The position numbers and the translations under genes were made by a program. Under the pieces are notes generated by a model. That model did not search any database. It had not been told where the DNA came from and was given only the letters and a program-made list of their open reading frames with translations. Source: Marsupella aquatica (Eukaryota; Plantae; Marchantiophyta). Taken from it: DNA of 64,000 bases. The stretch is taken from assembly GCA_973895155.1 (NCBI GenBank), contig OZ316893.1, forward strand, positions 12,416,359 through 12,480,358, read 5' to 3'. The number at the start of each line of letters is the position of its first letter. Positions within the stretch are counted from its first letter, which is position 1. Positions 1 to 64,000 of this stretch are shown piece by piece.

Positions 1-1354
1 AGACAGTGCATTCATTCATGGACAGTCCCTACACTATGGGAGCTTCATGAGTGTATTACCCGAGCCTCAATTTGAGAAAACACCTTGTGTACGGACTGGG
101 GAACTACCTCAAGGACAAGCAGTTTGAGGGATTCAACTGCCAGGCAGTCCATTGACACGGGGCTTTTCCTAATAATCTCCACGTAGTCTTCAGATAAGGA
201 TGACCAGTGGGCTCTATTCAAATTACAAGTCTTTGGAGAATTGGGACCAGTGTAATCAAGTAAGTACCATTAAATGGGTGCCCTAGAAAAACGAAGTACC
301 GTTCTCTACTCGAGGAGTGTACAGGACGCCACAAGAACTCATTACAGAATGTAGAGTTACAGGGGACCAGTGCATACGAACACCTGGTGGGGGTATCTTG
401 GTCCTCAAAGACGCATAATTTTGACATATCAACTGAGGGTAGCCTCTTTGATTACGCCTTCTCTATTTCAAGAGTACTGCAGAATAGCACTTCTAACAAT
501 GGGGAATACTCTGCTAGAGGACAAAATTAATTTCATGACTGGATTTGTTTGACTAAAGGAAGACTAGTAAACCCAGTTTTCTGTCTTAACTAATTTTTAG
601 ACAGCTGAAGACATTCTAAACGTCCTTTCTGAGGAAAATGACACGGATTTCCTATGATCAGCTCTGCTTTCCTGGCAGACCGCCATTCGCATAGCTGCAA
701 GAAATTCTATTTCTTCAGAACGCATATGTACATTACCGTTGGCACGCTTAAACAATCGATGCGTCATGACTAGCAATGCAGAGTCCAAAAACACAGCATG
801 CATAATCAATCAAAAGAACTTATTAACGAAAAGACCCACCTTCTCAGGTGTGTTCGGCAGAATTAAGAACATACTACAAATAGGGAAATGAAGTCATAAT
901 GCAGTGTCTGTCATGACCTCAAAGCCATAAACATCCACTCTGGATGAAAAGGATTTGAAATATACCAAAATAGAAAATATTTTCATTCTGCTGTCTGTCA
1001 GACTGCCAACGCTATCTTGTAGATAGAGTTTAAGTGTCCTCATTATGCAGCGTTTGTCATAGGCTTATAGCGCAATGTCGATGTCTTGTGGAGAAAGAGC
1101 AATGGGTCTTATTGCAACAGTTACACCCAGAGAGCTCTTCCAGGATGCATTTGAACTTTAACCAATGCTGTAACAAAAACTGCTTAAATTACCCTTCCAC
1201 CAGGTTTGCAGCTGCCTCCTCGAGGAAGGTCAGCTTGATGGACATGAAGCACACGAGAAAAAGTAGTAGAACATGCATTGCATTGATTTCCACTTCAGAA
1301 TGAAATCAAACAAACAACCATTACTCTCAAGCAGGGTGCTTGAGAAAGAGTAGC

Positions 1355-4300
1355 TTACGGTCCACTGTCGCTGGTATATCTATCACTTCTCAGCTGTCTG
1401 AACAGCTCCATCTTCTGAGGGACAGATTGCACCAAAGTCTCTTCAGATTCCATCATGGGTTGCATCTCGAAATCCTCTCGACCCCACCCTGTTTTCAATT
1501 TTCTGGAAAGTGAATTATCAATCATCTGCCTGTGTTTCACCGAATTTGAAAACCCTTCATCCATAATCCTTGTGAATGGGGAAGTAACATGATTGACCGC
1601 ATGAGAAGCCGCTTGTATTTTGAGCTCTGATATCATGTGAACTGCATGCAGCACTATGTTGGCAGCATGACCGGCGAGCATGACATTTTCAATATCACCC
1701 ACAGCATCAGCAAGAGCATGGAACACATCTGCGAATCGAGGGTAGCTAGCAACATAGCTTTCAGAGTCCTCCCTCCTCTGAAGAGACGAGTCCCCATCAT
1801 CCTCAGCTCTCGTCTCAACGACAAGACCGTTATCATCCGGATCATCTTCAGAGTCCAAATCACAGGGGGTTGAATTGGACGCAGAATTTGGTAATGAACC
1901 ATGCTCCTTGACAGGTTTGTCATGATCCAGGAACATGCAATTAAGACCCCCTTGTTGTGCACCAACGCGAGTCTTATATGTCTGAACTGCTCTGTGCCCG
2001 ATGGTTCCTTTCATGATCAAAAGTTTCACCTATGGATCACGACATGAACAATGGCTTTTAAGTCAACGCCAACTTGGTGAAACAAGAGGTCAACACAAAA
2101 ATCAGAAAACAGTGAACCGACTTGATAGCAGGTGGATGAGGGACAAACCTGGTGTTTGCACATGTTTCCATGTCGAGCCCAGTCACAATTACACAACGCC
2201 CACTCAGTGTCAGGATTGTAAACTGTATACTGGACATTGGAGTCTTCCGGACTCAGAACAGTCGCTGCATGAGTACTTTCATGCGCGAGTGGCAGAGAAA
2301 CGTGCGAATCGGGTATGCTAGCCGCTTGCAAGACAGTTGACTCGACAACATCGGACCTGGATAGACCCCAGCGCTTACTGAAGTCCATGAACCAGAACGA
2401 GGAGTCAACATCTTTCACAAGTTTGTGAATGAACCAATCAAGACGTCTCGTTTGGAGAGACCGTCCCTCTTCACGGAGCCGTGCCTTGAAGGTCCAGTGG
2501 TACGTTTCCATTGCGCAGTTGATGTCTTGATTCGTATGGGAGAGATTCTGCGCCGCCTTAATCCACTCGCCTGCAAAAGACAATTCCACCAATAAGGTTC
2601 CTCCACATTATCATCTGCAGGATACTGCATTGGACCCCATACAAGGGTCTGAACCATATACAGACCTCGGGCCTGAGAACAGGGAGCTATAAGCCACCAC
2701 GTGATTCAAGTGGTATAATTGTGATAGCAATCTTGAGTATAGATTGGATATTTGAGTACTAACATCACAATAGCGAGGATCTCATGTATTGAGGGTCTGA
2801 GTAAGGAAACAGTTGCACCGGGATGAATGCTCTAAGCTTTTGAAACATGTGGGTCAGAACCACAACCCTATATTGTGCAGAAACTTAGCTCAGAAATTAA
2901 AGAGTCGTGCTCTGAATGACACCACGGTTCTGCAGATCCGCAAGGCTTCAAAGCTGAACACGAATGAGATCACGACACTATCTAGAATCAAGTCTTAAAT
3001 CGTACCTATACTAGGCAGCCATCTCCCTTGGAAATAATTGATGAAAGCAGTTTCGTCTCTGAAGTAGTCCAGGAACTGCTCCACCTGCTTGAGCGCATGT
3101 GTCTCCATGTTGCATAACGATAGAGATTGCACATTGCTGAGATACATGATCTCTCCGAGCCTTCGAAACATCTTGGCCCGTTCATTCCATGATGAGCAAA
3201 CTGTCTTCACCAGATTTTTGGACCAGCTCCGCCGCAGGTACCAAAGAGAGAGAAACACCGGAACATCAAAGACATTCCTGCACGCAATCAAAACTGTGAG
3301 TACAAAGCTAAGTCGCCGAAAGTCTGGACCTGAATGCAAGCATTTCCCCGATTCAAGGAAGACAACTTTCGAGAGCAACCTGAAGGAGTTCACGTCTGAT
3401 GATGTTGGCTCATCAATGACGAAGCAGCTCGGTCTCCAGCCAACCAGCTTCTCGTTCATTCTTTCCTTGAGACATCGTAACCAAATCTCGATGTCCACTG
3501 GATTCGAGCTCGAGGTCATGATCCAAGCTACTGGTATAGCATGCTGGTTAGCATCAAATACCAGCAATGTGAAGAACGAAAACTGCAGAGCACAAGTGCA
3601 GATGTCACAAATTAGCTCATTCGCTTTCCCAGAGAAAAAAGACGAGCAAGCAACAGTTTTCAATCTGCAATCCGCCGACGCCACAATCATTAGACATGGC
3701 TTACCTCAAGCTTGTCCCGTCCATATGTTGCATGACAAGCCACAACGTTCTGATGCCCCAAAGTTATCATCTTCTCCTCCTGCCAGGGAGTCTGTATCGC
3801 GAGGATGAACGAGGAATTCGTGACCGAGTTTTCCGCCTGGTAGAAGAGGACCAACTCAGGATGCCGCTGGATCCATGTCTTGACCCCTTCTGCCTCAGAC
3901 ACATCATGCTGGAAGGTGTCTTCGGCCAAGCGCTTCGAGATGTTGAGCACATCATGTTTGTTCAGGAAATCATCCCGAACGGGCAGTTTCTCCTCATTCT
4001 TGGCGTTCCTCTCCTGAATAAGACATTTGTGCTCCTGCAATATTTGCTTGGGTGATATGCTCCTGTAGAGCTGATGCAAGACCCACCGTCTCATGTCTGT
4101 GGAGAGCTTGGGGGCATACTGTGCCCTAGATCCAATAGCACTCGGATCTAATGTTCCATGGCAGATGCATCCTGATACATCGGTATGTGACCGATGCACG
4201 AAGTGAATCTGAGTGATGTCTGGCCAAAGATACATTATCTTGACGTTGAAGTGGCACAGACATCCTCGAGCAGAGTCCTCTCCTCTGGCACAAGCTGACC

Positions 4301-5498
4301 TACGACGCTTCCGCTCTTGACCATCGGCAGAGAGCACCACTTTGCTCTGCACTTGAGACCTCTTACTGCGATTGTCATGTGGACCGTAAGTGCACCAATA
4401 CCTGCGAGACATGAGACCTTAGTGTGAGTATTCCACGTCCATAAACTCACCAACAACCCTTTGGGAACAGAGACTGCCCGTGCGATCGAAAGCAGGCACG
4501 ACAAAGTCAGGCAGCTGAAACTGACCTAACTGGCATGGAAATGCCCTCTTTGGCCGAGGGCCGGGACCTCCCAACCTCATGACAACGACAATCAAGCATT
4601 TGAAAAAGGTACCATTTGATTACACCGCAGTCCAAAAACAGTGCCAACGTCAGAGGGAAGAGAAACAGTTGCGACAAGGGGAGTTCAAACCTTGTGTACT
4701 TCAGCCAGCACTGGGAACGAATTCGATGAATTGGTAAGGAGCCTGGTTTCCTCGTTCGCGAGCTCCTTATCTTGAACTTGGTTGGAGCCGTTCCAGAGCC
4801 AAGTTCTTCACCCGTGATGAATTGCAAAATCCGATTGCTCGGAATGTATGCAATATTATCCTTCCAGTGGAGGTCAGCGGCACAGAAAATGTCCTTTTCA
4901 GGACTTTGAATGACAAACATAGACATGATTAGGGTCTAGAGTCTCCACCTGGCGACTCAGTTCTATGCATATCACGAGCGAGACGACTCACTACATTTTC
5001 AGATTTTCTGTGGGCGATCAAAACCTACGTGCTAATTGCATGGGTACAATGGGAAGGACTTGACAGTGGAGGAGATTGCTCCGGGGGGTAAATGTACAGC
5101 CAACAGGTCCCTGTTCAAAAAGCTTCTACTCAATTGTCCCTTTCTTGAATGCTGCATCACGGAATTGAAGAAGCAGGTCCCAGAGAAGATATCATGAGGC
5201 CCGGGAAAGACAACCTCTAGATCCTTTGTGATTCTCGGTCCGATCTCCTGCCCACACCAAAAGAAGAGCAGGCCGTCAGACACACATACAAGCCCTAAAC
5301 CTTTGCCACAGGACAGATACTTTGATTTGACAAGACCTCGCTACTTATTTCAGAGCTACATATAGATGACGAAGGATTGAACGTCCCAAAGGAAAAGCAA
5401 TCTGATGACGTAGAAAGTATACATTTTGAATCCAGAGAAAACATTTCTAAACTGATCGGATCTTCAACTCCTTCTCCGATCAGATCTTCCAGTTCCAC
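1355..5498 (-). CDS. Multi-exon SWIM zinc-finger / MULE-transposase-derived protein (At4g13970/At1g60560-like family); start and last exons uncertain
   Basis: Consecutive minus-strand ORF pieces joined by GT..AG introns: YWCTYGPHD..RGCLCHF..CICHG (3690-4412), FTLLVFD..IPVAW..GWRPSCFVID (2995-3690), METYH and SWIM finger CNCDWARHGNMCKH (2026-2592), acidic tail (1355-2029). The 1355 stop overlaps a GTAAG donor, so small extra exons near 1193-1240 and 597-692 are possible. Confidence 0.8.
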
Positions 5499-6546
5499 AA
5501 AAAAACCTCGTTAAATATCGGAACTGTCCAAGGTAACATTCAAGGGGCAGCTCAGAGGGAGGGCATCAGTAAGACACCAAATGGTGCAGATAGCGCTCTT
5601 CGTGGTGTACCCAGGCTGTTCGACGATCACACAGTTCCAAGGAGACCAAGGAAAGTTCTACAAATCTAATGACTCTCCAAATTCCTCTTCGTCGAGGGCA
5701 ACAAGAATACGTCACCAACAACTGTCATCTTCCAGAGTTAAGGAACCAGCATATTTCACGCGTTCATCCCCTTCTGGGAATCGTGAGACGCCTCAATCGA
5801 ACCCCTGCCAAGAGGAGACACTGCACAACTGAACTCCATCGCATTGCCGCATCACACTCCTCTGCAGACGTCGGCCGGTAGATCAATTCCAAGTTTGACT
5901 GAGGTAGGTTATGAACGTAGCTTACCTCTCGAGACGGAGTGCCGCAATTTCATGGAAGCAAGTTAACGCTCAGTAGGCGTGCTCCCTCGTCCTCCTCCTC
6001 CCCTCCTCCTCCCCTCGTGCTTCCCTCGTCCTCCCCTCGTCCTCCTCCTCCAGCAGCAGCAGCTGCAGGCCGTGGAGATCAGTAGGAATTCCTCCTGGAA
6101 GCTGAGAACGGAGAGGAATAGCCTCTCCCCCCGTCGACGACCAGCAGCACGCAACTCCACTCCTAGCGCTCCCCGCAGCGGCCACGAGGACGATGAACTC
6201 GACAACGACAACGACGACGACAACGATAACAACAACAACGAGGTAGAGGAGGAGGCCGGGGCAGCGGAATCGGGACGCTGATGCAGCAGCAACGGAATAA
6301 GTTAATCTCGCACAGTACTAGTAGACAGCACATGTCCAAACCATATCACCACACCAGTGCCGCAGACACAGGAACGAAGAAGCCTAGTACTTCAACCCCC
6401 CTGGCGGATTCCAATCATTCTCCACACACCACTCGCTGCCATTACCCCACCGCTTCTTCAGACGCCTCCCGCTCGGGGCCCTACCGCCGGAGCAACGGCG
6501 AAAACCCACGACCACGAGTCTCTCCGCTACTCGACGACGAGCAGCA

Positions 6547-6871
6547 CAGTGCAGTGCAGTGCAGTGCAGTGCAGCGCAGAGCGGAGCAGGGCTGCATCAG
6601 CACCACCACCAGCAGTAGCTGCGAGCGAGCTGCGAGCTGCTTCCTCCTCCTTCAGCCCCATTGACTTCCCTCACTCCCCAATTCCGCCATCGTCGTCCTT
6701 CCTTCTTCCTCATCCCCCGTACTCTCCTCTCCCTCTCCCTCTCCCTCGCCCTCTCGACCTCACCCAACGACCTCTCCAGAGCTCTTCACGAGTGGTACAC
6801 TTCTCCACCATCACTACCACCACCACCACCTTCTTCTCGTCCTCACCTCACCTCACCTCACCTCACCTCAC
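6547..6871. repeat. Pentamer microsatellites (GTGCA)n and (CCTCA)n in a pyrimidine-rich, promoter/5'UTR-like region
   Basis: cagtgcagtgcagtgcagtgcagtgcag at ~6547-6573; cctcacctcacctca... at 6841-6871. Confidence 0.85.
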
Positions 6872-6929
6872 TGTACAGTAGCAGCCGATGATGCGAGCCT
6901 TGTAGACTCGTAGAGCATCCCCTACACTC

Positions 6930-8030
6930 GCTTGACTGCCCGTTCGTTTCGTTGTGTAGGATAACTCACCCCGGGGGCAGGGGAAGGGGAAGGAGCTGGG
7001 GTTACTAGACTCTAATTAACCCTACATCTGAAACGTGAGAACAAGCTGATCCAAGAATGGGAGTAGATGATTCGTGCCTTGTACAGCATCTCCATACTCG
7101 ACTGCTTGACTGCCCGTTCTTTGTATAGGATAACTCAGCCAGGGGGAAGGGGAAGGGGAAGGGGTTACTGTCGTCACTGCCTTAACCATGGTTAGCCCTA
7201 AACCCACATTCATATGCACCGCAGACCCCTTTCACATCTGACTACCCCAGGTGATGCTGGCCCGAACTTGCCCACGGTCGCACTTTTTTTTTCCTCATTT
7301 TTGAGACACCCTACTAGACTCTAACCGTACATCTGGAATGTGAGAACAAGCTGACCAAAGAATGGGAGACGATGATCCATGCCTTGTATAGCATCTTCAT
7401 ACTTGACTAGCTTGACTGCCCGTTCTTTGTATAGGATATCTGAGCCCCGGGGGCAGGGACTGGGGTTACTAGGCTCTAACCGTATATACGGAATTAATGT
7501 GAGAACAAGCTGACCAAAGAAGGGTAGTCGATGATGTGTTCCTTGTAGATGGTCTCCATACACGACTAGCTTGACTGCCTGTGCTTTGTCTAGGATAGCC
7601 TGGGGAGCGGGGGTGAGGGTGTAGTACTAGGCTCGAACCCTACATTATTTTAGAATTAATGTGAGAACAAGCTGACCAAAGAAGGGTAGTCAATGATGTG
7701 TGCCTTGTAGAGGATCTTCATACTTGACTAACTTGACTGCCCATTCTTTGTATAGGATAACCCAGCCATGCGACGGGGTTTACTGCTAGGGAGTCTAAAC
7801 TTTAATAGATGGGGATTTAATTACAGAATGTCTAACTCTTCACTCTATCAGCCAAACTGCCTGTTGTTTTTGTAGGATAACCAAGCTCTGTGGGGGTTAC
7901 TAGCCTATAACCCTGCATACGGGAATACGACAACAAGCTCACTAGCTGCCAGTAGTCAATGATGCATGTCTCCTTAAAGCACATCCAAGACTTAACTCTC
8001 TCAACCTGACTGCCCATTCTTTGAATATAA
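6930..8030. repeat. Degenerate ~160-bp tandem repeat, about 6 copies
   Basis: Recurring GAGAACAAGCTGACCAAAGAA (~7037, 7342, 7501, 7662) and CTTGACTGCCCGTTCTTTGTATAGGATA (~6931, 7104, 7411, 7570, 7732). Confidence 0.85.
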
Positions 8031-9712
8031 ATAGAGATAAGGACATTCAAGCCCATTCACCAAATAGGGTTCATTTGTTTACAAAGACTCATTGTACTTC
8101 CAATCCTCATTTTCTACCCCACCCCCAGCTTTACTTACACCCCCCCCCCCCCCCCCCCCGCCCCGAGTCAAGGTTTAGGGTTTGGGGATTCACCAATTCA
8201 GGTTTGATTGGTTTCAGTGACTCCTCACATGTTCGGCATTTCCATAGTCACCCTTCCCAGTCCCCGTTTTCCACTGGCACCCCCAACTTTAATTATGCCA
8301 ATTCTTCCAAATAAAATAAAATCAGTCATGTTGGATGAGCTCGTGTCCCAGCATAACGGCGCACCTGAATTACCCCATTGCACTGGGGCTGTCCTATGGC
8401 GTGAGCGTCTGGGTACACCAAGTGAACTAAAAACAGTATGTACTGGGTATTCGTTGCATACCCAGTACATCCAATAACTAAACCCAGTAAGGGTAAAGAT
8501 GCCCTTAGTGGCATACAATTAGGAGTTCCGAGATTGTTCGACGCATTCTATAGTGCTACTCTACTACTCTACTACTATTCTGCTGTACTATACTGTACTG
8601 TACTGTACTATGGCTGCCTCTCCGATCCCTTTGGCCAATCCGGTCTTGTCTGATTAACCCAACCCACATAAAAAGGGGGGGGGGGGGGGGGCGGGAACCT
8701 GATAACTAATCTAGTTTTGGGGGCAAGTTAGTAATTTAATATAATTTATTTTATTTTCAGAAAAGGGGAGCAAGGCCCCGAAAAGTAGTCATTTTGACTA
8801 GTTGGGGGGACACAGAAAAGTTTTTAAAGGTTTTTTATTGAGGGAGATAAATTCCAAAAAAGGAAAGGAACAACCTACTCTTGTGAGTTTTGAGGACTGA
8901 TTTACCATGGCCATAAGAAGGCGGTTCAAATCCCATATTCAGGACCCACGTGACCTCCACAACAAAACCCCCAATCACATCCAATAGTCTTTGAGGGAAT
9001 GCTGATTGTTTGTGAGAGGCAGAATGATGAAGAGGCACCCACCCTTTAAAGTTGACTCTAAACGGTCGCCATTGATCCTCCCAATGTTTGTGTAGAGTCA
9101 CATTGTGCTACCCCCCCCATAGGTGTCGTGGTTTATGAGCATCTACAGTTGTGTCAGACCAATGCATGCTCTTATTATTGCTTGCAATGGAATTTAGAGA
9201 CCAGCACGGTGATGATCCTAGAGGATTATTCTCAGCAGCGTGTAAGTTTAGTAATCAGCTTTTGGGGGAGACTGAAGTGTCATTCTCACTTTTTCCAGAG
9301 TAAAGGGCTGGTATAACGATTGGTGGAGATGTTTCTCTTAGATGGGGAAGCTTATATTATTGGAGTGAAATAAGAATATTATTTTATTGTCGCCAAGCGG
9401 CTCATGAGTACGTACCAGACACACAGTAGGCAACGGTGTCCATGGCAGGTAAGAAAAGGGACCAATTTTCTGAAAAAAGCTAAACAAGTACAATGGAGTA
9501 AAAGCAAAGTACATACTCTGCATGAGGTCAACCCCCTTGCAAGTTTCAAAAGAAGGGCACACCTTTGTTTATACAATCTGCATTGGAAAAAAGCAAAGTT
9601 CTCTATAATTCAAAGGAGCCAACTCCGGCAACTACAGAATCACCACCAACACACCCAATTTGTGGCTTTTGTAATGACACTTGTTTCTATTCCTGATTTT
9701 CAATTTGTTTGG

Positions 9713-9945
9713 CGGGGAAACAACAACTGTATCACATTGCTTGTGAGTGAAAGAGTCAAACTGGAAGATAAGATTGCAAAGGGAGGAGACCAAATAAAGA
9801 GGAGAAAACAAGGGGAAAATTGCAGGAAGGGGAAACAACAAGTGTATCACATTGCTTGAGAGTAACAGAGTCAAACTGGAAAACAAGATCCCAAAGGGAG
9901 GAGACCGCATAAAAGGGAGAAAACAAGGGGAAAACGGCAGGAAGC
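9713..9945. repeat. ~115-bp tandem duplication
   Basis: GGGGAAACAACAA.TGTATCACATTGCTTG.GAGT..AGAGTCAAACTGGAA..AAGAT..CAAAGGGAGGAGACC occurs twice. Confidence 0.85.
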
Positions 9946-10070
9946 CACAAAGATCAAAATGCCAGAGAGCCCCCAAACGACCAAGGAACTAAAGCATTAC
10001 AAAGGTAAAGCTCAGGAGTAAACATCATAGGAGGGTCACATAGAGGAATTTGTCAAGAGGCCCTAAAAGG
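9895..10070 (+). repeat. Copy of a dispersed ~200-bp repeat; other copies at ~12480-12673 (+) and ~19450-19630 (-)
   Basis: Shared GGAGACC..AAAAGG.AGAAA and GAGTAAAC....AGGAGGGTC....GAGGAATTTG.C...GGCCCT.AAA motifs. Confidence 0.6.
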
Positions 10071-13000
10071 GATAAAGGTTCACGAAAGCAACCTATTCCC
10101 CCCCACCCTAGAAAAGAAACCAGTAACCGTAGATTCCAAAGGTCTCATTAGGTTATCTAGGATCAGAAACTCTAGATTCCAAGGCCTCGTTAGGTTAGCT
10201 TGGCAAAGTGTATCAGATATTCAGATAGCTTGCCGTGGACACAAGTGCACTCCATGTCGGTGCTGTAGTCGAAACTATTAAAAACTTTCTGCATCTTGTT
10301 TTGTACCCATGAACAGTTCTAAAAATAGCTGTAGTTTGCTAAAAAAAAGTGCATAAGTTTAGAGACTGTGGTTTTTTTGTGTTTTAAGAAAGAAGCCAAC
10401 CCTGAAACTATACAATGTAGTTACAATAGGGCTTGTCAAACAGTTTATTACATTTCACCCAAAGTGCTTATGAACCTTAATTGTTGTAACAAACCAGGCT
10501 GTCATGTGATTTGGCTGATTTCATGAAGTTCATATAGTTTCTTGAACGATTTGAGTCCAATTACAAGAGGATATGGAACTTGTTGACACTAAGCATTCAC
10601 CACGGTATATTGGATCCAGCTGCATACCTAACTTAAGACCACTAATATAACTGGTCATAATTAGGTAGTTAGTGCAAACTAAATAATTTATAAATTGGTT
10701 CCAGCACAAAATGTGAGGTCCAAAATCGGGAGGTTGGGAAAACCTGCAGGCTATTTCCGGAAAATGGCTGTTTCCGGAAATGGGGAAGATAGTAAATTCT
10801 AGACACCACAGCCTGAAAGTTTTCATGAGGCAAAATGGCCTGGACATTGGGTTTTCTTTTGAAATAGGGCGCAAACACAGGTTTTGGCTAGATGTCAGTG
10901 ACATACTGGAAAAAGTAGACATAGAAAAAATGTTGGCTAGAAAACTTTTCAATGGCCACCTGCGCACTAAAGTCTGGAAGCAAGTCAAAATAACTTTTGG
11001 CAAAGTTTTGCTACTAGGGTAATTGCGCTCCAGCATCCTACACGTATTTTTTGTCGTTTTAGCATTTCCCCCACTTTCTCTGTCTTTGTCTCTTGCTGCA
11101 CCTTACTTTTGCAATTTTCTCCTCTCTCCCTTCAAGTATATGAATATAGACTAGAATGAAATTAAAAATCCATTTCAACCTATCGCCCTAGCTATTGTTG
11201 CAAGAATGTAGTCTGGAACGCTTTCATGATGAAAGTATCTCCAAGTGTCGAAAATAGAAAGCTGAAAACTTTCTGACTATCTTAGACCTGTCCACTAGCC
11301 ATTGTGATTGTAGATTGAGATTGTCCTATAGTTTAAAGCCACCAACGTTACACTTCTTGTTAGGCACCCCTTTTGCCAGACTGGGGAAGGGAGGACAAAG
11401 AGAGCAAATGAAAGGTTGCTCTAAGTTGTTGCTACTTCACCAAGAGCCTCTGTCCTCGCTTCTTGCCAGAAAACAAGATTCAATTAAAAAAGTATGTCAG
11501 AGTTCCAGCATGGAAAACTTTCCCTTTTAGGGAAATTGTTTTGTGCCACCACTCAAGAAGCTATGCCCTGAACCTACAAACTTGGTTGTGCAGGGTTGGC
11601 TTTCCCCTACTAAAATAGAAAATATATTTGAACCTACGAAACGGGTTCAGTGTAGACAATTAATTTTAAGTGCTTACAAATTGCTTAGAGATATGCATGA
11701 TACTTAGAATATTGTATTTTTCAATGCACTACCGGTAGCTCAGTAAACTAAACATGAGACGATTCATTTGAGTATTCTTGACAAAAAACTCATATCTTTT
11801 CAGACCTCTCTTGTTTAGGTTGTCAGATTGGGGAGTTAGGTTTACCATTACTTTCCTCACGCTTAGACCAGTGTAGTAATGCATGCTGTTTCCAGTGAGT
11901 TGTAGAGTATAATTAGGAGGCTTCTTAGATAGTGTGGGACTTGCTAGGCTAGCAAGAGTGCCCAAGCTTTGTCTGGAATCCTTTTACGGCTTTGACAGAA
12001 TTTCAAGCTTTGGTTGGAATGAAGTTTTTTGGGGTTTGCTCTTTTTTGCTGTTTTTATATGGGAAAAAGGGCAAAGCCAAAAGTACTTTTTCCAACCTAA
12101 GCAGGAAATTCTGGACAAGCCTTCCTTGGAAATCTATGTATTGTTTCACCTTGGGTCCCACCATTCACTGTTACCTGTTATTGCCATTGCACATCATGCA
12201 TGGAAGCAATGAAAGAAATATACAAACTTTTGCACATCATGCATGGAAGGTGAAACATGAGGGTGTGTGTCTTTGCATTTCCAAATGTTATATAAGGTGC
12301 ATGGATACACATATGTGTAGAGCTTGCTGGACATTAGTTGTTCCAACAAGTGTAGCTCAGGCAGATCAGGCTTTCAAGTAAGGATTGGGGATGCTCTGAG
12401 TACAAAATGTATTTGAAACAAAAGAAAAGATACCATTAGTAACACTGCCAAAGAACAAAAAATGTCAAACCTGGAAAGACCCCCAAAGGCAAGAGACCCA
12501 TTCAGCAGGAGGAAAACAGCAAAAGAACCAAGGCAGGCCAAAGAGCAAAAATCCCTAGAATCTACGGCAAAATAACTAAAACCCTAATGAGCAAGAAACC
12601 AAAAACCCTGGTCGAGCCCATGAGTACACCGCATAAGAAGGTGATGAAGAGGAATTTGCGGAGGCCCTGAAAGATACTCACGTCAGTTTGGACGTCTTGG
12701 GTCGACACAAACACGAGGCCTACTATATGTGTGTGGACCATCTACAGTATTCCTAGCCCCATGGGCGTTGTCTCTTAGTGGTTTATAAACAACAAAAAAC
12801 TTCCTAGCCCCATTAGATATTTAACCTACTGTCAGTTGTTCATTGTTTCTTCTCGGACTGTAGTGTGTGTGTATGGCCCCACCACACCTTGCTGCTCTAT
12901 TGTTGAACGCCACATATGTCCACATACGAGGGTCAATAAAGTGGTAGTTGAATAAGTGGATTTGATGTCACGAGCTCCACGCTCATTAGAGCATGGCCCA

Positions 13001-16000
13001 CAAAAAACTTGTCTTCTGGCTATACTTAGAAGTAAATTCTCGCCTTTGACGAGTAAGTTGTTGGCACCTCCTGCAAAGTACTGGAGACTTCGGACCTTGC
13101 CCAAAAACAAAACCCCCAGTCTGACTTTTTGAAAGGTTGGGTGGGTCACTTCCTATTGGAACCTCGGACTATGGGTGATCTTTCCTAAGCTGGGTCTACC
13201 ATGGTAGTCTAATAAGCTCTAGGAACCGCGGTAAGTGATGACCAGAGAAAACATTTTTATACATTACTCAGCCCAAACATGAGAATCTTTGTGCAAATTG
13301 GAGAGGGAATTAAATTACACGGGAAAATCTCAGTGCTTCAGGGTTGGATAAATGGTAGTGCAAAAAGAATGTCCCATCTTAAAATATTTACAGCCAGAGA
13401 ACGAATTTGTTCCTTCTTTCATACAATCAAGGGGTTCGCTGATCAAACTAGTGAAAGAAGTTCAACTACTTTGGCCGGCAGGACACAATTTGCAGAAACA
13501 TAGCTGCAAAGAGAAGAACCACAACCAAACAAGGTGAGCTTTTGTGTCTGGCTTGAATGTTGATGGCTTTTAGTGAGGGCTATTGTGGGATGGACTCACC
13601 CTACCCCTGGTTGGCTCTCATAGGTTCTGGAGTTTTGGTGTGGGTGGCTGTTGTCTGGGGTGCCCTTTTGCTCTGCTGCCGTGACCTTTTCCCTGGTCTC
13701 CTTGGTGAGTTGTCCCCTTAGTTTGTGTTGGACTGGTTTTTGGTCTTGTTTGCTTCTCCGCGTATGTGGGGTTTTTGCGGAGTTGATCAACATATGAAAA
13801 ATTCCCAGGAAAAACTTTAAATGAAATGTCACACCTCAATCCACTTTACACTAAAGAAGAGAATTTTAAAAAGCTTAAAGTGAGGAAACGAGTAAAACAA
13901 AAATGCTAGCAATCAGCTATTAAAACCACTTTTTTTACTTCAAGGGGCAACTGTACCCTACGATTGTTCCAGGTTGATTCCTTACTTAACTCATTGGCAG
14001 GATCTGTTCAAGGGGTGTATATTTATCAATTTCCTCAATTGAAGGAAAGAGGAACAAACATCAATATTAAGAATATAATTATTAATATTATTGCTATGGC
14101 CCATGGATCTTGGTGACTTTGCAAGCCCAAGCTTGTCCAATTCATCATCGCACTTTAGCAGTGGGCACCACAGCCCCACTTGAGGTGAGAACATTCATCT
14201 CTCATTGGCGGACTTAGTCACTACTATCGATGTGGACCATTGGTTTCTTAGAGTGTAACCTTTTTGGCTAGAGTAATGTAATATACATACATATGTATAA
14301 TAACATATGTAATAATTCCATGCTTTTTCTAGGCGGAGCACACTGTCTTGTTAGTACTTTTTTATGTAGTCCTTGCTGACCTTTTCTTTCCTAATTAGAG
14401 TTTTTGGTAAAGTGACAGACACCAGGCAAGTCCGTTATTTTGAGTCACGTTCAGGGTGAGTTAAACTTCCAACTCAAGGTCCACATTTGTCTGTTTGAAT
14501 AGGGGTTTACATGTTAGGTTATGTCTCTAGTATAACCTATTTATTTTCATAGTACTAGCTAGGCTTCAGCAGACTAGCATAGCACTAGTTTGAGTTCCAG
14601 ATTCCCATAGACCATGGGAGGGGGTATACCCAAAGGGACACAAACTTGTGCTCACACTTGAAGGTTCATTCTTTGGGGGAGTGAGTGAGGAGGTGAGAGG
14701 AGGAGTTCTAGCATGTTGACTATGGAGCGGGTATGATCACGTTGAGTGTTATTGGATTTTTCTCACGGCTTTGGACGTAGCTAGATGGGGTGAACCACGT
14801 ACCTTCAGTGTCAGAGTCTATGGATGTTGTTCACATATTTTGACATTATTTTGTTCAGTCTAGATTTATTCTCAACATTATATTCCCAAAAGTTACAAGA
14901 GTGTCTTTACCCCAAGTCACCAAGAGTTCTTCTGTTGAACTTCAAGAGCTCGAATGGGAACTTTGTGGACAGTAAGCAAAAGAGATTTCATGAACAAACT
15001 TCATGCAGACTGGGTGATGGGCCTAGGTGCAACTTTGATGTGCAGTTCATAAATACGTTTTTGAGCAATTTATTGCACAGTCTGCCTCATTGCAGAGTCA
15101 GCCATGAGCAATCTGGACATTGCTCACAAGGAAGGGGGGGGGGGTATGCTATGGTGCTTGCTATGGTGGAGTTGATATTGATACCTCACATTACAGAGGC
15201 ATCCTCATTGCCACATGCTCCCAGCCAAAGCTTAGGAGCCCTAGACAACCCAACTTAAGTTTTGTGAGTCAGCAGCTCTAATGGTAGCTCTTACTTTCAC
15301 TCATTTATGGGCTTAATTCACCACAAATTTATGTTTCGCCCTGTACATTTAAGTATATTTCTATCTGTTTAGTTGGGGAATTCACACATTCAAGTAAACA
15401 GATAGATACAGATTTCAGAAATGGGTTGTTAATGAACCACATCAGCTATCAGTCACCCATATCATTGAAGCTTTGCAGCCTTGCCAAATTTGAACCTCGT
15501 TTTGGTGGTCTACTTCTTCTTCGGGTGGCCTTGCCGAGTCAAAAAAAATCCACACAGCTGATCTCGCTGACTCCTTTTCTCACTCAATGGCCTTGCCAAA
15601 TTGGACAATTTATACACGACTCACCTTGCATGTCACGTACCTTTTTATGTGAATTTTTTTAGGGAAAAGTTAGCTCTTTGCTGAGACACTTGTTTAAGTC
15701 GGCAACCCTGCTGAGTTATCTTGGTGGCCTTTGCCAATTAGGAAGGTCCCACCCCCACACAGCTGATGGAGGCAATTAATACCTGATACCAGCGACTGAT
15801 AATAGATGGGTTTGCAACACTCCACATTTTGTTGGTCCTCTTCCAGCATTTCAAAGGGGTGTCCCATTTTATTTATTTATTTTTGGCATGAAATTTTTTC
15901 ATGTGCAAGATATTTTTGGTCCTTCCGGCACAGTGCCATAGTACTTTGAATATTTTCTAAAGCAGCTATAGATTACGGTCAATCACCAAAGTGGGGTCTA

Positions 16001-16589
16001 GTAGTCAGCTCAGGTGGTCAGGAATAACTTTTGACCAGCAGTTCTCAAGTTCAATCACTACTCAAACAGTTTTGCTCTGCATCTAATGGGATTTGCGTTG
16101 AACAGCTTTGGGTGGGTCAGATAATTGTGAGAATTATATAAAATATATGCAAAAATACAAACCAATGGTTTTCTTGCTTGCAAGCTACAATAGTTGTGCA
16201 AATTTTTCAAAGGCATTGTCCACTTCAGAACAAACCAGAAACTCTAACAAAAACTATGATGATCCAAATTCAAAACAATAATGCCTGTCCATATAATACA
16301 GTCAAAACATTATATGATAAAATGGACACATCAGTGTCTAGACAAGTCTGCTAGTAATATCATAATTAAATGGCACACAAACAGAACTATTGCTCAAACT
16401 ATTGTAGTTTGTATGATCAACTCTTTGACATTCCAATGTCCATCCACTGTACAACAATGTCGAGGTGAGGCAAAGAAGTGTTGCCTTTCCATCCGTTTTG
16501 TCTATGCCATCATGTTGTGGTTGTGGGAGTGTCATTGTTCAATTTGGTTGGGTGGTTGTTGTACGTTACTCAATTATTACCATTCTAGT

Positions 16590-18185
16590 TGATGTTGTTA
16601 GTGGTGGACCTTGCCACCCAGCGCCCTCACCAATCCTAGCACCCACGCCTAAGTGCCCCTGGTGCCCAAACACCTCCATGAAATACCTCAAGCAAGCAAC
16701 TTGATGCCACTTGCACCGTCTGCGGCCCCTCCCATACGAAGTGACACTTGCTCTCCAACACGACCACTACTCAACGGTTCTCACTGTCTGCACAAGCAAC
16801 CAAGTGTCTCGGTAAATAACCCCTCAGGATCTAGAACTCCCAATTCTAGCATCCTAACTCAGCTCAACGGACATTGGTAAGTAGGTCAGCAATAGGTCCT
16901 CTCAATGCCCTAAGCTGGAACCAGAACAGGCACCCACTATTCGTCCAGAACAACTCCTGCCTTGGGCGTGGCCCAAGTTCCCCTCATACCTATCCATCAC
17001 CAACTGACCACCCTGCCCCCTGGACACGCTCATGGCCCAAGTAGCATAGCTTGTCCTAAGGCTTGTCCCAACACGTCAAGACCAGAATGGCCCCGACTCT
17101 AGCAACCAACTCCCGGTTCTTGCCCCACTGATGATCTAGGGGCCAAGTGCCCTTGGAACTCAACCTCCACGCCTACTTGGCCTTGCCTCCCAAACGCAAA
17201 CTCTCTTGAGAAACTGAATACGGCTTGGCTAGTACTGTTTTGATAGGATTTGGCAAGCGAACGAGATAGCCCCACAAACCCCAAGAACCCTTGGCACCCC
17301 CAAACCCAGATGATCTCAAGAGGACGTAGTCCTCCTTGAGAGTTTTCCAACGCACTCAAGAAGTTCTCCAACGGACTTCCCGTTGGGAAGTTATCGTCGT
17401 TTCCGTTTGGCGTTTTTCCTAAGTATCGCAATCATCGCGGCTCACGACTTTGGCTCGCCTTTAGCCCCCAGGGAGACACCACTCCCCTCATATATGCTTC
17501 TGGAGACCTACCACCCTGGACCAACTTTGGTCCCCAAATTTTGGCCCCCCACCTGGACCCCAACCTGAATGTCTGGGTGCGTCACCGACAATGCCCATAA
17601 CTTTCTAGTTAGGCGTCCGCAAGCGGAGTGCCTTAGCTTGTTATGATCAGGACGACCCAATGCTCATGCCTAGGCCCTCAGATCCCATTTTTGCCCGAGA
17701 CCCCCGATTGGCCAAACCCGGATTGGACCATAACTGATGCCCTAAGCGTCCGTTGCCCATGGAGTCAACTCCATTGGCCTTGGGCCCAAGAGGAGCTCTC
17801 ACTCAAGTCCTCATAGCTCAAAGTCCGTCTGGGGGTCCGAACGGTCGACCTTGAGCCCGGCCCTTTTCCCCTTGACCCGACCAGCCCTCAGCTAGTCTAA
17901 GTCTTTAGTGTGTGTCACTAGCTTAGCGCCTTGCCATTGCTAGTGCTACATCCCATTGCCCACAAGTCTCCCCATGCTAAGTACTCCTCGGATGGCCTAT
18001 CCGGGCTTAGACCATAAGGGAGCTCGGCGTCGGAGTCAACGACGCCGGAGTTAAGTGTTAAGGTAGTCAAGTTCCGTGACTTTGTTGTTGCAAAAGCTAT
18101 GTTGGGGAGGGCAAGGGTGATGGCACAAGAGGACGGGCGGGGCTTCGAGGGTTCACTCCACGAAAATGATACATCACGTGCGACA
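16590..18185. mobile_element. Possible solo LTR or retrotransposon remnant
   Basis: GC-richer island with sharp edges, ending ..GTGCGACA. GCCCATAACTTT/GGACCATAACT motifs resemble the LTR-side motif at 45551. No TSD found. Confidence 0.3.
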
Positions 18186-21100
18186 AAGGATAGGGTTATT
18201 TCATTTGTTCTAAGGAAAGACTTAAGAATTTTCTTAGAAGAATAATAGTCTTTTAAATCCAATTTTGATACTTATAAGAACATTAGTGTATTTTTATCAA
18301 AATTTGGGAATATTCCAAGAACATTCCAACTTTATAGGGGTAAGCAAAAACCCATTCTCGCATTAGAGATGCAAGTGGAGCATAAGTGTCTGGTCTCTGG
18401 TCTGGCAGGGGAATGAACATGAGGCCCGCTGGTTCCTAAAACACTCTTGGGTGGTGACATACTATGCTGTTCTGAAAAGGCCAGAAAATTTGGAGGTCTA
18501 AACTGAGTTGTCAAATTGTTTCTTTGACAGTTCTAGATGCATTTTGGTTTCCTATTGCTGAAAAATGAGTTGTCAACTATTGTCACATACGGACTGTAAC
18601 TATGATCCCTGGGTAGAAATTCATATTTGATGCGACAATGTCCTGCCCAAAGATGTTTTGCTCTTGTATGTAGGTGGCATAACTTGCAAGAGTAGAATGT
18701 CAAAGTGATATCAATGGCAAAGAAACTATCCTTAGTTATCACTAAAGTTTTTGTTTTCTCCTTGTCCTTCAATATTCTGGACACCATTACTGTTGCAACA
18801 TGATATACTATGCCAATGAGATACGCTTGGAATAACTTGGCCTTGGGGGCTTCTCACCAACACTTTTATAAAACTGTGCAACTTCCATTAGGTTGGAAAA
18901 CTTGTTTTTCCATTTAAACTTAACTTGTCCTTTAGGAGTGGTATGTGGGCCTATCCTATGTGAATCTCGAAAGAAAAAATCTTCCACATTTACCAACATT
19001 GATTAAAGCTGAGGCATCAAGTTTGACTGGCTCTGCCGCACAGGCTAAGTCCTATCCTACGTGAAAAAAGGAAAAAGAAAACTGCAAAGACTAATAAAGG
19101 CTAGCACATAGTCAATTTTAAAAAATAAAAATAAAAATAAATGTAAATTACTTTTAACTCCAATTTGTTTTTGTTGTGGTGTGGGTCCTCATTCTTTGGG
19201 ATATAGTATATTTTTTTCATCATGATTCTTCTAGTAGCTACAAGTGGAAAGAAACAGAATTCTCTTGGTATTGGCAACTAGAAACAAAGAAAAAGCCCAT
19301 CGGTGTAGAATCAATATGGGAGTTGGAGAGAGAGGCTACGTAGAGCAACCTTGGGAGGATAAGCACTTGTTTTCTTCCTTTTTTTTAATGCATACTTTAC
19401 TAACTATAAATATGCAAGAACTATTCTTCCTAGAGTTGAGACTGTTGGTTTTGAGGTTTCTAGACAAATTCCTCCTCAGGACCCTCCTGTAGGGTTTACT
19501 CCAAAGCATTACCATAAGTTTCAGTTTGTTTATCTGTTTGGCTTGGCATTGCCGGGGACTCTTGAGCATTCGGCTCTTTGGTCTTTCTAGGTTTCTCCCT
19601 GGTTTCTCCTTTTGTGGGTCTCCTGCCTTTGGTATTCTGTCTCCTTAGTTACACACTTTTTGTTCATTGGCAGTATCCTAAACTAAAATACACAGTTGCG
19701 CCAAAAAATGGCGTGGTCATCATTCAAATTTGGAGTGTCCTTTTGGGTGATAATAATTGAAACCTGCAAATATGGAACCAATAAGGGAAAAAAAAAAAAA
19801 AGTGAAAAAACCTGGTACAGGCGTGTGTGCACATGGTGTGCACAAACCAGGTACACAAAGATGCACAAGACAGGTATTATTGTACTTTCAGGTACAGAAT
19901 ATGAGCTCATTACTCTTGGGAACCCAGGTACAAGGTACAAAAGGGATAGAGGTACTCTAGAGAGGTACAGTTGTACCAGCAGAGTTTTCTTTCCCTTTGG
20001 AGTTTAAAGTTCTCTATTCCAAGCCTATGTGAGCTCATAAGGGCTCCTGGCATTTAATGAGAACTTTTATGCAACAACAATTACTGAATGGCCAGGAGAG
20101 TGAAGAGGAAGCGATGATAACTCCTGACACGACCCTGGCCCTAGCCTTACCCTGGCCCTAGCCTCTATCCAGTAAATGTATTTTTTTGGTGCAAGCTTTT
20201 GCCAAATTCTACCTCCCCAAAATGTGTTCACCACTTTTTCCGCCACTTTTGCCAAAAATTTGCTAGATTTTTTGCATACCATTGGCCACTCTCCCACCAA
20301 ATCATGGACCTCATTTGCCAAAATCTAACGATTGTATGTAAATCTAGGGATATCTGACGAATAGGATATAATTCAAGAAAAATTGTGGAAGAATACTCCT
20401 AGCATCTCCTACGTTTGAGAGGCTGACATTTGCCACATTGGCTAAAAACAAAAAATTAATGTTTTAAACCCGGGACCCCAAAGTCCCATCTCCAACCCTA
20501 ACTCAATCTTGCCCCGGGTTCCAACTCCCCAACAACCCCTCAGTTGTTGTTATGTCTTGCCACTTTGTTTACCACAGGAAGAGGCATGGGGTGGGGGCCA
20601 AAATATCTGGACCAAAGTTGGTCTGGGGGTGGCAGGTCCTCCAATATTGAAAAGTGTTGCAAACCACACCACTATCCCAAGGGGGCATGGTATTGGCGAC
20701 TAAGGAGCCGAGTAAACTTGGATCAGGTTACCAAAGGGGTTCCATGCAAGGGGTAGGCAAATTGTTTTGTTGAAAAGTGGGCTGAGTCGTGTCGTTGCCT
20801 CAAGGGGAATTGGCGTTGGGGCGGCCAAAGCCAAGAAAGCGGCCATAGTCAACTTTAATCAAACTAAGCTTAAAGTAACCAAAAAATTGGGGTTACTGAT
20901 GAGGTTCCAAGATATATGCAAGTGCAGGGAAAGGGCCATTGAAAATTCAGCCAAGCAGCGCCGTTACCCTAGGGGGTCTCGACATCGGGGCAGACAACGC
21001 CAATTAAGCTATTGCGGCGACTTTAAGTAAGAAGTTTTAAGTAAGCGGCCAATGATGGTAACTTTCAGCAAAAAGCTTAATAACGTAACAAAAACTTTGG

Positions 21101-21229
21101 GGTTATCAATGGGGCTTCAGGATGCAAGGGGTGGCAAAAAAGTGGCAACAACTTAACAACTTTTTTACTTAACTTAACATGGTTTACTAGCAATATTTTC
21201 AGTTGTACTTAAGAACATCTTTTACTTCA

Positions 21230-22447
21230 CAACTTACATCTTTGTCTAACGACATCCTTTACTTATCGACCATTTTGTACTTAACAAAAAATACTTAATA
21301 ACATCTTTGGTGAAACATCATCTTTTACCTGACGACATCTTAGACATAAAGACATCTTTGGCCCATCGACATCTTTTTACTTCACTACATTTTTCACATA
21401 AGAACATTTTTTCTTCACGACACCTTTGGCAACACGACATCATAGTTCTTAATGACATCTTCTTACTTCACAACATCTTTCACATATTAACGACATCTTT
21501 GGCAACATGGCATCTTTTTTCTTAACGACGTCTTTGGCAACATGACATCTTTTTTCTTAACGAAATCTTTGGCAACACAACATATTTTTTCTTAACGAAA
21601 TCTTTGGCAACATGACACTTTTTTTGTTGACAATATCTTTGGCGAAACAACATATTTTTTCTTAACAACATCTTTTGTGCAACGCACGGGTATTGAGCTA
21701 TCTTTCACATATTAAGGACATATTGGGTGAAACAACGCCTTTTTACTTATAACATCATTTACTTCACAATAACTTAGTTTGGCAAAATGACAACTTTTTC
21801 TTAACGTCATCTTTCACATAATGACATCTTTTACATTTTGGGCAACACAAAATCTTTTGTGCAATGCACGAGTATTTTTCCTCAATGACGTCTTGGCCAA
21901 CACGACATCTGTTTTCTCAATGACGTCTTGGCCGACACAACATCTTTTTTCTTAGTGACGTCTTGCCCGACACAACATCTTTTCTCTCAACAACGTCTTG
22001 GCCAACATGACATATTTTTTCTCAACGACTTCTTTGCCAACACGACATCCTTTGTCTCAATGACTTCTTGGCCGATACGACGTCTTTTTTATCAATGAGA
22101 TCTTGGCCGACACGACATCGATTTTCTCAACGACCTCTTGGCCAATACAACATTTTTTCTCAACAATCTCTTGGTCGACACGACATCTTTTTTCTCAACC
22201 AATTCATGGCCGACATGACATCTTGGTCGACACGACATCTTTTGTTCTGAACGACCTCTTGGCCGACACGACATCATTTGTTATCACCGACATTTTGGCC
22301 GACATGACATGTTTTGTTCTCAACAACATCTTGGGCAACACGACATCTTTCTTCTCAACAACCTCTTGGCCGACATGATCACTTTTGTTCTCAATGACAT
22401 CTTGGCCGTGACGACATCTTTTGTGCAACGCACGGGTATATAGCTAG
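21230..22447 (+). mobile_element. Non-autonomous Helitron-like 3' portion containing a ~35-bp minisatellite
   Basis: Array of CTTGGCCGACACGACATCTTTTTTCTCAACGAC-like units, ending GTGCAACGCACGGGTATATAGCTAG|T (subterminal hairpin, then CTAG at 22444-22447 followed by T), the canonical plant Helitron 3' end. Confidence 0.7.
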
Positions 22448-24289
22448 TGATAAATAATAACACTGGTTTTCTTTCATCGTGCCTTAATGTTAGTCTCGGA
22501 AAGGCTAGGTCAAAAGTGTGCCCTTGTTTGTTATTAATGAAAGAAACATATTGCTCGGCCAGTTGTGATCTGGCCATCTACCCTGCCATATGGCCATCTC
22601 CCTTGTTGTTCTAGGGTCTAAAATTTCTCTGTCACCCTGGCTTTTTGCTATGGAGGAGGGGAGTTTTCCTTTTTCTTTGGGGTAAATTTGATTTTTCCTC
22701 ACTGTTTATTCTTTTTCTTTTAAATCATATTGGAGGAAGGGAGGGACCTGGGGAGGGAGGGAGAGCAGGAGGAGAGAAAAGGGAGGGTGCAGGACAGAGA
22801 AAAGAAAAGAAAAGAAGAAGAAAAGAAGAAGAAAAAAATGTTCTCCCTCCACATAGTGTAAGGCAACCACGCTTGATCGTGAGAACCCCCCTGCTGATAT
22901 CCCCTGTCTTGAGCCGCCCCCTCCCAATGACAACATGGTCGCAACATCAATTGTGCAACACACAGGCATTGGGCTATACAACATTATATCGGAGTAGTTT
23001 ATACAATATTATACATGGTCATGATCAAAAACTGTAATATATGATGTCGCCCACACAGGCCATGTTGTCTGTTTCAGGAAATAAGCAGGACTGCCAGTGA
23101 CTAAACTACACACTCATTCTTGACAACACTTTGCGAATGTCAACATAGCTGGGATGATGACATGGCCATAACAACACATAAGATGTCTCAGCCACTTCCT
23201 TACCTCACTTGCATTCTTTGCATTGCCTTGATATCTTCCGTGCAATGCTCACATTGGGTTAGTAAGTATATATTAATCTTAATTGAAACCTAGTTATACG
23301 GCCCACTATCTTGAGGGAAGCCTCTAGACTGGGGCATAAAGGTGCGCTGCAGGTCAAAAACAGGGATTGAGGGAAGTCATTGGAAAACCTATGAACGTGG
23401 ATGGTAAAGAATGTTTTTAAAATATAGACAGAACCATCCCTAACTTTTTAAATTTCTGTTGGAAGTAAGTTTTTAGTGTTACCTTCACATAGGTAGAGGG
23501 TGCTGTTGATAATTCTCTACCTTCCTCCCTAGCTAACCAGAGCCCATTCACCCATTGTACTATGTGCAAAGCACTAAACTTGACATTCAAGATTCACTAA
23601 GAGTTTGTAACTTGATTTCAATTTCTGGTTAACACAAACCCAGCTCCTGATTGTAATATGTATCACCCGGGGTATCACCTTACCTCATAAAGCTCATAAT
23701 GATCCCTATCCGATACTATTATCCTAGTCTGTTAATACTTTTTGCAAATTTTCCTTATTTGTGTGTTTGGTATGTCACTATTCATCCCCAGTTCTTTTCC
23801 TTCTTAGTTCATTAATCATCAAGCATTTAATATTCTTGAATAAAAGAAGATATGTATTTTTAAAATTTTTCCAACAAAACAAAACAAGAATAGAATCAGC
23901 CCACATTTGATATTCTTTGAATTCAATGAGACAAATATAATTTCTGAACCCCCATGGTGAGTTTTTCCAGAACTTCTTGGCACCAGGTGCAGCCACATCA
24001 TCACATTCGGCCACAAACAGGAACAATCATGTTTTCAGCAAGAAACAAACACAATTGTTCATGTTTATGCAAGGCAAGGAAAAACAGTTTGACCTAGTAA
24101 CAGTTAAAAAGATGAAAAAAACTGAATTCTAACTTTTAAACAACAAACAATGTGATAAAACAAAGTGTCTTGTCAATGATATGTTAGTGTACTAGATCAA
24201 AATGCTTGTATTTCTAATTGTTTGCAAAATTTTGAAAACACCAACAGATAAAAACCCCTTGGATTACACAATGTATAACAACATATATA

Positions 24290-25450
24290 TTCAATCTCCT
24301 TAGCACTTGACAATACGTGCCAATGTTAGGTTCATTCAAAATTAGCTAGAGAATTTCAGAACTTGTGATCTCCTTAGTACTTGACAAAATCTCCCAATGT
24401 CACATTCATTGGAAAATTTTACAAATTCATAAACTCACAATTTTGTTAAGACTTGACAAAATATGTCAATGTTAGGTCCACCAAAAGCTAGAGAAATTCA
24501 TGATAGTATTTGATAAAATCTCCCAATTTGGAAAGTTAGAGAATTTTTTTTAAAAAATGACCTCCTTAGCACTTGACAAAATTTGACATGAAATTTGTCA
24601 ATGTCAGACTCATTCAAAAGCTAGAGAAATTCATAACTCATGATCTTTGTAGTACTTGACAAAATCTCTCAATGTTGTTGGGAATGACACACTCATTGGA
24701 AAGCAACAAAAAATAATACTCCTCATCTCCTTATTAGTTGACAAAATCTACCAACTTGAGGCTCATTGGAGACCTAGAGAAATTAATAAACTAATGATCT
24801 CCTTGACAAAATTTGCCAATCTGAGATTCAATTAGAAACCTAGAGAAATTAAAATAATCATGATCTACTTAGTAAAATCTGTAAGTGATTTTCTAAAATG
24901 TTTCTAATTGTTCAAAGAAAAACATTTGATTGAGAGATGAGTGAGGAAATTGAAATCACATTTGCTGATGGCATAGCTAGACTTTACATGAAGAGTGGAG
25001 CTATTCAGAAATCCGTGAGCTCTTTAACACTTCATGAAATTTAACAATGTTAGGCTCATTGAGAAGCTCTTTCAAAACCTTTTCTAAGAATTCTCTAAGC
25101 ATGAAAAGTTTTAATAAGAAAGAAAAATTTGTAATCATTTTTGCTGACAACATTGCTAGACTTTCAAGAAATGAAGCATCATTAAACAATTTTTGACAAA
25201 ATTAGACAAAGTTAGGCTCACTTGAGATAGCTTTCCAAAACAATTCTAAGAATTATAAGCCCAAAATGTTTCATCAAGAGGTCAGGGAGAAGCATGAATT
25301 TTTGTTGGCACCATAGCTAGACCATGAAGGAAGAGCAGAGGAATTCCAAAATTTGTGATCTTCTTGATACTTGATGATATTCAATAATGCTAGGCTCATT
25401 GGAAAGCTCTTTCCAAAACATTCTAAGGGTTCTCAGCATATGAGAGATTT
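24290..25450. repeat. Degenerate ~70-bp repeat array
   Basis: Repeated TTGACAAAAT....CAATGTTAGGCTCATTGGAAAGCTAGAGAAATT units. Confidence 0.75.
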
Positions 25451-26457
25451 CATCCATAGACGAGGGAATCATTTGAATAGATTGAGGGCCATTTGAACTC
25501 AAACTTTCAAGTTAATTACTATAAAATGTTGAAAGGAATGAAGAGAAAGAAACTAGTGATGGCACTCCTGGAATGCTTGGCTTGGGTTCATAGTTAGATA
25601 GTAATTTGAAGGTGAGTACTAAGAGATAAAGAATCAAGCCCAACATGGAAAGTATCCAAGATTGAAATTGATCCATATGATCATGAAGGTCCAAGTGATT
25701 CAAAATTCCAGGGAAAAGAAGAATGATCAAGCAATAATATGGAAATAGAAATGGTTTCATCTCCCAGTTAATGTAAGGAGCTCATTCACATGGGCTTCAC
25801 CTTCCATGTTGCTCCATAATCCCACATGCTCTATTCACATGATTATAGTTGGTCAAGTAGGACTCCTACAACAGGGCACACAACTCTGATACAAACATTT
25901 AAGATATTTCTTGAGACTTATGTCCCTTGTTGAATTGTAGATTTCCTGTAGGGAGATGGGAGGGAGGATGGGGTCAGCTAACTTATTAAAAGTTCTAATA
26001 CAACAAATGAGTGATAGAATGGGCCAGTAGTGAGAGAGAATGGGCCAGCTATATCACTATGTTAATAGCGGAAAGGGCCAGCATGTGGCAAATCTAGTCA
26101 AATGCTAGGTTCAATAGGCAAAATGAAACACACAGTAGTACACATACAAAATAAATTAAGGCATGGAATCTTGTTCCTAACTTTCCTGGACTTCTTTGTA
26201 CCCTGCAATGCATTTATGGCATGTAGTTTTGAAAGATGTAATCTCCAAGGGTCAAATATCGCCACGGCTTTTTGCAATGGATCAATGTGCCAATATGGAG
26301 GTGACCTTCAATTAGCCCATTACCAAACAAACATTACCAAAGGTTTACTGACTTGTCCACAATCAAAAATCACAGTCCTCTTACAAACTGGAGTCCATGT
26401 TTAAATGTAGTTAAAACAAGCAAAAAGAAAGTTGTGAGAGGCATTGCTGATAGTTGC

Positions 26458-26608
26458 AAGTATTCACTTCATTGCAGTCATTTAGGTGCCTCCACTCAGC
26501 TTTACTTGTTTGTATTGCAACTTAATGATGATGAAGTATTCACTTCATTGCAGTCATTTGGGTGCCTCCACTCCGCTTTACTTGTTTGTATTGCAACTTA
26601 ATGATGAT
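26458..26608. repeat. 76-bp tandem duplication
   Basis: AAGTATTCACTTCATTGCAGTCATTT.GGTGCCTCCACTC.GCTTTACTTGTTTGTATTGCAACTTAATGATGAT occurs twice. Confidence 0.9.
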
Positions 26609-27286
26609 ACAATGCCAGAAATCCTAAGCATCCTATAAGAAAAGTTAGACACAAAATTGGAATTCTCCCCTCACAAGAGCCTTCAGACTGAAGGAAGAGA
26701 GACAGTACAAGAAACTCCTTTTGATTCACCCTTTGAAGGAAGGAAATAGGACTTCATATGCGCAGGGACAAAGTTAAATGAAGGATCTAGAAGAATATCA
26801 GCACCCAACAGGGACTAGGGGGGGAAAATACATGACAGGAAAACAATTGCGTTGAGACAAGGTGCATAATATGAATAGAAAGAAGATAAAAGACGAAGAT
26901 GGAAGAAATATACAGCCTTCCAGAAAGAGTTTTTAATAAGAACTGTCCAGATGTCACGAGCCCTTCCTGAAGTCCTGGGTGAATTGCAGGGTAGTCCAAA
27001 TCCATCCCTCTTGGAGGATGACAGACATTGGAGATGTTCAAAGAGTTTACTTCTTTACATTCTAGGCATCTATTTTTTCTTAACAATTTTCAACTAGATT
27101 ACAACTTGATATATACGTGTATCACTAATCTATTTTAGCTGCGCATAAGTTAGACCATCAATGACAAAACTCCATCTCATTTGACAGCGAATAAGCAGCG
27201 AATAAATGGGAAGGCATTTGGCCAATATAGGTGTTTTAGTGGCCACAAGGCAATCACCACAAGAACATACCCTGAATGAAGAGACT

Positions 27287-29774
27287 TCACAGATATGTCA
27301 TGACCTTAATCTTCGGTACAAGAACTCGTAAAAATCCATCTCTGTGAATAACAAGATCGCTTTCAGTCAGTGAGACGGCCTTTTGAGCTTGTATTGCACC
27401 AGATTACTTTTGAGTAAGAGAAACCATATATCACAGAATCAAATTCAATACAGAGCTGCATATAAATGGATAAAGACGTTACATGAATTCTGCAGTGATG
27501 CCGTTGATATAACCATTCTTTGGGAGGCGCCACACAGCCCTGTATGGACCTTGAGCCAACTCACGGCGATGATAGACTGTACCATTGCCATTATTGTTTG
27601 CTTTCCACCAATCAGTTGCTCTACTCCCTGTGACAATCAAGCTGCACATGGCCACGAGCGTGCTTGACAACAATGGACACTGACAGAGGGACTGAGGCAA
27701 TCTTTAAAACCATTTTACAAGAATCGAGTGCAGGAAGAGCTATCCGATCCCCTGGGTGGGCTGGCTCACAAGAGAAGTGCAGTAGGAGCTTTTCCAAGAG
27801 GTCTGAATTCAAGTTAAAAAGATGGAAGTGAATGTACGTAAGAGACCTGCACGTCACCGTATTATCACAGAGAAATTTAAAATGAAAAAAGTCAAAACAT
27901 CCGCGTACCTGCCCCGTACAACTTCCACATGAATGCCATCAGCACTCACACCTGGCAACTCAACTGTGATGACATAGGCTGTGCCGGACTCGACTACGTC
28001 CATGCGAGGAAACCATTCAAACCCTACCACACAAGCCAGTTTCATATCAGCACTCCTCAGTCTTACTGAAAAACTGCTCTGGTATCGGATGAAGGTATCC
28101 AAATGATCTGGTCAAGAAACCGTTCAAGGAACAACAACAGATTCAGACCGAGATTTTCAATTGGCCATACTTCTAGGACACACCATATTGCCAAATATTT
28201 GGTTAGGAATTTGTTTGCTGAGTATAGGCATTTTCCACTGTTGCTTCCAAAGCCTTCCATGTTTGTGGAAATGTTCCTTGCTTACAAGAATCAACCCGCA
28301 GGAAACCCATTCGTGCAATGACTGCAGAATGAGTGAAACAAAGATTGTCAAATTTTAAATATTGTTACCTATAGCTTCTCCCAATGAATTCCTCGCATTC
28401 TCTGTAAAAAATCCCTCAGCCACAGTTACAGCTTAGTATTTCTAGTCGCTTGCCCCCCTTGGGGCTTGTAAATTTGATTCTATTCCATTCTATCCAGTTC
28501 AGTTGAGTGAGTTCTTTTCAATCGCATGTAATAGAATTCTTCCAGTGGAGACATAAAATCATAATTCCCTCAACCAACGTATGCTGCAAATATAAGAGAC
28601 AGTTCTTACCAAAAGAGTCAAAGCGCGTTTGATCTTTGGCAGTTGGTGTTGGTGAAACTTCCTCTTTTCGATCTGCTGCAGGAGGTTGAGCAGATTCTGT
28701 TCCTTCACTGTTCCTGCTCCCTCGCGAATTTGACTCACGCTCTTGATATGGTGCTGGCATTTCAGGTTCTGGATTCTGAGCAGGAACACTAGTCACCAGA
28801 TTTTCAATCGGATCAGTCTGAAGCGCAGGTCTCGCAAACAAAGGCTCGATTGTTGCAAAACTGGGTCCCGGAGCATGATCTGAAGCTCCTTTTATATTTC
28901 TATCCACAGAGGGGCTCCCACATTTACCGATACCATCAGGTCTCAGCCCTGATGCAGTAGTTTTGAGACCAGCATCCACCTCGGCTTCACCACGTCGAAC
29001 ATCCTGCATTCCAGAAAAGTGGGGGTCAGCAGACAGTCCTGTCAAGACCCATCGGTCTGCCTTTCTAACAATCTCTGTCGAAACCAACTTTCGTTGCAAA
29101 AGACAATTCACATCTACACAATTAACTGATGGCTTGGCCATCCGAGTCACTTCACCTGCTTCAGTGACGCTTGCCGCATGAATTGTCCGTGGCTGTCACT
29201 GGATTGCCGAGCGAAAAGTGTCCGATTGTCTCTTCTTTGAAAACCGTCCCAACCTCCTCCAGCATTACATGCCTGGAACAGACAAAGCAGGCATGAATAT
29301 CACCTGGCTTACTTACTGAAAAGAACAAGGTAAGAAAGCAACTTTATCAAGGTCATCACGGTCCTACGACTCTAATGCCCCCCTACTCTGGCCTGGTTTG
29401 TAGTTCAGTTGCTGAAACCCCCAACGCAATTTCCCCAAGAAGAAAAGAAAACGTGCGTGTAAAGCCCGCGGAATGAGGGTGCCCTCTATCTACACGATGG
29501 CCCAACCAATAGACGCGAAAACTCTTCGGGCTACGCTAGTTCTCCACTCAGGCAGCGATATGTCGAATTAGGGTTGATCGAGGACACGGTTTCGGAAATT
29601 GATGTTAAGAGAGGAAGAACATGACAAACTCACCAGTGCAGAGAGTGAACGTGAGGAGGGTGCGTCACGAGGGGCGAGCCGCCATTTGTGGTCCTCCAGC
29701 TGCTGAATTATCGGTCCCACATGACAAGCCAGATGATACAAACGCCTCCTCGCCCGATTGTTGGCCTCCTCCAT
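27287..29774 (-). CDS. Alpha-crystallin-domain (HSP20-like) protein, homologue of peroxisomal Arabidopsis ACD31.2/ACD32.1; multi-exon
   Basis: N-terminus MEEANNRARRRLYHLACHV..SLSCSSSLN (PTS2-like RLx5H). ACD exons EWFPRMDVVESGTAYVITVELPGV, LIVTGSR..YHRRELAQGPYRAVWRLPKN..AEF, and last exon 27287-27341 DGFLRVLVPKIKVMTYL*. Confidence 0.85.
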
Positions 29775-29983
29775 TCGAATCCGACCAAATGCACGACCTA
29801 GTTTCACCAATTCCGACCAAATCTACCACTCCAATTTGGCAGCTCTCGTACGCAACAGTAGCTGTCTGGACAACTGCAGCAAAGGGCAAATTTCGTAACG
29901 CAGGGAGAAGAACAACCAGCCGTGCCGTGCCGGGCGGCGAAGAACTGATTCCCAAGAGCTAGACTCGCAAATCAACTCGAATC

Positions 29984-30035
29984 CAATTCAATCCAATCCA
30001 ATTCAATTCAATTCAATTCAATTCAATTCAATTCA
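29984..30035. repeat. (AATTC)n microsatellite upstream of the ACD gene
   Basis: caattcaatccaatccaattcaattcaattcaattcaattcaattcaattca. Confidence 0.9.
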
Positions 30036-30394
30036 CTCAACCAGGCATCTACGCTAGCAAACGGATCGATGGAAGCGGGAAGAGGACACAGGAGAGGACA
30101 CAGCAAGCGGTATCGCACAGCAAAGCCAAGATCACAATTCTCTGCGATGGTGTGTGAGTGGGCAACGCATGAATCATCCAGAGTTTTCCATTCAGGACTA
30201 GTACATACATGCGATTTTGTTGCTAGATCATTTTGCTGTGCTGACTCTCCAATCCACACTGCATTGTCGGTCTAATAGTGCAGGTCGGGCTGGTGCTGGG
30301 CTTCATCGTCGAGAATAAGGTGGCCCGCATTCTAAGGATTAGGTTCCATCGTGACCATCCCCTGCCCTCGCACCTGGTAGTGTGTCACAATCGT

Positions 30395-31530
30395 GCTCTT
30401 CGCGATTTTTCTCTTTGCCATGGTTTTTCTTTGCAATTTCGAGGGCATTTATGGAAACGGATGCTGAATGCTCTTCGCGATTCTTCTCGTTGCCCATTTT
30501 TCTTCTTTGTATTTTTGTGCGCATTTGTGTAAAGTGTGATTTACTACATTGCCACCATTTTTTTTATCCTTCTATTTATGAAATTGGCACTATTTTTGTC
30601 CGTGGGTAAAAAACAAACAAACCCAGTTTAGCTCCTCGGCATCTAACGGTCATCTGTGTTCCCCCTGTCAAGATTTGATGGCGTCGGATTTCCTCACTCT
30701 ATTCGATTTCCTCACTCTATTCTTTGACCACGCCCAGGTCAACTGGCCCAAAAGGGGGGTCGCCTGCCCGCACTGCTCCCCTTCTCGGCCTTGCCCTACA
30801 GCCCGATGCAGTCGTCATGACCCACCTTTGGGCCAACTGACCCGAGGGTGCTCAAAGACGAGACTGAGTGAATCTGACACCATCAGATCTTGGCAGGGGG
30901 AACACAGACAACGGTTGCTTGCTGAGGAGATAACCTGGGTTACTTTTCTTGACCCACAGACAAAAATTAGTGGCAATTTAATAAAAAAATTGGTGGCAAT
31001 GTATGTATTATGCAACAAAAAGATATCAATGTAATACATCTGAGTTTAGGGAAAGGAATGCTTAATGCTCTGCACTATTTTTTTTTGCACCATTTGTCTC
31101 TTTGTAATTTGGAGGGCATTTGTGGAGAGATGTTCTTCTCTATTTTCTCCTTGCCATTTTTCTCTTTGTGATTTTGAGAGCATATATGGAAACCAGTGCT
31201 TAATGCTCTTTGCCATTTCTCTTTGTAATTTTGTGCGCATTTATGGAAAAGAATGCTTAAGGCTCTTTGCTATTTTCTCTTTGCAGTTGGGAGGGCATTT
31301 ATGGAGAACAATACTTGATGCTCTTGACTATTTTTCTCTTTGCCATTTTTCTCTTTGTAATTTTGAGAGCATTTATGGAAAAGAATACTTGATGCTCTTT
31401 GCAATTGTCCTCTTTGCCATTTGTCTCTTTGTAATTTGAGGGCAGACATGGTAAATAATGCTTAATACTCTGCCATTTATCTCTTTACCAAGTTTTCTTT
31501 GTGATTTTGACTGCATTTATGGAGAAGAAT
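30395..31530. repeat. Degenerate ~60-bp repeat array interrupted by a foldback element
   Basis: Units CTCTTTGCCATTTTTCTCTTTGTAATTTTGAGAGCATTTATGGAAAAGAATGCTTAATG at 30395-30530 and 31050-31530. Confidence 0.8.
30545..31003. mobile_element. MITE/foldback element with ~200-bp imperfect inverted arms
   Basis: TACATTGCCACCA pairs with TGGTGGCAATGTA; TCTGTGTTCCCCCTGTCAAGATTTGATGGCGTC with GACACCATCAGATCTTGGCAGGGGGAACACAGA; GGTCAACTGGCCCAAAAGG with CCTTTGGGCCAACTGACC. Confidence 0.85.
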
Positions 31531-32468
31531 GATGAAGGGCCAAGATTTAGATGGCTCATTCTGGAATTTCTCTTGTACTTTCTGTTTTTCCAAGCGGCAC
31601 CCCCAACTTCAGTTATGCCCTAGAGTCATGGTTAGAGGTTTCGCCCCGGATCATAGACCCTTAATAGTAGCTTTCAATCAGACTCACCCTGCCCCCATTC
31701 TCCATTTTCCACACACACCCCCAACTTAAGTTACACCCCAAGAGTCACAATGTGGAGGCTTTGGAGTACTTGAAGAGTAGCTTTTGACAACAATTACAGA
31801 GTTAGATTAACATCTTGTCACCTGAGCCTTATGGACAACTTAGCACTCAAAACTTGAGCTAAAGCCTATAAGCACTACTGCCCTCAATGCCAGTGAACAA
31901 AATGTCACTATATACAAAATTATTGACAAATGCTGCACCTTCTGCAATTTATTCTCTTTTAGATTCATGATTTGTAAAGTTGAATATCCACTATGTTAGG
32001 AATTGACTCTATGTTCTTAACTCTAGTGAGTTTTGTCTCACTAGGGTCAGTTAACTCTTGATTAATTAGGAATAAAGTCCACTTATTTAGGCTCACACAT
32101 CTTGGCCCCCTTGGGGGGTATAGGTGGGAGGAAGAATATTTTCTTCCTCATTCTTCACATGTGTATTATCTCATGTTATGGATTGTTCAAAAGTTCTTCC
32201 ATCATGGTGTCTTGACTCTCATATTCCGTTTATGTGTTGTTTAATCTGGACCCGTCCAATTTCTTGCACAACATATATACAATTACCTCTCTCCAAGTGC
32301 ACAACCTATAAGTGCAAACATGGATAAGTACATGTCGTGCGCATACACATCGCTACACAACATACATCGCTTGTCACATACATCCAAACATAGTCACACT
32401 GCCACATCACAAACACAAGAGAATGGAATACAAGTGGAACTCATGTCCACACATGTCCAAAACCCACA

Positions 32469-32480
32469 ATCGCCCCCCTA
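32469..32480 (-). other. Putative polypurine tract preceding the 3' LTR
   Basis: Minus strand TAGGGGGGCGAT followed directly by TGTGGG..., ~170 bp after the pol stop. Confidence 0.55.
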
Positions 32481-32643
32481 GCTGGGAGTAAGGTCCCCTA
32501 ACTCTAGCTAGCCATGAGTTCTACAAGGTTGATATACACCTTTTTAGGTGTGAAGATCAGGAGGCCAAGTGCAAGTGGGCCCCATCGATCACCTACCTGC
32601 AATCCATATCTGCCAAGAGAACACAAATGATAACTAGTCGGTT

Positions 32644-32790
32644 TCACCGACACTGAGGACACAACCATGATCCACTAGGAATCACCTACAATGGTGGTGT
32701 CAAACATGACATGTGCCATCCTCTAGAACACTTATCACAAATTAATATAGTAGCTGCTCCCTGAGAAGATCCACACAACATACATTTCAA
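32644..32790 (-). other. PHD finger at the integrase C-terminus
   Basis: CMLC-GSSQGAATILI-CDKC-SRGW-H-MS-C-LTPPL*VIPSGSW-L-CPQC matches Cys4-His-Cys3 with the conserved Trp. Confidence 0.9.
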
Positions 32791-35700
32791 GCCAGCACGA
32801 ACATGTGCCAAGCTTGGATCTACTGTACCATCAATGTTGGGAAGGTGACATGGTGCATAGTTGCGCACATGATCCTTCCAAACCATACCATCGCGTCCCT
32901 CCAACATCAGGACACCAGAAGGCAACACTTCACGCACACGTAAGATTGTCCGGCCTGCGGTCACATCAAGTGTCGTGGGTACTGTCTGCTGCAAATAAAC
33001 ATAATCACCAGGATGAAATCGTCGAATGCTTGCACGATAACCTCCTCCACGAATAGTGGCATACCTCAAAGTATCATGATGTTGGGCAATGGCAAGGTTG
33101 TCAAAAGCCATGGGCATCACTCTCTGAAATACCCGTGCTCTCTCTGAACACACCTTGACCCAAACATCAGGATCATCCAAGTTCACAACTGGTGTAGCAT
33201 CACGACGAATAGCTGCTGGCAAATCTGGCTCTCTACCATAGAGCAAAAAGTAAGGTGAAAAAGATGCAAGTGATGCTTGCCGACTGAAACGGTAGCCCAT
33301 AGCTAACCAAGGTAGCTGGAGATCCCAATCTCCCAGATGACCAACCTGCAAGCCATACTTACGCAATCCTCTCTTCACAGTTTGCACAACTCTCTCAGGT
33401 AATCCATCTGCCTCAGGATGATCACGAGAGGTAGTACGATGATCAATCAGAGCTTGTTCACACAAACTCTCAAACTCTCCACGGAACTCAGTTCCCTGAT
33501 CAATCAACACCTCAACTGGTGCTCCAAAATGACTGAGTACACGATCCAAAAATGTAGCAGCAACTCCTCCACTGGCTTTATCTGGCAACACCACTAGCTC
33601 AATCCACTTGGAGAAGTGCTCCACCATGACCAAAACATACCAATTATGACATTGGGTAAGAGGTAATGGACCAGCAAAATCCAAACTCCAACGATATCCC
33701 AAACCCATGATCGGCAACGGGTGCAACTGGGGAGTGGGAGCATTAAATGATGCTCTCACTCTATCACATACCACACACTTAGCTATCAATTGCTGGACAT
33801 GAGTGTGCATACCACGCCACCAATACTGTATCTGCAGCAAGCTATAAGTGCGCTTCACACCAAAGTGACCCAACTCCTCATGTGCATGTCGCACCAAATG
33901 TACTCGTTGTGATGGTTTTGGTACCACCAACACCCTACCATCATGCAGTACTCTTAAAAGATGGTTTCCCTCCTATCGAAACCTCTTGGCTCTCTGTAGA
34001 ACCCTGTCACATTCTTTGGCATCAACACTGCCAACAATAGAACCACTGCGCAGATATTCCAACACTCTCACATCATTGTGAATATCTTGTTGTCCAAAAG
34101 TTACCTCACCAACATCCACATCTGAAGACTCATCATCCACTCCATCCAATGAGGTAGAGTCCACAGATCCACTGTATGCTGGCACCCAACAAAAAAAGGC
34201 AGATGCATGCCATCCTGACACCATCTCCTTATCTGACTCATCATGCCATCTGGCTCCAGTCTCATCCTGCTGACTGGTACATGGATTGCGGCTTAATCCA
34301 TCTGCATTCAAGTTCACTTTTCCAGGCCTACGCACCACCTGGAAATCATACTCCTGTAACAACAATGCCCATCGTGCAAGCTTCCCTGTAAGCTTGTCAG
34401 ACTCCATTAACCACTTAAGAGGCTGATGATCAGTGATCAAGGTGAAGGGGTTACCAAAAAAGTAGCAACGAAAGTGTGCAACAACCCACACTGCTGCCAA
34501 ACACTCTCCCTCATAAGAGCTATACTTAGCCTCTGTTGAATTGTTTGATCTACTGGCATAAGCCACAACAAACTCATTCCCCTCATCATCCTTCTGAGTC
34601 AGCACTGCTCCAAGTCCTACTCCACTCCAATCAGTGTGTAACTGAAATGGTCTGCCTGAAATGGGTCTTCTCAAAATAGGGGATGATGCCAACCTTTGCT
34701 TCAACTCCTGAAAGGCATGCTCCTGGTCATCACCCCAAATCCATTCTTGATCCAACTTAGTGAGTATGGTCAAAGGTTTAGCAAGCTGGCTAAATCCTTT
34801 AACATACCTCCTGTAGTAGCTCGCCAATCCCAAGAATGCACAAACTCTACTCACATCAGTAGGGCAAGGAATCTGGGTAATGGCCTCCACTTTAGTCTGC
34901 TGTACACCCAATCTCCCTAGGTGTATAGTGTGGCCCAAATACTCAATTTGGTCTTGAAAGAACTTACACTTGCTAGGATGGAGCTTCAACCCATGTGCTC
35001 TCAATCTCTCCAACACAATCTGCAAGTGCTGTTAATGTTCTTCCACAGTAGAAGAGTAGACCAAAATATCATCAATATAACATCTGACAAAATCCAAACC
35101 TGCAAGGATTCGATCCATGACTCTCTGGAACTCAACTGGTGCATTCTTCAACCTAAATGGTAAGAATAACCACTGATACAAACGATCTTTGCCATAAGAA
35201 TCAATCCCCCAGAATGTTGTCTTGGACCTGTCAGCATGCCTAATTGGAAGCTGATGGTACCCTGCCCTCAGATCCAATGAACTTAAAACCTTTGCATGCC
35301 CCACAGCATCAAAGATTTCCTCAGGTGTGGGCATGGCATATCTATCAGATTTTGTCTGGCGATTAATGGGTCTGTAATCACCACACATGCGCCTATCTGT
35401 GTAATTGCCATGCACATCCTTCTTGGCTGGCATCACTGTGGCACATGCATACTCCCCATATGAAATCTCCACCAATCTAGCCTCCAACAAATCTTGAGTT
35501 CTACTTTGAATCAGAGCTCTCTCCATGTCACTATAACAGTATGGCCTATGAAAGATTGGCGCATCACTAGCCAATTCAATCTGAATACCAGGACCCTTTA
35601 ATGTCCCCAAATTCTTCATGCTAAATGCAAAACAATTCCAGTAACTCTTCAGGAATCGATGCATGCGACGTCTCTCCTCCCCTGTCAACTTAGGGCCAAG

Positions 35701-35979
35701 CTGTGGTTCCCAACTCTCCACCAAATCCCTAATATCTCTTTGTAGGGTAGAAGAGATAGCCAATGATTGCTATTTAGCAGTAGATTGAGCAGTCCCTTCC
35801 TGCTCAACAATCTGTCCAGCCTTGGCCAATCCTGCCATAGGTCCATGGACTATCTGCTCGACCCCAGCTGTGGTCAGTACTGTCTCAGTGGACCGCAAGC
35901 TCACCAAGGGACAATCAGTAATTCCAGTAGAGCGCATCCGCAACTGTTCAGCTACTCCCAAGCTGATAATCCAAGTCAA

Positions 35980-36910
35980 ACAATTCAGGTCCATTGCTTG
36001 ACCAAGAACCTGGCGCCGCAACCCCTCTGACACAGAGGCAACTGCAGTGGTGCTAGTCAAAAATCCTATAGCACGCTCTCTCTCATCAGCAGTAGGTTCC
36101 ACTAATTGTTGGAGAGCTGTGTCCCACACAAGTCCAGGGCCACCTGCTCTGAATGCATATGAAGTAGAGCGGCTTACAAGAGTGGGTAATGCACAACGTG
36201 GGCGCCCAACTACATTGACCATTGCCAATGGAGGTCTATCAGGTTGGGCCACACCCTGTGCACGATGCCCTGGATCCAAAATATCATCCACCACTAAGGC
36301 GGGTGAGCGTGGAATGCTGTCAAATGCACGCTTCAGCACCTCACATGGGATCAAATTAGTCCACCACAAGCGTGGACGATGTGCACAAGAACCCACACGT
36401 GCAGCATCCAATAACACAGCAGGTCCAATCCAAGACCTCACTTGGTGAAAACTAGCAACAATCCGACTATGATCATCACCGAACAATGGCACATTCTCCA
36501 AAATGTATGTTGGAGACTGTGTCTGATGTAACTGGAGATGATGCAGCACCCGTAACATCTCCCAAAACAATGCAGAGCGTGGATCATAAAGTCCATGCCC
36601 AACGCCAGCTCTAGATTGGCCCTGACATGGCCAACCAGCAATCACCAAATCAATGGGGCCAACATGATGCAGATGATCCGCCCCCAACAATAAAATATCA
36701 GCAGGTAGTGCATGCTGATAACCACGAACAACATCCACTGGTAGCAACTGTGGATATCTATCCACCAACATAGTCACATGTCGCAATGAGACCCTCCATG
36801 CTGTCTCATCTGTCTCCACATACAAATAACGACGAACAAGAATTCCTGCCTGAAGAACAGCAGCCAATCCAGTGCTAATCCCACCAAAAAGATCCAACAA
36901 AAAAATACCC
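35980..36910 (-). other. C5 cytosine methyltransferase domain (DNMT3-like) within pol
   Basis: Motif I LLDLFGGI (~36880-36900), II YVETD, IV IDLVIAGWPCQ (~36625), VI ILENV (~36495), VIII AHRPRLWWTNL (~36370), IX ERERAIGF, X RRQVLGQAM (~36000). Confidence 0.92.
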
Positions 36911-39150
36911 TCCGGTGGATATTGCCAAGCAATAGGAGTGGTATCCAATGGTGAAAGAGTCACAGGTCCATCTGCAAGAGACTGCTCTGCTCCTGACTGT
37001 GGTGTAAAAGCATGACGCCATGCATCATGTACCAATCGTGCTGTTGCCTGTGACAAGGCCTGTGCACTGCCCCACACTGGTGGCACAACACTGCCAACAG
37101 GTAATCCTCGCATGATGTGCTCCTCATGAGACTCCTCCAATGGTGGAACATCTGCTGCATGCACATTACCCTCAAGCAAATCATCAGGTCCAGCAATTAC
37201 ACCACTGAATGCTACCAAAGACAATGGTGTGGATTTAGGGCCTCCCCAAGGTCCACTAAATCTCACTGGCAATTTGCTCAATCGAGCATCTCCTGACTGC
37301 CAATCAGGTCTATATGACACTGATTCCTCCCAAAAATCAAGAATAAATCCCATGGGGTAGAGCACTGTACATCCTACCAACACATCATATGACTCTGCCT
37401 TAGTCAGAATAGCTCGCGCCTGTATATGTGAGCTATCTGTGGTATGACCTTCCTGAATCCTCAAATCAAGAGGTCTCCTGGTAATGTGCTGTGTAGGTGT
37501 AGGTCCCCCCAATGAAGTCTGAATGGGAAAGGGACAATCCTCCAAATCCTCTGGACGCAATCCCAATCCACGTATGACAGACTTTCCCAACATCAAGGGT
37601 TGAGCACCAGTATCAAGTAACACCCTCTCTGGCTGGTACACTGCTCCAGAAGGCCCAACTAATCGAAAGATATCACTCCGATTATCCAATGATACAACAT
37701 TAGGTTTAAACCTAGTCCTCTCAAATGCAGGGCGTGCTGGTAAATCCACCAATCTTGCTGCTGTTGCATGCCATGTCTCACTAGTAGTAGTAGGTGGCAT
37801 GGTCTTCACTGCTTCAAGACTGCAAGTTGCTTCTGCATGGGAAGCAACCACTGGAGTGTGCTCACAGAGTGTAGCTGCCAATCTGAACACTTCTGCAGGA
37901 CCAACTCCCAAGTTCAGCATGTCTGTCGCTGAAAATAATGGGGTGCGTACCATGGCAGTAGCCGCCCCTAGCAGGGTACCTGTCATCCCTACTGCATCAC
38001 TACCTGATTCTGCCAACTTACCCACGCCAGGGTTTGTTCGAATCGGGTTCATAGAGGCAGTCTGAACTGTCTCTGACAATGTAAAAGACTGAGGAAGCTT
38101 TGTCTGTCGACGTGCATCCCCCCTCTGTGGATCTAACTCCACTACTGCTCCTCGGGGCTCAAGAGCTTTGGCTGCCCCACGTGTCAAAGCTGCTGATGCA
38201 TCAATATGTGCAGTGCCACACATGAATCCCATGGGGGCAAGGTCTCCATCAGCTCCATAAGATGTGGAAGGACCATGGGATGTGGAAGGTCCATAGGATG
38301 TAGATGCCCCATCACCAGAATTAGGTCTCACCTGGGAACTAGCCATGGCAACTAGTTGTTGCTCCAATTGAGCAATCTTAGCATCCTTTGGATCTATGGT
38401 TACAGCAGGGGCAGCGTCACCTCCTTGTCTCCCTGCATGTGGCATGCCACGACCACGTCCATTACCTCTACCTCCTCCTCCTCCTCTTCCCTGATCATGT
38501 GTACGGGATCCTCCTCTCCGTAACTCAGGGTGGAGTGAGAAACACCTATCTTTGGTGTGTCCAGGAGCTCCACAGTGATCACACTGTTGCTGATCAGGCG
38601 CTAATGCTCCCCCTGATCCTCTATGATCTGGGCAATATCTCTGTGCATGATCCCCACCACAGGTCCAACATCCTGACTGCTGTCCAGCATAAGAGGGCAC
38701 AGGTCTCTGGCTAGTAGACTCTCGTGCAGTAGGCTTCTCCCTCTGGCTCTTTCGTGCAGTAGGCTGTGGTGTGGATGTAGATGCAGCCTTTGGTGCTTCC
38801 TTGGCAAATCCGGAAGTCACCACCTTCTCATTCACCATATTGAGCTCAATGCGCTCAAAAAGGGTAAAAACAACTGCTAATGTGGGATCTGCATCCCTAA
38901 GCAGAGTGACATCTCTCACTCTGCGTCGCAATTCTCTATCCAGAATTGCATACCAAAACTGGACTGCCTGAGCCTATGTCACTCCCTTGGTGACAGTGAT
39001 CAATCTGCGCATACGAGTGTATGCCTCACGTAGACTCTCTCTAGTCTTGCGCTGGAACTCCTGGAGACCCTTCAACTTATCAATTCTCACACCTTGATAG
39101 TTCTGCTTTAGTACCTCAAAGAATTCCACCACAGGGTTAAATGCTGGCAA

Positions 39151-40218
39151 GATCTAAGGGCGGCCAAGAAAGCCCAAGATGAACTGCGGATTAAGCGGCA
39201 TGAACTGAACATCATGCAGGGGCAGTTGGACACAGCGTAGGCTGATAATCAGATTATCAAGGATAAATTGACTCAGACCCAGGGAGAATTGGCCGACGCA
39301 ATCAAGGACAGGGAGAAATGGAAGAAGGAGCTGAGAAACGCAGATGAGGCCCATATAGCAGTCAACAACCGGGTCACGGCGGAGACTCAGAGAAGGGAGA
39401 GGGCGTTGAAGGGGGAGCTCGAGAAAATCCACGGAGTCCTTGAGCAGAAGGAGGCCGAGTTAGGGAAATCCTATCAAGGGATTATTGCGCTACAGCAGGA
39501 GCTTGCGTCCCTGACGGCCAGCTTTAAGGCCGACCTGCGGGAGAAGGACGCCCAGCTCAACCAGACTTATGCCAAGATGAATAACATGGAGTCTGAGGTC
39601 GTAGCGGAGCTCGACAAGGAGCTAAGAGCAACCCGGGAGGAGAGGGCTACCACCAAGAAGGAATTGGAGGAAGCCCACAGGGAATTGGAGGAAGCCAAAA
39701 ACGAGCTGGAGAAGGCACGTAAGGACCTGGATGAGACCCAGGAGGAGTTGGAGGAAATCACAAGGAAGATGGAGAACCTACAGCGGCGGGCCGACAACCA
39801 AACTGAGCGGCTGAAGAAACAAGCCGCCGTATTTAAATGCTTAGCTGCATCAGGTCCATCTCCCGTTGGGGCAAACCAGTTACCAGGGGTGGTAATTACC
39901 GAAGGACCAGCCGTGACACACGGCCCGGTGCCAAACATTGGCGGCAAAGGGAAGGAACAGGCTGTGGAGATAGTGAAGAAGAAGAAGCGGAAACCTTCGG
40001 GGTCCAAAGGTTATTCGACCCCTCAAGCCGTACTCAAACCAGCGCCAACCTCTGGCATGAACACGACAATAGATTCCGCTATCACCAAAGGTGGGGATGG
40101 CGCGGTCCAAGCCGAACTACTCAGTAATGAGGCCGGTATCCCAGATCCACCTCTTGAGCAGGCTGGGGAGACAGTGGCTGAAGCCGAGGCTGAGGCCGTA
40201 GCCGAGAATGATTCCTGA
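39151..40218 (+). pseudogene. 5'-truncated coiled-coil ORF, antisense within the second retroelement
   Basis: E/K/L-rich heptads (ELEEAHRELEEAKNELEKARKDL) and a KKKKRK patch. The frame continues upstream of 39268, through one TAG, to the junction at ~39150. Confidence 0.6.
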
Positions 40219-41259
40219 GCCGATGCCGAAGCCGAGGGTGGGCCCAGTCAGGCCGATGAAAAGTTGACTCGGTCAGAGGCAGGTAATCTGTCAGAGGACG
40301 GACCAACGGCAGTGGTTGCGGAGGAAGCATTGGGGGCGTCCATTGAGGATCCACCACCGGTGTCGTGACGGTGCAAGGGCGCCATTCCTTTTAGGAAGGG
40401 CGGACGTGGAGGTAGGAGGCGTGAGTGGGCAGGGCGGGCGTTGATCTCCAAGTTTAGGATTAGGATCAGGACCAGGAGCGGCCCTGACACTTAGCTTAGT
40501 GGGATTGCGGTTCCACTGGTAGGAGCAACACTTGTGCTCCTGCCTTGCTGTACATAGGTAGTTTCGGGCAGGTAGATTACTGTTCGGTAGATTAGGCTTA
40601 CGTTGCAAAGAATTAGGCGGATCCACTACCAGGATAAGTACCTGGGCAGCGGGGAGCCAAGGGCCTCTTCTTTAGCAAGTTTTTAGTTTGCACCAGCCGG
40701 GCTGGGATCAAGTAGTAAGAGAAGCTCTCGGTTAGTCATACCGTGACCTTGTGTATATTCATGTTTCCTCATGCCTAAGAGCTGAATAGAGTTGGCCTCA
40801 CGGCTTAGTTCGCAGAGCTTGTGTATGAGATGTACTGTTTGTATGGCAAGTGCATGGTATGACTCAGTCAGAAGGAGTCATTTTGCTATTTGTGTGTTGC
40901 ATTAACTTGTGTGAAGAGTGCCCACATCTACCAGAAGGAAGGAAAGTAAACAAGGGAGTGAGAGTTGGATGTGTAGAGCTGAGAGAGGTCTTAGCGGCTT
41001 AACCAAGCCTATTGGGGATCATTCCGGCGGCGGAATCCAAACATACCTAACCAGAAGGAGAGGAAGACAAGGGAAGGCCTAGATTAGGCCGGCTACGTAT
41101 CTCATGACCCGATGAAGGATCTGTCCAGTATATGTGTGTAAAAGGCTAATAGTAATAGTAGGAGGAGGTTAGCAGCGTCCCATGCCGCTAAGCCGCGGAA
41201 ACGGCCTCGCCAAGCGCAAAACCTGCGGGAATCGGCTTGAGCTGGGGGGTTTCTTGGGT

Positions 41260-44250
41260 TTAGGGAGCCATGGGACGCACCACATCCGCTGACCAGGGAA
41301 TGATAATAGTGGGGATTCCAAACCGAAACTGCCGTTTGCCCCAATCACTTGTGACCTTGGCCACATACAACCATGGCCTGCCAATTAAGATGGGAAAACC
41401 GTAGGGCCGAACGGGTCGCATTACCAAATAGTTGAGGGGAAAAGATTTTCCCCCAATCATTGTTGGAATCTTGGTGAGACACCCCAGCGGCACCACCCGT
41501 GCCCCATCAGCCAGCCTCATGGCACGTGCCGGTGGTTCTAACTCCGTATACCCCAACCGGTTTGCTGTCTCCTCAGTCATAATGTTGACTCCCGAACCCC
41601 CATCAACCGGTACAAACCGTATCGCACATCCGTTGATGTCCACCGTGAGTTCTGGGGCACCCAAATCCTCCGTGACCCAGTTGACTTGTATGGGGTCAGC
41701 CCCAACTTTGGGTAACCTTCTTCTACGTCTCCTCCTCATAAGAATCTCCTTGACTTGGCGGCGGTAGAGGGAGCTATCACGTAGCAATTGCCCAATTGTG
41801 GCACTGACTGGACAATCTAGAATATCTTGAGCAATGTTGTACGCAGTTGCAGGAGGTATGGGTGGGATGACCTCCTCTCCTGGTTTCCAACGAACAACCT
41901 TCTCCTCCGCTTTCTTTCTGGCCTTTGCCTCCTCTAGGTCTTTGTCAATGGCCGCTTGCATGGCTTGTGCTTCTAGCTCCTCCAGCTGCTTGCGTACCTC
42001 TTCTCCCACCTTTGGGTAGAACAACTTGGGGTTATCCCGATCAAAGTCGCTATCTTCCATGGGTGGCACCTCCGGTTCGTGTGAGGTGCCCGATGTGGAA
42101 GCTTGATGCACCTCCTTGTACTTCTACTTGAGTTCAGACTTGTCCTTCTTTTTCCCAGACCGAGTGGAGACCCGGTAACAAGAGTAGTGTCTCCTCTCAT
42201 CATCACTGTCCACCTCCGGCAAATTTTCAGCGTGAGTCCACTCATGACTTGGGGACCGTGTGTGCTCAACAACTTCTGAAGTGACAACGACCACCAAAGG
42301 TGCCTCCACAACTGGAGATACTACAACGATTGATGGTACTAACTCCTCCTTGATGGTGACCAGCCTCTGCTTGGGAACGTCAACTACGGGCTCTTCCCGT
42401 TTTGTGACCAACTCCTTTGCAAGGGTGAACTCAAGCGGGTCAACCGCTTCCGTGGCAAGAAAGTTGACGTTAGCTTCTTTGAGCGGGGGTGGTGGTCCCT
42501 TCTTCTCCGGTCCTCCAGCTTGTTGAGCCTTGATTGCTTCCAAGGTTGGACAGTGTGGTGCAAGATGACCCTCCCCCTTGCACAATTGACACAACCGGGC
42601 AAAATCTCCGTTCCCTTGACGTGTGGGCTCCGGGCACACGTTAGTGTAGTGGCCAGCTACTCTACAATTGTAACAGATAGGGATCTTTCTTACTCCCGGA
42701 TACGGTGGCCTATTCCCGGAAGTAGCGTTGGAATAGTTGGCATATGGGGGTGCTCCAGCGTTAGTCGAGATCCCATGAATGCTCCTTGGTCCCGGGTTGA
42801 GCGGCTGCACACTATACACATTTGCCTCCGGTGGCTCCTCCATGAAGTACTCGATTGGCCCCTCCGTTGCGTAGGAAGAGGTTGAGTAGCTAGCTCCTTC
42901 TACGTCCTCCTCCCGTACTTGGAAGACCTTGGCTGGTTCTCCCGCTGGACACTCCTTCGGGGCATGACCAAACTTCATGCACTTGGTGCACCACACGTTG
43001 GCTCTCTCTACTGGAACCTTTCTCCTCTCTGGCTTGAGACCTGCAAAGTGCACCTTCAACGCTTTCATTTGCTCTGTCAACTCATCATACCTGGCCTCTT
43101 GCTCCTTGAGACGTCTTGCCGTAGACAATGGGGTAACGGCCACCGTGGGTAGCACAACTTCTCGATGAGTCAACTTCTTGGCCTTCTTGGACAACTTCTT
43201 CTTCCTCTTCTTTCGCTTCTCAGCTTCTGACTCCGTAGTGTCTGACTCCGTAGTGCTCTCAGAGTCCTCGGATTCATCACTACCATCTGACTCGGATTCA
43301 CTTGATTCCTCACTAGTGGAACTGTTCACAGGCTTCAACTTCTTTCTTCGGCAGCGCTTGCTCGTGGCATCGGCGGCAGTGTATGACTCCGCTGCTGCAA
43401 TAGCCTCAGCCAATGTGGTTGGCTTGGCCTGTCATACAAAGAACCCCATCTTGCTTGGTAGGGCAGCTACAAACCACGCTTGTCGCATAGCATCATCGGT
43501 ACGGGCTTGTATCCGCCGTACCAACTTCTGGAATCTTTGCAAGAACCTCCGTAGCGACTCTTTCTTCTTCATCCTAAGTTGACCCACCTTCAACAGGGAT
43601 GTGGCTTCCACTCCAATAGATCGGAACTCCTTCAAGAATGCTTGCTTGAACAAAGCCCAATCAACCTTCACGTTGGGTAGCAACGAGATGAACCATGGCC
43701 CTGCCTCCCCCCTCATCATTCCGGGAATGATAGTTAGCTTGTGGGCAGATTCTCCATTGGCTTCAGCGATCCCTTCAAATTCTTCGATCCATTCGTCTGG
43801 GTCATCTTTTGGTCTTCCCTTGAAGGGTACGTACTGAACACGGGTACGTTGTGCAGCTGCCATCGGTGCAGCTGGCCCCCGTATCAACACCGGCGGTAAT
43901 GGCGTACGTTGGGCCACCGGTAACAGCAATGCTGATAGGTGTGAGATGATTTGTGGCAATGCAGTGAGCTCTGGGATCAGATTTGGCCGTAACTCAGACT
44001 GTACCAACACAAAGGGCTCCCCTTCTTCTAGCATGTGATCTACGTCTGGCTCTTCGTCTGGACGTATGGCCTCGTTGTGTTGAGACCCTTCTTGCGGCAC
44101 ACCAAATTGTTCTTCTAGCTCTCGTGGCAACCTCCTCTCTTCTGCGAGCCGTAATTGTTCTTCAGCAGCAACCCAAGAGGACACTCGGTCTAGCTCAGGC
44201 GTACGTGAGTGTTGGGGGCTTGCTCTCCCTCCCCTTCTTCCTCTCGGCAT
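41260..44250 (-). pseudogene. Gag-aspartic protease ORF with two in-frame stops
   Basis: Retrotransposon gag (PFKGRPKDDPDEWIEEF..W..FKQAFLKEF..ESLRRFLQRF), three CCHC knuckles, protease VDGGSGVNIM..ILIGRPWL. ORFs 43432-44250, 42124-43413 and 41260-42111 share one frame. Confidence 0.85.
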
Positions 44251-44466
44251 CCCATTGAGACCTGCATGCCAAGCTCACGCAAAAATATCACCAACAAATC
44301 TTCCTCAAACATCAACCATCGCAAGTTGCATTGTGGTTGACATACAATCACAGAGTAACCAAGAAAAACTTCTCAAGTATCAACCGTCGCAAGTTGCGTT
44401 GTGGTTGATACGCTTGAACTCCAAATAGACGTAGCTCCCCTCCTCCTGCAACCAAACAAGGAGAAG

Positions 44467-44486
44467 GATCCCCGGCAGCGGCGCCA
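44467..44486 (-). other. Primer-binding site complementary to the tRNA-Asp 3' end
   Basis: Minus strand TGGCGCCGCTGCCGGGGATC, near-identical to the Athila-type PBS TGGCGCCGTTGCCGGGGA. Confidence 0.85.
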
Positions 44487-45699
44487 AAAACAAGGACCTC
44501 ACTTATCTCACTTGCCTATCCAACGATTAATACGTGCAAACCATACTTTTCTTTGCTTAAACCGTTGGTATCGTATTACGGGGTCGTGGAGGGACGCTAT
44601 TTGGAAGATTTTCACACCTAAGGATGAGTATGTTTGATTCCGCTCCCGGAAGTGTACTTTTTGATCAAGTCTACCAACTGGTCTCTCCGTTTTTGATCAA
44701 GTCCAAGGGACTGGTCCTACCATCTACAACTCATGCCCACCGGGTGAGTGCTGTCACCACCCCCCTCTCGTGGGCAAGCATACAAACGTTTACAATAAGG
44801 TTTGAACACTAGTGACCAGGGCAAATGTTTCCACAACGAAACCGACCACATGCACTAGGGGAGGAAAACAAACAACACAAGCAACAACAAGCCAAATAAG
44901 CCAAATAAGCCAACAAGCCAAACTTAAGTGACACAAAATATTGGAACCTCAAGCCAAATCCATATCTCTTGGTGTTTCCCGTAACACATGCAAGGACAAC
45001 CCGGCCTCTTGCCGTCTGCCCAACTCCTGCCTCCCTAGCCTGGGACAAGTGCTACGTTCTCCACCTCACTACTCTGGCTTGAACTTCACCTAATCAGTGC
45101 GCTACTCACAAAAGCTACTCAAAAGCATCAAAGCACTATGCTGAGTTCCCCCCTCACTACTTCGGGGCTCTCCCCCTAAATACCAAAAAACACACCAAAG
45201 CACCCCTCACGGGGCCACAATGATGGCGGCTTACCCTAGCGGTGTCGCTAAACCCTTCACTAAGAAACCTTTAAACTAAAAGCATGCGGCACACACATGC
45301 TTCTAAAACCCTAAACTAACTATGGGACTGACGGTGCCTTCGACGGTGCCCCAACATCGCTCCGTGAACCGCAAAAAAAAACAAGGGACCCCACAATGGC
45401 CGAAACTAGGTTCCCTTCCACTTGCACTTCTGATTTCACCCATGGATAGCTCTCCCCCTCCTGATCACGAATCACTCAACCGCTCTCGAAACGGACATCG
45501 GACGACCAAGTTATGGCCGTTTCCGTATCCCGTAACCACAACTTTGTCGGGCCATAACCTGCTCATCCTGGCTCCGTTTGAGGAGCGCCACCCCTTGTTG
45601 GAATCAGCTCCGCGAGCTCTTTCCAACAAGCCCGTGAGTGACCCCTCACAAAAAAGTTGGAAAGTCCAGGGGCCGTACAACCACGTCCGTACGACCACC

Positions 45700-47578
45700 C
45701 TAGTCCTCCTCATCCTCACTCACGGTGCCATGGCTTGAGCCCCGTGAGTTGGTCTCCTCATCACTCTCCACTGGAGTGAGTGCCACTTCACTTCTCTTCT
45801 TCTTTACCGTGGTACTCCCTGTGCTAGTGTTCCCCTGCTTTCTCAAATTGGCCAAGGCCTGCCACGCCTTAATGTACCCCTCACCAATGGTGTCCTTCCA
45901 TAAGGCCGCCTCTTCACCGGACCGCAACTCCAACGGTAAAATCTGCCCGGTGGCCATGGGAGTCCCAGGGGTGATAGATCGGGGTAGCATCCCCGGGGTC
46001 CCCGTGTTGACCTGAGCCTCTCGTAACGATTTACGTACCTCCCTGAGCTTCTTCTCTAAGCTCTTGCTTTTCTCTTGACTCTTCTTGGCTGCATCCAACA
46101 GGGGCCCATACTTCCCACTGACTTCCTTCACCACCATCTCAATGGCCCTGGAGATCAAATCCGGGGAAAGTGTGGAGCTAGGTGTGCAGGGGTTCTTCCG
46201 TTTCCCCAGACTCAAGGCTTCACTCCTCTTAGCCCTTGTCTCAAAGATCACCAATTGACTCCGTAGTGCTCCCACCTGGGCTCTTAACTCCACCATTTCT
46301 CCAGAATTCTGCTTCTCTTTGGCCAATGCTTGTTTCAATACTCCAACCTCTTCCGCTTCCTTGGCCTTGGTGGACAAGGCTCCCTTCAAGTTGGAAATCT
46401 CTACGTGAGCTGCTTGGAGAAGTTTAACCTTCTCATGAATGGCCTCCTCCTTGGCCTTGATCACCTCCTTCATAGACAAGGCACTCTGCTCCAAAGTCTC
46501 TACTCTGGCGGTGGCCTGCTTGAGAGAATCTCTCAATGCATGGACTAGCTTGAGTCCCTCATGGACTCCCTCCCGGAATTCCCGTAACTCCGCCAGGTAG
46601 ACATCAGGAATGTCATAGACCAGGGGCTCCTCCGGATTTCCCACAAGTGATTCAAGCCACTCCAATGTGGAGTCCTCATCCCGGTTTTCTTCCTCTCTAT
46701 TATCATCTCCAACCGCCGAGGATGATCCCTCCGTTAGTTTTCCCAAGATGGTAGTGGCAATACTCCTAATTTCCGTGGTAAGGGATGATCCAGTGTCTGC
46801 CTGTCCCGGGGAAACAATCCACCCTTCTGCTCTGGCTAGCAAAAATGACCCCATCAAACGTACAGCCCCACCTGGTTTCACACTCCCGGGATCGGCGTCC
46901 AGTAGCTTCTTCAACCCGTAGTACCACCATCTGTACACATGGGCTGGATAGTTCTTGATGTCCATATATAGCTACCACGAAGTGCTCTCCATTCACCACC
47001 CCTGATTGCACGTTACCAAGGACCCGTTGATGAACCTTGGCCAGAAATCCCTTGTGCTCAGCATCCTTGACGGCGGAAAGAGGGATGGAAGTAGTGGAGG
47101 TGGGATTAATCACCCAACCGGCCACCATCATCAATGTGAGCTCTCCCCTTATGTTCCGAGGTGTGAATGAGAATTGTTGGTTCTCTAGAAACAGAAGCTT
47201 AGCTAACTCTACATGGGGCACTACCCGTTGGAGACATTCAAAGTAAATTCCTTCCGTACGTAACTCCATCCCGGCCCCAATGTTCCAACTCTTCCCCGAA
47301 GGGATTGTAATCTCCACCTTCATGAACTCCGTGAGCCCGGTGGCCAGAAAAATATTCCTACAATCCTCCATCACCTTGGCAGAGGTTTTGGGATAAATTT
47401 GACGAAAAACCTTCCTCATAACCGGTGCTGGACTTGCTGCCGGTCCAGTACTCATCGTAGCGTCCCTCTCTTCTCTTTCTCTTGCAATCAATGTCTCAAC
47501 GTAGTCACGGTAAGCAGCCTTGTATCTCCGAATGCGTGCCTCACTAAACTCTGGTTGATCCAGCATCCATGCATCCAA
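45700..47578 (-). pseudogene. Retroelement accessory ORF (globular N-half, coiled-coil C-half) split by one frameshift
   Basis: Overlapping ORFs 46766-47578 and 45700-46965 join at an (AT)n run at ~46963-46970 (GCTATATATGGAC). Confidence 0.6.
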
Positions 47579-49148
47579 AAATCCAATCCTCGATCACCAA
47601 ATCCCGTTACCCGTAGCAATGTCAATTCCCTGGCCCAAAACGGCCCCCGTATCCCAATCAATCAATTACTCTCAATCCCCCCAGAAGCCACTCCGTGCTG
47701 CTGCCGCTAATGCCCGGAAGAATCAGGCCACCAAGCCCCACCAATCTACCATGAGAGAGAGCTTCAAAAATAATTAGAAGGTGGAGAGAGCTTTCGGCAA
47801 GGTGTTGGGAGAGAGCTCGAGTTTTGCTTTCGGCACGGAGAGGGTCGTGCAAAAGAGGGAGAAAAGAAGGGAAGAAAAACAAAAAACCCCCCCCAAAAGC
47901 CTCCTTTCGCCTTGCGCCCCGGTGCCCTCTTTCGCCTGGCGCCCCGGTGCCCTCCTTTAATGGCCCTCCCCGGTGCCCTATGCCCCCCTGCGCCTCACTC
48001 GCGGGAGCCCTAAATGCCCTGGGCACGCAGCCCTATGGGCTCGCCCCGGCCACCTCGCCATCTCCCCCCTTCTCACGGGAGTCCCTGCTGCGCTCTCCTT
48101 TAATGGCCCTCCCCAGGCCCCGATGCCCCCCTGCGCCTCACTCGCTTTGGGCCCAGCTCCCGGTACCCTTCCGTAGCGCTCCCCCTGGTATGGGGAATTA
48201 AATTCCCCCCTTCCCTTTACTCCCTCACGGAGAGTTAATACTTTCCCCCCGACTCCTTCCTTCTCCTCGGCTGTGGCTCCGGCTGCCCTTAAATGGCACG
48301 CGGCCCTATGCAGGGCTCGCGCTCATCTTTTCTTTTTGGGGGGAGAATTTTAACCCCTCCGGCTCGCCCCCGTAGCGCCTGCTTGTCCCGCTCGCGGTCT
48401 TCGTACGCCATGGCCAAGCCTGCTACTCGCGGTGGCCCTTCAAACGGGGGATTTAATTCCCCCCGGCAGCCCTCTCCGACTTGCGGCCACCCCCGTAGCG
48501 CCTCACGGGAGGGTTTAATACCCCCCTCCTTTTCTCCTCCGCCACGGCCCCCGTAGCGCCTCGCCCCGACTGCCCTTACTCAGCCTGGGGATTCCACATG
48601 GCGGCTCTAGGGCTGCCCTTTATGGGCCCCCAAGTGCTCGCCCCGGCCACCTCGCTAGTACTCGCGGTGCCCCTTAAGGGGAAATTTTAATTTCCCCCCC
48701 AATACCTCGGTGCCTTGCGGCTGCTGCCGCGCCTCACTTCCTTCATCTCGCGAGGGCTCCTTAATGGGGAATTTTAATCCCCCCCTTCAGCCTTACCTTA
48801 ACGCTCCTCCGGTGGCACCTCGCTTTTCCCATATTCAGTAAAGGTTAGCACTCCTCCTAAACCTTATTGGGGTCTCAACAAAAGAAAGAGGGAATCAGGA
48901 CCTAAGGGAAACAGGGTGTCCACTTAGACCGACCCTAGTGTCAAGGTCCCAACATCCTGCTTGCTGGGGAGCCTTAGGCCTCCAAACTATTAGGATATCC
49001 AAGAATGTAGAGACCTCCGGGGCATAGCAACCCATAATGACGGTCGTAACAAAAAAACAAAAAAAACGGCTTATTTACAATGGTTATTTACACTCGCAAC
49101 ACTGCGCGACCATTATTCATGATTTTGAGTGACGGGGACCCCGTCACA

Positions 49149-51177
49149 CCTGATGACGAGGAGAACTGGTGACTGAGTCCTCGTCGGAATCACTGTTTGA
49201 AGGTGCACTGCTGACTGCTACCAATGCCGCTAGCCGAAACTGTGCCCCACTCCGAGTGAAACCGGTCCGTCGTCCATCGGGTAACCCAGCAGCACCAGAA
49301 GAATCCGTGGTGACCAACCTAACCTAATCTATATGCTAACCCTAAGGGCAATCTGTCCCTGTCAGCAACACAAGCACTCACCATGGTGTGTTGGGCATCA
49401 TTCCAACATCACCAGGAGAGAAATACGTAGCACAACTAGAATGTCCGGTTGCAAACCCGGATCACTCCTATAGAATCAAGCGCCCACGCCAAACTAACAT
49501 GGCGCATAAACAGGAAGCATATGTGAAGAGGATCCAATCAACAAGAAGAGATCCACAATAACTCTCCACATCAATAGTTATCATACATCAATCAAACAAT
49601 GTTTATAATGTTCAATGTGGGGCCTTCATAATAGGACTCTCAATGTTCAATGTCGTAGTTAAGGATCCATGCTCAATTGGTTCAATCCATGTATCTAGAT
49701 GGATTCAGAAGCATCAAAAACCTTACGGGAGCTTATGATTTGCCCCAAAATGGCAATCTAAACAAACTAGTATGTGTATAAAATGCCTAAGTGCTCATTC
49801 CATTAACATCAAAGTGGAAAGGAGTGTGTGTACACAAGAGCACTTAAGAACCACATAGTTAAGCGTGTGGGGAAGGAATAGCTTTGGGATGGGTGATCTC
49901 TCACTTGTAGTTATGCACCAAATTGGCCGCTCCAAAATCAGCAGCTTGCAAACTACTCCTCACGTACCAGCAAGCTTGCTGGCCTGCCCGCTCCTGCTCC
50001 GCCCTCACGCCCCTCATCCCGAGTAACGCCTCAAAGCCTCAAAATGCCAAGATGAGCCAAAGAGTGGGGGCCCTTCACGCCCGCTACGCCGGATGTGACT
50101 TCGGGTTTCGACAACATTCAGACTTCCACCCTTTGTTTCCCTTTGCAAAATGCACAACAGCAGCGTGGCAGCATTTAGGGTTCCGCGACAACATCGACGT
50201 CTGTTCAAACGCTGCGCCAGACCGACTTTCAGATTCAGCGACATTCAAACTTCGCCTTCACAAAACGCATCAACGTTCCTGGCGGGTGGCTGCTTCCGGA
50301 TCGGCGCATGATGGTCGCTTCGGATCAGCGCCAACAACGTACAGTCTGCACCGCCAAATCAGCAACATGTAACAGTCATTTCCTTCACAAAAACGTGGTT
50401 GTTGCTCCTACTCGACAGCCATCTCGGTTACACTTAGCGCCGCGTCCCTTTGTGAAACCATTGGAACCATTGGAGCCAGATTCGGCAACATGCAATAGTC
50501 GTTCCCTTCTGAGAAATGTAGGTTCAGTGTGCGGAGTGCATCGGTCTTCGGCTACAGATCCAACAACATTTGCCGGATCGATCCCTTTACATGCGGGCGG
50601 CAACAACACACTGTCCGATCGCAAATCAGCAGATCGAACATTCACAGAGCACAGCACTCGATAACCTCCAACTCCAGATCCGCTCAAGAATGAAACTCAC
50701 ACAATCTCAACTTGGATCCACATACCGGCGATCCAATCAAGCAATACGATGCACGATCCGAGATACCACGAACCGTTGTCGAACACAATCAAACTGAAAA
50801 TCGAAACTCTGTCCAACAACAGCAGAGTCCGATGCCTGATCTGTCAATGTAATCTCGCTACAATCGGCACAACGATCCCGGTCAACAATACCCCATCGAT
50901 CCCGCATCGATCCGATCACACACGTATGTCAAGCCAACGCACCTTGCACTACTCAAGGAATCCACGTTACACAAGCGGAGCTCACAGCCACCATAGCCAC
51001 TCAAGCTCCTCTCTCTCCAAGGCTCAACATTGAAAGATGACCTTTCAATGCCTCACAAGTGACAAGTACCCTCTCACACAAACCTGACAGAACCTTATCG
51101 GCTCATATAGCACACATACCAAATATACGGATCTAGATAGTACGATACACTCTAACACTACCTAGAATGGTGTGACA
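49149..51177 (-). mobile_element. Probable 5' LTR/leader and gag N-terminus of an interrupted LTR element
   Basis: Candidate TG terminus TGTCACACC at 51177. An open frame ..GRRTGFTRSGAQFRLAA..SDSDEDS.. at 49149-49325 is cut exactly at the second element's terminus. No matching second LTR seen. Confidence 0.4.
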
Positions 51178-52534
51178 TACAAGATGTTCTGTTTTTTTTC
51201 TGTGGAGTTTTAAGTGCACAACATGCAAAAATAATCTGTTAAACAACAACAATAATTTGATGAGTGAAAACCCTTGATAATTGTTCTGACTTATTGGTAA
51301 GCGCACAATTTCCCCAACAATTTCATCAGCTAATACTTCCTGATAAGTGCATGGCAATTTTCTGAGTTAATGCTGCACTTATGGGCTAGGGGCACGCAAG
51401 GATGGACAATTTAGGGTGGGAGCTTCAGAGAATGTTCACTGACTCCCTTAACATTTAACCATACACTCTTATCAATACAAGCTTAATTGCATGTTTTTTC
51501 ACTTATCATGTAGTGCAAACTCTCTTCTAAGTGCACAATGGATGCTTTCCCCCAGGATTGTGCTGAGCAAGACTACGGTATCACACTGCCCCAAACAGAA
51601 AGTGCCAAACATCCCAAAGGCTACAGACCCAATAAAGGGAAGAAATCAAGGTAAAAATCCAGGAGTACCAAAGAGCTCTCCAAAATGCATTAGAGTAGGT
51701 GGCAGTCCCTTGGGAGGTCAGATTCTCCAAGGATATGATGTCCCACAAAGCAATCAGCACCATTGGATCTTCTGACATTAAATGAGTATTGTTGGATGTG
51801 GTGATCTAGGGTCTCAAAGAAGTGAGGAAGGTGACTGATTTGGTACAAAATATCTTCTGTCGTCCTTTGTATAGGCAGCCAACCCAAATCTTTGGTATGA
51901 GTCTGGGAAAAATTCACTAGTAGAATTTGGATTGGTTGTATGGATTTAGAATAAATAGCTCGACTTTGATAAAAACACCATTTTGAGATTCCATCCAAGT
52001 TCAAATGTCGGATCACGATCCCATCCAAGCTTATGGCTCTGCATTTTGGTTTATGATTAGCCACTCCCCAAATGAAAAGTTTACTTGATAGGACCCCTGA
52101 AGTTTTAGGTACATTGATTCAAGGTCTCTCAAGGTCAATCAACGGTCTGGATCACTCAGGGTTCTATAAGCAAAACTTTTCATTTTGGGGTCTCATCAAG
52201 CAACCTCATTTGTACACCAGTGACATTTTGCCTCATTTTGGTGCCTTATATATATGAGGGCCAACCACATTTTTGTGGCTAATAATTATCACCTCGACAT
52301 GAGTATAGTCTACAATAGAACCTGTCTTGTTGAATGGGGTGAACAGAAAGTTGTAATGCATTTAAATTCTCACAGGGAAATTATTTACAACGATTGACAA
52401 TATCGATGCATATTAATGTCGAAATCCGTACGACTTGTGATATGGCTGCCCGCAGCCCGCGGCCATTGCCCGACACTAGAACGAATATAATTACAATTAA
52501 AAGAGCCTGACCAGCTGTGCAGCAGATGCTGCCT

Positions 52535-52600
52535 GAGTGTTAGTCGAGTAGACTTGGGCCCAACAGGGCAGGGGTTCGATCGAATCCTGCCTGACACAGT
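52535..52600 (+). other. Decayed tRNA-like / SINE head
   Basis: A-box-like TAGTCGAGTAG and B-box-like GGTTCGATCGAATCC, ending CTGACA; no intact cloverleaf. Confidence 0.3.
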
Positions 52601-55366
52601 TCTCTTTTGTAACAAACCCCACCCAAAAGTGGGGTTCATTCATCAACTTTGACACTTAGAAAAAATTTATGTCCACATTCTTTCGTGGGCAGCCAACAGG
52701 GATGGTTGTGGGCAGGGAGCATGTGAGCCTCGATATTGTCATTCGCGCTGAATGGGAAATTCCTCACAGAATAGTTCAGAATCCCCAAATATTCAAATTC
52801 CATGAACTAGTTTGTCTCAAAGACTGCGAATAGAAGAATAGTCAGAGTTTCCAAATATTCACATTCCATAATTCCAGCTAAAGTTGTCTTTCTCAAGGGC
52901 GAACACGCAAGCAAGGGAAGTGAACGAGGTAGCAGGGTGGTGGGTTTTACCATGAATTCTGAGTGAGCTTCACGTCTCACTCATGTCATTACTCTAGTTG
53001 ATTAGTTTTCAGACTGTAGTCATTTGAAAGGAACAACACCAAGGGCTAGGATATTGCATGTACTCAAACTTATGTCACATTCACGGTATGTGCTAATGAT
53101 TGATGTCTTATTCAGAGTAGGACTGCATCAGAGTATGGGATGTTAGCTTTTTGCCAAGGCTCGGTTGTGCTATATGCGAGATCTGAAGTTCAAGCTTTGG
53201 CACCAACGTCGGCATGAATTTATTGCGAAGGCCCCAATTCTTTTGAATTGGACGCTGTTGAAAAATTCAGATAATTCGTTTAGCCGTCTTCTTTTCCAGG
53301 CATTAGGATATAGAAAAGTTGCTAGATTTCCTATTGTATATACAAATCTACTTCCTGTAGCTGGCGGAGATTTCGAACAAAGTGACTGTTTGGGACTGCA
53401 GAACTGTAAGATACACTCGCCCCCAGTAATCACAAGATGGTGCTTTGTGTTTTTCCAGGCCATTGCACACCATATGGAGTTCATGGGCCACTTTCCATCT
53501 TCTGCACTGAACTCTCATTTCCTGGAAATAGTCTTTCCGTCACTATGAGCCTGATTGGTACAGAACTCAAGTCCCACTGCGAACCTGCGAACCGTGCTCA
53601 TTTATGTTTCTTCTTCTATTTGTAAGAAATCCCGTAATTTGAACATGCTATACATCTTTCCTGAATCACATGACGGAATTCAATGCTAAATCATCTACAG
53701 TACTTCCCCTTGCGAATCAGCTGATCGTCCCTGTTTGTGTCATACATGGCAACATAAGCCGCTGTACGACATTGAATTCTTATAATTCTCGTGTTGACAC
53801 TACATCTCTTTCGAGTTCTCATCGTCACAATTTTCCGTCCAATCCCCATGGGCATCATTGCGCCCTTCCACCAGCAAAGGAATGACACGCATCTCAACTT
53901 TAGCTGAAACCGTGTCCCTGTTAAGGCATCCAACGTCCTTATGCGATCATAACACAAGTTAACATGCTGTGAATACCAAAAGTTTGGGTTGCGTAGTCAT
54001 GAAGTGACGGGATCGAAGAAAAACAGGACTTCAGATTCGTCTGCAGAGCTGGGCCGATTCTAAGAGAGCCTACCCACCAAAATCCGCAAAGGAACTTTCA
54101 AAAACCAGTTCAGCACTGTTCACAAACCCTAAACACATTAGTGCCGCACATCCTCTGCTACAGCATAGTCTTACAAAGATGAGTATAACGTCACCAGAGC
54201 CAAGCCTCTTGAATTTTACACCAGTCGGCACATCCCAGTATCTCATGTGTAGCCATCAAAAAACCATGAGTACGCCAATATATATCTGAAAGCTCACTAA
54301 GGTGCTGGAGTATTTTGAACGAGTATCCCGGATTTGAGATGAGTACCGCAAGAGCTCGAATCTACACTTCCACGACAACCAAAATTTGACTTTTAAACTG
54401 CTTAAAGCAATGACCCAAACCTCGGACTAGAAACAGGTCCAGTGTGCACATGGTAATTGCGTGATAAGACAATTGTGTTGCATGAAGATGTAATGGAACT
54501 GGAATGATTGTGGTCCTTCTGAGGAAATCTGCTTTGGACTAGATTATGTTTCATCCTGTAAAAATCAACGCTGTGATGGAGTACAGTAAAGAGAACAAGG
54601 TCAAATGCCAAGGGAGTTGACAAGAACGCATTCCTTTCAACATTAACAGCAGCACTCGAACCGCACCAAAACATAATTTATACATACTTTCTCACAACTA
54701 CCGATTCAAACTGGTCTGAGCTACGCCTGCATACCTTCCATAGATCTTGTCGCTATCAAAGAATGGAGCCTCTGCATCTAACACAACTACCAACTCATGC
54801 GCTGGATTGTGTTTTTGAATTCCGAACTGAGCACTACCTCCAAGCATGAATACCAACTAGAAAAAAGAGTAGAGCTTGGACAACGTGGAAACCTTGTTCT
54901 AGAGAACAGCCCTGTAGAATTCACACAGTGCCTTCTAAACCCAACAAATAGGTGATGCCAAATAAGCATCGTGGGGAATAAAAATAAGTATGGATCAGGT
55001 CTAATGCTGCTAGGGAAATTCGCCGTCACCATGGCCTATGACCGCCACGGCCCCTAGTTAGCTCCTGCATTACCACAGTCATAAGGTCGGTGACCACAGC
55101 GAAGTGCCAATCGCCCATGGACAGAGCATATAAATCGAATTTCAGCATCCATTTGGAATTCCGACACACCCGCCAAATCACCACCAACCAACGAATCGAA
55201 CTCAGATTGAGCAAGGGATGGGAAGGGTAGACTGGCGTCACCACCAAGGGCGGCACAACACACTAACTGTGGGTGTGCAGAAGGGCAAGGAGTACCCAGA
55301 TGCAGTTTTTTCTAGTAATGAGGAAGGACCTCACAGTTCCAAAAAAAGGGTCACCTTTACGCAATG

Positions 55367-56746
55367 CTATAGTAGAACTAAACCCAGTTCGGAGGGCTTT
55401 AATTGGCCCTTCAGGCGGTAGTTGTACAGATAGTAGTGCAGATGCCCATCTCCAGCCCCAAACTTCAACTCTTTCAAGAAAGGCTCGTTCTGCATGATGT
55501 CCAGGGCATTGAACACATCATATTCCTTACTCTTGGCGATGACAAGAGCATCATTCATGAGGTTCAGTAGAGGAGTGGAAGTGGCCACATTGTAATACGA
55601 GTAGGCCGCCTTGAGCAAGGAGTGATTCTCATTTCCAATAATAGTCGAGGGCAATGTGTAGAAGCTGCAAAAATCGGTAATCTCATGGCTTGTGGGATTC
55701 TCCACCACATAGCTGTTCAACACGTTCTCAATGGGGAGCAAGTACTCCACATCGTCTTCGCGAAACGCCGGGGCAACCTCGTAATGGACAAGATGCTCTT
55801 GTAGCAAACGAGTCACGGCTGCCACATCCCGTCTTTCCATGGGCCGAAACCCGGGCGTCGACGTCTCCTCCGGCAACCGGTAGAGCTTAATAGTCCGACT
55901 CATGGTCATCCGCGGAGCGAGCCTGGAGAAACCAACATCAATTAGCTTCTTGGGATTCAGAGATCGGTGATAATACTGGCAAGTGCAAATCGGAGTTGGG
56001 AGCACCACTCCGGCCGTATACGCGGCCTGCCAAATATTCTGCAAATGTACTCTTCTCGTCACCTCCTTGATTAACACCGGCGCGAGCCGCTTGGATCTAA
56101 GCTTCTTGTGCACACACAGGAAATTGATCTCCGCCATCGACACCACCTCATTCCTCGTGCGGATGCGAGCCGGAATCCCCGTAATGAATGCCACAAGCTT
56201 CTTATTTCCTTTTGCCCTAACCCCAATGTGCCAATCCGGGAAGTAGCCAGGGGGTTGGAGCGCCCAGCGGAGGAATTCTATAGAATAATCAAACCTAAAC
56301 ATGTTGTCGTCGTCCTCCACGTAATTGTTTGTGAGCAGAGTGTAGATTTCTTTCATGGTCGCGTCGTTCGTGATGTCGCAGGTGCTCCACTCGTAGTTCG
56401 ACGGGAGATTGTACGGCTCTGTGCGAACGTCTGCCACATCCTGAGGGGGTTCGATTGAGCCCTCCTCCAGATCAATTTTCTCTCTATCCTTGAACTGCCC
56501 TACCGGTTGCGTCTCCCAAAACATGTGCTTCTTCTCCAATGCCAACGCTTTCTGCGCCTTCTTGCTCAAACTGTTAATACTACCGCGACCAAACTCCGTC
56601 AGCCCCCCACCCCCCGGCGCCACCTCGTTGGAGCTGTTCGCCCCGCTAATCGACTCCTCCCCTGCTGCCGCCGCTGCTGCTGCTGCTCCTCCTCCTCCGA
56701 TCCCTCCATCACTACTACTACTCGCAGGCTTCTTCTTGCCCGCCAT
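55367..56746 (-). CDS. NMT1: Glycylpeptide N-tetradecanoyltransferase (N-myristoyltransferase), intronless CDS
   Basis: FWETQPV, NYVEDDDNMFRFDYS, EINFLCVHKKLRSKRLAPVLIKE, KFGAGDG, C-terminal GLVLL; first ATG at 56746 (MAGKKK). Confidence 0.97.
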   Translation of the reverse strand: MAGKKKPASSSSDGGIGGGGAAAAAAAAGEESISGANSSNEVAPGGGGLTEFGRGSINSLSKKAQKALALEKKHMFWETQPVGQFKDREKIDLEEGSIEPPQDVADVRTEPYNLPSNYEWSTCDITNDATMKEIYTLLTNNYVEDDDNMFRFDYSIEFLRWALQPPGYFPDWHIGVRAKGNKKLVAFITGIPARIRTRNEVVSMAEINFLCVHKKLRSKRLAPVLIKEVTRRVHLQNIWQAAYTAGVVLPTPICTCQYYHRSLNPKKLIDVGFSRLAPRMTMSRTIKLYRLPEETSTPGFRPMERRDVAAVTRLLQEHLVHYEVAPAFREDDVEYLLPIENVLNSYVVENPTSHEITDFCSFYTLPSTIIGNENHSLLKAAYSYYNVATSTPLLNLMNDALVIAKSKEYDVFNALDIMQNEPFLKELKFGAGDGHLHYYLYNYRLKGQLKPSELGLVLL

Positions 56747-57512
56747 CTCGAAAATCCAATTCAATTTCAAGCTACGGAGAAATTCCGATTCGACCTCAAA
56801 TCCTCTGCGGCTCTTCCGATCTCGTCACTCTTCGTGCGACGATCACTCTACTCTCCCATCCTCCGCCTGCTCCTCACGAAAGAATTGAGAGTACCATCCA
56901 ATTCTCTTTCTCCTCCTCCCTAAAATCGACCCATTCCGCTCAAAAACTTGCGGAAAAACTCCAGAACCAGGAGACAACTGAAGTCCCTTTTCTCCCTCCT
57001 TGTCAATGTGCTTCTACTCTACTGAACTTTGCTCCTCTCCTCTCTTCTCCTCGGTTTCCTCGTTCCTCCTCATCATCTTCTCTGCTCTTCTCGTCTCCTC
57101 GTTTTCTCTGTTTTCTTCTCCGTTCCAAACCTCAGTGCTTTGAATTGCAACTCTAGGGTTCCTGACTTCCTGACAAATCTAATCCCACACTGTCGATATT
57201 AAATACTCGATTCTTCTTAAATACGTTCGAACGTTCCTTCTTCCACTAAACAAATCAATCCTGGCCATTCAAAGAAATCCGTGAGGTGAGAAGCTCCCTC
57301 AGATCACGATCCCCGCGATCGCGTAAATGATTAGTTAACGGGTGACCATGGTTGAACTGCTTACTTACTTAAGTGTAACTGCAGTAGTGCTGTCGCCGTC
57401 AGCCTCCGTCTACCAGTGAGCTTCGCTCTCTCCTGAGCAACGACCGGCTATCACCGGTTGAGAATGTTCTTGCCTGTCCAGCTGCAAGTGACTTGTGAGA
57501 ATGACCGGTCAT

Positions 57513-57637
57513 TCCTCCATGGCTGAGTAACTACGCTTCGGCACAGGTATCGGCGATGGTGTGGCCTTCTCCTCCATGGCTGAGTAACTACGCTTCGGCA
57601 CAGGTATCGGCGATGGTGTGGCCTTCTCCTCCATGGC
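57513..57637. repeat. Exact 57-bp tandem duplication upstream of NMT1
   Basis: TCCTCCATGGCTGAGTAACTACGCTTCGGCACAGGTATCGGCGATGGTGTGGCCTTC twice plus TCCTCCATGGC. Confidence 0.95.
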
Positions 57638-58500
57638 AGGGACCAGTGACTGACCACTCCCGTCGACCAGTCAGTTACAGTCACTCTCAAGGAATGACCA
57701 GGCTACAGGGTTCATGACTCAGAAAAGTTTCCTGGCTGTCGCCGGTCAGCATTTCCTCACTTTCTGGTCACAGGGTTACATGCTAGTAACTCCAGACCAA
57801 ACCTTCAATACCCTATACTTACGAAGCATTTATATAGGTTGTTCCGTGAGTTTTTGTTTTGACCTTTCACCATTTTATGTTCCTGCCCGTACCTCACTTA
57901 AGGTCCTGTTTTGACACACCTATTACTCACTATTTCTCACTTCATTCATGCACGGGTGCTGTGGGGACTCGACCACTACTGCGGCCACTAGTTGGAATTC
58001 AACCCTGGGTTGGGGCGCCAGCCAATGGGAGAGGTGGCTTTGTTTGGGAAGCTAGGTTGAATGTAACTACATACTGTTGGGGGGCAGTATGCAAAATAGA
58101 ATAGTTTGGGGGGTAGATTAGTAAAAAGCTGATGTCCAGAATAATGCAATGTAATTCTCTTTCATGTTTTATGTAAAACGCCCTGATAGGAGGAGAGTAT
58201 TGCATCAAACATTGTTTTATCAAATGACACTTTTCTTTTGTATGAATGAAGCCAGTAAGTGCTGGGATTGTTGTGCACAGTCTCTTTCCCAAGGGAACCC
58301 TTTGCCTTTTAACTTTCATCGCTAACTTTGCAACAGGTCCAACGGCACTAGAAGATTACCCAGGTTTCTCATGCTGTGGATTCCGAATGCTTAGCTAATG
58401 ATTGAGGGTCTTTGAGGCATAGCAGAACTAGTGTAGTTCAAAGTCACCTCCCCTTAGGCTGCTTTGAGCTTTGAAAGCCAACCAACCTCCCGTTGCTTCC

Positions 58501-58649
58501 ACTTAGTTGCCAACCTAGGGCTTTCTCATCATTCATGCTCACTGGTCGGTGTAACAACTTGCTGGGGATCGCTTACACTTAGTTGCCAACCTAGGGCTTT
58601 CTCATCATTCATGAGCTCACTGGTCGGTGTAACAACTTGCTGGGGATCT
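58501..58649. repeat. ~76-bp tandem duplication
   Basis: ACTTAGTTGCCAACCTAGGGCTTTCTCATCATTCATG..CTCACTGGTCGGTGTAACAACTTGCTGGGGATC occurs twice. Confidence 0.9.
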
Positions 58650-60522
58650 TCAACGTGATCACAACATCTTGATGGTCAAGTGATGAAGGTAGTTCTCTCA
58701 TATATACTTTTGCCGACCTGCTACCCCGGACCAGCTTAGGTCCATTGTTTTTTACAGGAAGGCTTAGGAGCCTATCCTCTTACGTGCACATTAGCGCTGT
58801 GGAACTCTACTCCATGTGCGTTGCAGCACCTCAGTCCAGCGCGCAGTCCAGCAGATGCGTCGCCCAAAGTACTCTAGACTTCAACAAGCCATAACATGAG
58901 ATCTTGATGTCCATTATGGACATAATTCATTGCATTACACATGGGTTGATTCAGTGTTCATCTCTAAGCTATGGGGTCTGACTTCCACCCAACTTGCCCA
59001 GATGATGATAACTTCCATGCCTTTGCTTCCTTGACTAGAGAATACTAGCATCTGCAACAGAGATCCTCAAACTTTCTCCTGTATTTTTTAATGATATATG
59101 TCACACCTTATCATCAAAATCAAAGTCCCAAGATCAGATGGGCTATAAACATGCTTGTTGTGTGAAGGCAATACTTTGTAGCTTTAGATGCATGTCGTCC
59201 TAGTGAAAACACACATTTCCAAATGCCCCATGCAAGCTTAGGAACAATGTCTGACCAAAAGATGAAGATCTAATCTAAGCTCATAATTCTCAAAATCATG
59301 AAGTTGTAAATTCATCCACTTGACCAAGGAAATATTTCCTTACAACATTTTGTGTATTTTTTAATATATTGGCCACGAAAACCCCATGGCAGAGGAAACA
59401 CAGAAGTCCAAAAAGACTCACCTAAGCATCAGCCAGCACAGAAAGCCCTGGCCAAGGAAATATTTAGTTAGTCATTGCAACTCCTGTCAAAGATAATACT
59501 TCTTTTTTGCAGACAATGCTTGTTGAAGTGAATATCTTTTAGTAGTGTTGCTCTTATTATTAGAAGAGGGTATGGTTAATGTGTAGCATGGAGCTCCCAT
59601 TTCCCAGTATAGTGCCTTATCAATATGCATGGTAAAATACAGTACCTGTCATTCCTTAGCGTTGAACCATCAAGGTTTATGGAGATGGGACAAAAGTCCC
59701 TATGAAATCACATGAGACATCAAAGTTTCCACCTTAATCTTGCTATAAGTTTCACTGAGCATTTACTAATGATGCCATGGCCCGTCAGACCACCTTGCAT
59801 GGGATAGCCTTTTGTATTGTTTAAACAAGGGCATAAACGAAGTGAAAACATGAGGACATCGTCCAGTTTCGCCCTGGGCTCATACACGAGCGGGGCTGTA
59901 ATATTTCCACGAAACAGAATTTTCAGAAGTGTAGATTCTATTTGCAAGGAATGGACCCTGGAGCGTGGGCAGCTCGATCCAAGGAGACAGACCAGGTGCA
60001 GTCCAGTCAGGCCCATTCGGATCCAACTTCGGTCCACTTTTCTCAGTTCAACGAACGAGATAGCATGGCAGATGCAAGAGGGACACGCAGTAAGACCGTG
60101 AAGTACTATAGTCGTGTCTGAAGGCATAAATCCAAAGCCCGAGCTTCAGTCAGCCATTGATCCACAAATCATGAGCATGAAGCTCATCTCGTTTCGGTTA
60201 TGGTCATTTGGCAGAAACGTGAGTTGTGCGCGTGGTCTGGCTTGCAAGCAAGATAGCTACAGCGGTAAAGAAAGCCCAACCGTTACACAACAAACAATAC
60301 TCAGATATTGACTTATGTTAACAAAACTTTTCCTTTCAAGATTTCTAGGAGATGAGCTTGTATTGAAATTTAGTGTTCACCTATTGGGGGGGGTGGTGCG
60401 GGGGGTCTGCATGGACATGAATTTGCTTCAACAGCTACTACCTAAAGAATCTACAGATTAGTTGTCCAGACCCTGTTTCTTCTCATTCACAAGGACGCAA
60501 ATACAATGATACAAGAATGAAG

Positions 60523-63068
60523 CTAAGATCCCCATACGCCTCGTATAGGGGCAGCCCTGGCATGAGTTCCAGAACTGAGTTCGTACAAAATTCGTGCAAA
60601 TATGTCAGACATGCGTACATCTTGCAGTGCCACTTCAACAAAACTGTTCTCGTAAGACATTAGAATGCCTCGGTTTTGAGGCTCTGATGCAAGACTCTCC
60701 AGAGTAAGAGAAGCTTTTCGACATATCTCTGTCATAGCATGTGGTGTCTGGACCACCCTCAACAACCGACTAATTGCCCTGCCGATAAAGTTCATCCAAA
60801 GCCCAGGTACAGATTTGATGTGAGTAACTCAGTCGTGACCGAAAATCCTTTAAAAATAAACTTAAAGAGCGACATAAAGTAATCTTTCTCTGAGGAAAAC
60901 ACTGTGAGCTAAAACCATTCCAAAAAAACCGATCAAGATACCAGAATCGTCCAGAGCATACCAGCGCTCATTGGCAAGGCGCAGTCTACAGTCCATGTTG
61001 ATCTCTGCAAAGTTATACAAGGCTGCTACAGCAGCTGCTTGTGCATCCGGCCCTGGCAAGCCCATTAGATCCACCAACCGCTTGTATATCTGGAACAGAA
61101 CGCACAGCAATAGATTCTCTAAATAAGCACCTGAAAAGCATGAACCTTTGAAAACAATTAAGAAGTAACTCCAGCAAGTGCACCTCCTATCGGCCCCAAT
61201 CAAGGACTGGGTTGAACGAAACCTGGGGGACAAACGGGAGAAGGAATGGCTCATTGTCGGGATTGACAACTAGTCTACCGAGCAATTCTGCTGCGGAACA
61301 GTGCCATGCCCGCACTTGTGAAGCCAGCATCCCGAAAATAGCCAGTATTGCTCTTTTGACCCTGTGCAGAAAAATGCAAAACACCACATGAAGGTCTTGA
61401 AAACGAACGGAGTTAATTCCAGTATGAGAACCAACAGCAGTTTGTACTCTCCTCGGCAACTGAAACAAGTGCAAATGGTCGTACATGGTGGAGGGGAACA
61501 AAAAGTTGTGCCTTAACAAGCATCGAAAAAACCCTTTGTTTACTTACATTATGCGACCTTTAGGAGGAGAGTCGATAGTCTCACCAAAGATCTTCAAAAC
61601 CAGAAATGGTGCCAGATTTACAATAGTGTCCAGCGCATTGGTCACAAGCTCGATATCCTCTGCAGAACTCCCGGCCCACATTCATAACATAGATGAGACT
61701 CTCGATAACACCTTGTGCCTGACAAATCCAGGGATATACGAAAGCCTTTGCCTAGCAGTGATGTGAATAGATGAATACGGCAAACTAATCAGAGTCTTGG
61801 TTCATTAACGTTAAGAATCTGCTGATGACACGGGCTGGCAATCTTTGTAGGATGACGGCGGCTCATCTACGTGTTCGTCGTTGCTTACCACTTTCATGAT
61901 CCTCCATACATACAACCAGAGTCTCCAACAACGCACGATGTTGTGCCATTGTTTGCTCGTTCTCGGGCATGAACGAGAAGTTCCGTATCACATTTGATGC
62001 AGCTACGGCACACTGTTGTCGATCTGATCGCCCTACCTCGTCCAAATTGAAAAGCCCTTCCTCGTCCCACCACCAGTCCAAAGGCTTCTGTGGACCCTTA
62101 GCTTCTGTCCCTGGATCCTCTGCTGGCCAGTTCTCGGGTATTGTCCTGCCATAGAAAACCTCTTAAGCACTTGATACCCGAGAGTTCAGTAGAAATTTCC
62201 CATCGACGTTGAATTCTCAAATAGTTGATTTCACTCATGGGACTCAAAAAGCAAATTCTGCAGCTGGCAAATACTCCGAGTTTCCTTTTTCACTCTCAAA
62301 CCTAGAATATTGGCAGAGCAACTTTTTCGGAGCTTAGATGGCGGCTGCCTTGGAGGTATGTAAGCGATGACAGTAAAGCCGAAAGAGTAACGATGACTAC
62401 ACACATTCGGGTGTCCAGTATCCAGACTGGGTGCCGTCATGGACTTCCAATTGTCGTTCTTCACGTGCGGATGTTCAGCTCCACAGCCTTGAAGGCGAAA
62501 ATAGCGTTTACCCGAGACAAATGATAGTGTTCGCAGAGCATGCGTTGAGAAGCGCGCTCGTATTCTGTCGAATGTGGTGTTTTGGGTGAGAAGATAAGAA
62601 GGTAATAACTCTTGCAAAACCCTCACCTGATGCGATGAATAGGGTCGTCGGGGCTGAGGCTCTCCGACTCCATCCCAAATCCAGTGAAGGGTCGTCCGGC
62701 TCCCAACGTTCGTGGCCGAGCCAGCTTCCCAGTGTCCCTGGTGTGTGCGATATCTCGCCACTCGTTGACCTTCCCTTAAAAAAACAAACCACATCTTATC
62801 AAGGCTCAAGGGAGACGTTCCCATTCGAGAAAGATTGCGTGCAAAGAAAGAGTAATAAGAAAGAATTGAGATAACATAAGGTTTTTCGGTAATACCACAT
62901 GGAGAAGGGCGTCCACAAGGCCCGGTATTTTTGCCAGGGGGCTTGAGTCCTTTCTGTTCTCGGTGTCCTTCTCCTTGAAAGAAAGCATCGTCAGAGTATT
63001 CAGGGCCCAAGTGAGCTCCCCTTTCAACCCGCTCTGCAACGCCATCACCATCCTCTTGTTGTTTTGCT
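60523..63068 (-). CDS. LFR: Armadillo-repeat SWI/SNF-associated protein LEAF AND FLOWER RELATED; first coding exon probably beyond the window
   Basis: Exons EQNNKRMVMALQSGLKGELTWALNTLTMLSFKEK (63068-62896), VNEWRDIA (~62769-62627), WWWDEEGLFNLDEVGR..NVIRNFSFMPENE, EDIELVTNALDTIVNLA, AAELLGRLVVNPDNEPF, YKRLVDL..RLANERW, AISRLL..IRGVWGS*. Confidence 0.93.
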
Positions 63069-64000
63069 CTGCAGCACCAAGGACAGCCCCAGTTCCCATC
63101 GTAGAATAACTCTCTCAGAGCAAATAATTTTCCGGTCCCCGAGCAAGAATGCACTTGCGCGTTCTTCCGATGCAATGAAACACCAGACCAGACCAGACCA
63201 GACCAGACCAGACCAGAAAAAGGGTTTTTCGACAGTATCAACCGAGAATAAAAATAGGGTTGCTGTACCCCAAGGGATAAACTTCTCCCATGCCAATGCT
63301 ACTTCTCCAGGAGTGCAGACGTACACACAAGCGAAATACCCTCTTAGCGAAATACCCTTCTCCTTCTCACTCTTTCGGACAATATGGAGTGAAGTTATCT
63401 AAGCCTTTCGGACAAAGAAGTGTAGTTTTGTGCAGTACACACTAATCTGCCGTCCACGGTTCAACAGAAGTTCGGGAGGTCCCAATCGAAGGGGAAGGAT
63501 TTCACAAGTACAAAGCGGAACAATCCCCACACACAATAACACCGCGATTCACATAATTTCAGAAAATGATGGATATTACGAACATCCTCAGCGACTGTAA
63601 GGGTATTTGTTTTACGGTGAATGGAAAGGATGGAACAACCAATAATAATCCCGTCTATTTGAACGGGCAGCCGCAAGCATTCGTTTAGCTTGCTGCCGGG
63701 AAGGTAGGCCATAGGCCACACCGAAGTGTGCCATCCATCATCCTCGAGGAAGAGGGTGAGTACGACTCTACGTCAGTCACTGAGAGATTCTCCGATTCTG
63801 CATCATATTACTGGTGTAGTCGGACTAGGACTGCTCTGGAGCCTGCTGCTGACAGCAAGTAGATCAACGGGACGGGCGGGTAATCTGGTATGGTACGCTG
63901 CCCCCACCCAGCATAGGAATCCGTGAAGGCAGAATCAGTGTTGATTCTTCTGCAGTGTAGCATTCCGTATTATTTTTTAATTGCGGGATATTGTATCATA

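Follow-up and report, generated by a model that had tools for sequence, protein, structure and literature searches.

A DNMT3-like methyltransferase and a PHD finger of predicted unmodified-H3 type, separated by a conserved and likely leaky stop, in an old Ty3/gypsy family of the green lineage

The window, a stretch of 64,000 nucleotides from Marsupella aquatica (contig OZ316893.1), carries on its minus strand a reading frame (39153–32644) in which Gag, protease, a DNMT3-like methyltransferase (DNMT), reverse transcriptase (RT), RNase H, integrase and a PHD finger follow one another in a single frame. This frame holds five internal stops (codons at 38976, 35772, 35034, 33975 and 32688) and closes with a terminal TGA at 32646–32644. 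The original prediction concerned the part from the start of the DNMT (36909) to the PHD stop (32644). The features are as follows.

32333–39153, minus strand: Ty3/gypsy-type retrotransposon remnant; 5′ end absent, 3′ end formed by the B repeat, unrelated sequence from 39154
38518–39153, minus strand: remnant of Gag with a pair of CCHC zinc knuckles, starting at 38670 and 38583, and a private stop at 38976–38974
37258–37722, minus strand: aspartic protease, DTG motif at 37617–37603; Pfam match weak (E 0.007)
35959–36909, minus strand: DNMT3-like C5 cytosine methyltransferase (PF00145); motifs I, IV, VI and VIII intact
35764–35772, minus strand: conserved in-frame TAG followed by CAA TCA (UAG-CAR-YYA), separating Gag-protease-DNMT from RT-RNase H-integrase-PHD
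34924–35631, minus strand: reverse transcriptase, YIDD at 35079–35068; stop at 35034–35032
34249–34641, minus strand: RNase H (Pfam RT_RNaseH)
32992–33945, minus strand: integrase with HHCC motif, D-D-E core and GPY/F-like motif (33018–32992); private stop upstream at 33975–33973
32644–32787, minus strand: C-terminal Cys4-His-Cys3 PHD finger with a private TAG inside (32688–32686) and TGA at 32646–32644
32557–32600, minus strand: conserved 3′ non-coding element, forming a hairpin in most relatives
32470–32479, minus strand: polypurine-tract-like run directly 5′ of the B repeat; the same run occurs in loci L011, L012 and L054
32333–32469, minus strand: terminal B repeat, a 72% match to positions 37–113 of the L011 B repeat

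The order Gag-protease-RT-RNase H-integrase, with an RVT_1-type RT and an HHCC/DDE integrase, is that of Ty3/gypsy elements, and rve, Integrase_H2C2, RVT_1 and RT_RNaseH all passed the Pfam cut-off on stop-to-stop ORFs. Reading the element as an artefact or a chance motif was rejected. The gag stop at 38976 is open in 24/24 aligned relatives, the stop upstream of the integrase (33975) is a sense codon in 80/80, and the RT stop (35034) is a sense codon in 54 of 59. Since all 69 aligned relatives have a sense codon at the position of the PHD-internal TAG, this stop represents decay of the window copy; a programmed stop is ruled out here, and the original statement that the finger reads on in frame past the TAG holds. 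A search across the window for the gag N-terminus, the 5′ end and the A repeat found none of them, and the six frames of 17500–32330, read with X at stops, gave no Pfam family. The window copy is a dead, decayed liverwort member of an old green-lineage Ty3/gypsy family. Its CG observed/expected ratio is 0.31, against 0.93 in the neighbouring NMT gene; this depletion fits long methylation, for which methylation by the host and by the element itself are indistinguishable.

Relatives were found in liverworts, Sphagnum, Coleochaete and chlorophytes, and two scans of viral contigs returned none. The window copy retains its 3′ end only, and the termini were judged from relatives, which have TG...CA termini and a 4-bp target duplication (exact in five of seven, with one mismatch in the other two). 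Their ends are arranged as A...B-A-B or A...B; the former is seen in L011 and L015, and B-A-B stands at the 3′ end of 13 more loci. Three Pol proteins from Klebsormidium nitens (P0160, P0165 and P0173) are integrase relatives, P0160 with the order RT-RNase H-integrase-PHD, and the relatives returned included no DNMT-bearing protein from this alga. Close relatives from Marchantia polymorpha have DNMTs 58–69% identical to that of the window.

The DNMT region matches Pfam DNA_methylase (PF00145) with E 3.4e-9. Its best PDB match is DNMT3A (E 8.5e-15), followed by DNMT3C and DNMT3B, with bacterial DNMTs and DRM2 far weaker (DRM2 E 0.13). The PC of motif IV (36633–36622), the ENV of motif VI (36498–36487) and RxR follow in canonical, unrearranged order, and the gene is intronless. 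Among the near-intact relatives L001, L042 and L045, pN is 0.13–0.18 against a pS of 0.64–0.77, with dN/dS 0.07–0.11 where computable; the DNMT is under purifying selection. The related DNMT of K. nitens was inactive in yeast, a result that its authors call inconclusive (PMC5890265).

As the original prediction had it, the integrase ends in a Cys4-His-Cys3 PHD finger: the part preceding the TAG alone matches Pfam PHD with E 9.5e-6, and the whole finger, with X at the break, matches 98 PDB sequences at E ≤ 0.01. It follows the GPY/F-like motif, where chromoviruses have a chromodomain. No chromodomain was found in the window ORFs or in 23 family proteins scanned, and membership of the chromoviruses by domain content was rejected. 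A query with the integrase core only listed 150 relatives, 25 of them too short to judge the finger; among the matches listed, 123 of the 125 evaluable relatives possess it. With pN of 0.065–0.089 against pS of 0.64–0.83 in L001, L042 and L045, the PHD is almost fixed in the clade and under purifying selection.

The residues of the finger point to its probable ligand. In H3K4me3-reading PHDs of the ING/BPTF type, the cage Trp sits two residues before the zinc-binding His. None of the 135 parsed family fingers has Trp at this position and 120 have Gly, while Met occupies the position three residues before Cys3, which lines the pocket of K4me3 readers, in 106. The loop between Cys2 and Cys3 has 11 residues in 113/135 fingers and roughly 8 in those of AIRE, BHC80 and CHD4, so that by sequence the family loop is the longer one. 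D297 and D489 stand directly before Cys1. These are named as the K4-binding acidic residues, and a methyl-lysine cage is needed for H3K4me3 reading by PHDs (PMC3214078); in the family, an acidic residue of this AIRE/BHC80 type precedes Cys1 in 8/135 fingers and is missing in the window copy. Assignment to the unmodified-H3 class agrees with the absence of the cage Trp, and the AIRE/BHC80/CHD4-type pattern is not supported, given the rare acidic residue and the 11-residue loop. Asp follows Cys3 in 126 of 135 fingers and the Pro-x-Gly of the A1 pocket is found in 97, but a second R2-binding Asp, following Cys4, is limited to 14 fingers, with Ser in its place in the window copy. A structural model of the finger from an intact relative superposes at 0.7–1.4 Å on the PHDs of ATXR5, BAZ2A/B, UHRF1, DPF and BHC80, so that the fold matches of the model are unmodified-H3 readers. 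The PHD of ATXR5 reads K4me0 via backbone carbonyls and has no Asp for this purpose (PMC5499861); the family residues fit its R2- and A1-binding residues under a mapping drawn from spacing. The finger is predicted, from sequence and model, to resemble the unmodified-H3 readers of ATXR5/BAZ2/UHRF1 type, without the acidic pocket of AIRE and BHC80. H3 binding may be weak in the land-plant members, since the second Asp is rare and the window copy has Ser there and a net charge of +2 (family median −3).

The same features leave room for a somewhat unlikely alternative, in which the PHD serves the integrase as a general module for binding nucleosomes or proteins, gripping A1 and R2 of H3 whatever the state of K4 or helping to assemble the intasome, and targets no chromatin state. 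The rarity of both the acidic residue and the second R2 Asp is in keeping with such a role, as is the near-neutral charge of short-tailed fingers of land-plant type; the PHD of UHRF1, among the closest folds, loses only 3-fold in affinity on K4me3 and is nearly blind to K4 methylation (PMC3214078). However, ATXR5 discriminates K4 methylation without a K4-binding Asp, and the pocket positions are kept across algal and land-plant members. An intergenic bias is also on record for a PHD-bearing Gypsy element, Gypsy-7a_cRei of Chlamydomonas, whose intergenic insertions reach 2.6 times chance, although selection could also explain it (PMC9940879).

The TAG at 35772 is shared by relatives. A stop followed by CAR-YY lies in frame, 132–165 nt 5′ of the RT, at 30 of 32 junctions preceded by a DNMT and in 10/1500 background windows; many of these junction loci are near-duplicates and amount to about five independent spacings. 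UAG-CAR-YYA with the frame open on either side occurs in the window and in L001, L042, L045, L056 and L078, and in the intact relatives L001 and L045 the TAG is the sole stop across about 2,170 codons. Strict CARYYA is found in only 10 of 35 motif-bearing junctions; the remaining 25 all come from one family and carry C or T at +6, and the motif of the L011 family is relaxed at this position. CAR-YY is retained while the encoded amino acids vary, and the frame across the stop is always preserved. Because of the conserved stop, gene callers report its coding sequence as two separate, unlinked proteins: of 19 Gag-protease-DNMT proteins, 18 stop 82–481 residues past the DNMT (one is cut at the DNMT), and the four closest RT-integrase-PHD proteins have 1033–1083 aa, compared with 1041 codons after the stop in the window. 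UAG-CAR-YYA is the TMV-type (type I) signal for stop-codon readthrough (PMC3542737), and this context functions in plant cells (PMC3542737, PMC2754532). Judged by this context, the conserved TAG is likely a leaky readthrough stop. The hexanucleotide past the UAG is identical to that of TMV; the predicted stop of the element differs in lying after protease and DNMT rather than at the gag/pro border, and in the relaxation at +6 in one family. The 3′ non-coding motif is present in 44 of 64 loci examined, the window copy counted, and pairing of its hairpin with the readthrough site, sought by eye only, was unconvincing.

An arrangement without such a stop is found in 87 relatives, in which DNMT and PHD share one open frame and the DNMT stands either before the RT (8) or directly before the integrase (79). 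The original description of DNMT and PHD as two Pol products is therefore apt for these relatives, but fails for the branch of the window, where the DNMT lies upstream of the conserved stop. The two domains do co-occur across related families, as had been expected: 32 of 35 DNMT-query matches with an integrase also have the PHD, the exceptions being a truncated gene model, a protein that stops just short of the finger and an element of copia type. The DNMT was found in 37/39 representatives that could be scored for it, and the DNMT and Pol trees are congruent (Mantel r 0.80, 67 shared tips); both domains have therefore long travelled together. The Pol tree takes its root from a neighbouring element of unassigned family (L055), the second planned outgroup, L035, having grouped within the family itself, so that the root and the order of DNMT gain or relocation are provisional. 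A single copia-borne DNMT roots the DNMT tree, in which type-B monophyly is supported at only 0.78.

Such association could mean, as originally proposed, that the PHD carries the DNMT to H3K4me0 chromatin within a polyprotein or pre-integration complex, there to methylate the insertion site or host chromatin in the manner of ADD-DNMT3. No DNMT lineage is clearly without a PHD once the three exceptions are explained, and in the 79 relatives with the DNMT directly 5′ of integrase-PHD a DNMT-integrase-PHD product is possible. We nevertheless consider this unlikely. ADD-DNMT3 logic depends on intramolecular contact (PMC10393158), but DNMT and PHD are 434–1290 residues apart with the integrase always between them, the finger is a canonical PHD and not an ADD, and in the branch of the window the domains fall into different ORFs. 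The PHD also outlasts the DNMT: it is kept without one in L003/L004/L005, P0113, P0428 and P0448, on which the claim of DNMT loss rests, and these elements nest within DNMT-bearing clades of the Pol tree. It is still conserved after the loss (L003/L004: pN 0.045, pS 0.52). The DNMT-less L085 and L086 are decayed, probably one copy in two assemblies, and are weak evidence, as deletion after insertion is possible. The DNMT matches of L082 and L083 lie downstream on the opposite strand and were assigned to a different element. On the present sequence comparison, the analogy with ADD-DNMT3 is weak, because DNMT and PHD are nowhere adjacent, the DNMT occurs at two places and the PHD survives its loss. 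A conserved and likely leaky stop suggests that DNMT and PHD are separate tools and not one coupled reader-writer. They would still be different products if the stop were the true end of ORF1, with RT-integrase-PHD translated from its own transcript or after re-initiation, but this is very unlikely: in the largest family among the loci an ATG stands in frame two codons past the stop and the A at +6 is missing, and Tca2 is a case where bypass of the gag stop was in question, yet the window, L001, L042, L045 and L056 have no ATG within 20 codons past it, and CAR-YY and the frame are maintained despite changing amino acids.

Each piece of this architecture has a precedent in Gypsy-7a_cRei, KnitGypsy-Dnmt3 or the chromodomain-bearing EpiLTRs. 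REM1 is a PHD-bearing Gypsy element of Chlamydomonas. Gypsy-7a_cRei, also from this green alga, likewise carries a PHD in its Gypsy polyprotein, with a proposed role in limiting harmful insertions, but its listed domains include no DNMT (PMC9940879). KnitGypsy-Dnmt3 of K. nitens resembles the present clade in its Ty3/gypsy enzymes, its intronless Dnmt3-related DNMT under purifying selection, its streptophyte host and its DIRS-like split repeats, the last matched to Fig. 4c through the legend alone (PMC5890265). Its DNMT is placed in the Pol ORF; in the present clade the DNMT shares the Pol frame, upstream of the conserved stop in the branch of the window and in one open frame in 87 relatives. 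KnitGypsy-Dnmt3 is described from K. nitens only, whereas the present clade is wider and has two DNMT positions and a readthrough-type stop. The term PHD is absent from the main text and three supplement files of that study, although its Fig. 4c may draw one. EpiLTRs are LTR retrotransposons that also unite a reader of chromatin and a cytosine methyltransferase, but their reader is a chromodomain, their DNMT is sister to DNMT4 and DAM also occurs; their authors set them apart from streptophyte Gypsy-DNMT3 elements (bioRxiv 10.64898/2026.05.21.726589). The PHDs of ATXR5/6, BAZ2A/B, KDM5 (PHD1), UHRF1 and DPF, matches by sequence or fold, read the unmodified H3 N-terminus, as predicted for the element's finger. 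In host proteins, reader and writer share a single chain and touch directly (PMC5499861, PMC10393158), unlike the distant domains of the element, which in the branch of the window lie in different ORFs. The DNMT3 and PHD clade, its breadth and its readthrough stop were not found in the published literature searched.

We favour, at about even confidence, an element that encodes Gag-protease-DNMT3, a leaky TAG and RT-RNase H-integrase-PHD, whose PHD tethers the integrase to unmodified H3 and whose DNMT acts separately on the cDNA. Readthrough would make Gag-protease-DNMT the major and RT-integrase-PHD the minor product. The DNMT would be packaged into the particle at Gag-like levels and would methylate new cDNA, as already proposed for DNMT retrotransposons (PMC5890265), and the PHD would steer the integrase via unmodified H3 tails, so that insertion is biased against promoters methylated on H3K4. 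Each new copy would arrive pre-methylated in K4-unmethylated chromatin, and the end state of ADD-DNMT3 would be reached through two uncoupled steps. A broader proposal, which we put forward tentatively, is that of an ancient, unnamed Ty3 clade reaching from green algae to bryophytes, in which DNMT3 is overproduced before the leaky stop and packaged, the cDNA is methylated and the integrase PHD delivers the copy to H3K4me0 chromatin; algal members in which the DNMT stands beside integrase-PHD, followed by a second domain resembling SAM-dependent methyltransferases, would be true targeted reader-writers that could seed de novo host methylation.

Why retrotransposons keep DNMTs has been left open (PMC5890265), and the clade offers natural controls, with the DNMT before the RT, before the integrase or lost, and the PHD kept throughout. 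Given the conserved stop, DNMT should be abundant and integrase-PHD scarce, an unusual stoichiometry that separates methylation of the element's own cDNA from methylation of the target site. The model liverwort M. polymorpha has close relatives of the element, whose insertion sites can be compared with histone marks. If the prediction is true, a reader of unmodified H3 fused to the integrase would add a second route of heterochromatin targeting to that through chromodomains.

A single minus-strand frame (39153-32644) translates into gag with two CCHC knuckles, protease, a C5 cytosine methyltransferase (DNMT), RT, RNase H, integrase and a terminal Cys4-His-Cys3 PHD finger. Every domain is backed by Pfam, the PHD being scored from its first 32 residues alone, which bears out the original prediction that one element joins a PHD-bearing integrase and a DNMT. 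The frame has five internal stops, two of which are:

35772-35770, minus strand: stop after the DNMT, followed by CAA TCA (UAG-CAR-YYA context)
32688-32686, minus strand: TAG within the PHD finger, a sense codon in 69/69 related loci aligned there

The TAG is decay of this copy, because all aligned relatives are open at that position, and the finger does continue in frame past it, as had been proposed. Three of the other four stops are likewise sense codons in relatives (24/24, 54/59 and 80/80 aligned loci), the 5′ end of the element is absent from the copy, and the copy is CpG-depleted; it is dead, while the element itself is real and conserved. At the point where its gag is cut, a second retroelement gag-knuckle-protease remnant (41260-44274, minus strand) and a coiled-coil ORF (39241-40218, plus strand) start, which suggests a nested insertion. 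Elsewhere, an N-myristoyltransferase ORF (55367-56824, minus strand) is uninterrupted and free of CpG depletion; it shares 90% identity with a protein of Calypogeia fissa, suggesting that the host is a leafy liverwort. Repeats lie downstream of the element (21247-22424, 24344-25420, 30394-31536, 30545-31003): degenerate tandem arrays with units of 35 nt and about 60-75 nt, and an imperfect inverted repeat of 460 nt.

The DNMT region matched 61 proteins, with Marchantia polymorpha at the top (58-69%) and Sphagnum, Scenedesmus and many metagenome proteins below; the integrase matched 146, with Coleochaete, Klebsormidium, Calypogeia and Tetrabaena among the 120 listed. Profiles made from both protein sets revealed two layouts: the window-like type A (Gag-PR-DNMT, then RT-RH-IN-PHD) and type B (RT-RH-DNMT-IN-PHD-tail), to which the named chlorophyte proteins belong. 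An integrase-core-only query, which cannot select for the finger, gave 771 matches at E<=1e-30, of which 150 representatives were listed; 25 were too short to evaluate, and a PHD is present in 123 of the other 125. Of these, 34 were type B, 3 were fused type A, 2 had no DNMT anywhere between protease and PHD, and 7 were unjudgeable. From the DNMT side, the PHD is present in 32 of the 35 matches that extend over an integrase. The DNMT and Pol trees are congruent (Mantel r 0.80, highest permuted value 0.29, 67 tips), and purifying selection acts on both domains. Given this near-universal PHD, the co-occurrence, the congruent trees and the selection, the pairing is old and real. Within the family, Glu replaces Pro ahead of the catalytic Cys in 31/109 DNMT domains. 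A Tetraselmis-labelled copia-type protein (P0062, RVT_2) has a related DNMT upstream of its protease and integrase. Six loci (L001-L006) lie in bacterial genome bins, most likely as misbinned plant or algal contigs, and one protein carries a cyanobacterial name in public sets.

Residues of the finger were counted in the 135 of 143 PHD-bearing proteins that could be parsed by pattern (8 dropped). Two positions before the zinc-binding His, which we take to be the place of the cage Trp, Gly occurs in 120/135 and Trp in 0/135; an acidic residue within two positions before Cys1, presumably the place of the AIRE/BHC80 Asp, occurs in 8/135. Methyl-lysine reading is described as depending on a cage that contains a conserved Trp, and AIRE and BHC80 as using Asp (PMC3214078), so the family finger matches neither K4me3 readers nor the AIRE/BHC80 pocket originally named. 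It appears to fit the ATXR5-like class, in which backbone carbonyls hold K4, two Asp hold R2, and Pro and Gly hold A1 (PMC5499861, in its available text), and is a predicted unmodified-H3 reader: Asp follows Cys3 in 126/135, Pro-x-Gly precedes the late Trp in 97/135, and sequence matches of the finger agree. Most fingers (113/135) have 11 residues between Cys2 and Cys3. The modelled finger of an intact relative (L001, pLDDT 76) lies within 0.7-1.4 A over about 47 residues of the ATXR5, BAZ2A/B, UHRF1, DPF2/3 and BHC80 PHDs. Counting against a firm K4me0 assignment, Asp follows Cys4 in only 14/135, the window finger is net positive, and the UHRF1 finger is reported to discriminate K4me3 scarcely (PMC3214078). 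We consider a non-selective PHD unlikely.

The original prediction suggested that an ADD-DNMT3 logic may have been rebuilt, with PHD and DNMT acting together. No DNMT lineage without a PHD was clearly seen among the family members examined, so such coupling may still hold, most of all in type B. Unlike ADD, which works through intramolecular contact with the catalytic domain (PMC10393158, as far as its accessible text goes), the PHD lies 434-1290 residues from the DNMT in relatives, with the integrase between, and the DNMT occupies two different addresses. DNMT-less, PHD-keeping elements nest within DNMT-bearing clades of the Pol tree, and in one of them, L004, no stop interrupts the frame between protease and PHD. 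The finger is conserved there (L003/L004, pN 0.045, pS 0.52). As it is kept and conserved without the DNMT, the PHD has a job of its own, most simply integration targeting. The analogy is weakened, and coupled action is improbable. We give about an even chance to separate roles, in which the PHD would steer where the element integrates and abundant DNMT would methylate its cDNA.

The stop after the DNMT lies in the context defined for TMV-type readthrough (PMC3542737, PMC2754532, in the parts available). Among 86 related loci (6 plus the best 80 of 427 from a second search), 47 RT junctions, the window included, were examinable, and 35 have a stop and CAR-YY 100-200 nt ahead of RT, against a background of 10/1500 windows; the sequence is strict CARYYA at ten of them, and the other 25, all from one family, carry C or T at +6. 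Where a DNMT lies upstream, the motif occurs at 30/32 junctions (30/30 in frame). The loci are redundant, yet five spacings recur (44, 47, 51, 52 and 55 codons), and synonymous sites are near-saturated between the families compared. L001 and L045 each have no other stop in about 2,170 codons. Expression of Pol without readthrough is unlikely. Since the conserved stop separates them, the DNMT of the window's branch would be part of the Gag-side product, with the PHD in the one that follows the stop, so the "two Pol products" of the original prediction would not apply here, although 87 other relatives hold both in one open frame. The predicted readthrough, a testable expression mechanism that had been missed, weakens the ADD-DNMT3 analogy. 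Past the Pol stop, by 60-170 nt, a hairpin-forming non-coding element (window 32557-32600, minus strand) is kept in 44/64 loci, in families with nearly saturated synonymous sites.

Of the proteins with solved structures, DNMT3A is the closest match to the DNMT. Relatives carry split A...B-A-B terminal repeats (A about 339 nt, B about 113 nt; L011:1679-2017, 10238-10805; L015; window 32333-32469) with inverted 7-base ends and 4-bp target duplications; many copies stop after the first B, and the inner B|A joint looks like the junction of a circle. By these ends and duplications the element is of the same kind as KnitGypsy-Dnmt3, a Gypsy element described with a Dnmt3 and DIRS-like repeats, whose DNMT was inconclusively inactive in yeast (PMC5890265). 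That paper's text and three supplement files mention no PHD, although its Fig. 4c may show one; a K. nitens Pol found here carries it. PHDs in Gypsy polyproteins are on record for Chlamydomonas Gypsy-7a_cRei (PMC9940879) and generally (PMC6673714; bioRxiv 2021.11.30.470311), as far as the portions available show. Our literature search, which covered sources other than subscription journals, theses and Repbase, found no account of a DNMT3+PHD Gypsy clade, its land-plant/chlorophyte presence or the readthrough site. Past the PHD, tails occur in many relatives, chiefly algal-type ones (72 tails are at least 150 aa long); L006:8464-9516 and the tails of P0023, P0025, P0028, P0059, P0084, P0123 and P0141 show a small beta-barrel followed by a fold like that of class I SAM-dependent methyltransferases (modelled at pLDDT 83; Foldseek E 6e-5 at best, with low TM; P0025 weak MethyltransfD12 match, E 0.0035). 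Reader and DNMT are already combined in EpiLTRs, with a chromodomain as reader (bioRxiv 10.64898/2026.05.21.726589, in its available text); the modelled tail fold, if real, would make these elements, like EpiLTRs, three-tool elements.

Follow-up and report, generated by a model that had tools for sequence, protein, structure and literature searches.

Structure of the element and its surroundings

The window, that is, the whole stretch of 64,000 nucleotides that was analysed, carries on its minus strand a Ty3/gypsy retrotransposon running from 51177 to 32333, which starts with TGTCA and ends with CACGACA. A Pfam search and translation gave the minus-strand domain order Gag–protease–DNA methyltransferase (DNMT)–reverse transcriptase (RT)–RNase H–integrase–PHD, and a single minus-strand frame, from 39150 to 32686, holds everything from the Gag knuckles through the PHD finger. 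We are highly confident of the identity of the element as described here. Its features are the following (TSD, target-site duplication).

51178..51181, unstranded: TSD of 4 bp, TACA on the plus strand, in the 5' flank; the same 4-mer lies at 32329-32332
50840..51177, minus: 5' terminal unit A, beginning with TGTCA; placed by alignment to unit A of locus L027 at a similar offset, with the TSD adjoining; inner end approximate
50839..50850, minus: candidate self-priming site at the end of A; 11 of 12 bases complementary to 51027-51038 within A, against 0 of 300 control zones
49149..49290, minus: remnant of the gag N-terminus, severed by the nested element; tblastn to L010 gives 39% over 44 aa (E = 1.6), weak alone
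39157..49148, minus: nested unrelated LTR element of about 10 kb, sitting in gag; LTR start TGTGAC at 49148
37700..39150, minus: gag with two CCHC-type zinc knuckles (~38670 and ~38583) and a stop at 38974-76; 58% to Marchantia protein P0004
37480..37635, minus: aspartic protease core, LLDTGA at 37620; PF13650 E = 0.007, below the Pfam cut-off; a protease probe from the intact locus L014 matches
35950..36915, minus: DNMT3-type C5 cytosine methyltransferase, motifs I-X; catalytic Cys at 36627-36625
35764..35772, minus: conserved stop and readthrough context, TAG CAA TCA; from comparison of same-clade loci
35665..35763, minus: predicted long-range stem 3' of the stop, arms at ~35763-35743 and 35683-35665; suggestive
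34924..35400, minus: RT core (YIDD), interrupted by a stop at 35032-34; PF00078 E = 6.5e-16 and 3.8e-7
34348..34737, minus: RNase H; PF17917 E = 4e-36
33415..33915, minus: integrase, zinc finger and DDE core; PF17921 E = 2.9e-16, PF00665 E = 1.7e-12; stop at 33973-75 just upstream
32686..32784, minus: PHD finger, truncated by the stop codon 32686-88; PF00628 E = 9.5e-6 over profile positions 1-32 of 47
32473..32478, minus: G-run (polypurine tract) abutting unit B; from comparison of ends with relatives
32333..32472, minus: 3' terminal unit B, ending with CACGACA; one copy, giving the insertion form A-coding-B
32329..32332, unstranded: TSD of 4 bp, TACA on the plus strand, in the 3' flank

The order Gag–protease–RT–RNase H–integrase with a DDE integrase is that of Ty3/gypsy elements, as are the TG...CA ends, the TSD (4-6 bp in such elements) and the polypurine tract. 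The two full direct flanking LTRs of this group are absent, and the window copy has the arrangement A-coding-B. Only two candidate 8-mers for the 5' end occur within 20 kb upstream. The initial annotation had placed the methyltransferase inside Pol, in frame with Gag and protease upstream and with RT downstream. The upstream part of this description stands: the two zinc knuckles and the LLDTGA motif lie in the DNMT frame, the protease match (E = 0.007) being below the cut-off. The downstream part has to be amended. RT is in the same frame, but a TAG at 35770-35772 closes the ORF before it, and the DNMT, rather than being embedded in Pol, ends ORF1 (Gag–protease–DNMT), with RT, RNase H, integrase and PHD finger behind a conserved stop. 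The C-terminal PHD finger (PF00628, E = 9.5e-6) was absent from the earlier description.

Besides the conserved TAG, four stops interrupt the window copy, at 38974-76, 35032-34, 33973-75 and 32686-88, and a further TAG at 39154-56 falls on the border of the nested insertion. The host element lacks about 130 codons of gag at this insertion; the severed gag remnant (49149..49290) shows the motif GFTRSG...DSDEDSV. Because of the four other stops and the nested 10-kb element, the window copy (32333-51177) is dead and unable to be active.

The nested element (39157-49148, minus strand) has a very long 5' region, about 4.6 kb, with two unassigned ORFs (45700-47593). Near 44470-44488 lies a tRNA-type primer site, presumably Athila-like, and a gag-protease region (44274-41260) is present, with no RT. 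It also holds an antisense coiled-coil ORF (39241-40218). Its 3' LTR was looked for in the window and was not found. Elsewhere, an intronless N-myristoyltransferase gene occupies 55367-56824 on the minus strand (PF01233, PF02799). Its CpG ratio of 0.92 is not depleted, and its exact protein has no identical entry in the protein collection searched. A host gene with introns lies at 27300-29700, also on the minus strand, and its stretch 27900-28010 is presumably alpha-crystallin (Hsp20)-like. Two repeat regions complete the picture: an array of 35-bp repeats that are ~60-76% alike (21250-22420), and degenerate repeats of 57-75 bp (30400-31530) around an 86-bp inverted repeat (30615-30946), which possibly represent a small DNA transposon.

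Identity of the methyltransferase domain

The domain had been described as an uninterrupted C5 methyltransferase with its motifs in I-to-X order. This holds, as 36915-35950 is unbroken and contains every motif named: LDLFGGI near 36897, YVE, GWPCQ with its catalytic Cys at 36627-36625, ENV at 36498, HRPR at 36381, ERERAIGF at 36084 and LGQAM at 36003. The domain matches PF00145, the profile proposed for checking it, with E = 3.4e-9. Comparison of the single sequence with the PDB placed DNMT3A first (E = 8e-15), against 4.5e-6 for HaeIII and 0.011 for DRM. A profile compared with solved structures gave 1.5e-28 for DNMT3A, 4.5e-16 for the best DRM-type structure and 3.7e-10 for HhaI, and the tRNA methyltransferase DNMT2 gave 1e-6 versus 1e-28 for DNMT3A. 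The structure model of the domain has a pLDDT of 96.8. In a Foldseek search with this model the top folds were all DNMT3 (DNMT3A, TM 0.71/0.81). The target-recognition region is longer than that of DNMT3A and aligns poorly with it. A search of the Atlas returned generic C5-methylase clusters only.

DNMT3-type enzymes are recognized by non-permuted motifs I-X with PC, ENV and RxR, and these are found here together with a DNMT3 as the nearest solved sequence and fold. The suggestion that the domain is DNMT3-like rather than DRM-like is therefore well founded, DNMT3A being best by sequence, profile and Foldseek. A DRM identity was rejected, since the circular permutation is absent and DRM aligns only to the N-terminal part of the DNMT profile.

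Relatives, selection and phylogeny

A search for longer proteins gave 39 matches, made up of 18 Marchantia polymorpha models, Calypogeia fissa, two Sphagnum species, Mesostigma, Closterium and 16 others. A search for proteins of near length gave 175, and the 120 listed add M. paleacea, Riccia sorocarpa and S. tenellum, as well as one match tagged as a bacterial MAG that is probably mis-binned. The presence of such elements in land plants, a point raised by the initial annotation, is confirmed by the named Marchantia, Calypogeia, Riccia and Sphagnum proteins. No vascular plant was named in three word-limited protein searches, in which most matches carry no organism label. In a representative library, 235 clusters (50% identity) carry the domain at E < 1e-30. 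Among the best 150 of these the DNMT lies between RNase H and integrase in 80 and between protease and RT in 17, the other 53 being too short. Twenty of the best 150 representatives were looked up; those named are Closterium (twice), Klebsormidium nitens (GAQ93235.1) and Scenedesmus, which has the second domain order, with the DNMT between RNase H and integrase. The 80 representatives of that order (RT-RH-DNMT-IN-PHD) lie within P0047-P0189, with Scenedesmus as their single named member. The group is probably chlorophyte, and a description of it was not found in the literature searched.

The metagenome loci analysed are the best 80 of 434. One family among them matches named Sphagnum proteins, and no viral contig was found among 58 candidates. 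In a second family from the same metagenomes (L034-L080) a single ORF holds both DNMT and RT; the family has split ends of the same kind, and its motif IV is without the usual Pro ahead of the Cys (42 of 42). Among the proteins, P0323, a transcriptome-derived EukProt entry with the order RT-RH-IN-PHD, groups in the RT clade of the window, a hint that a member of this clade is transcribed. The ORF2 cluster P0320, whose integrase-PHD part shares 96% identity with L014, has 226 member sequences; it is an abundant and well-preserved family.

Several observations bear on whether the DNMT could be a functionless passenger or a recent capture, with the stop before RT as a mark of decay. The death of the window copy would suit such a reading, and so would the dN/dS values of up to 0.53 reached within families (0.25-0.53 in five pairs of decayed copies). 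Between lineages, however, the dN/dS of the DNMT is 0.12-0.23 in eight pairs and undefined in two saturated ones, which indicates the purifying selection that the initial annotation had asked about; RT gives 0.04-0.08. All of these are rough estimates by the Nei-Gojobori method at high dS. Every locus retains the catalytic Cys (22 of 22 and 42 of 42, 64 in all), as do all 80 proteins of the second order and 206 of 210 proteins, and the Glu of motif VI and the Arg of motif VIII are nearly invariant. The domain occurs in the 235 clusters, the RT and DNMT trees are congruent, and the intact copies share the stop. The passenger or decay reading is thus largely refuted by selection, tree congruence and stop conservation, and we regard it as very improbable. 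A one-off capture or a misassembly, against which the initial annotation had cautioned, is likewise not borne out, the DNMT being stable in this Ty3/gypsy family and carried by other loci and proteins.

The trees in question are quick and unrooted, and comprise element sequences, with no host DNMT sequences or host outgroup. The clade that carries the stop is one group both in the RT tree (98 rows, SH-aLRT 98) and in the DNMT tree (168 rows, FastTree 97), and the two domain orders split apart in both. The DNMT is co-inherited with RT, and one origin for all the Gypsy-DNMT lineages is likely. Identity between Marchantia and Sphagnum, considered with a view to horizontal transfer between the two, is 88% for RT and 73-74% for the DNMT.

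A conserved stop codon between methyltransferase and reverse transcriptase

In the window, the TAG at 35770-35772 lies 77 codons past motif X. The stop is present in all 24 same-clade loci that span the DNMT-RT junction, in addition to the window, at 13-20 codons upstream of the RT anchor; these loci are not independent and represent about six lineages, between which synonymous sites are near saturation. In 23 of the 24, CAR-YY[A/C] follows directly: CAA CCC in 19 (the peat-moss family), CAA CCA in one, CAG TTA in two and CAA TCA in one. The exception is L025, where another stop occupies the CAR position. The window itself has CAA TCA, and the strict form CARYYA is found in the window, L010, L014, L015 and L024; the CAA CCC of the peat-moss family is one letter off the canonical motif and is followed by ATG (19 of 24 loci). 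The second codon after the stop varies between Ser, Pro and Leu across the six or so lineages, and the YY[A/C] base pattern is kept. The background frequency of the context is 0.5-0.6% of in-frame positions. Since the stop is carried by 24 of 24 loci, and its context by 23 of 24 versus 2 of 309 distinct decay stops within RT-integrase, it belongs to the design of the element and is not a result of decay.

Intact sequences show the same layout. L014 is unbroken, with an ORF of 1369 aa, one TAG and an ORF of 1047 aa in the same frame. Many of the proteins in databases terminate 77-162 residues beyond motif X, among them Marchantia P0004 and Calypogeia P0005, and in the Marchantia, Calypogeia and Klebsormidium copies the stop is deduced solely from such protein ends. 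Four sequencing runs contain thousands of contigs of the family (4560 in X1), and none of the 40 differences listed, out of 250, falls at the stop.

We consider it very probable that RT and the domains behind it are made by stop-codon readthrough. UAG-CAR-YYA is the readthrough signal of TMV, for which transgenic Arabidopsis gave an efficiency of 6-10% and a transient assay 32% (PMC2754532), and a conserved in-frame stop in the CAR-YYA context, the mark of programmed readthrough, is what is found here. A predicted stem extends from about +10 to +75 to +115 after the stop. Its sequences fall into two classes, and pairing of the arms is better within a class (-14 to -26 kcal/mol) than across classes (-6 to -15). 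The stem is a hint of a readthrough stimulator, because it forms in six of eight wider folds and its shuffle z-scores are weak (-2.5 to +0.3). Folding of short local hairpins 3' of the stop gave no signal.

Alternatively, the stop could be real and conserved, and Pol could be made by splicing or by downstream re-initiation. The ATG that forms the third codon after the stop in the 19 peat-moss-family loci could serve the latter, and gene callers place the starts of ORF2 proteins near it. Yet the other lineages have TTG, GTG, GAG, CAG or AGG at this codon, both ORFs stay in one frame despite linkers of 75 to 133 codons, and under splicing the CAR-YY pattern would be left without a reason. This makes splicing or re-initiation improbable, and readthrough is retained as the preferred reading of the stop.

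The arrangement is not shared by all relatives. The sister clade has DNMT and RT in a single ORF, with a stop-free RT frame at 20 of 39 loci; the remaining ones have frameshifts or scattered stops, one of which is recurrent. P0331, within the wider clade, is also one ORF. Since the sister clade, P0331 and the 80 of 150 representatives with the RNase H–DNMT–integrase order do without it, a supply of DNMT at the level of Gag is not required throughout the lineage. Three Klebsormidium-type proteins (P0098, P0102 and P0319) share an endpoint about 20 residues after motif X, a hint of a separate recoding site right behind the DNMT in that clade.

Terminal repeats and integration

Relatives of the element are found in two forms, A-coding-B-A-B at 12 loci (nine distinct after near-identical pairs) and the single-B form at another 12, to which the window copy is added. 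The G-run adjoins the first B upstream in the relatives. All ten internal B|A joints examined have the sequence ACA-GC-TGT or one close to it, and insertions begin at the TGT and finish at the ACA of this joint. Among nine loci with both ends, the 4-bp TSD is exact in six, has one mismatch in two and is absent in one; it is exact in the window. No TGG-type tRNA site follows A in the five loci examined. In these loci the stretch after A is complementary to the middle of A over 17, 15, 15, 11 and 10 bases, whereas the longest match among 1000 control draws has 11 bases.

The element would thus appear to behave like an LTR element whose LTR is B+A, inserted in permuted form. By self-priming, reverse transcription would produce a linear cDNA flanked on both sides by B+A. 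The ends of this cDNA would then join into a circle, which integrase would open at the internal ACA-GC-TGT palindrome to give A-coding-B-A-B. This form requires prior end joining and would therefore derive from a circle or a head-to-tail dimer that integrase cuts open at the palindrome; it also seems to be the sole form with redundancy for further copying. The A-coding-B form can have several sources, namely the cutting of both internal joints, a one-LTR circle or later recombination between the two B units. Circles are commonly seen as dead ends for LTR elements, and A-coding-B copies can form without one. Nevertheless, the split ends, the 4-bp duplications and the self-priming site taken together point to integration from a circle.

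Proposed role of the methyltransferase

From these comparisons, the element seems to represent an old Ty3/gypsy lineage of green plants, in which a DNMT3-type methyltransferase forms the end of ORF1, before a conserved stop. The account that we favor, and hold to be moderately likely as a whole, is that Gag–protease–methyltransferase is made in bulk, that Pol is made by readthrough, and that the packaged enzyme methylates the cDNA of the element before insertion. Active copies would make RT, RNase H, integrase and PHD finger through occasional readthrough; at roughly 6-32%, as for the TMV context in plants, the methyltransferase would be several times as abundant as RT. The protease of the element would free the DNMT inside the particle, and the enzyme would methylate the extrachromosomal cDNA, perhaps the longer-lived circle, ahead of insertion. 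If extrachromosomal DNA is the substrate, a new copy would arrive already methylated and resemble host repeat DNA. CpG depletion (0.28-0.70) was rejected as a sign of self-methylation and is uninformative on this point, because the nested element, which has no DNMT, is depleted as well (0.62); the measure does not tell self-methylation apart from silencing by the host.

One could also imagine that the DNMT acts on host chromatin, riding the integration complex and, with the PHD finger, marking the insertion site or nearby DNA. The PHD finger lies at the C-terminus of integrase in both architectures, and the DNMT immediately precedes integrase in the 80 of 150 representatives (the best 150 of 235) with the second order, which would fit such a role. 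In the clade of the window, however, the DNMT lies in the abundant Gag frame, separate from integrase, and a single insertion site would need few copies of the enzyme; we therefore regard an action on host chromatin as unlikely. A DNA-binding or structural function within the particle, such as tethering the ends of the cDNA for circles, or the methylation of element RNA would in turn agree with supply at the level of Gag, with the long and poorly aligned target-recognition region, and with the inactivity on DNA of the K. nitens domain in yeast (PMC5890265). Against a structural part stands the near invariance of the catalytic Cys, the motif VI Glu and the motif VIII Arg, and against RNA the DNMT2 score, far below that of DNMT3A (1e-6 vs 1e-28). 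We give these two roles a low probability.

More tentatively, and with a good deal less confidence than the account above, a single Gypsy-DNMT3-PHD lineage may extend from chlorophytes to bryophytes, the bryophyte branch having readthrough-based loading of DNMT at the level of Gag, self-priming and an obligatory circular cDNA opened at the palindrome. If so, this would be an LTR element that truly integrates from circles and pre-methylates them, and the capture of a methyltransferase would be tied to circular intermediates, as in DIRS elements, in the genetic model Marchantia.

The 2018 study that described retrotransposon DNMTs left their role open and concerned algae with few genetic tools (PMC5890265). 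At least 18 annotated gene models of Marchantia polymorpha belong to the present family, so that the role of the DNMT could be addressed in a model plant with methylation mutants. The stop, if read through, offers a first handle on dose, apparently far more methyltransferase being made than RT, and the split ends with true integrase footprints suggest a circle-based integration route. Gypsy-DNMT elements escape LTR finders and appear in annotations as hypothetical genes or as a host 'DNA methyltransferase', so that the DNMT counts of bryophyte genomes can come out too high.

Comparison with known systems

Readthrough has precedents among retroelements and viruses. SIRE1 has a readthrough ahead of its env-like gene, and gag-pol recoding was reportedly treated by Gao et al. 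in 2003. MuLV uses readthrough between gag and pol (PMC3159437). The likeness to TMV-type readthrough lies in the identical six-base context and in a candidate extended stem that starts ~7-14 nt past the stop (PMC2754532, PMC3159437), but the TMV-type cases described there are viral replicase genes, whereas here the stop follows a protease and a captured enzyme. Self-priming in place of a tRNA primer and occurrence in mosses recall Ty3/gypsy elements of the Tcn1/Tf1 type; unlike the present element, Tcn1 elements, compared by description, have chromodomains and ordinary LTRs (PMC6317226). The accessible text of that plant LTR survey mentions neither PHD fingers nor methyltransferases nor Marchantia. 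PHD-bearing Gypsy elements are known in Chlamydomonas.

Other retroelements carry methyltransferases. EpiLTRs and DAM-LTRs are LTR elements that combine one with a chromatin reader, but the DNMT in them is the sister of DNMT4 and comes with DAM and a chromodomain, and in the text available their authors set streptophyte Gypsy-DNMT3 apart (bioRxiv 10.64898/2026.05.21.726589). SymbioDIRS-Dnmt3 shares with the present element a retroelement Dnmt3, A-coding-B-A-B ends and a proposed methylation of cDNA; according to the main text of the 2018 study, the DIRS-borne Dnmt3 domains, including that of SymbioDIRS, methylated CG in yeast (PMC5890265). It has, however, a tyrosine recombinase where the present element has a DDE integrase, TG...CA ends and a 4-bp TSD. 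DIRS or Ngaro membership was rejected, as a DDE integrase and a protease are present and a tyrosine recombinase is not.

The closest system is KnitGypsy-Dnmt3 (de Mendoza et al. 2018, PMC5890265), described there as having DIRS-like repeats, a DNMT in the RT ORF and an acquisition in the K. nitens lineage; its Dnmt3 domain gave no methylation in yeast, a result that the authors call inconclusive. The two share Gypsy domains, a non-permuted Dnmt3-like domain, DIRS-like repeats and purifying selection. The initial annotation had rightly warned that the concept is not new: K. nitens GAQ93235.1 (P0098) has the same Gag-knuckle–protease–DNMT order, and its DNMT is 38% identical. P0098 and two relatives also terminate just past the DNMT. 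The A-coding-B-A-B form is found in relatives of both bryophyte-type clades, the window having the shorter A-coding-B. The differences are that the bryophyte branch, so called after the nearest named relatives of the element, occurs in land plants, that its DNMT closes ORF1 at a conserved readthrough-type stop, and that it has a PHD finger, a domain with no mention in the main text of the 2018 paper (PMC5890265). A DNMT in the RT ORF is found in the sister clade but not here (stop in 24 of 24 loci), and because of this the element is seen as a variant of KnitGypsy-Dnmt3 rather than the same family.

Marchantia, liverworts and mosses are unmentioned in the main text of PMC5890265. Two later papers of the de Mendoza group refer to Gypsy-DNMT3 in 'streptophytes', and their main-text passages name no land plant; a liverwort genome paper mentions no methyltransferase. 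The literature searched, which left most subscription papers outside it, contains no description of Gypsy-DNMT3 in land plants or chlorophytes and no report of readthrough at a Gypsy-DNMT3 stop; split ends with a DDE integrase were found in it only in the 2018 figure (PMC5890265). With relatives in Marchantia, Calypogeia, Riccia, Sphagnum, Klebsormidium, Closterium, Mesostigma and Scenedesmus, the element therefore looks like a land-plant branch of the KnitGypsy-Dnmt3 kind and not a new capture; its novelty would lie in the likely readthrough stop behind the enzyme and in the likely unusual route of integration.
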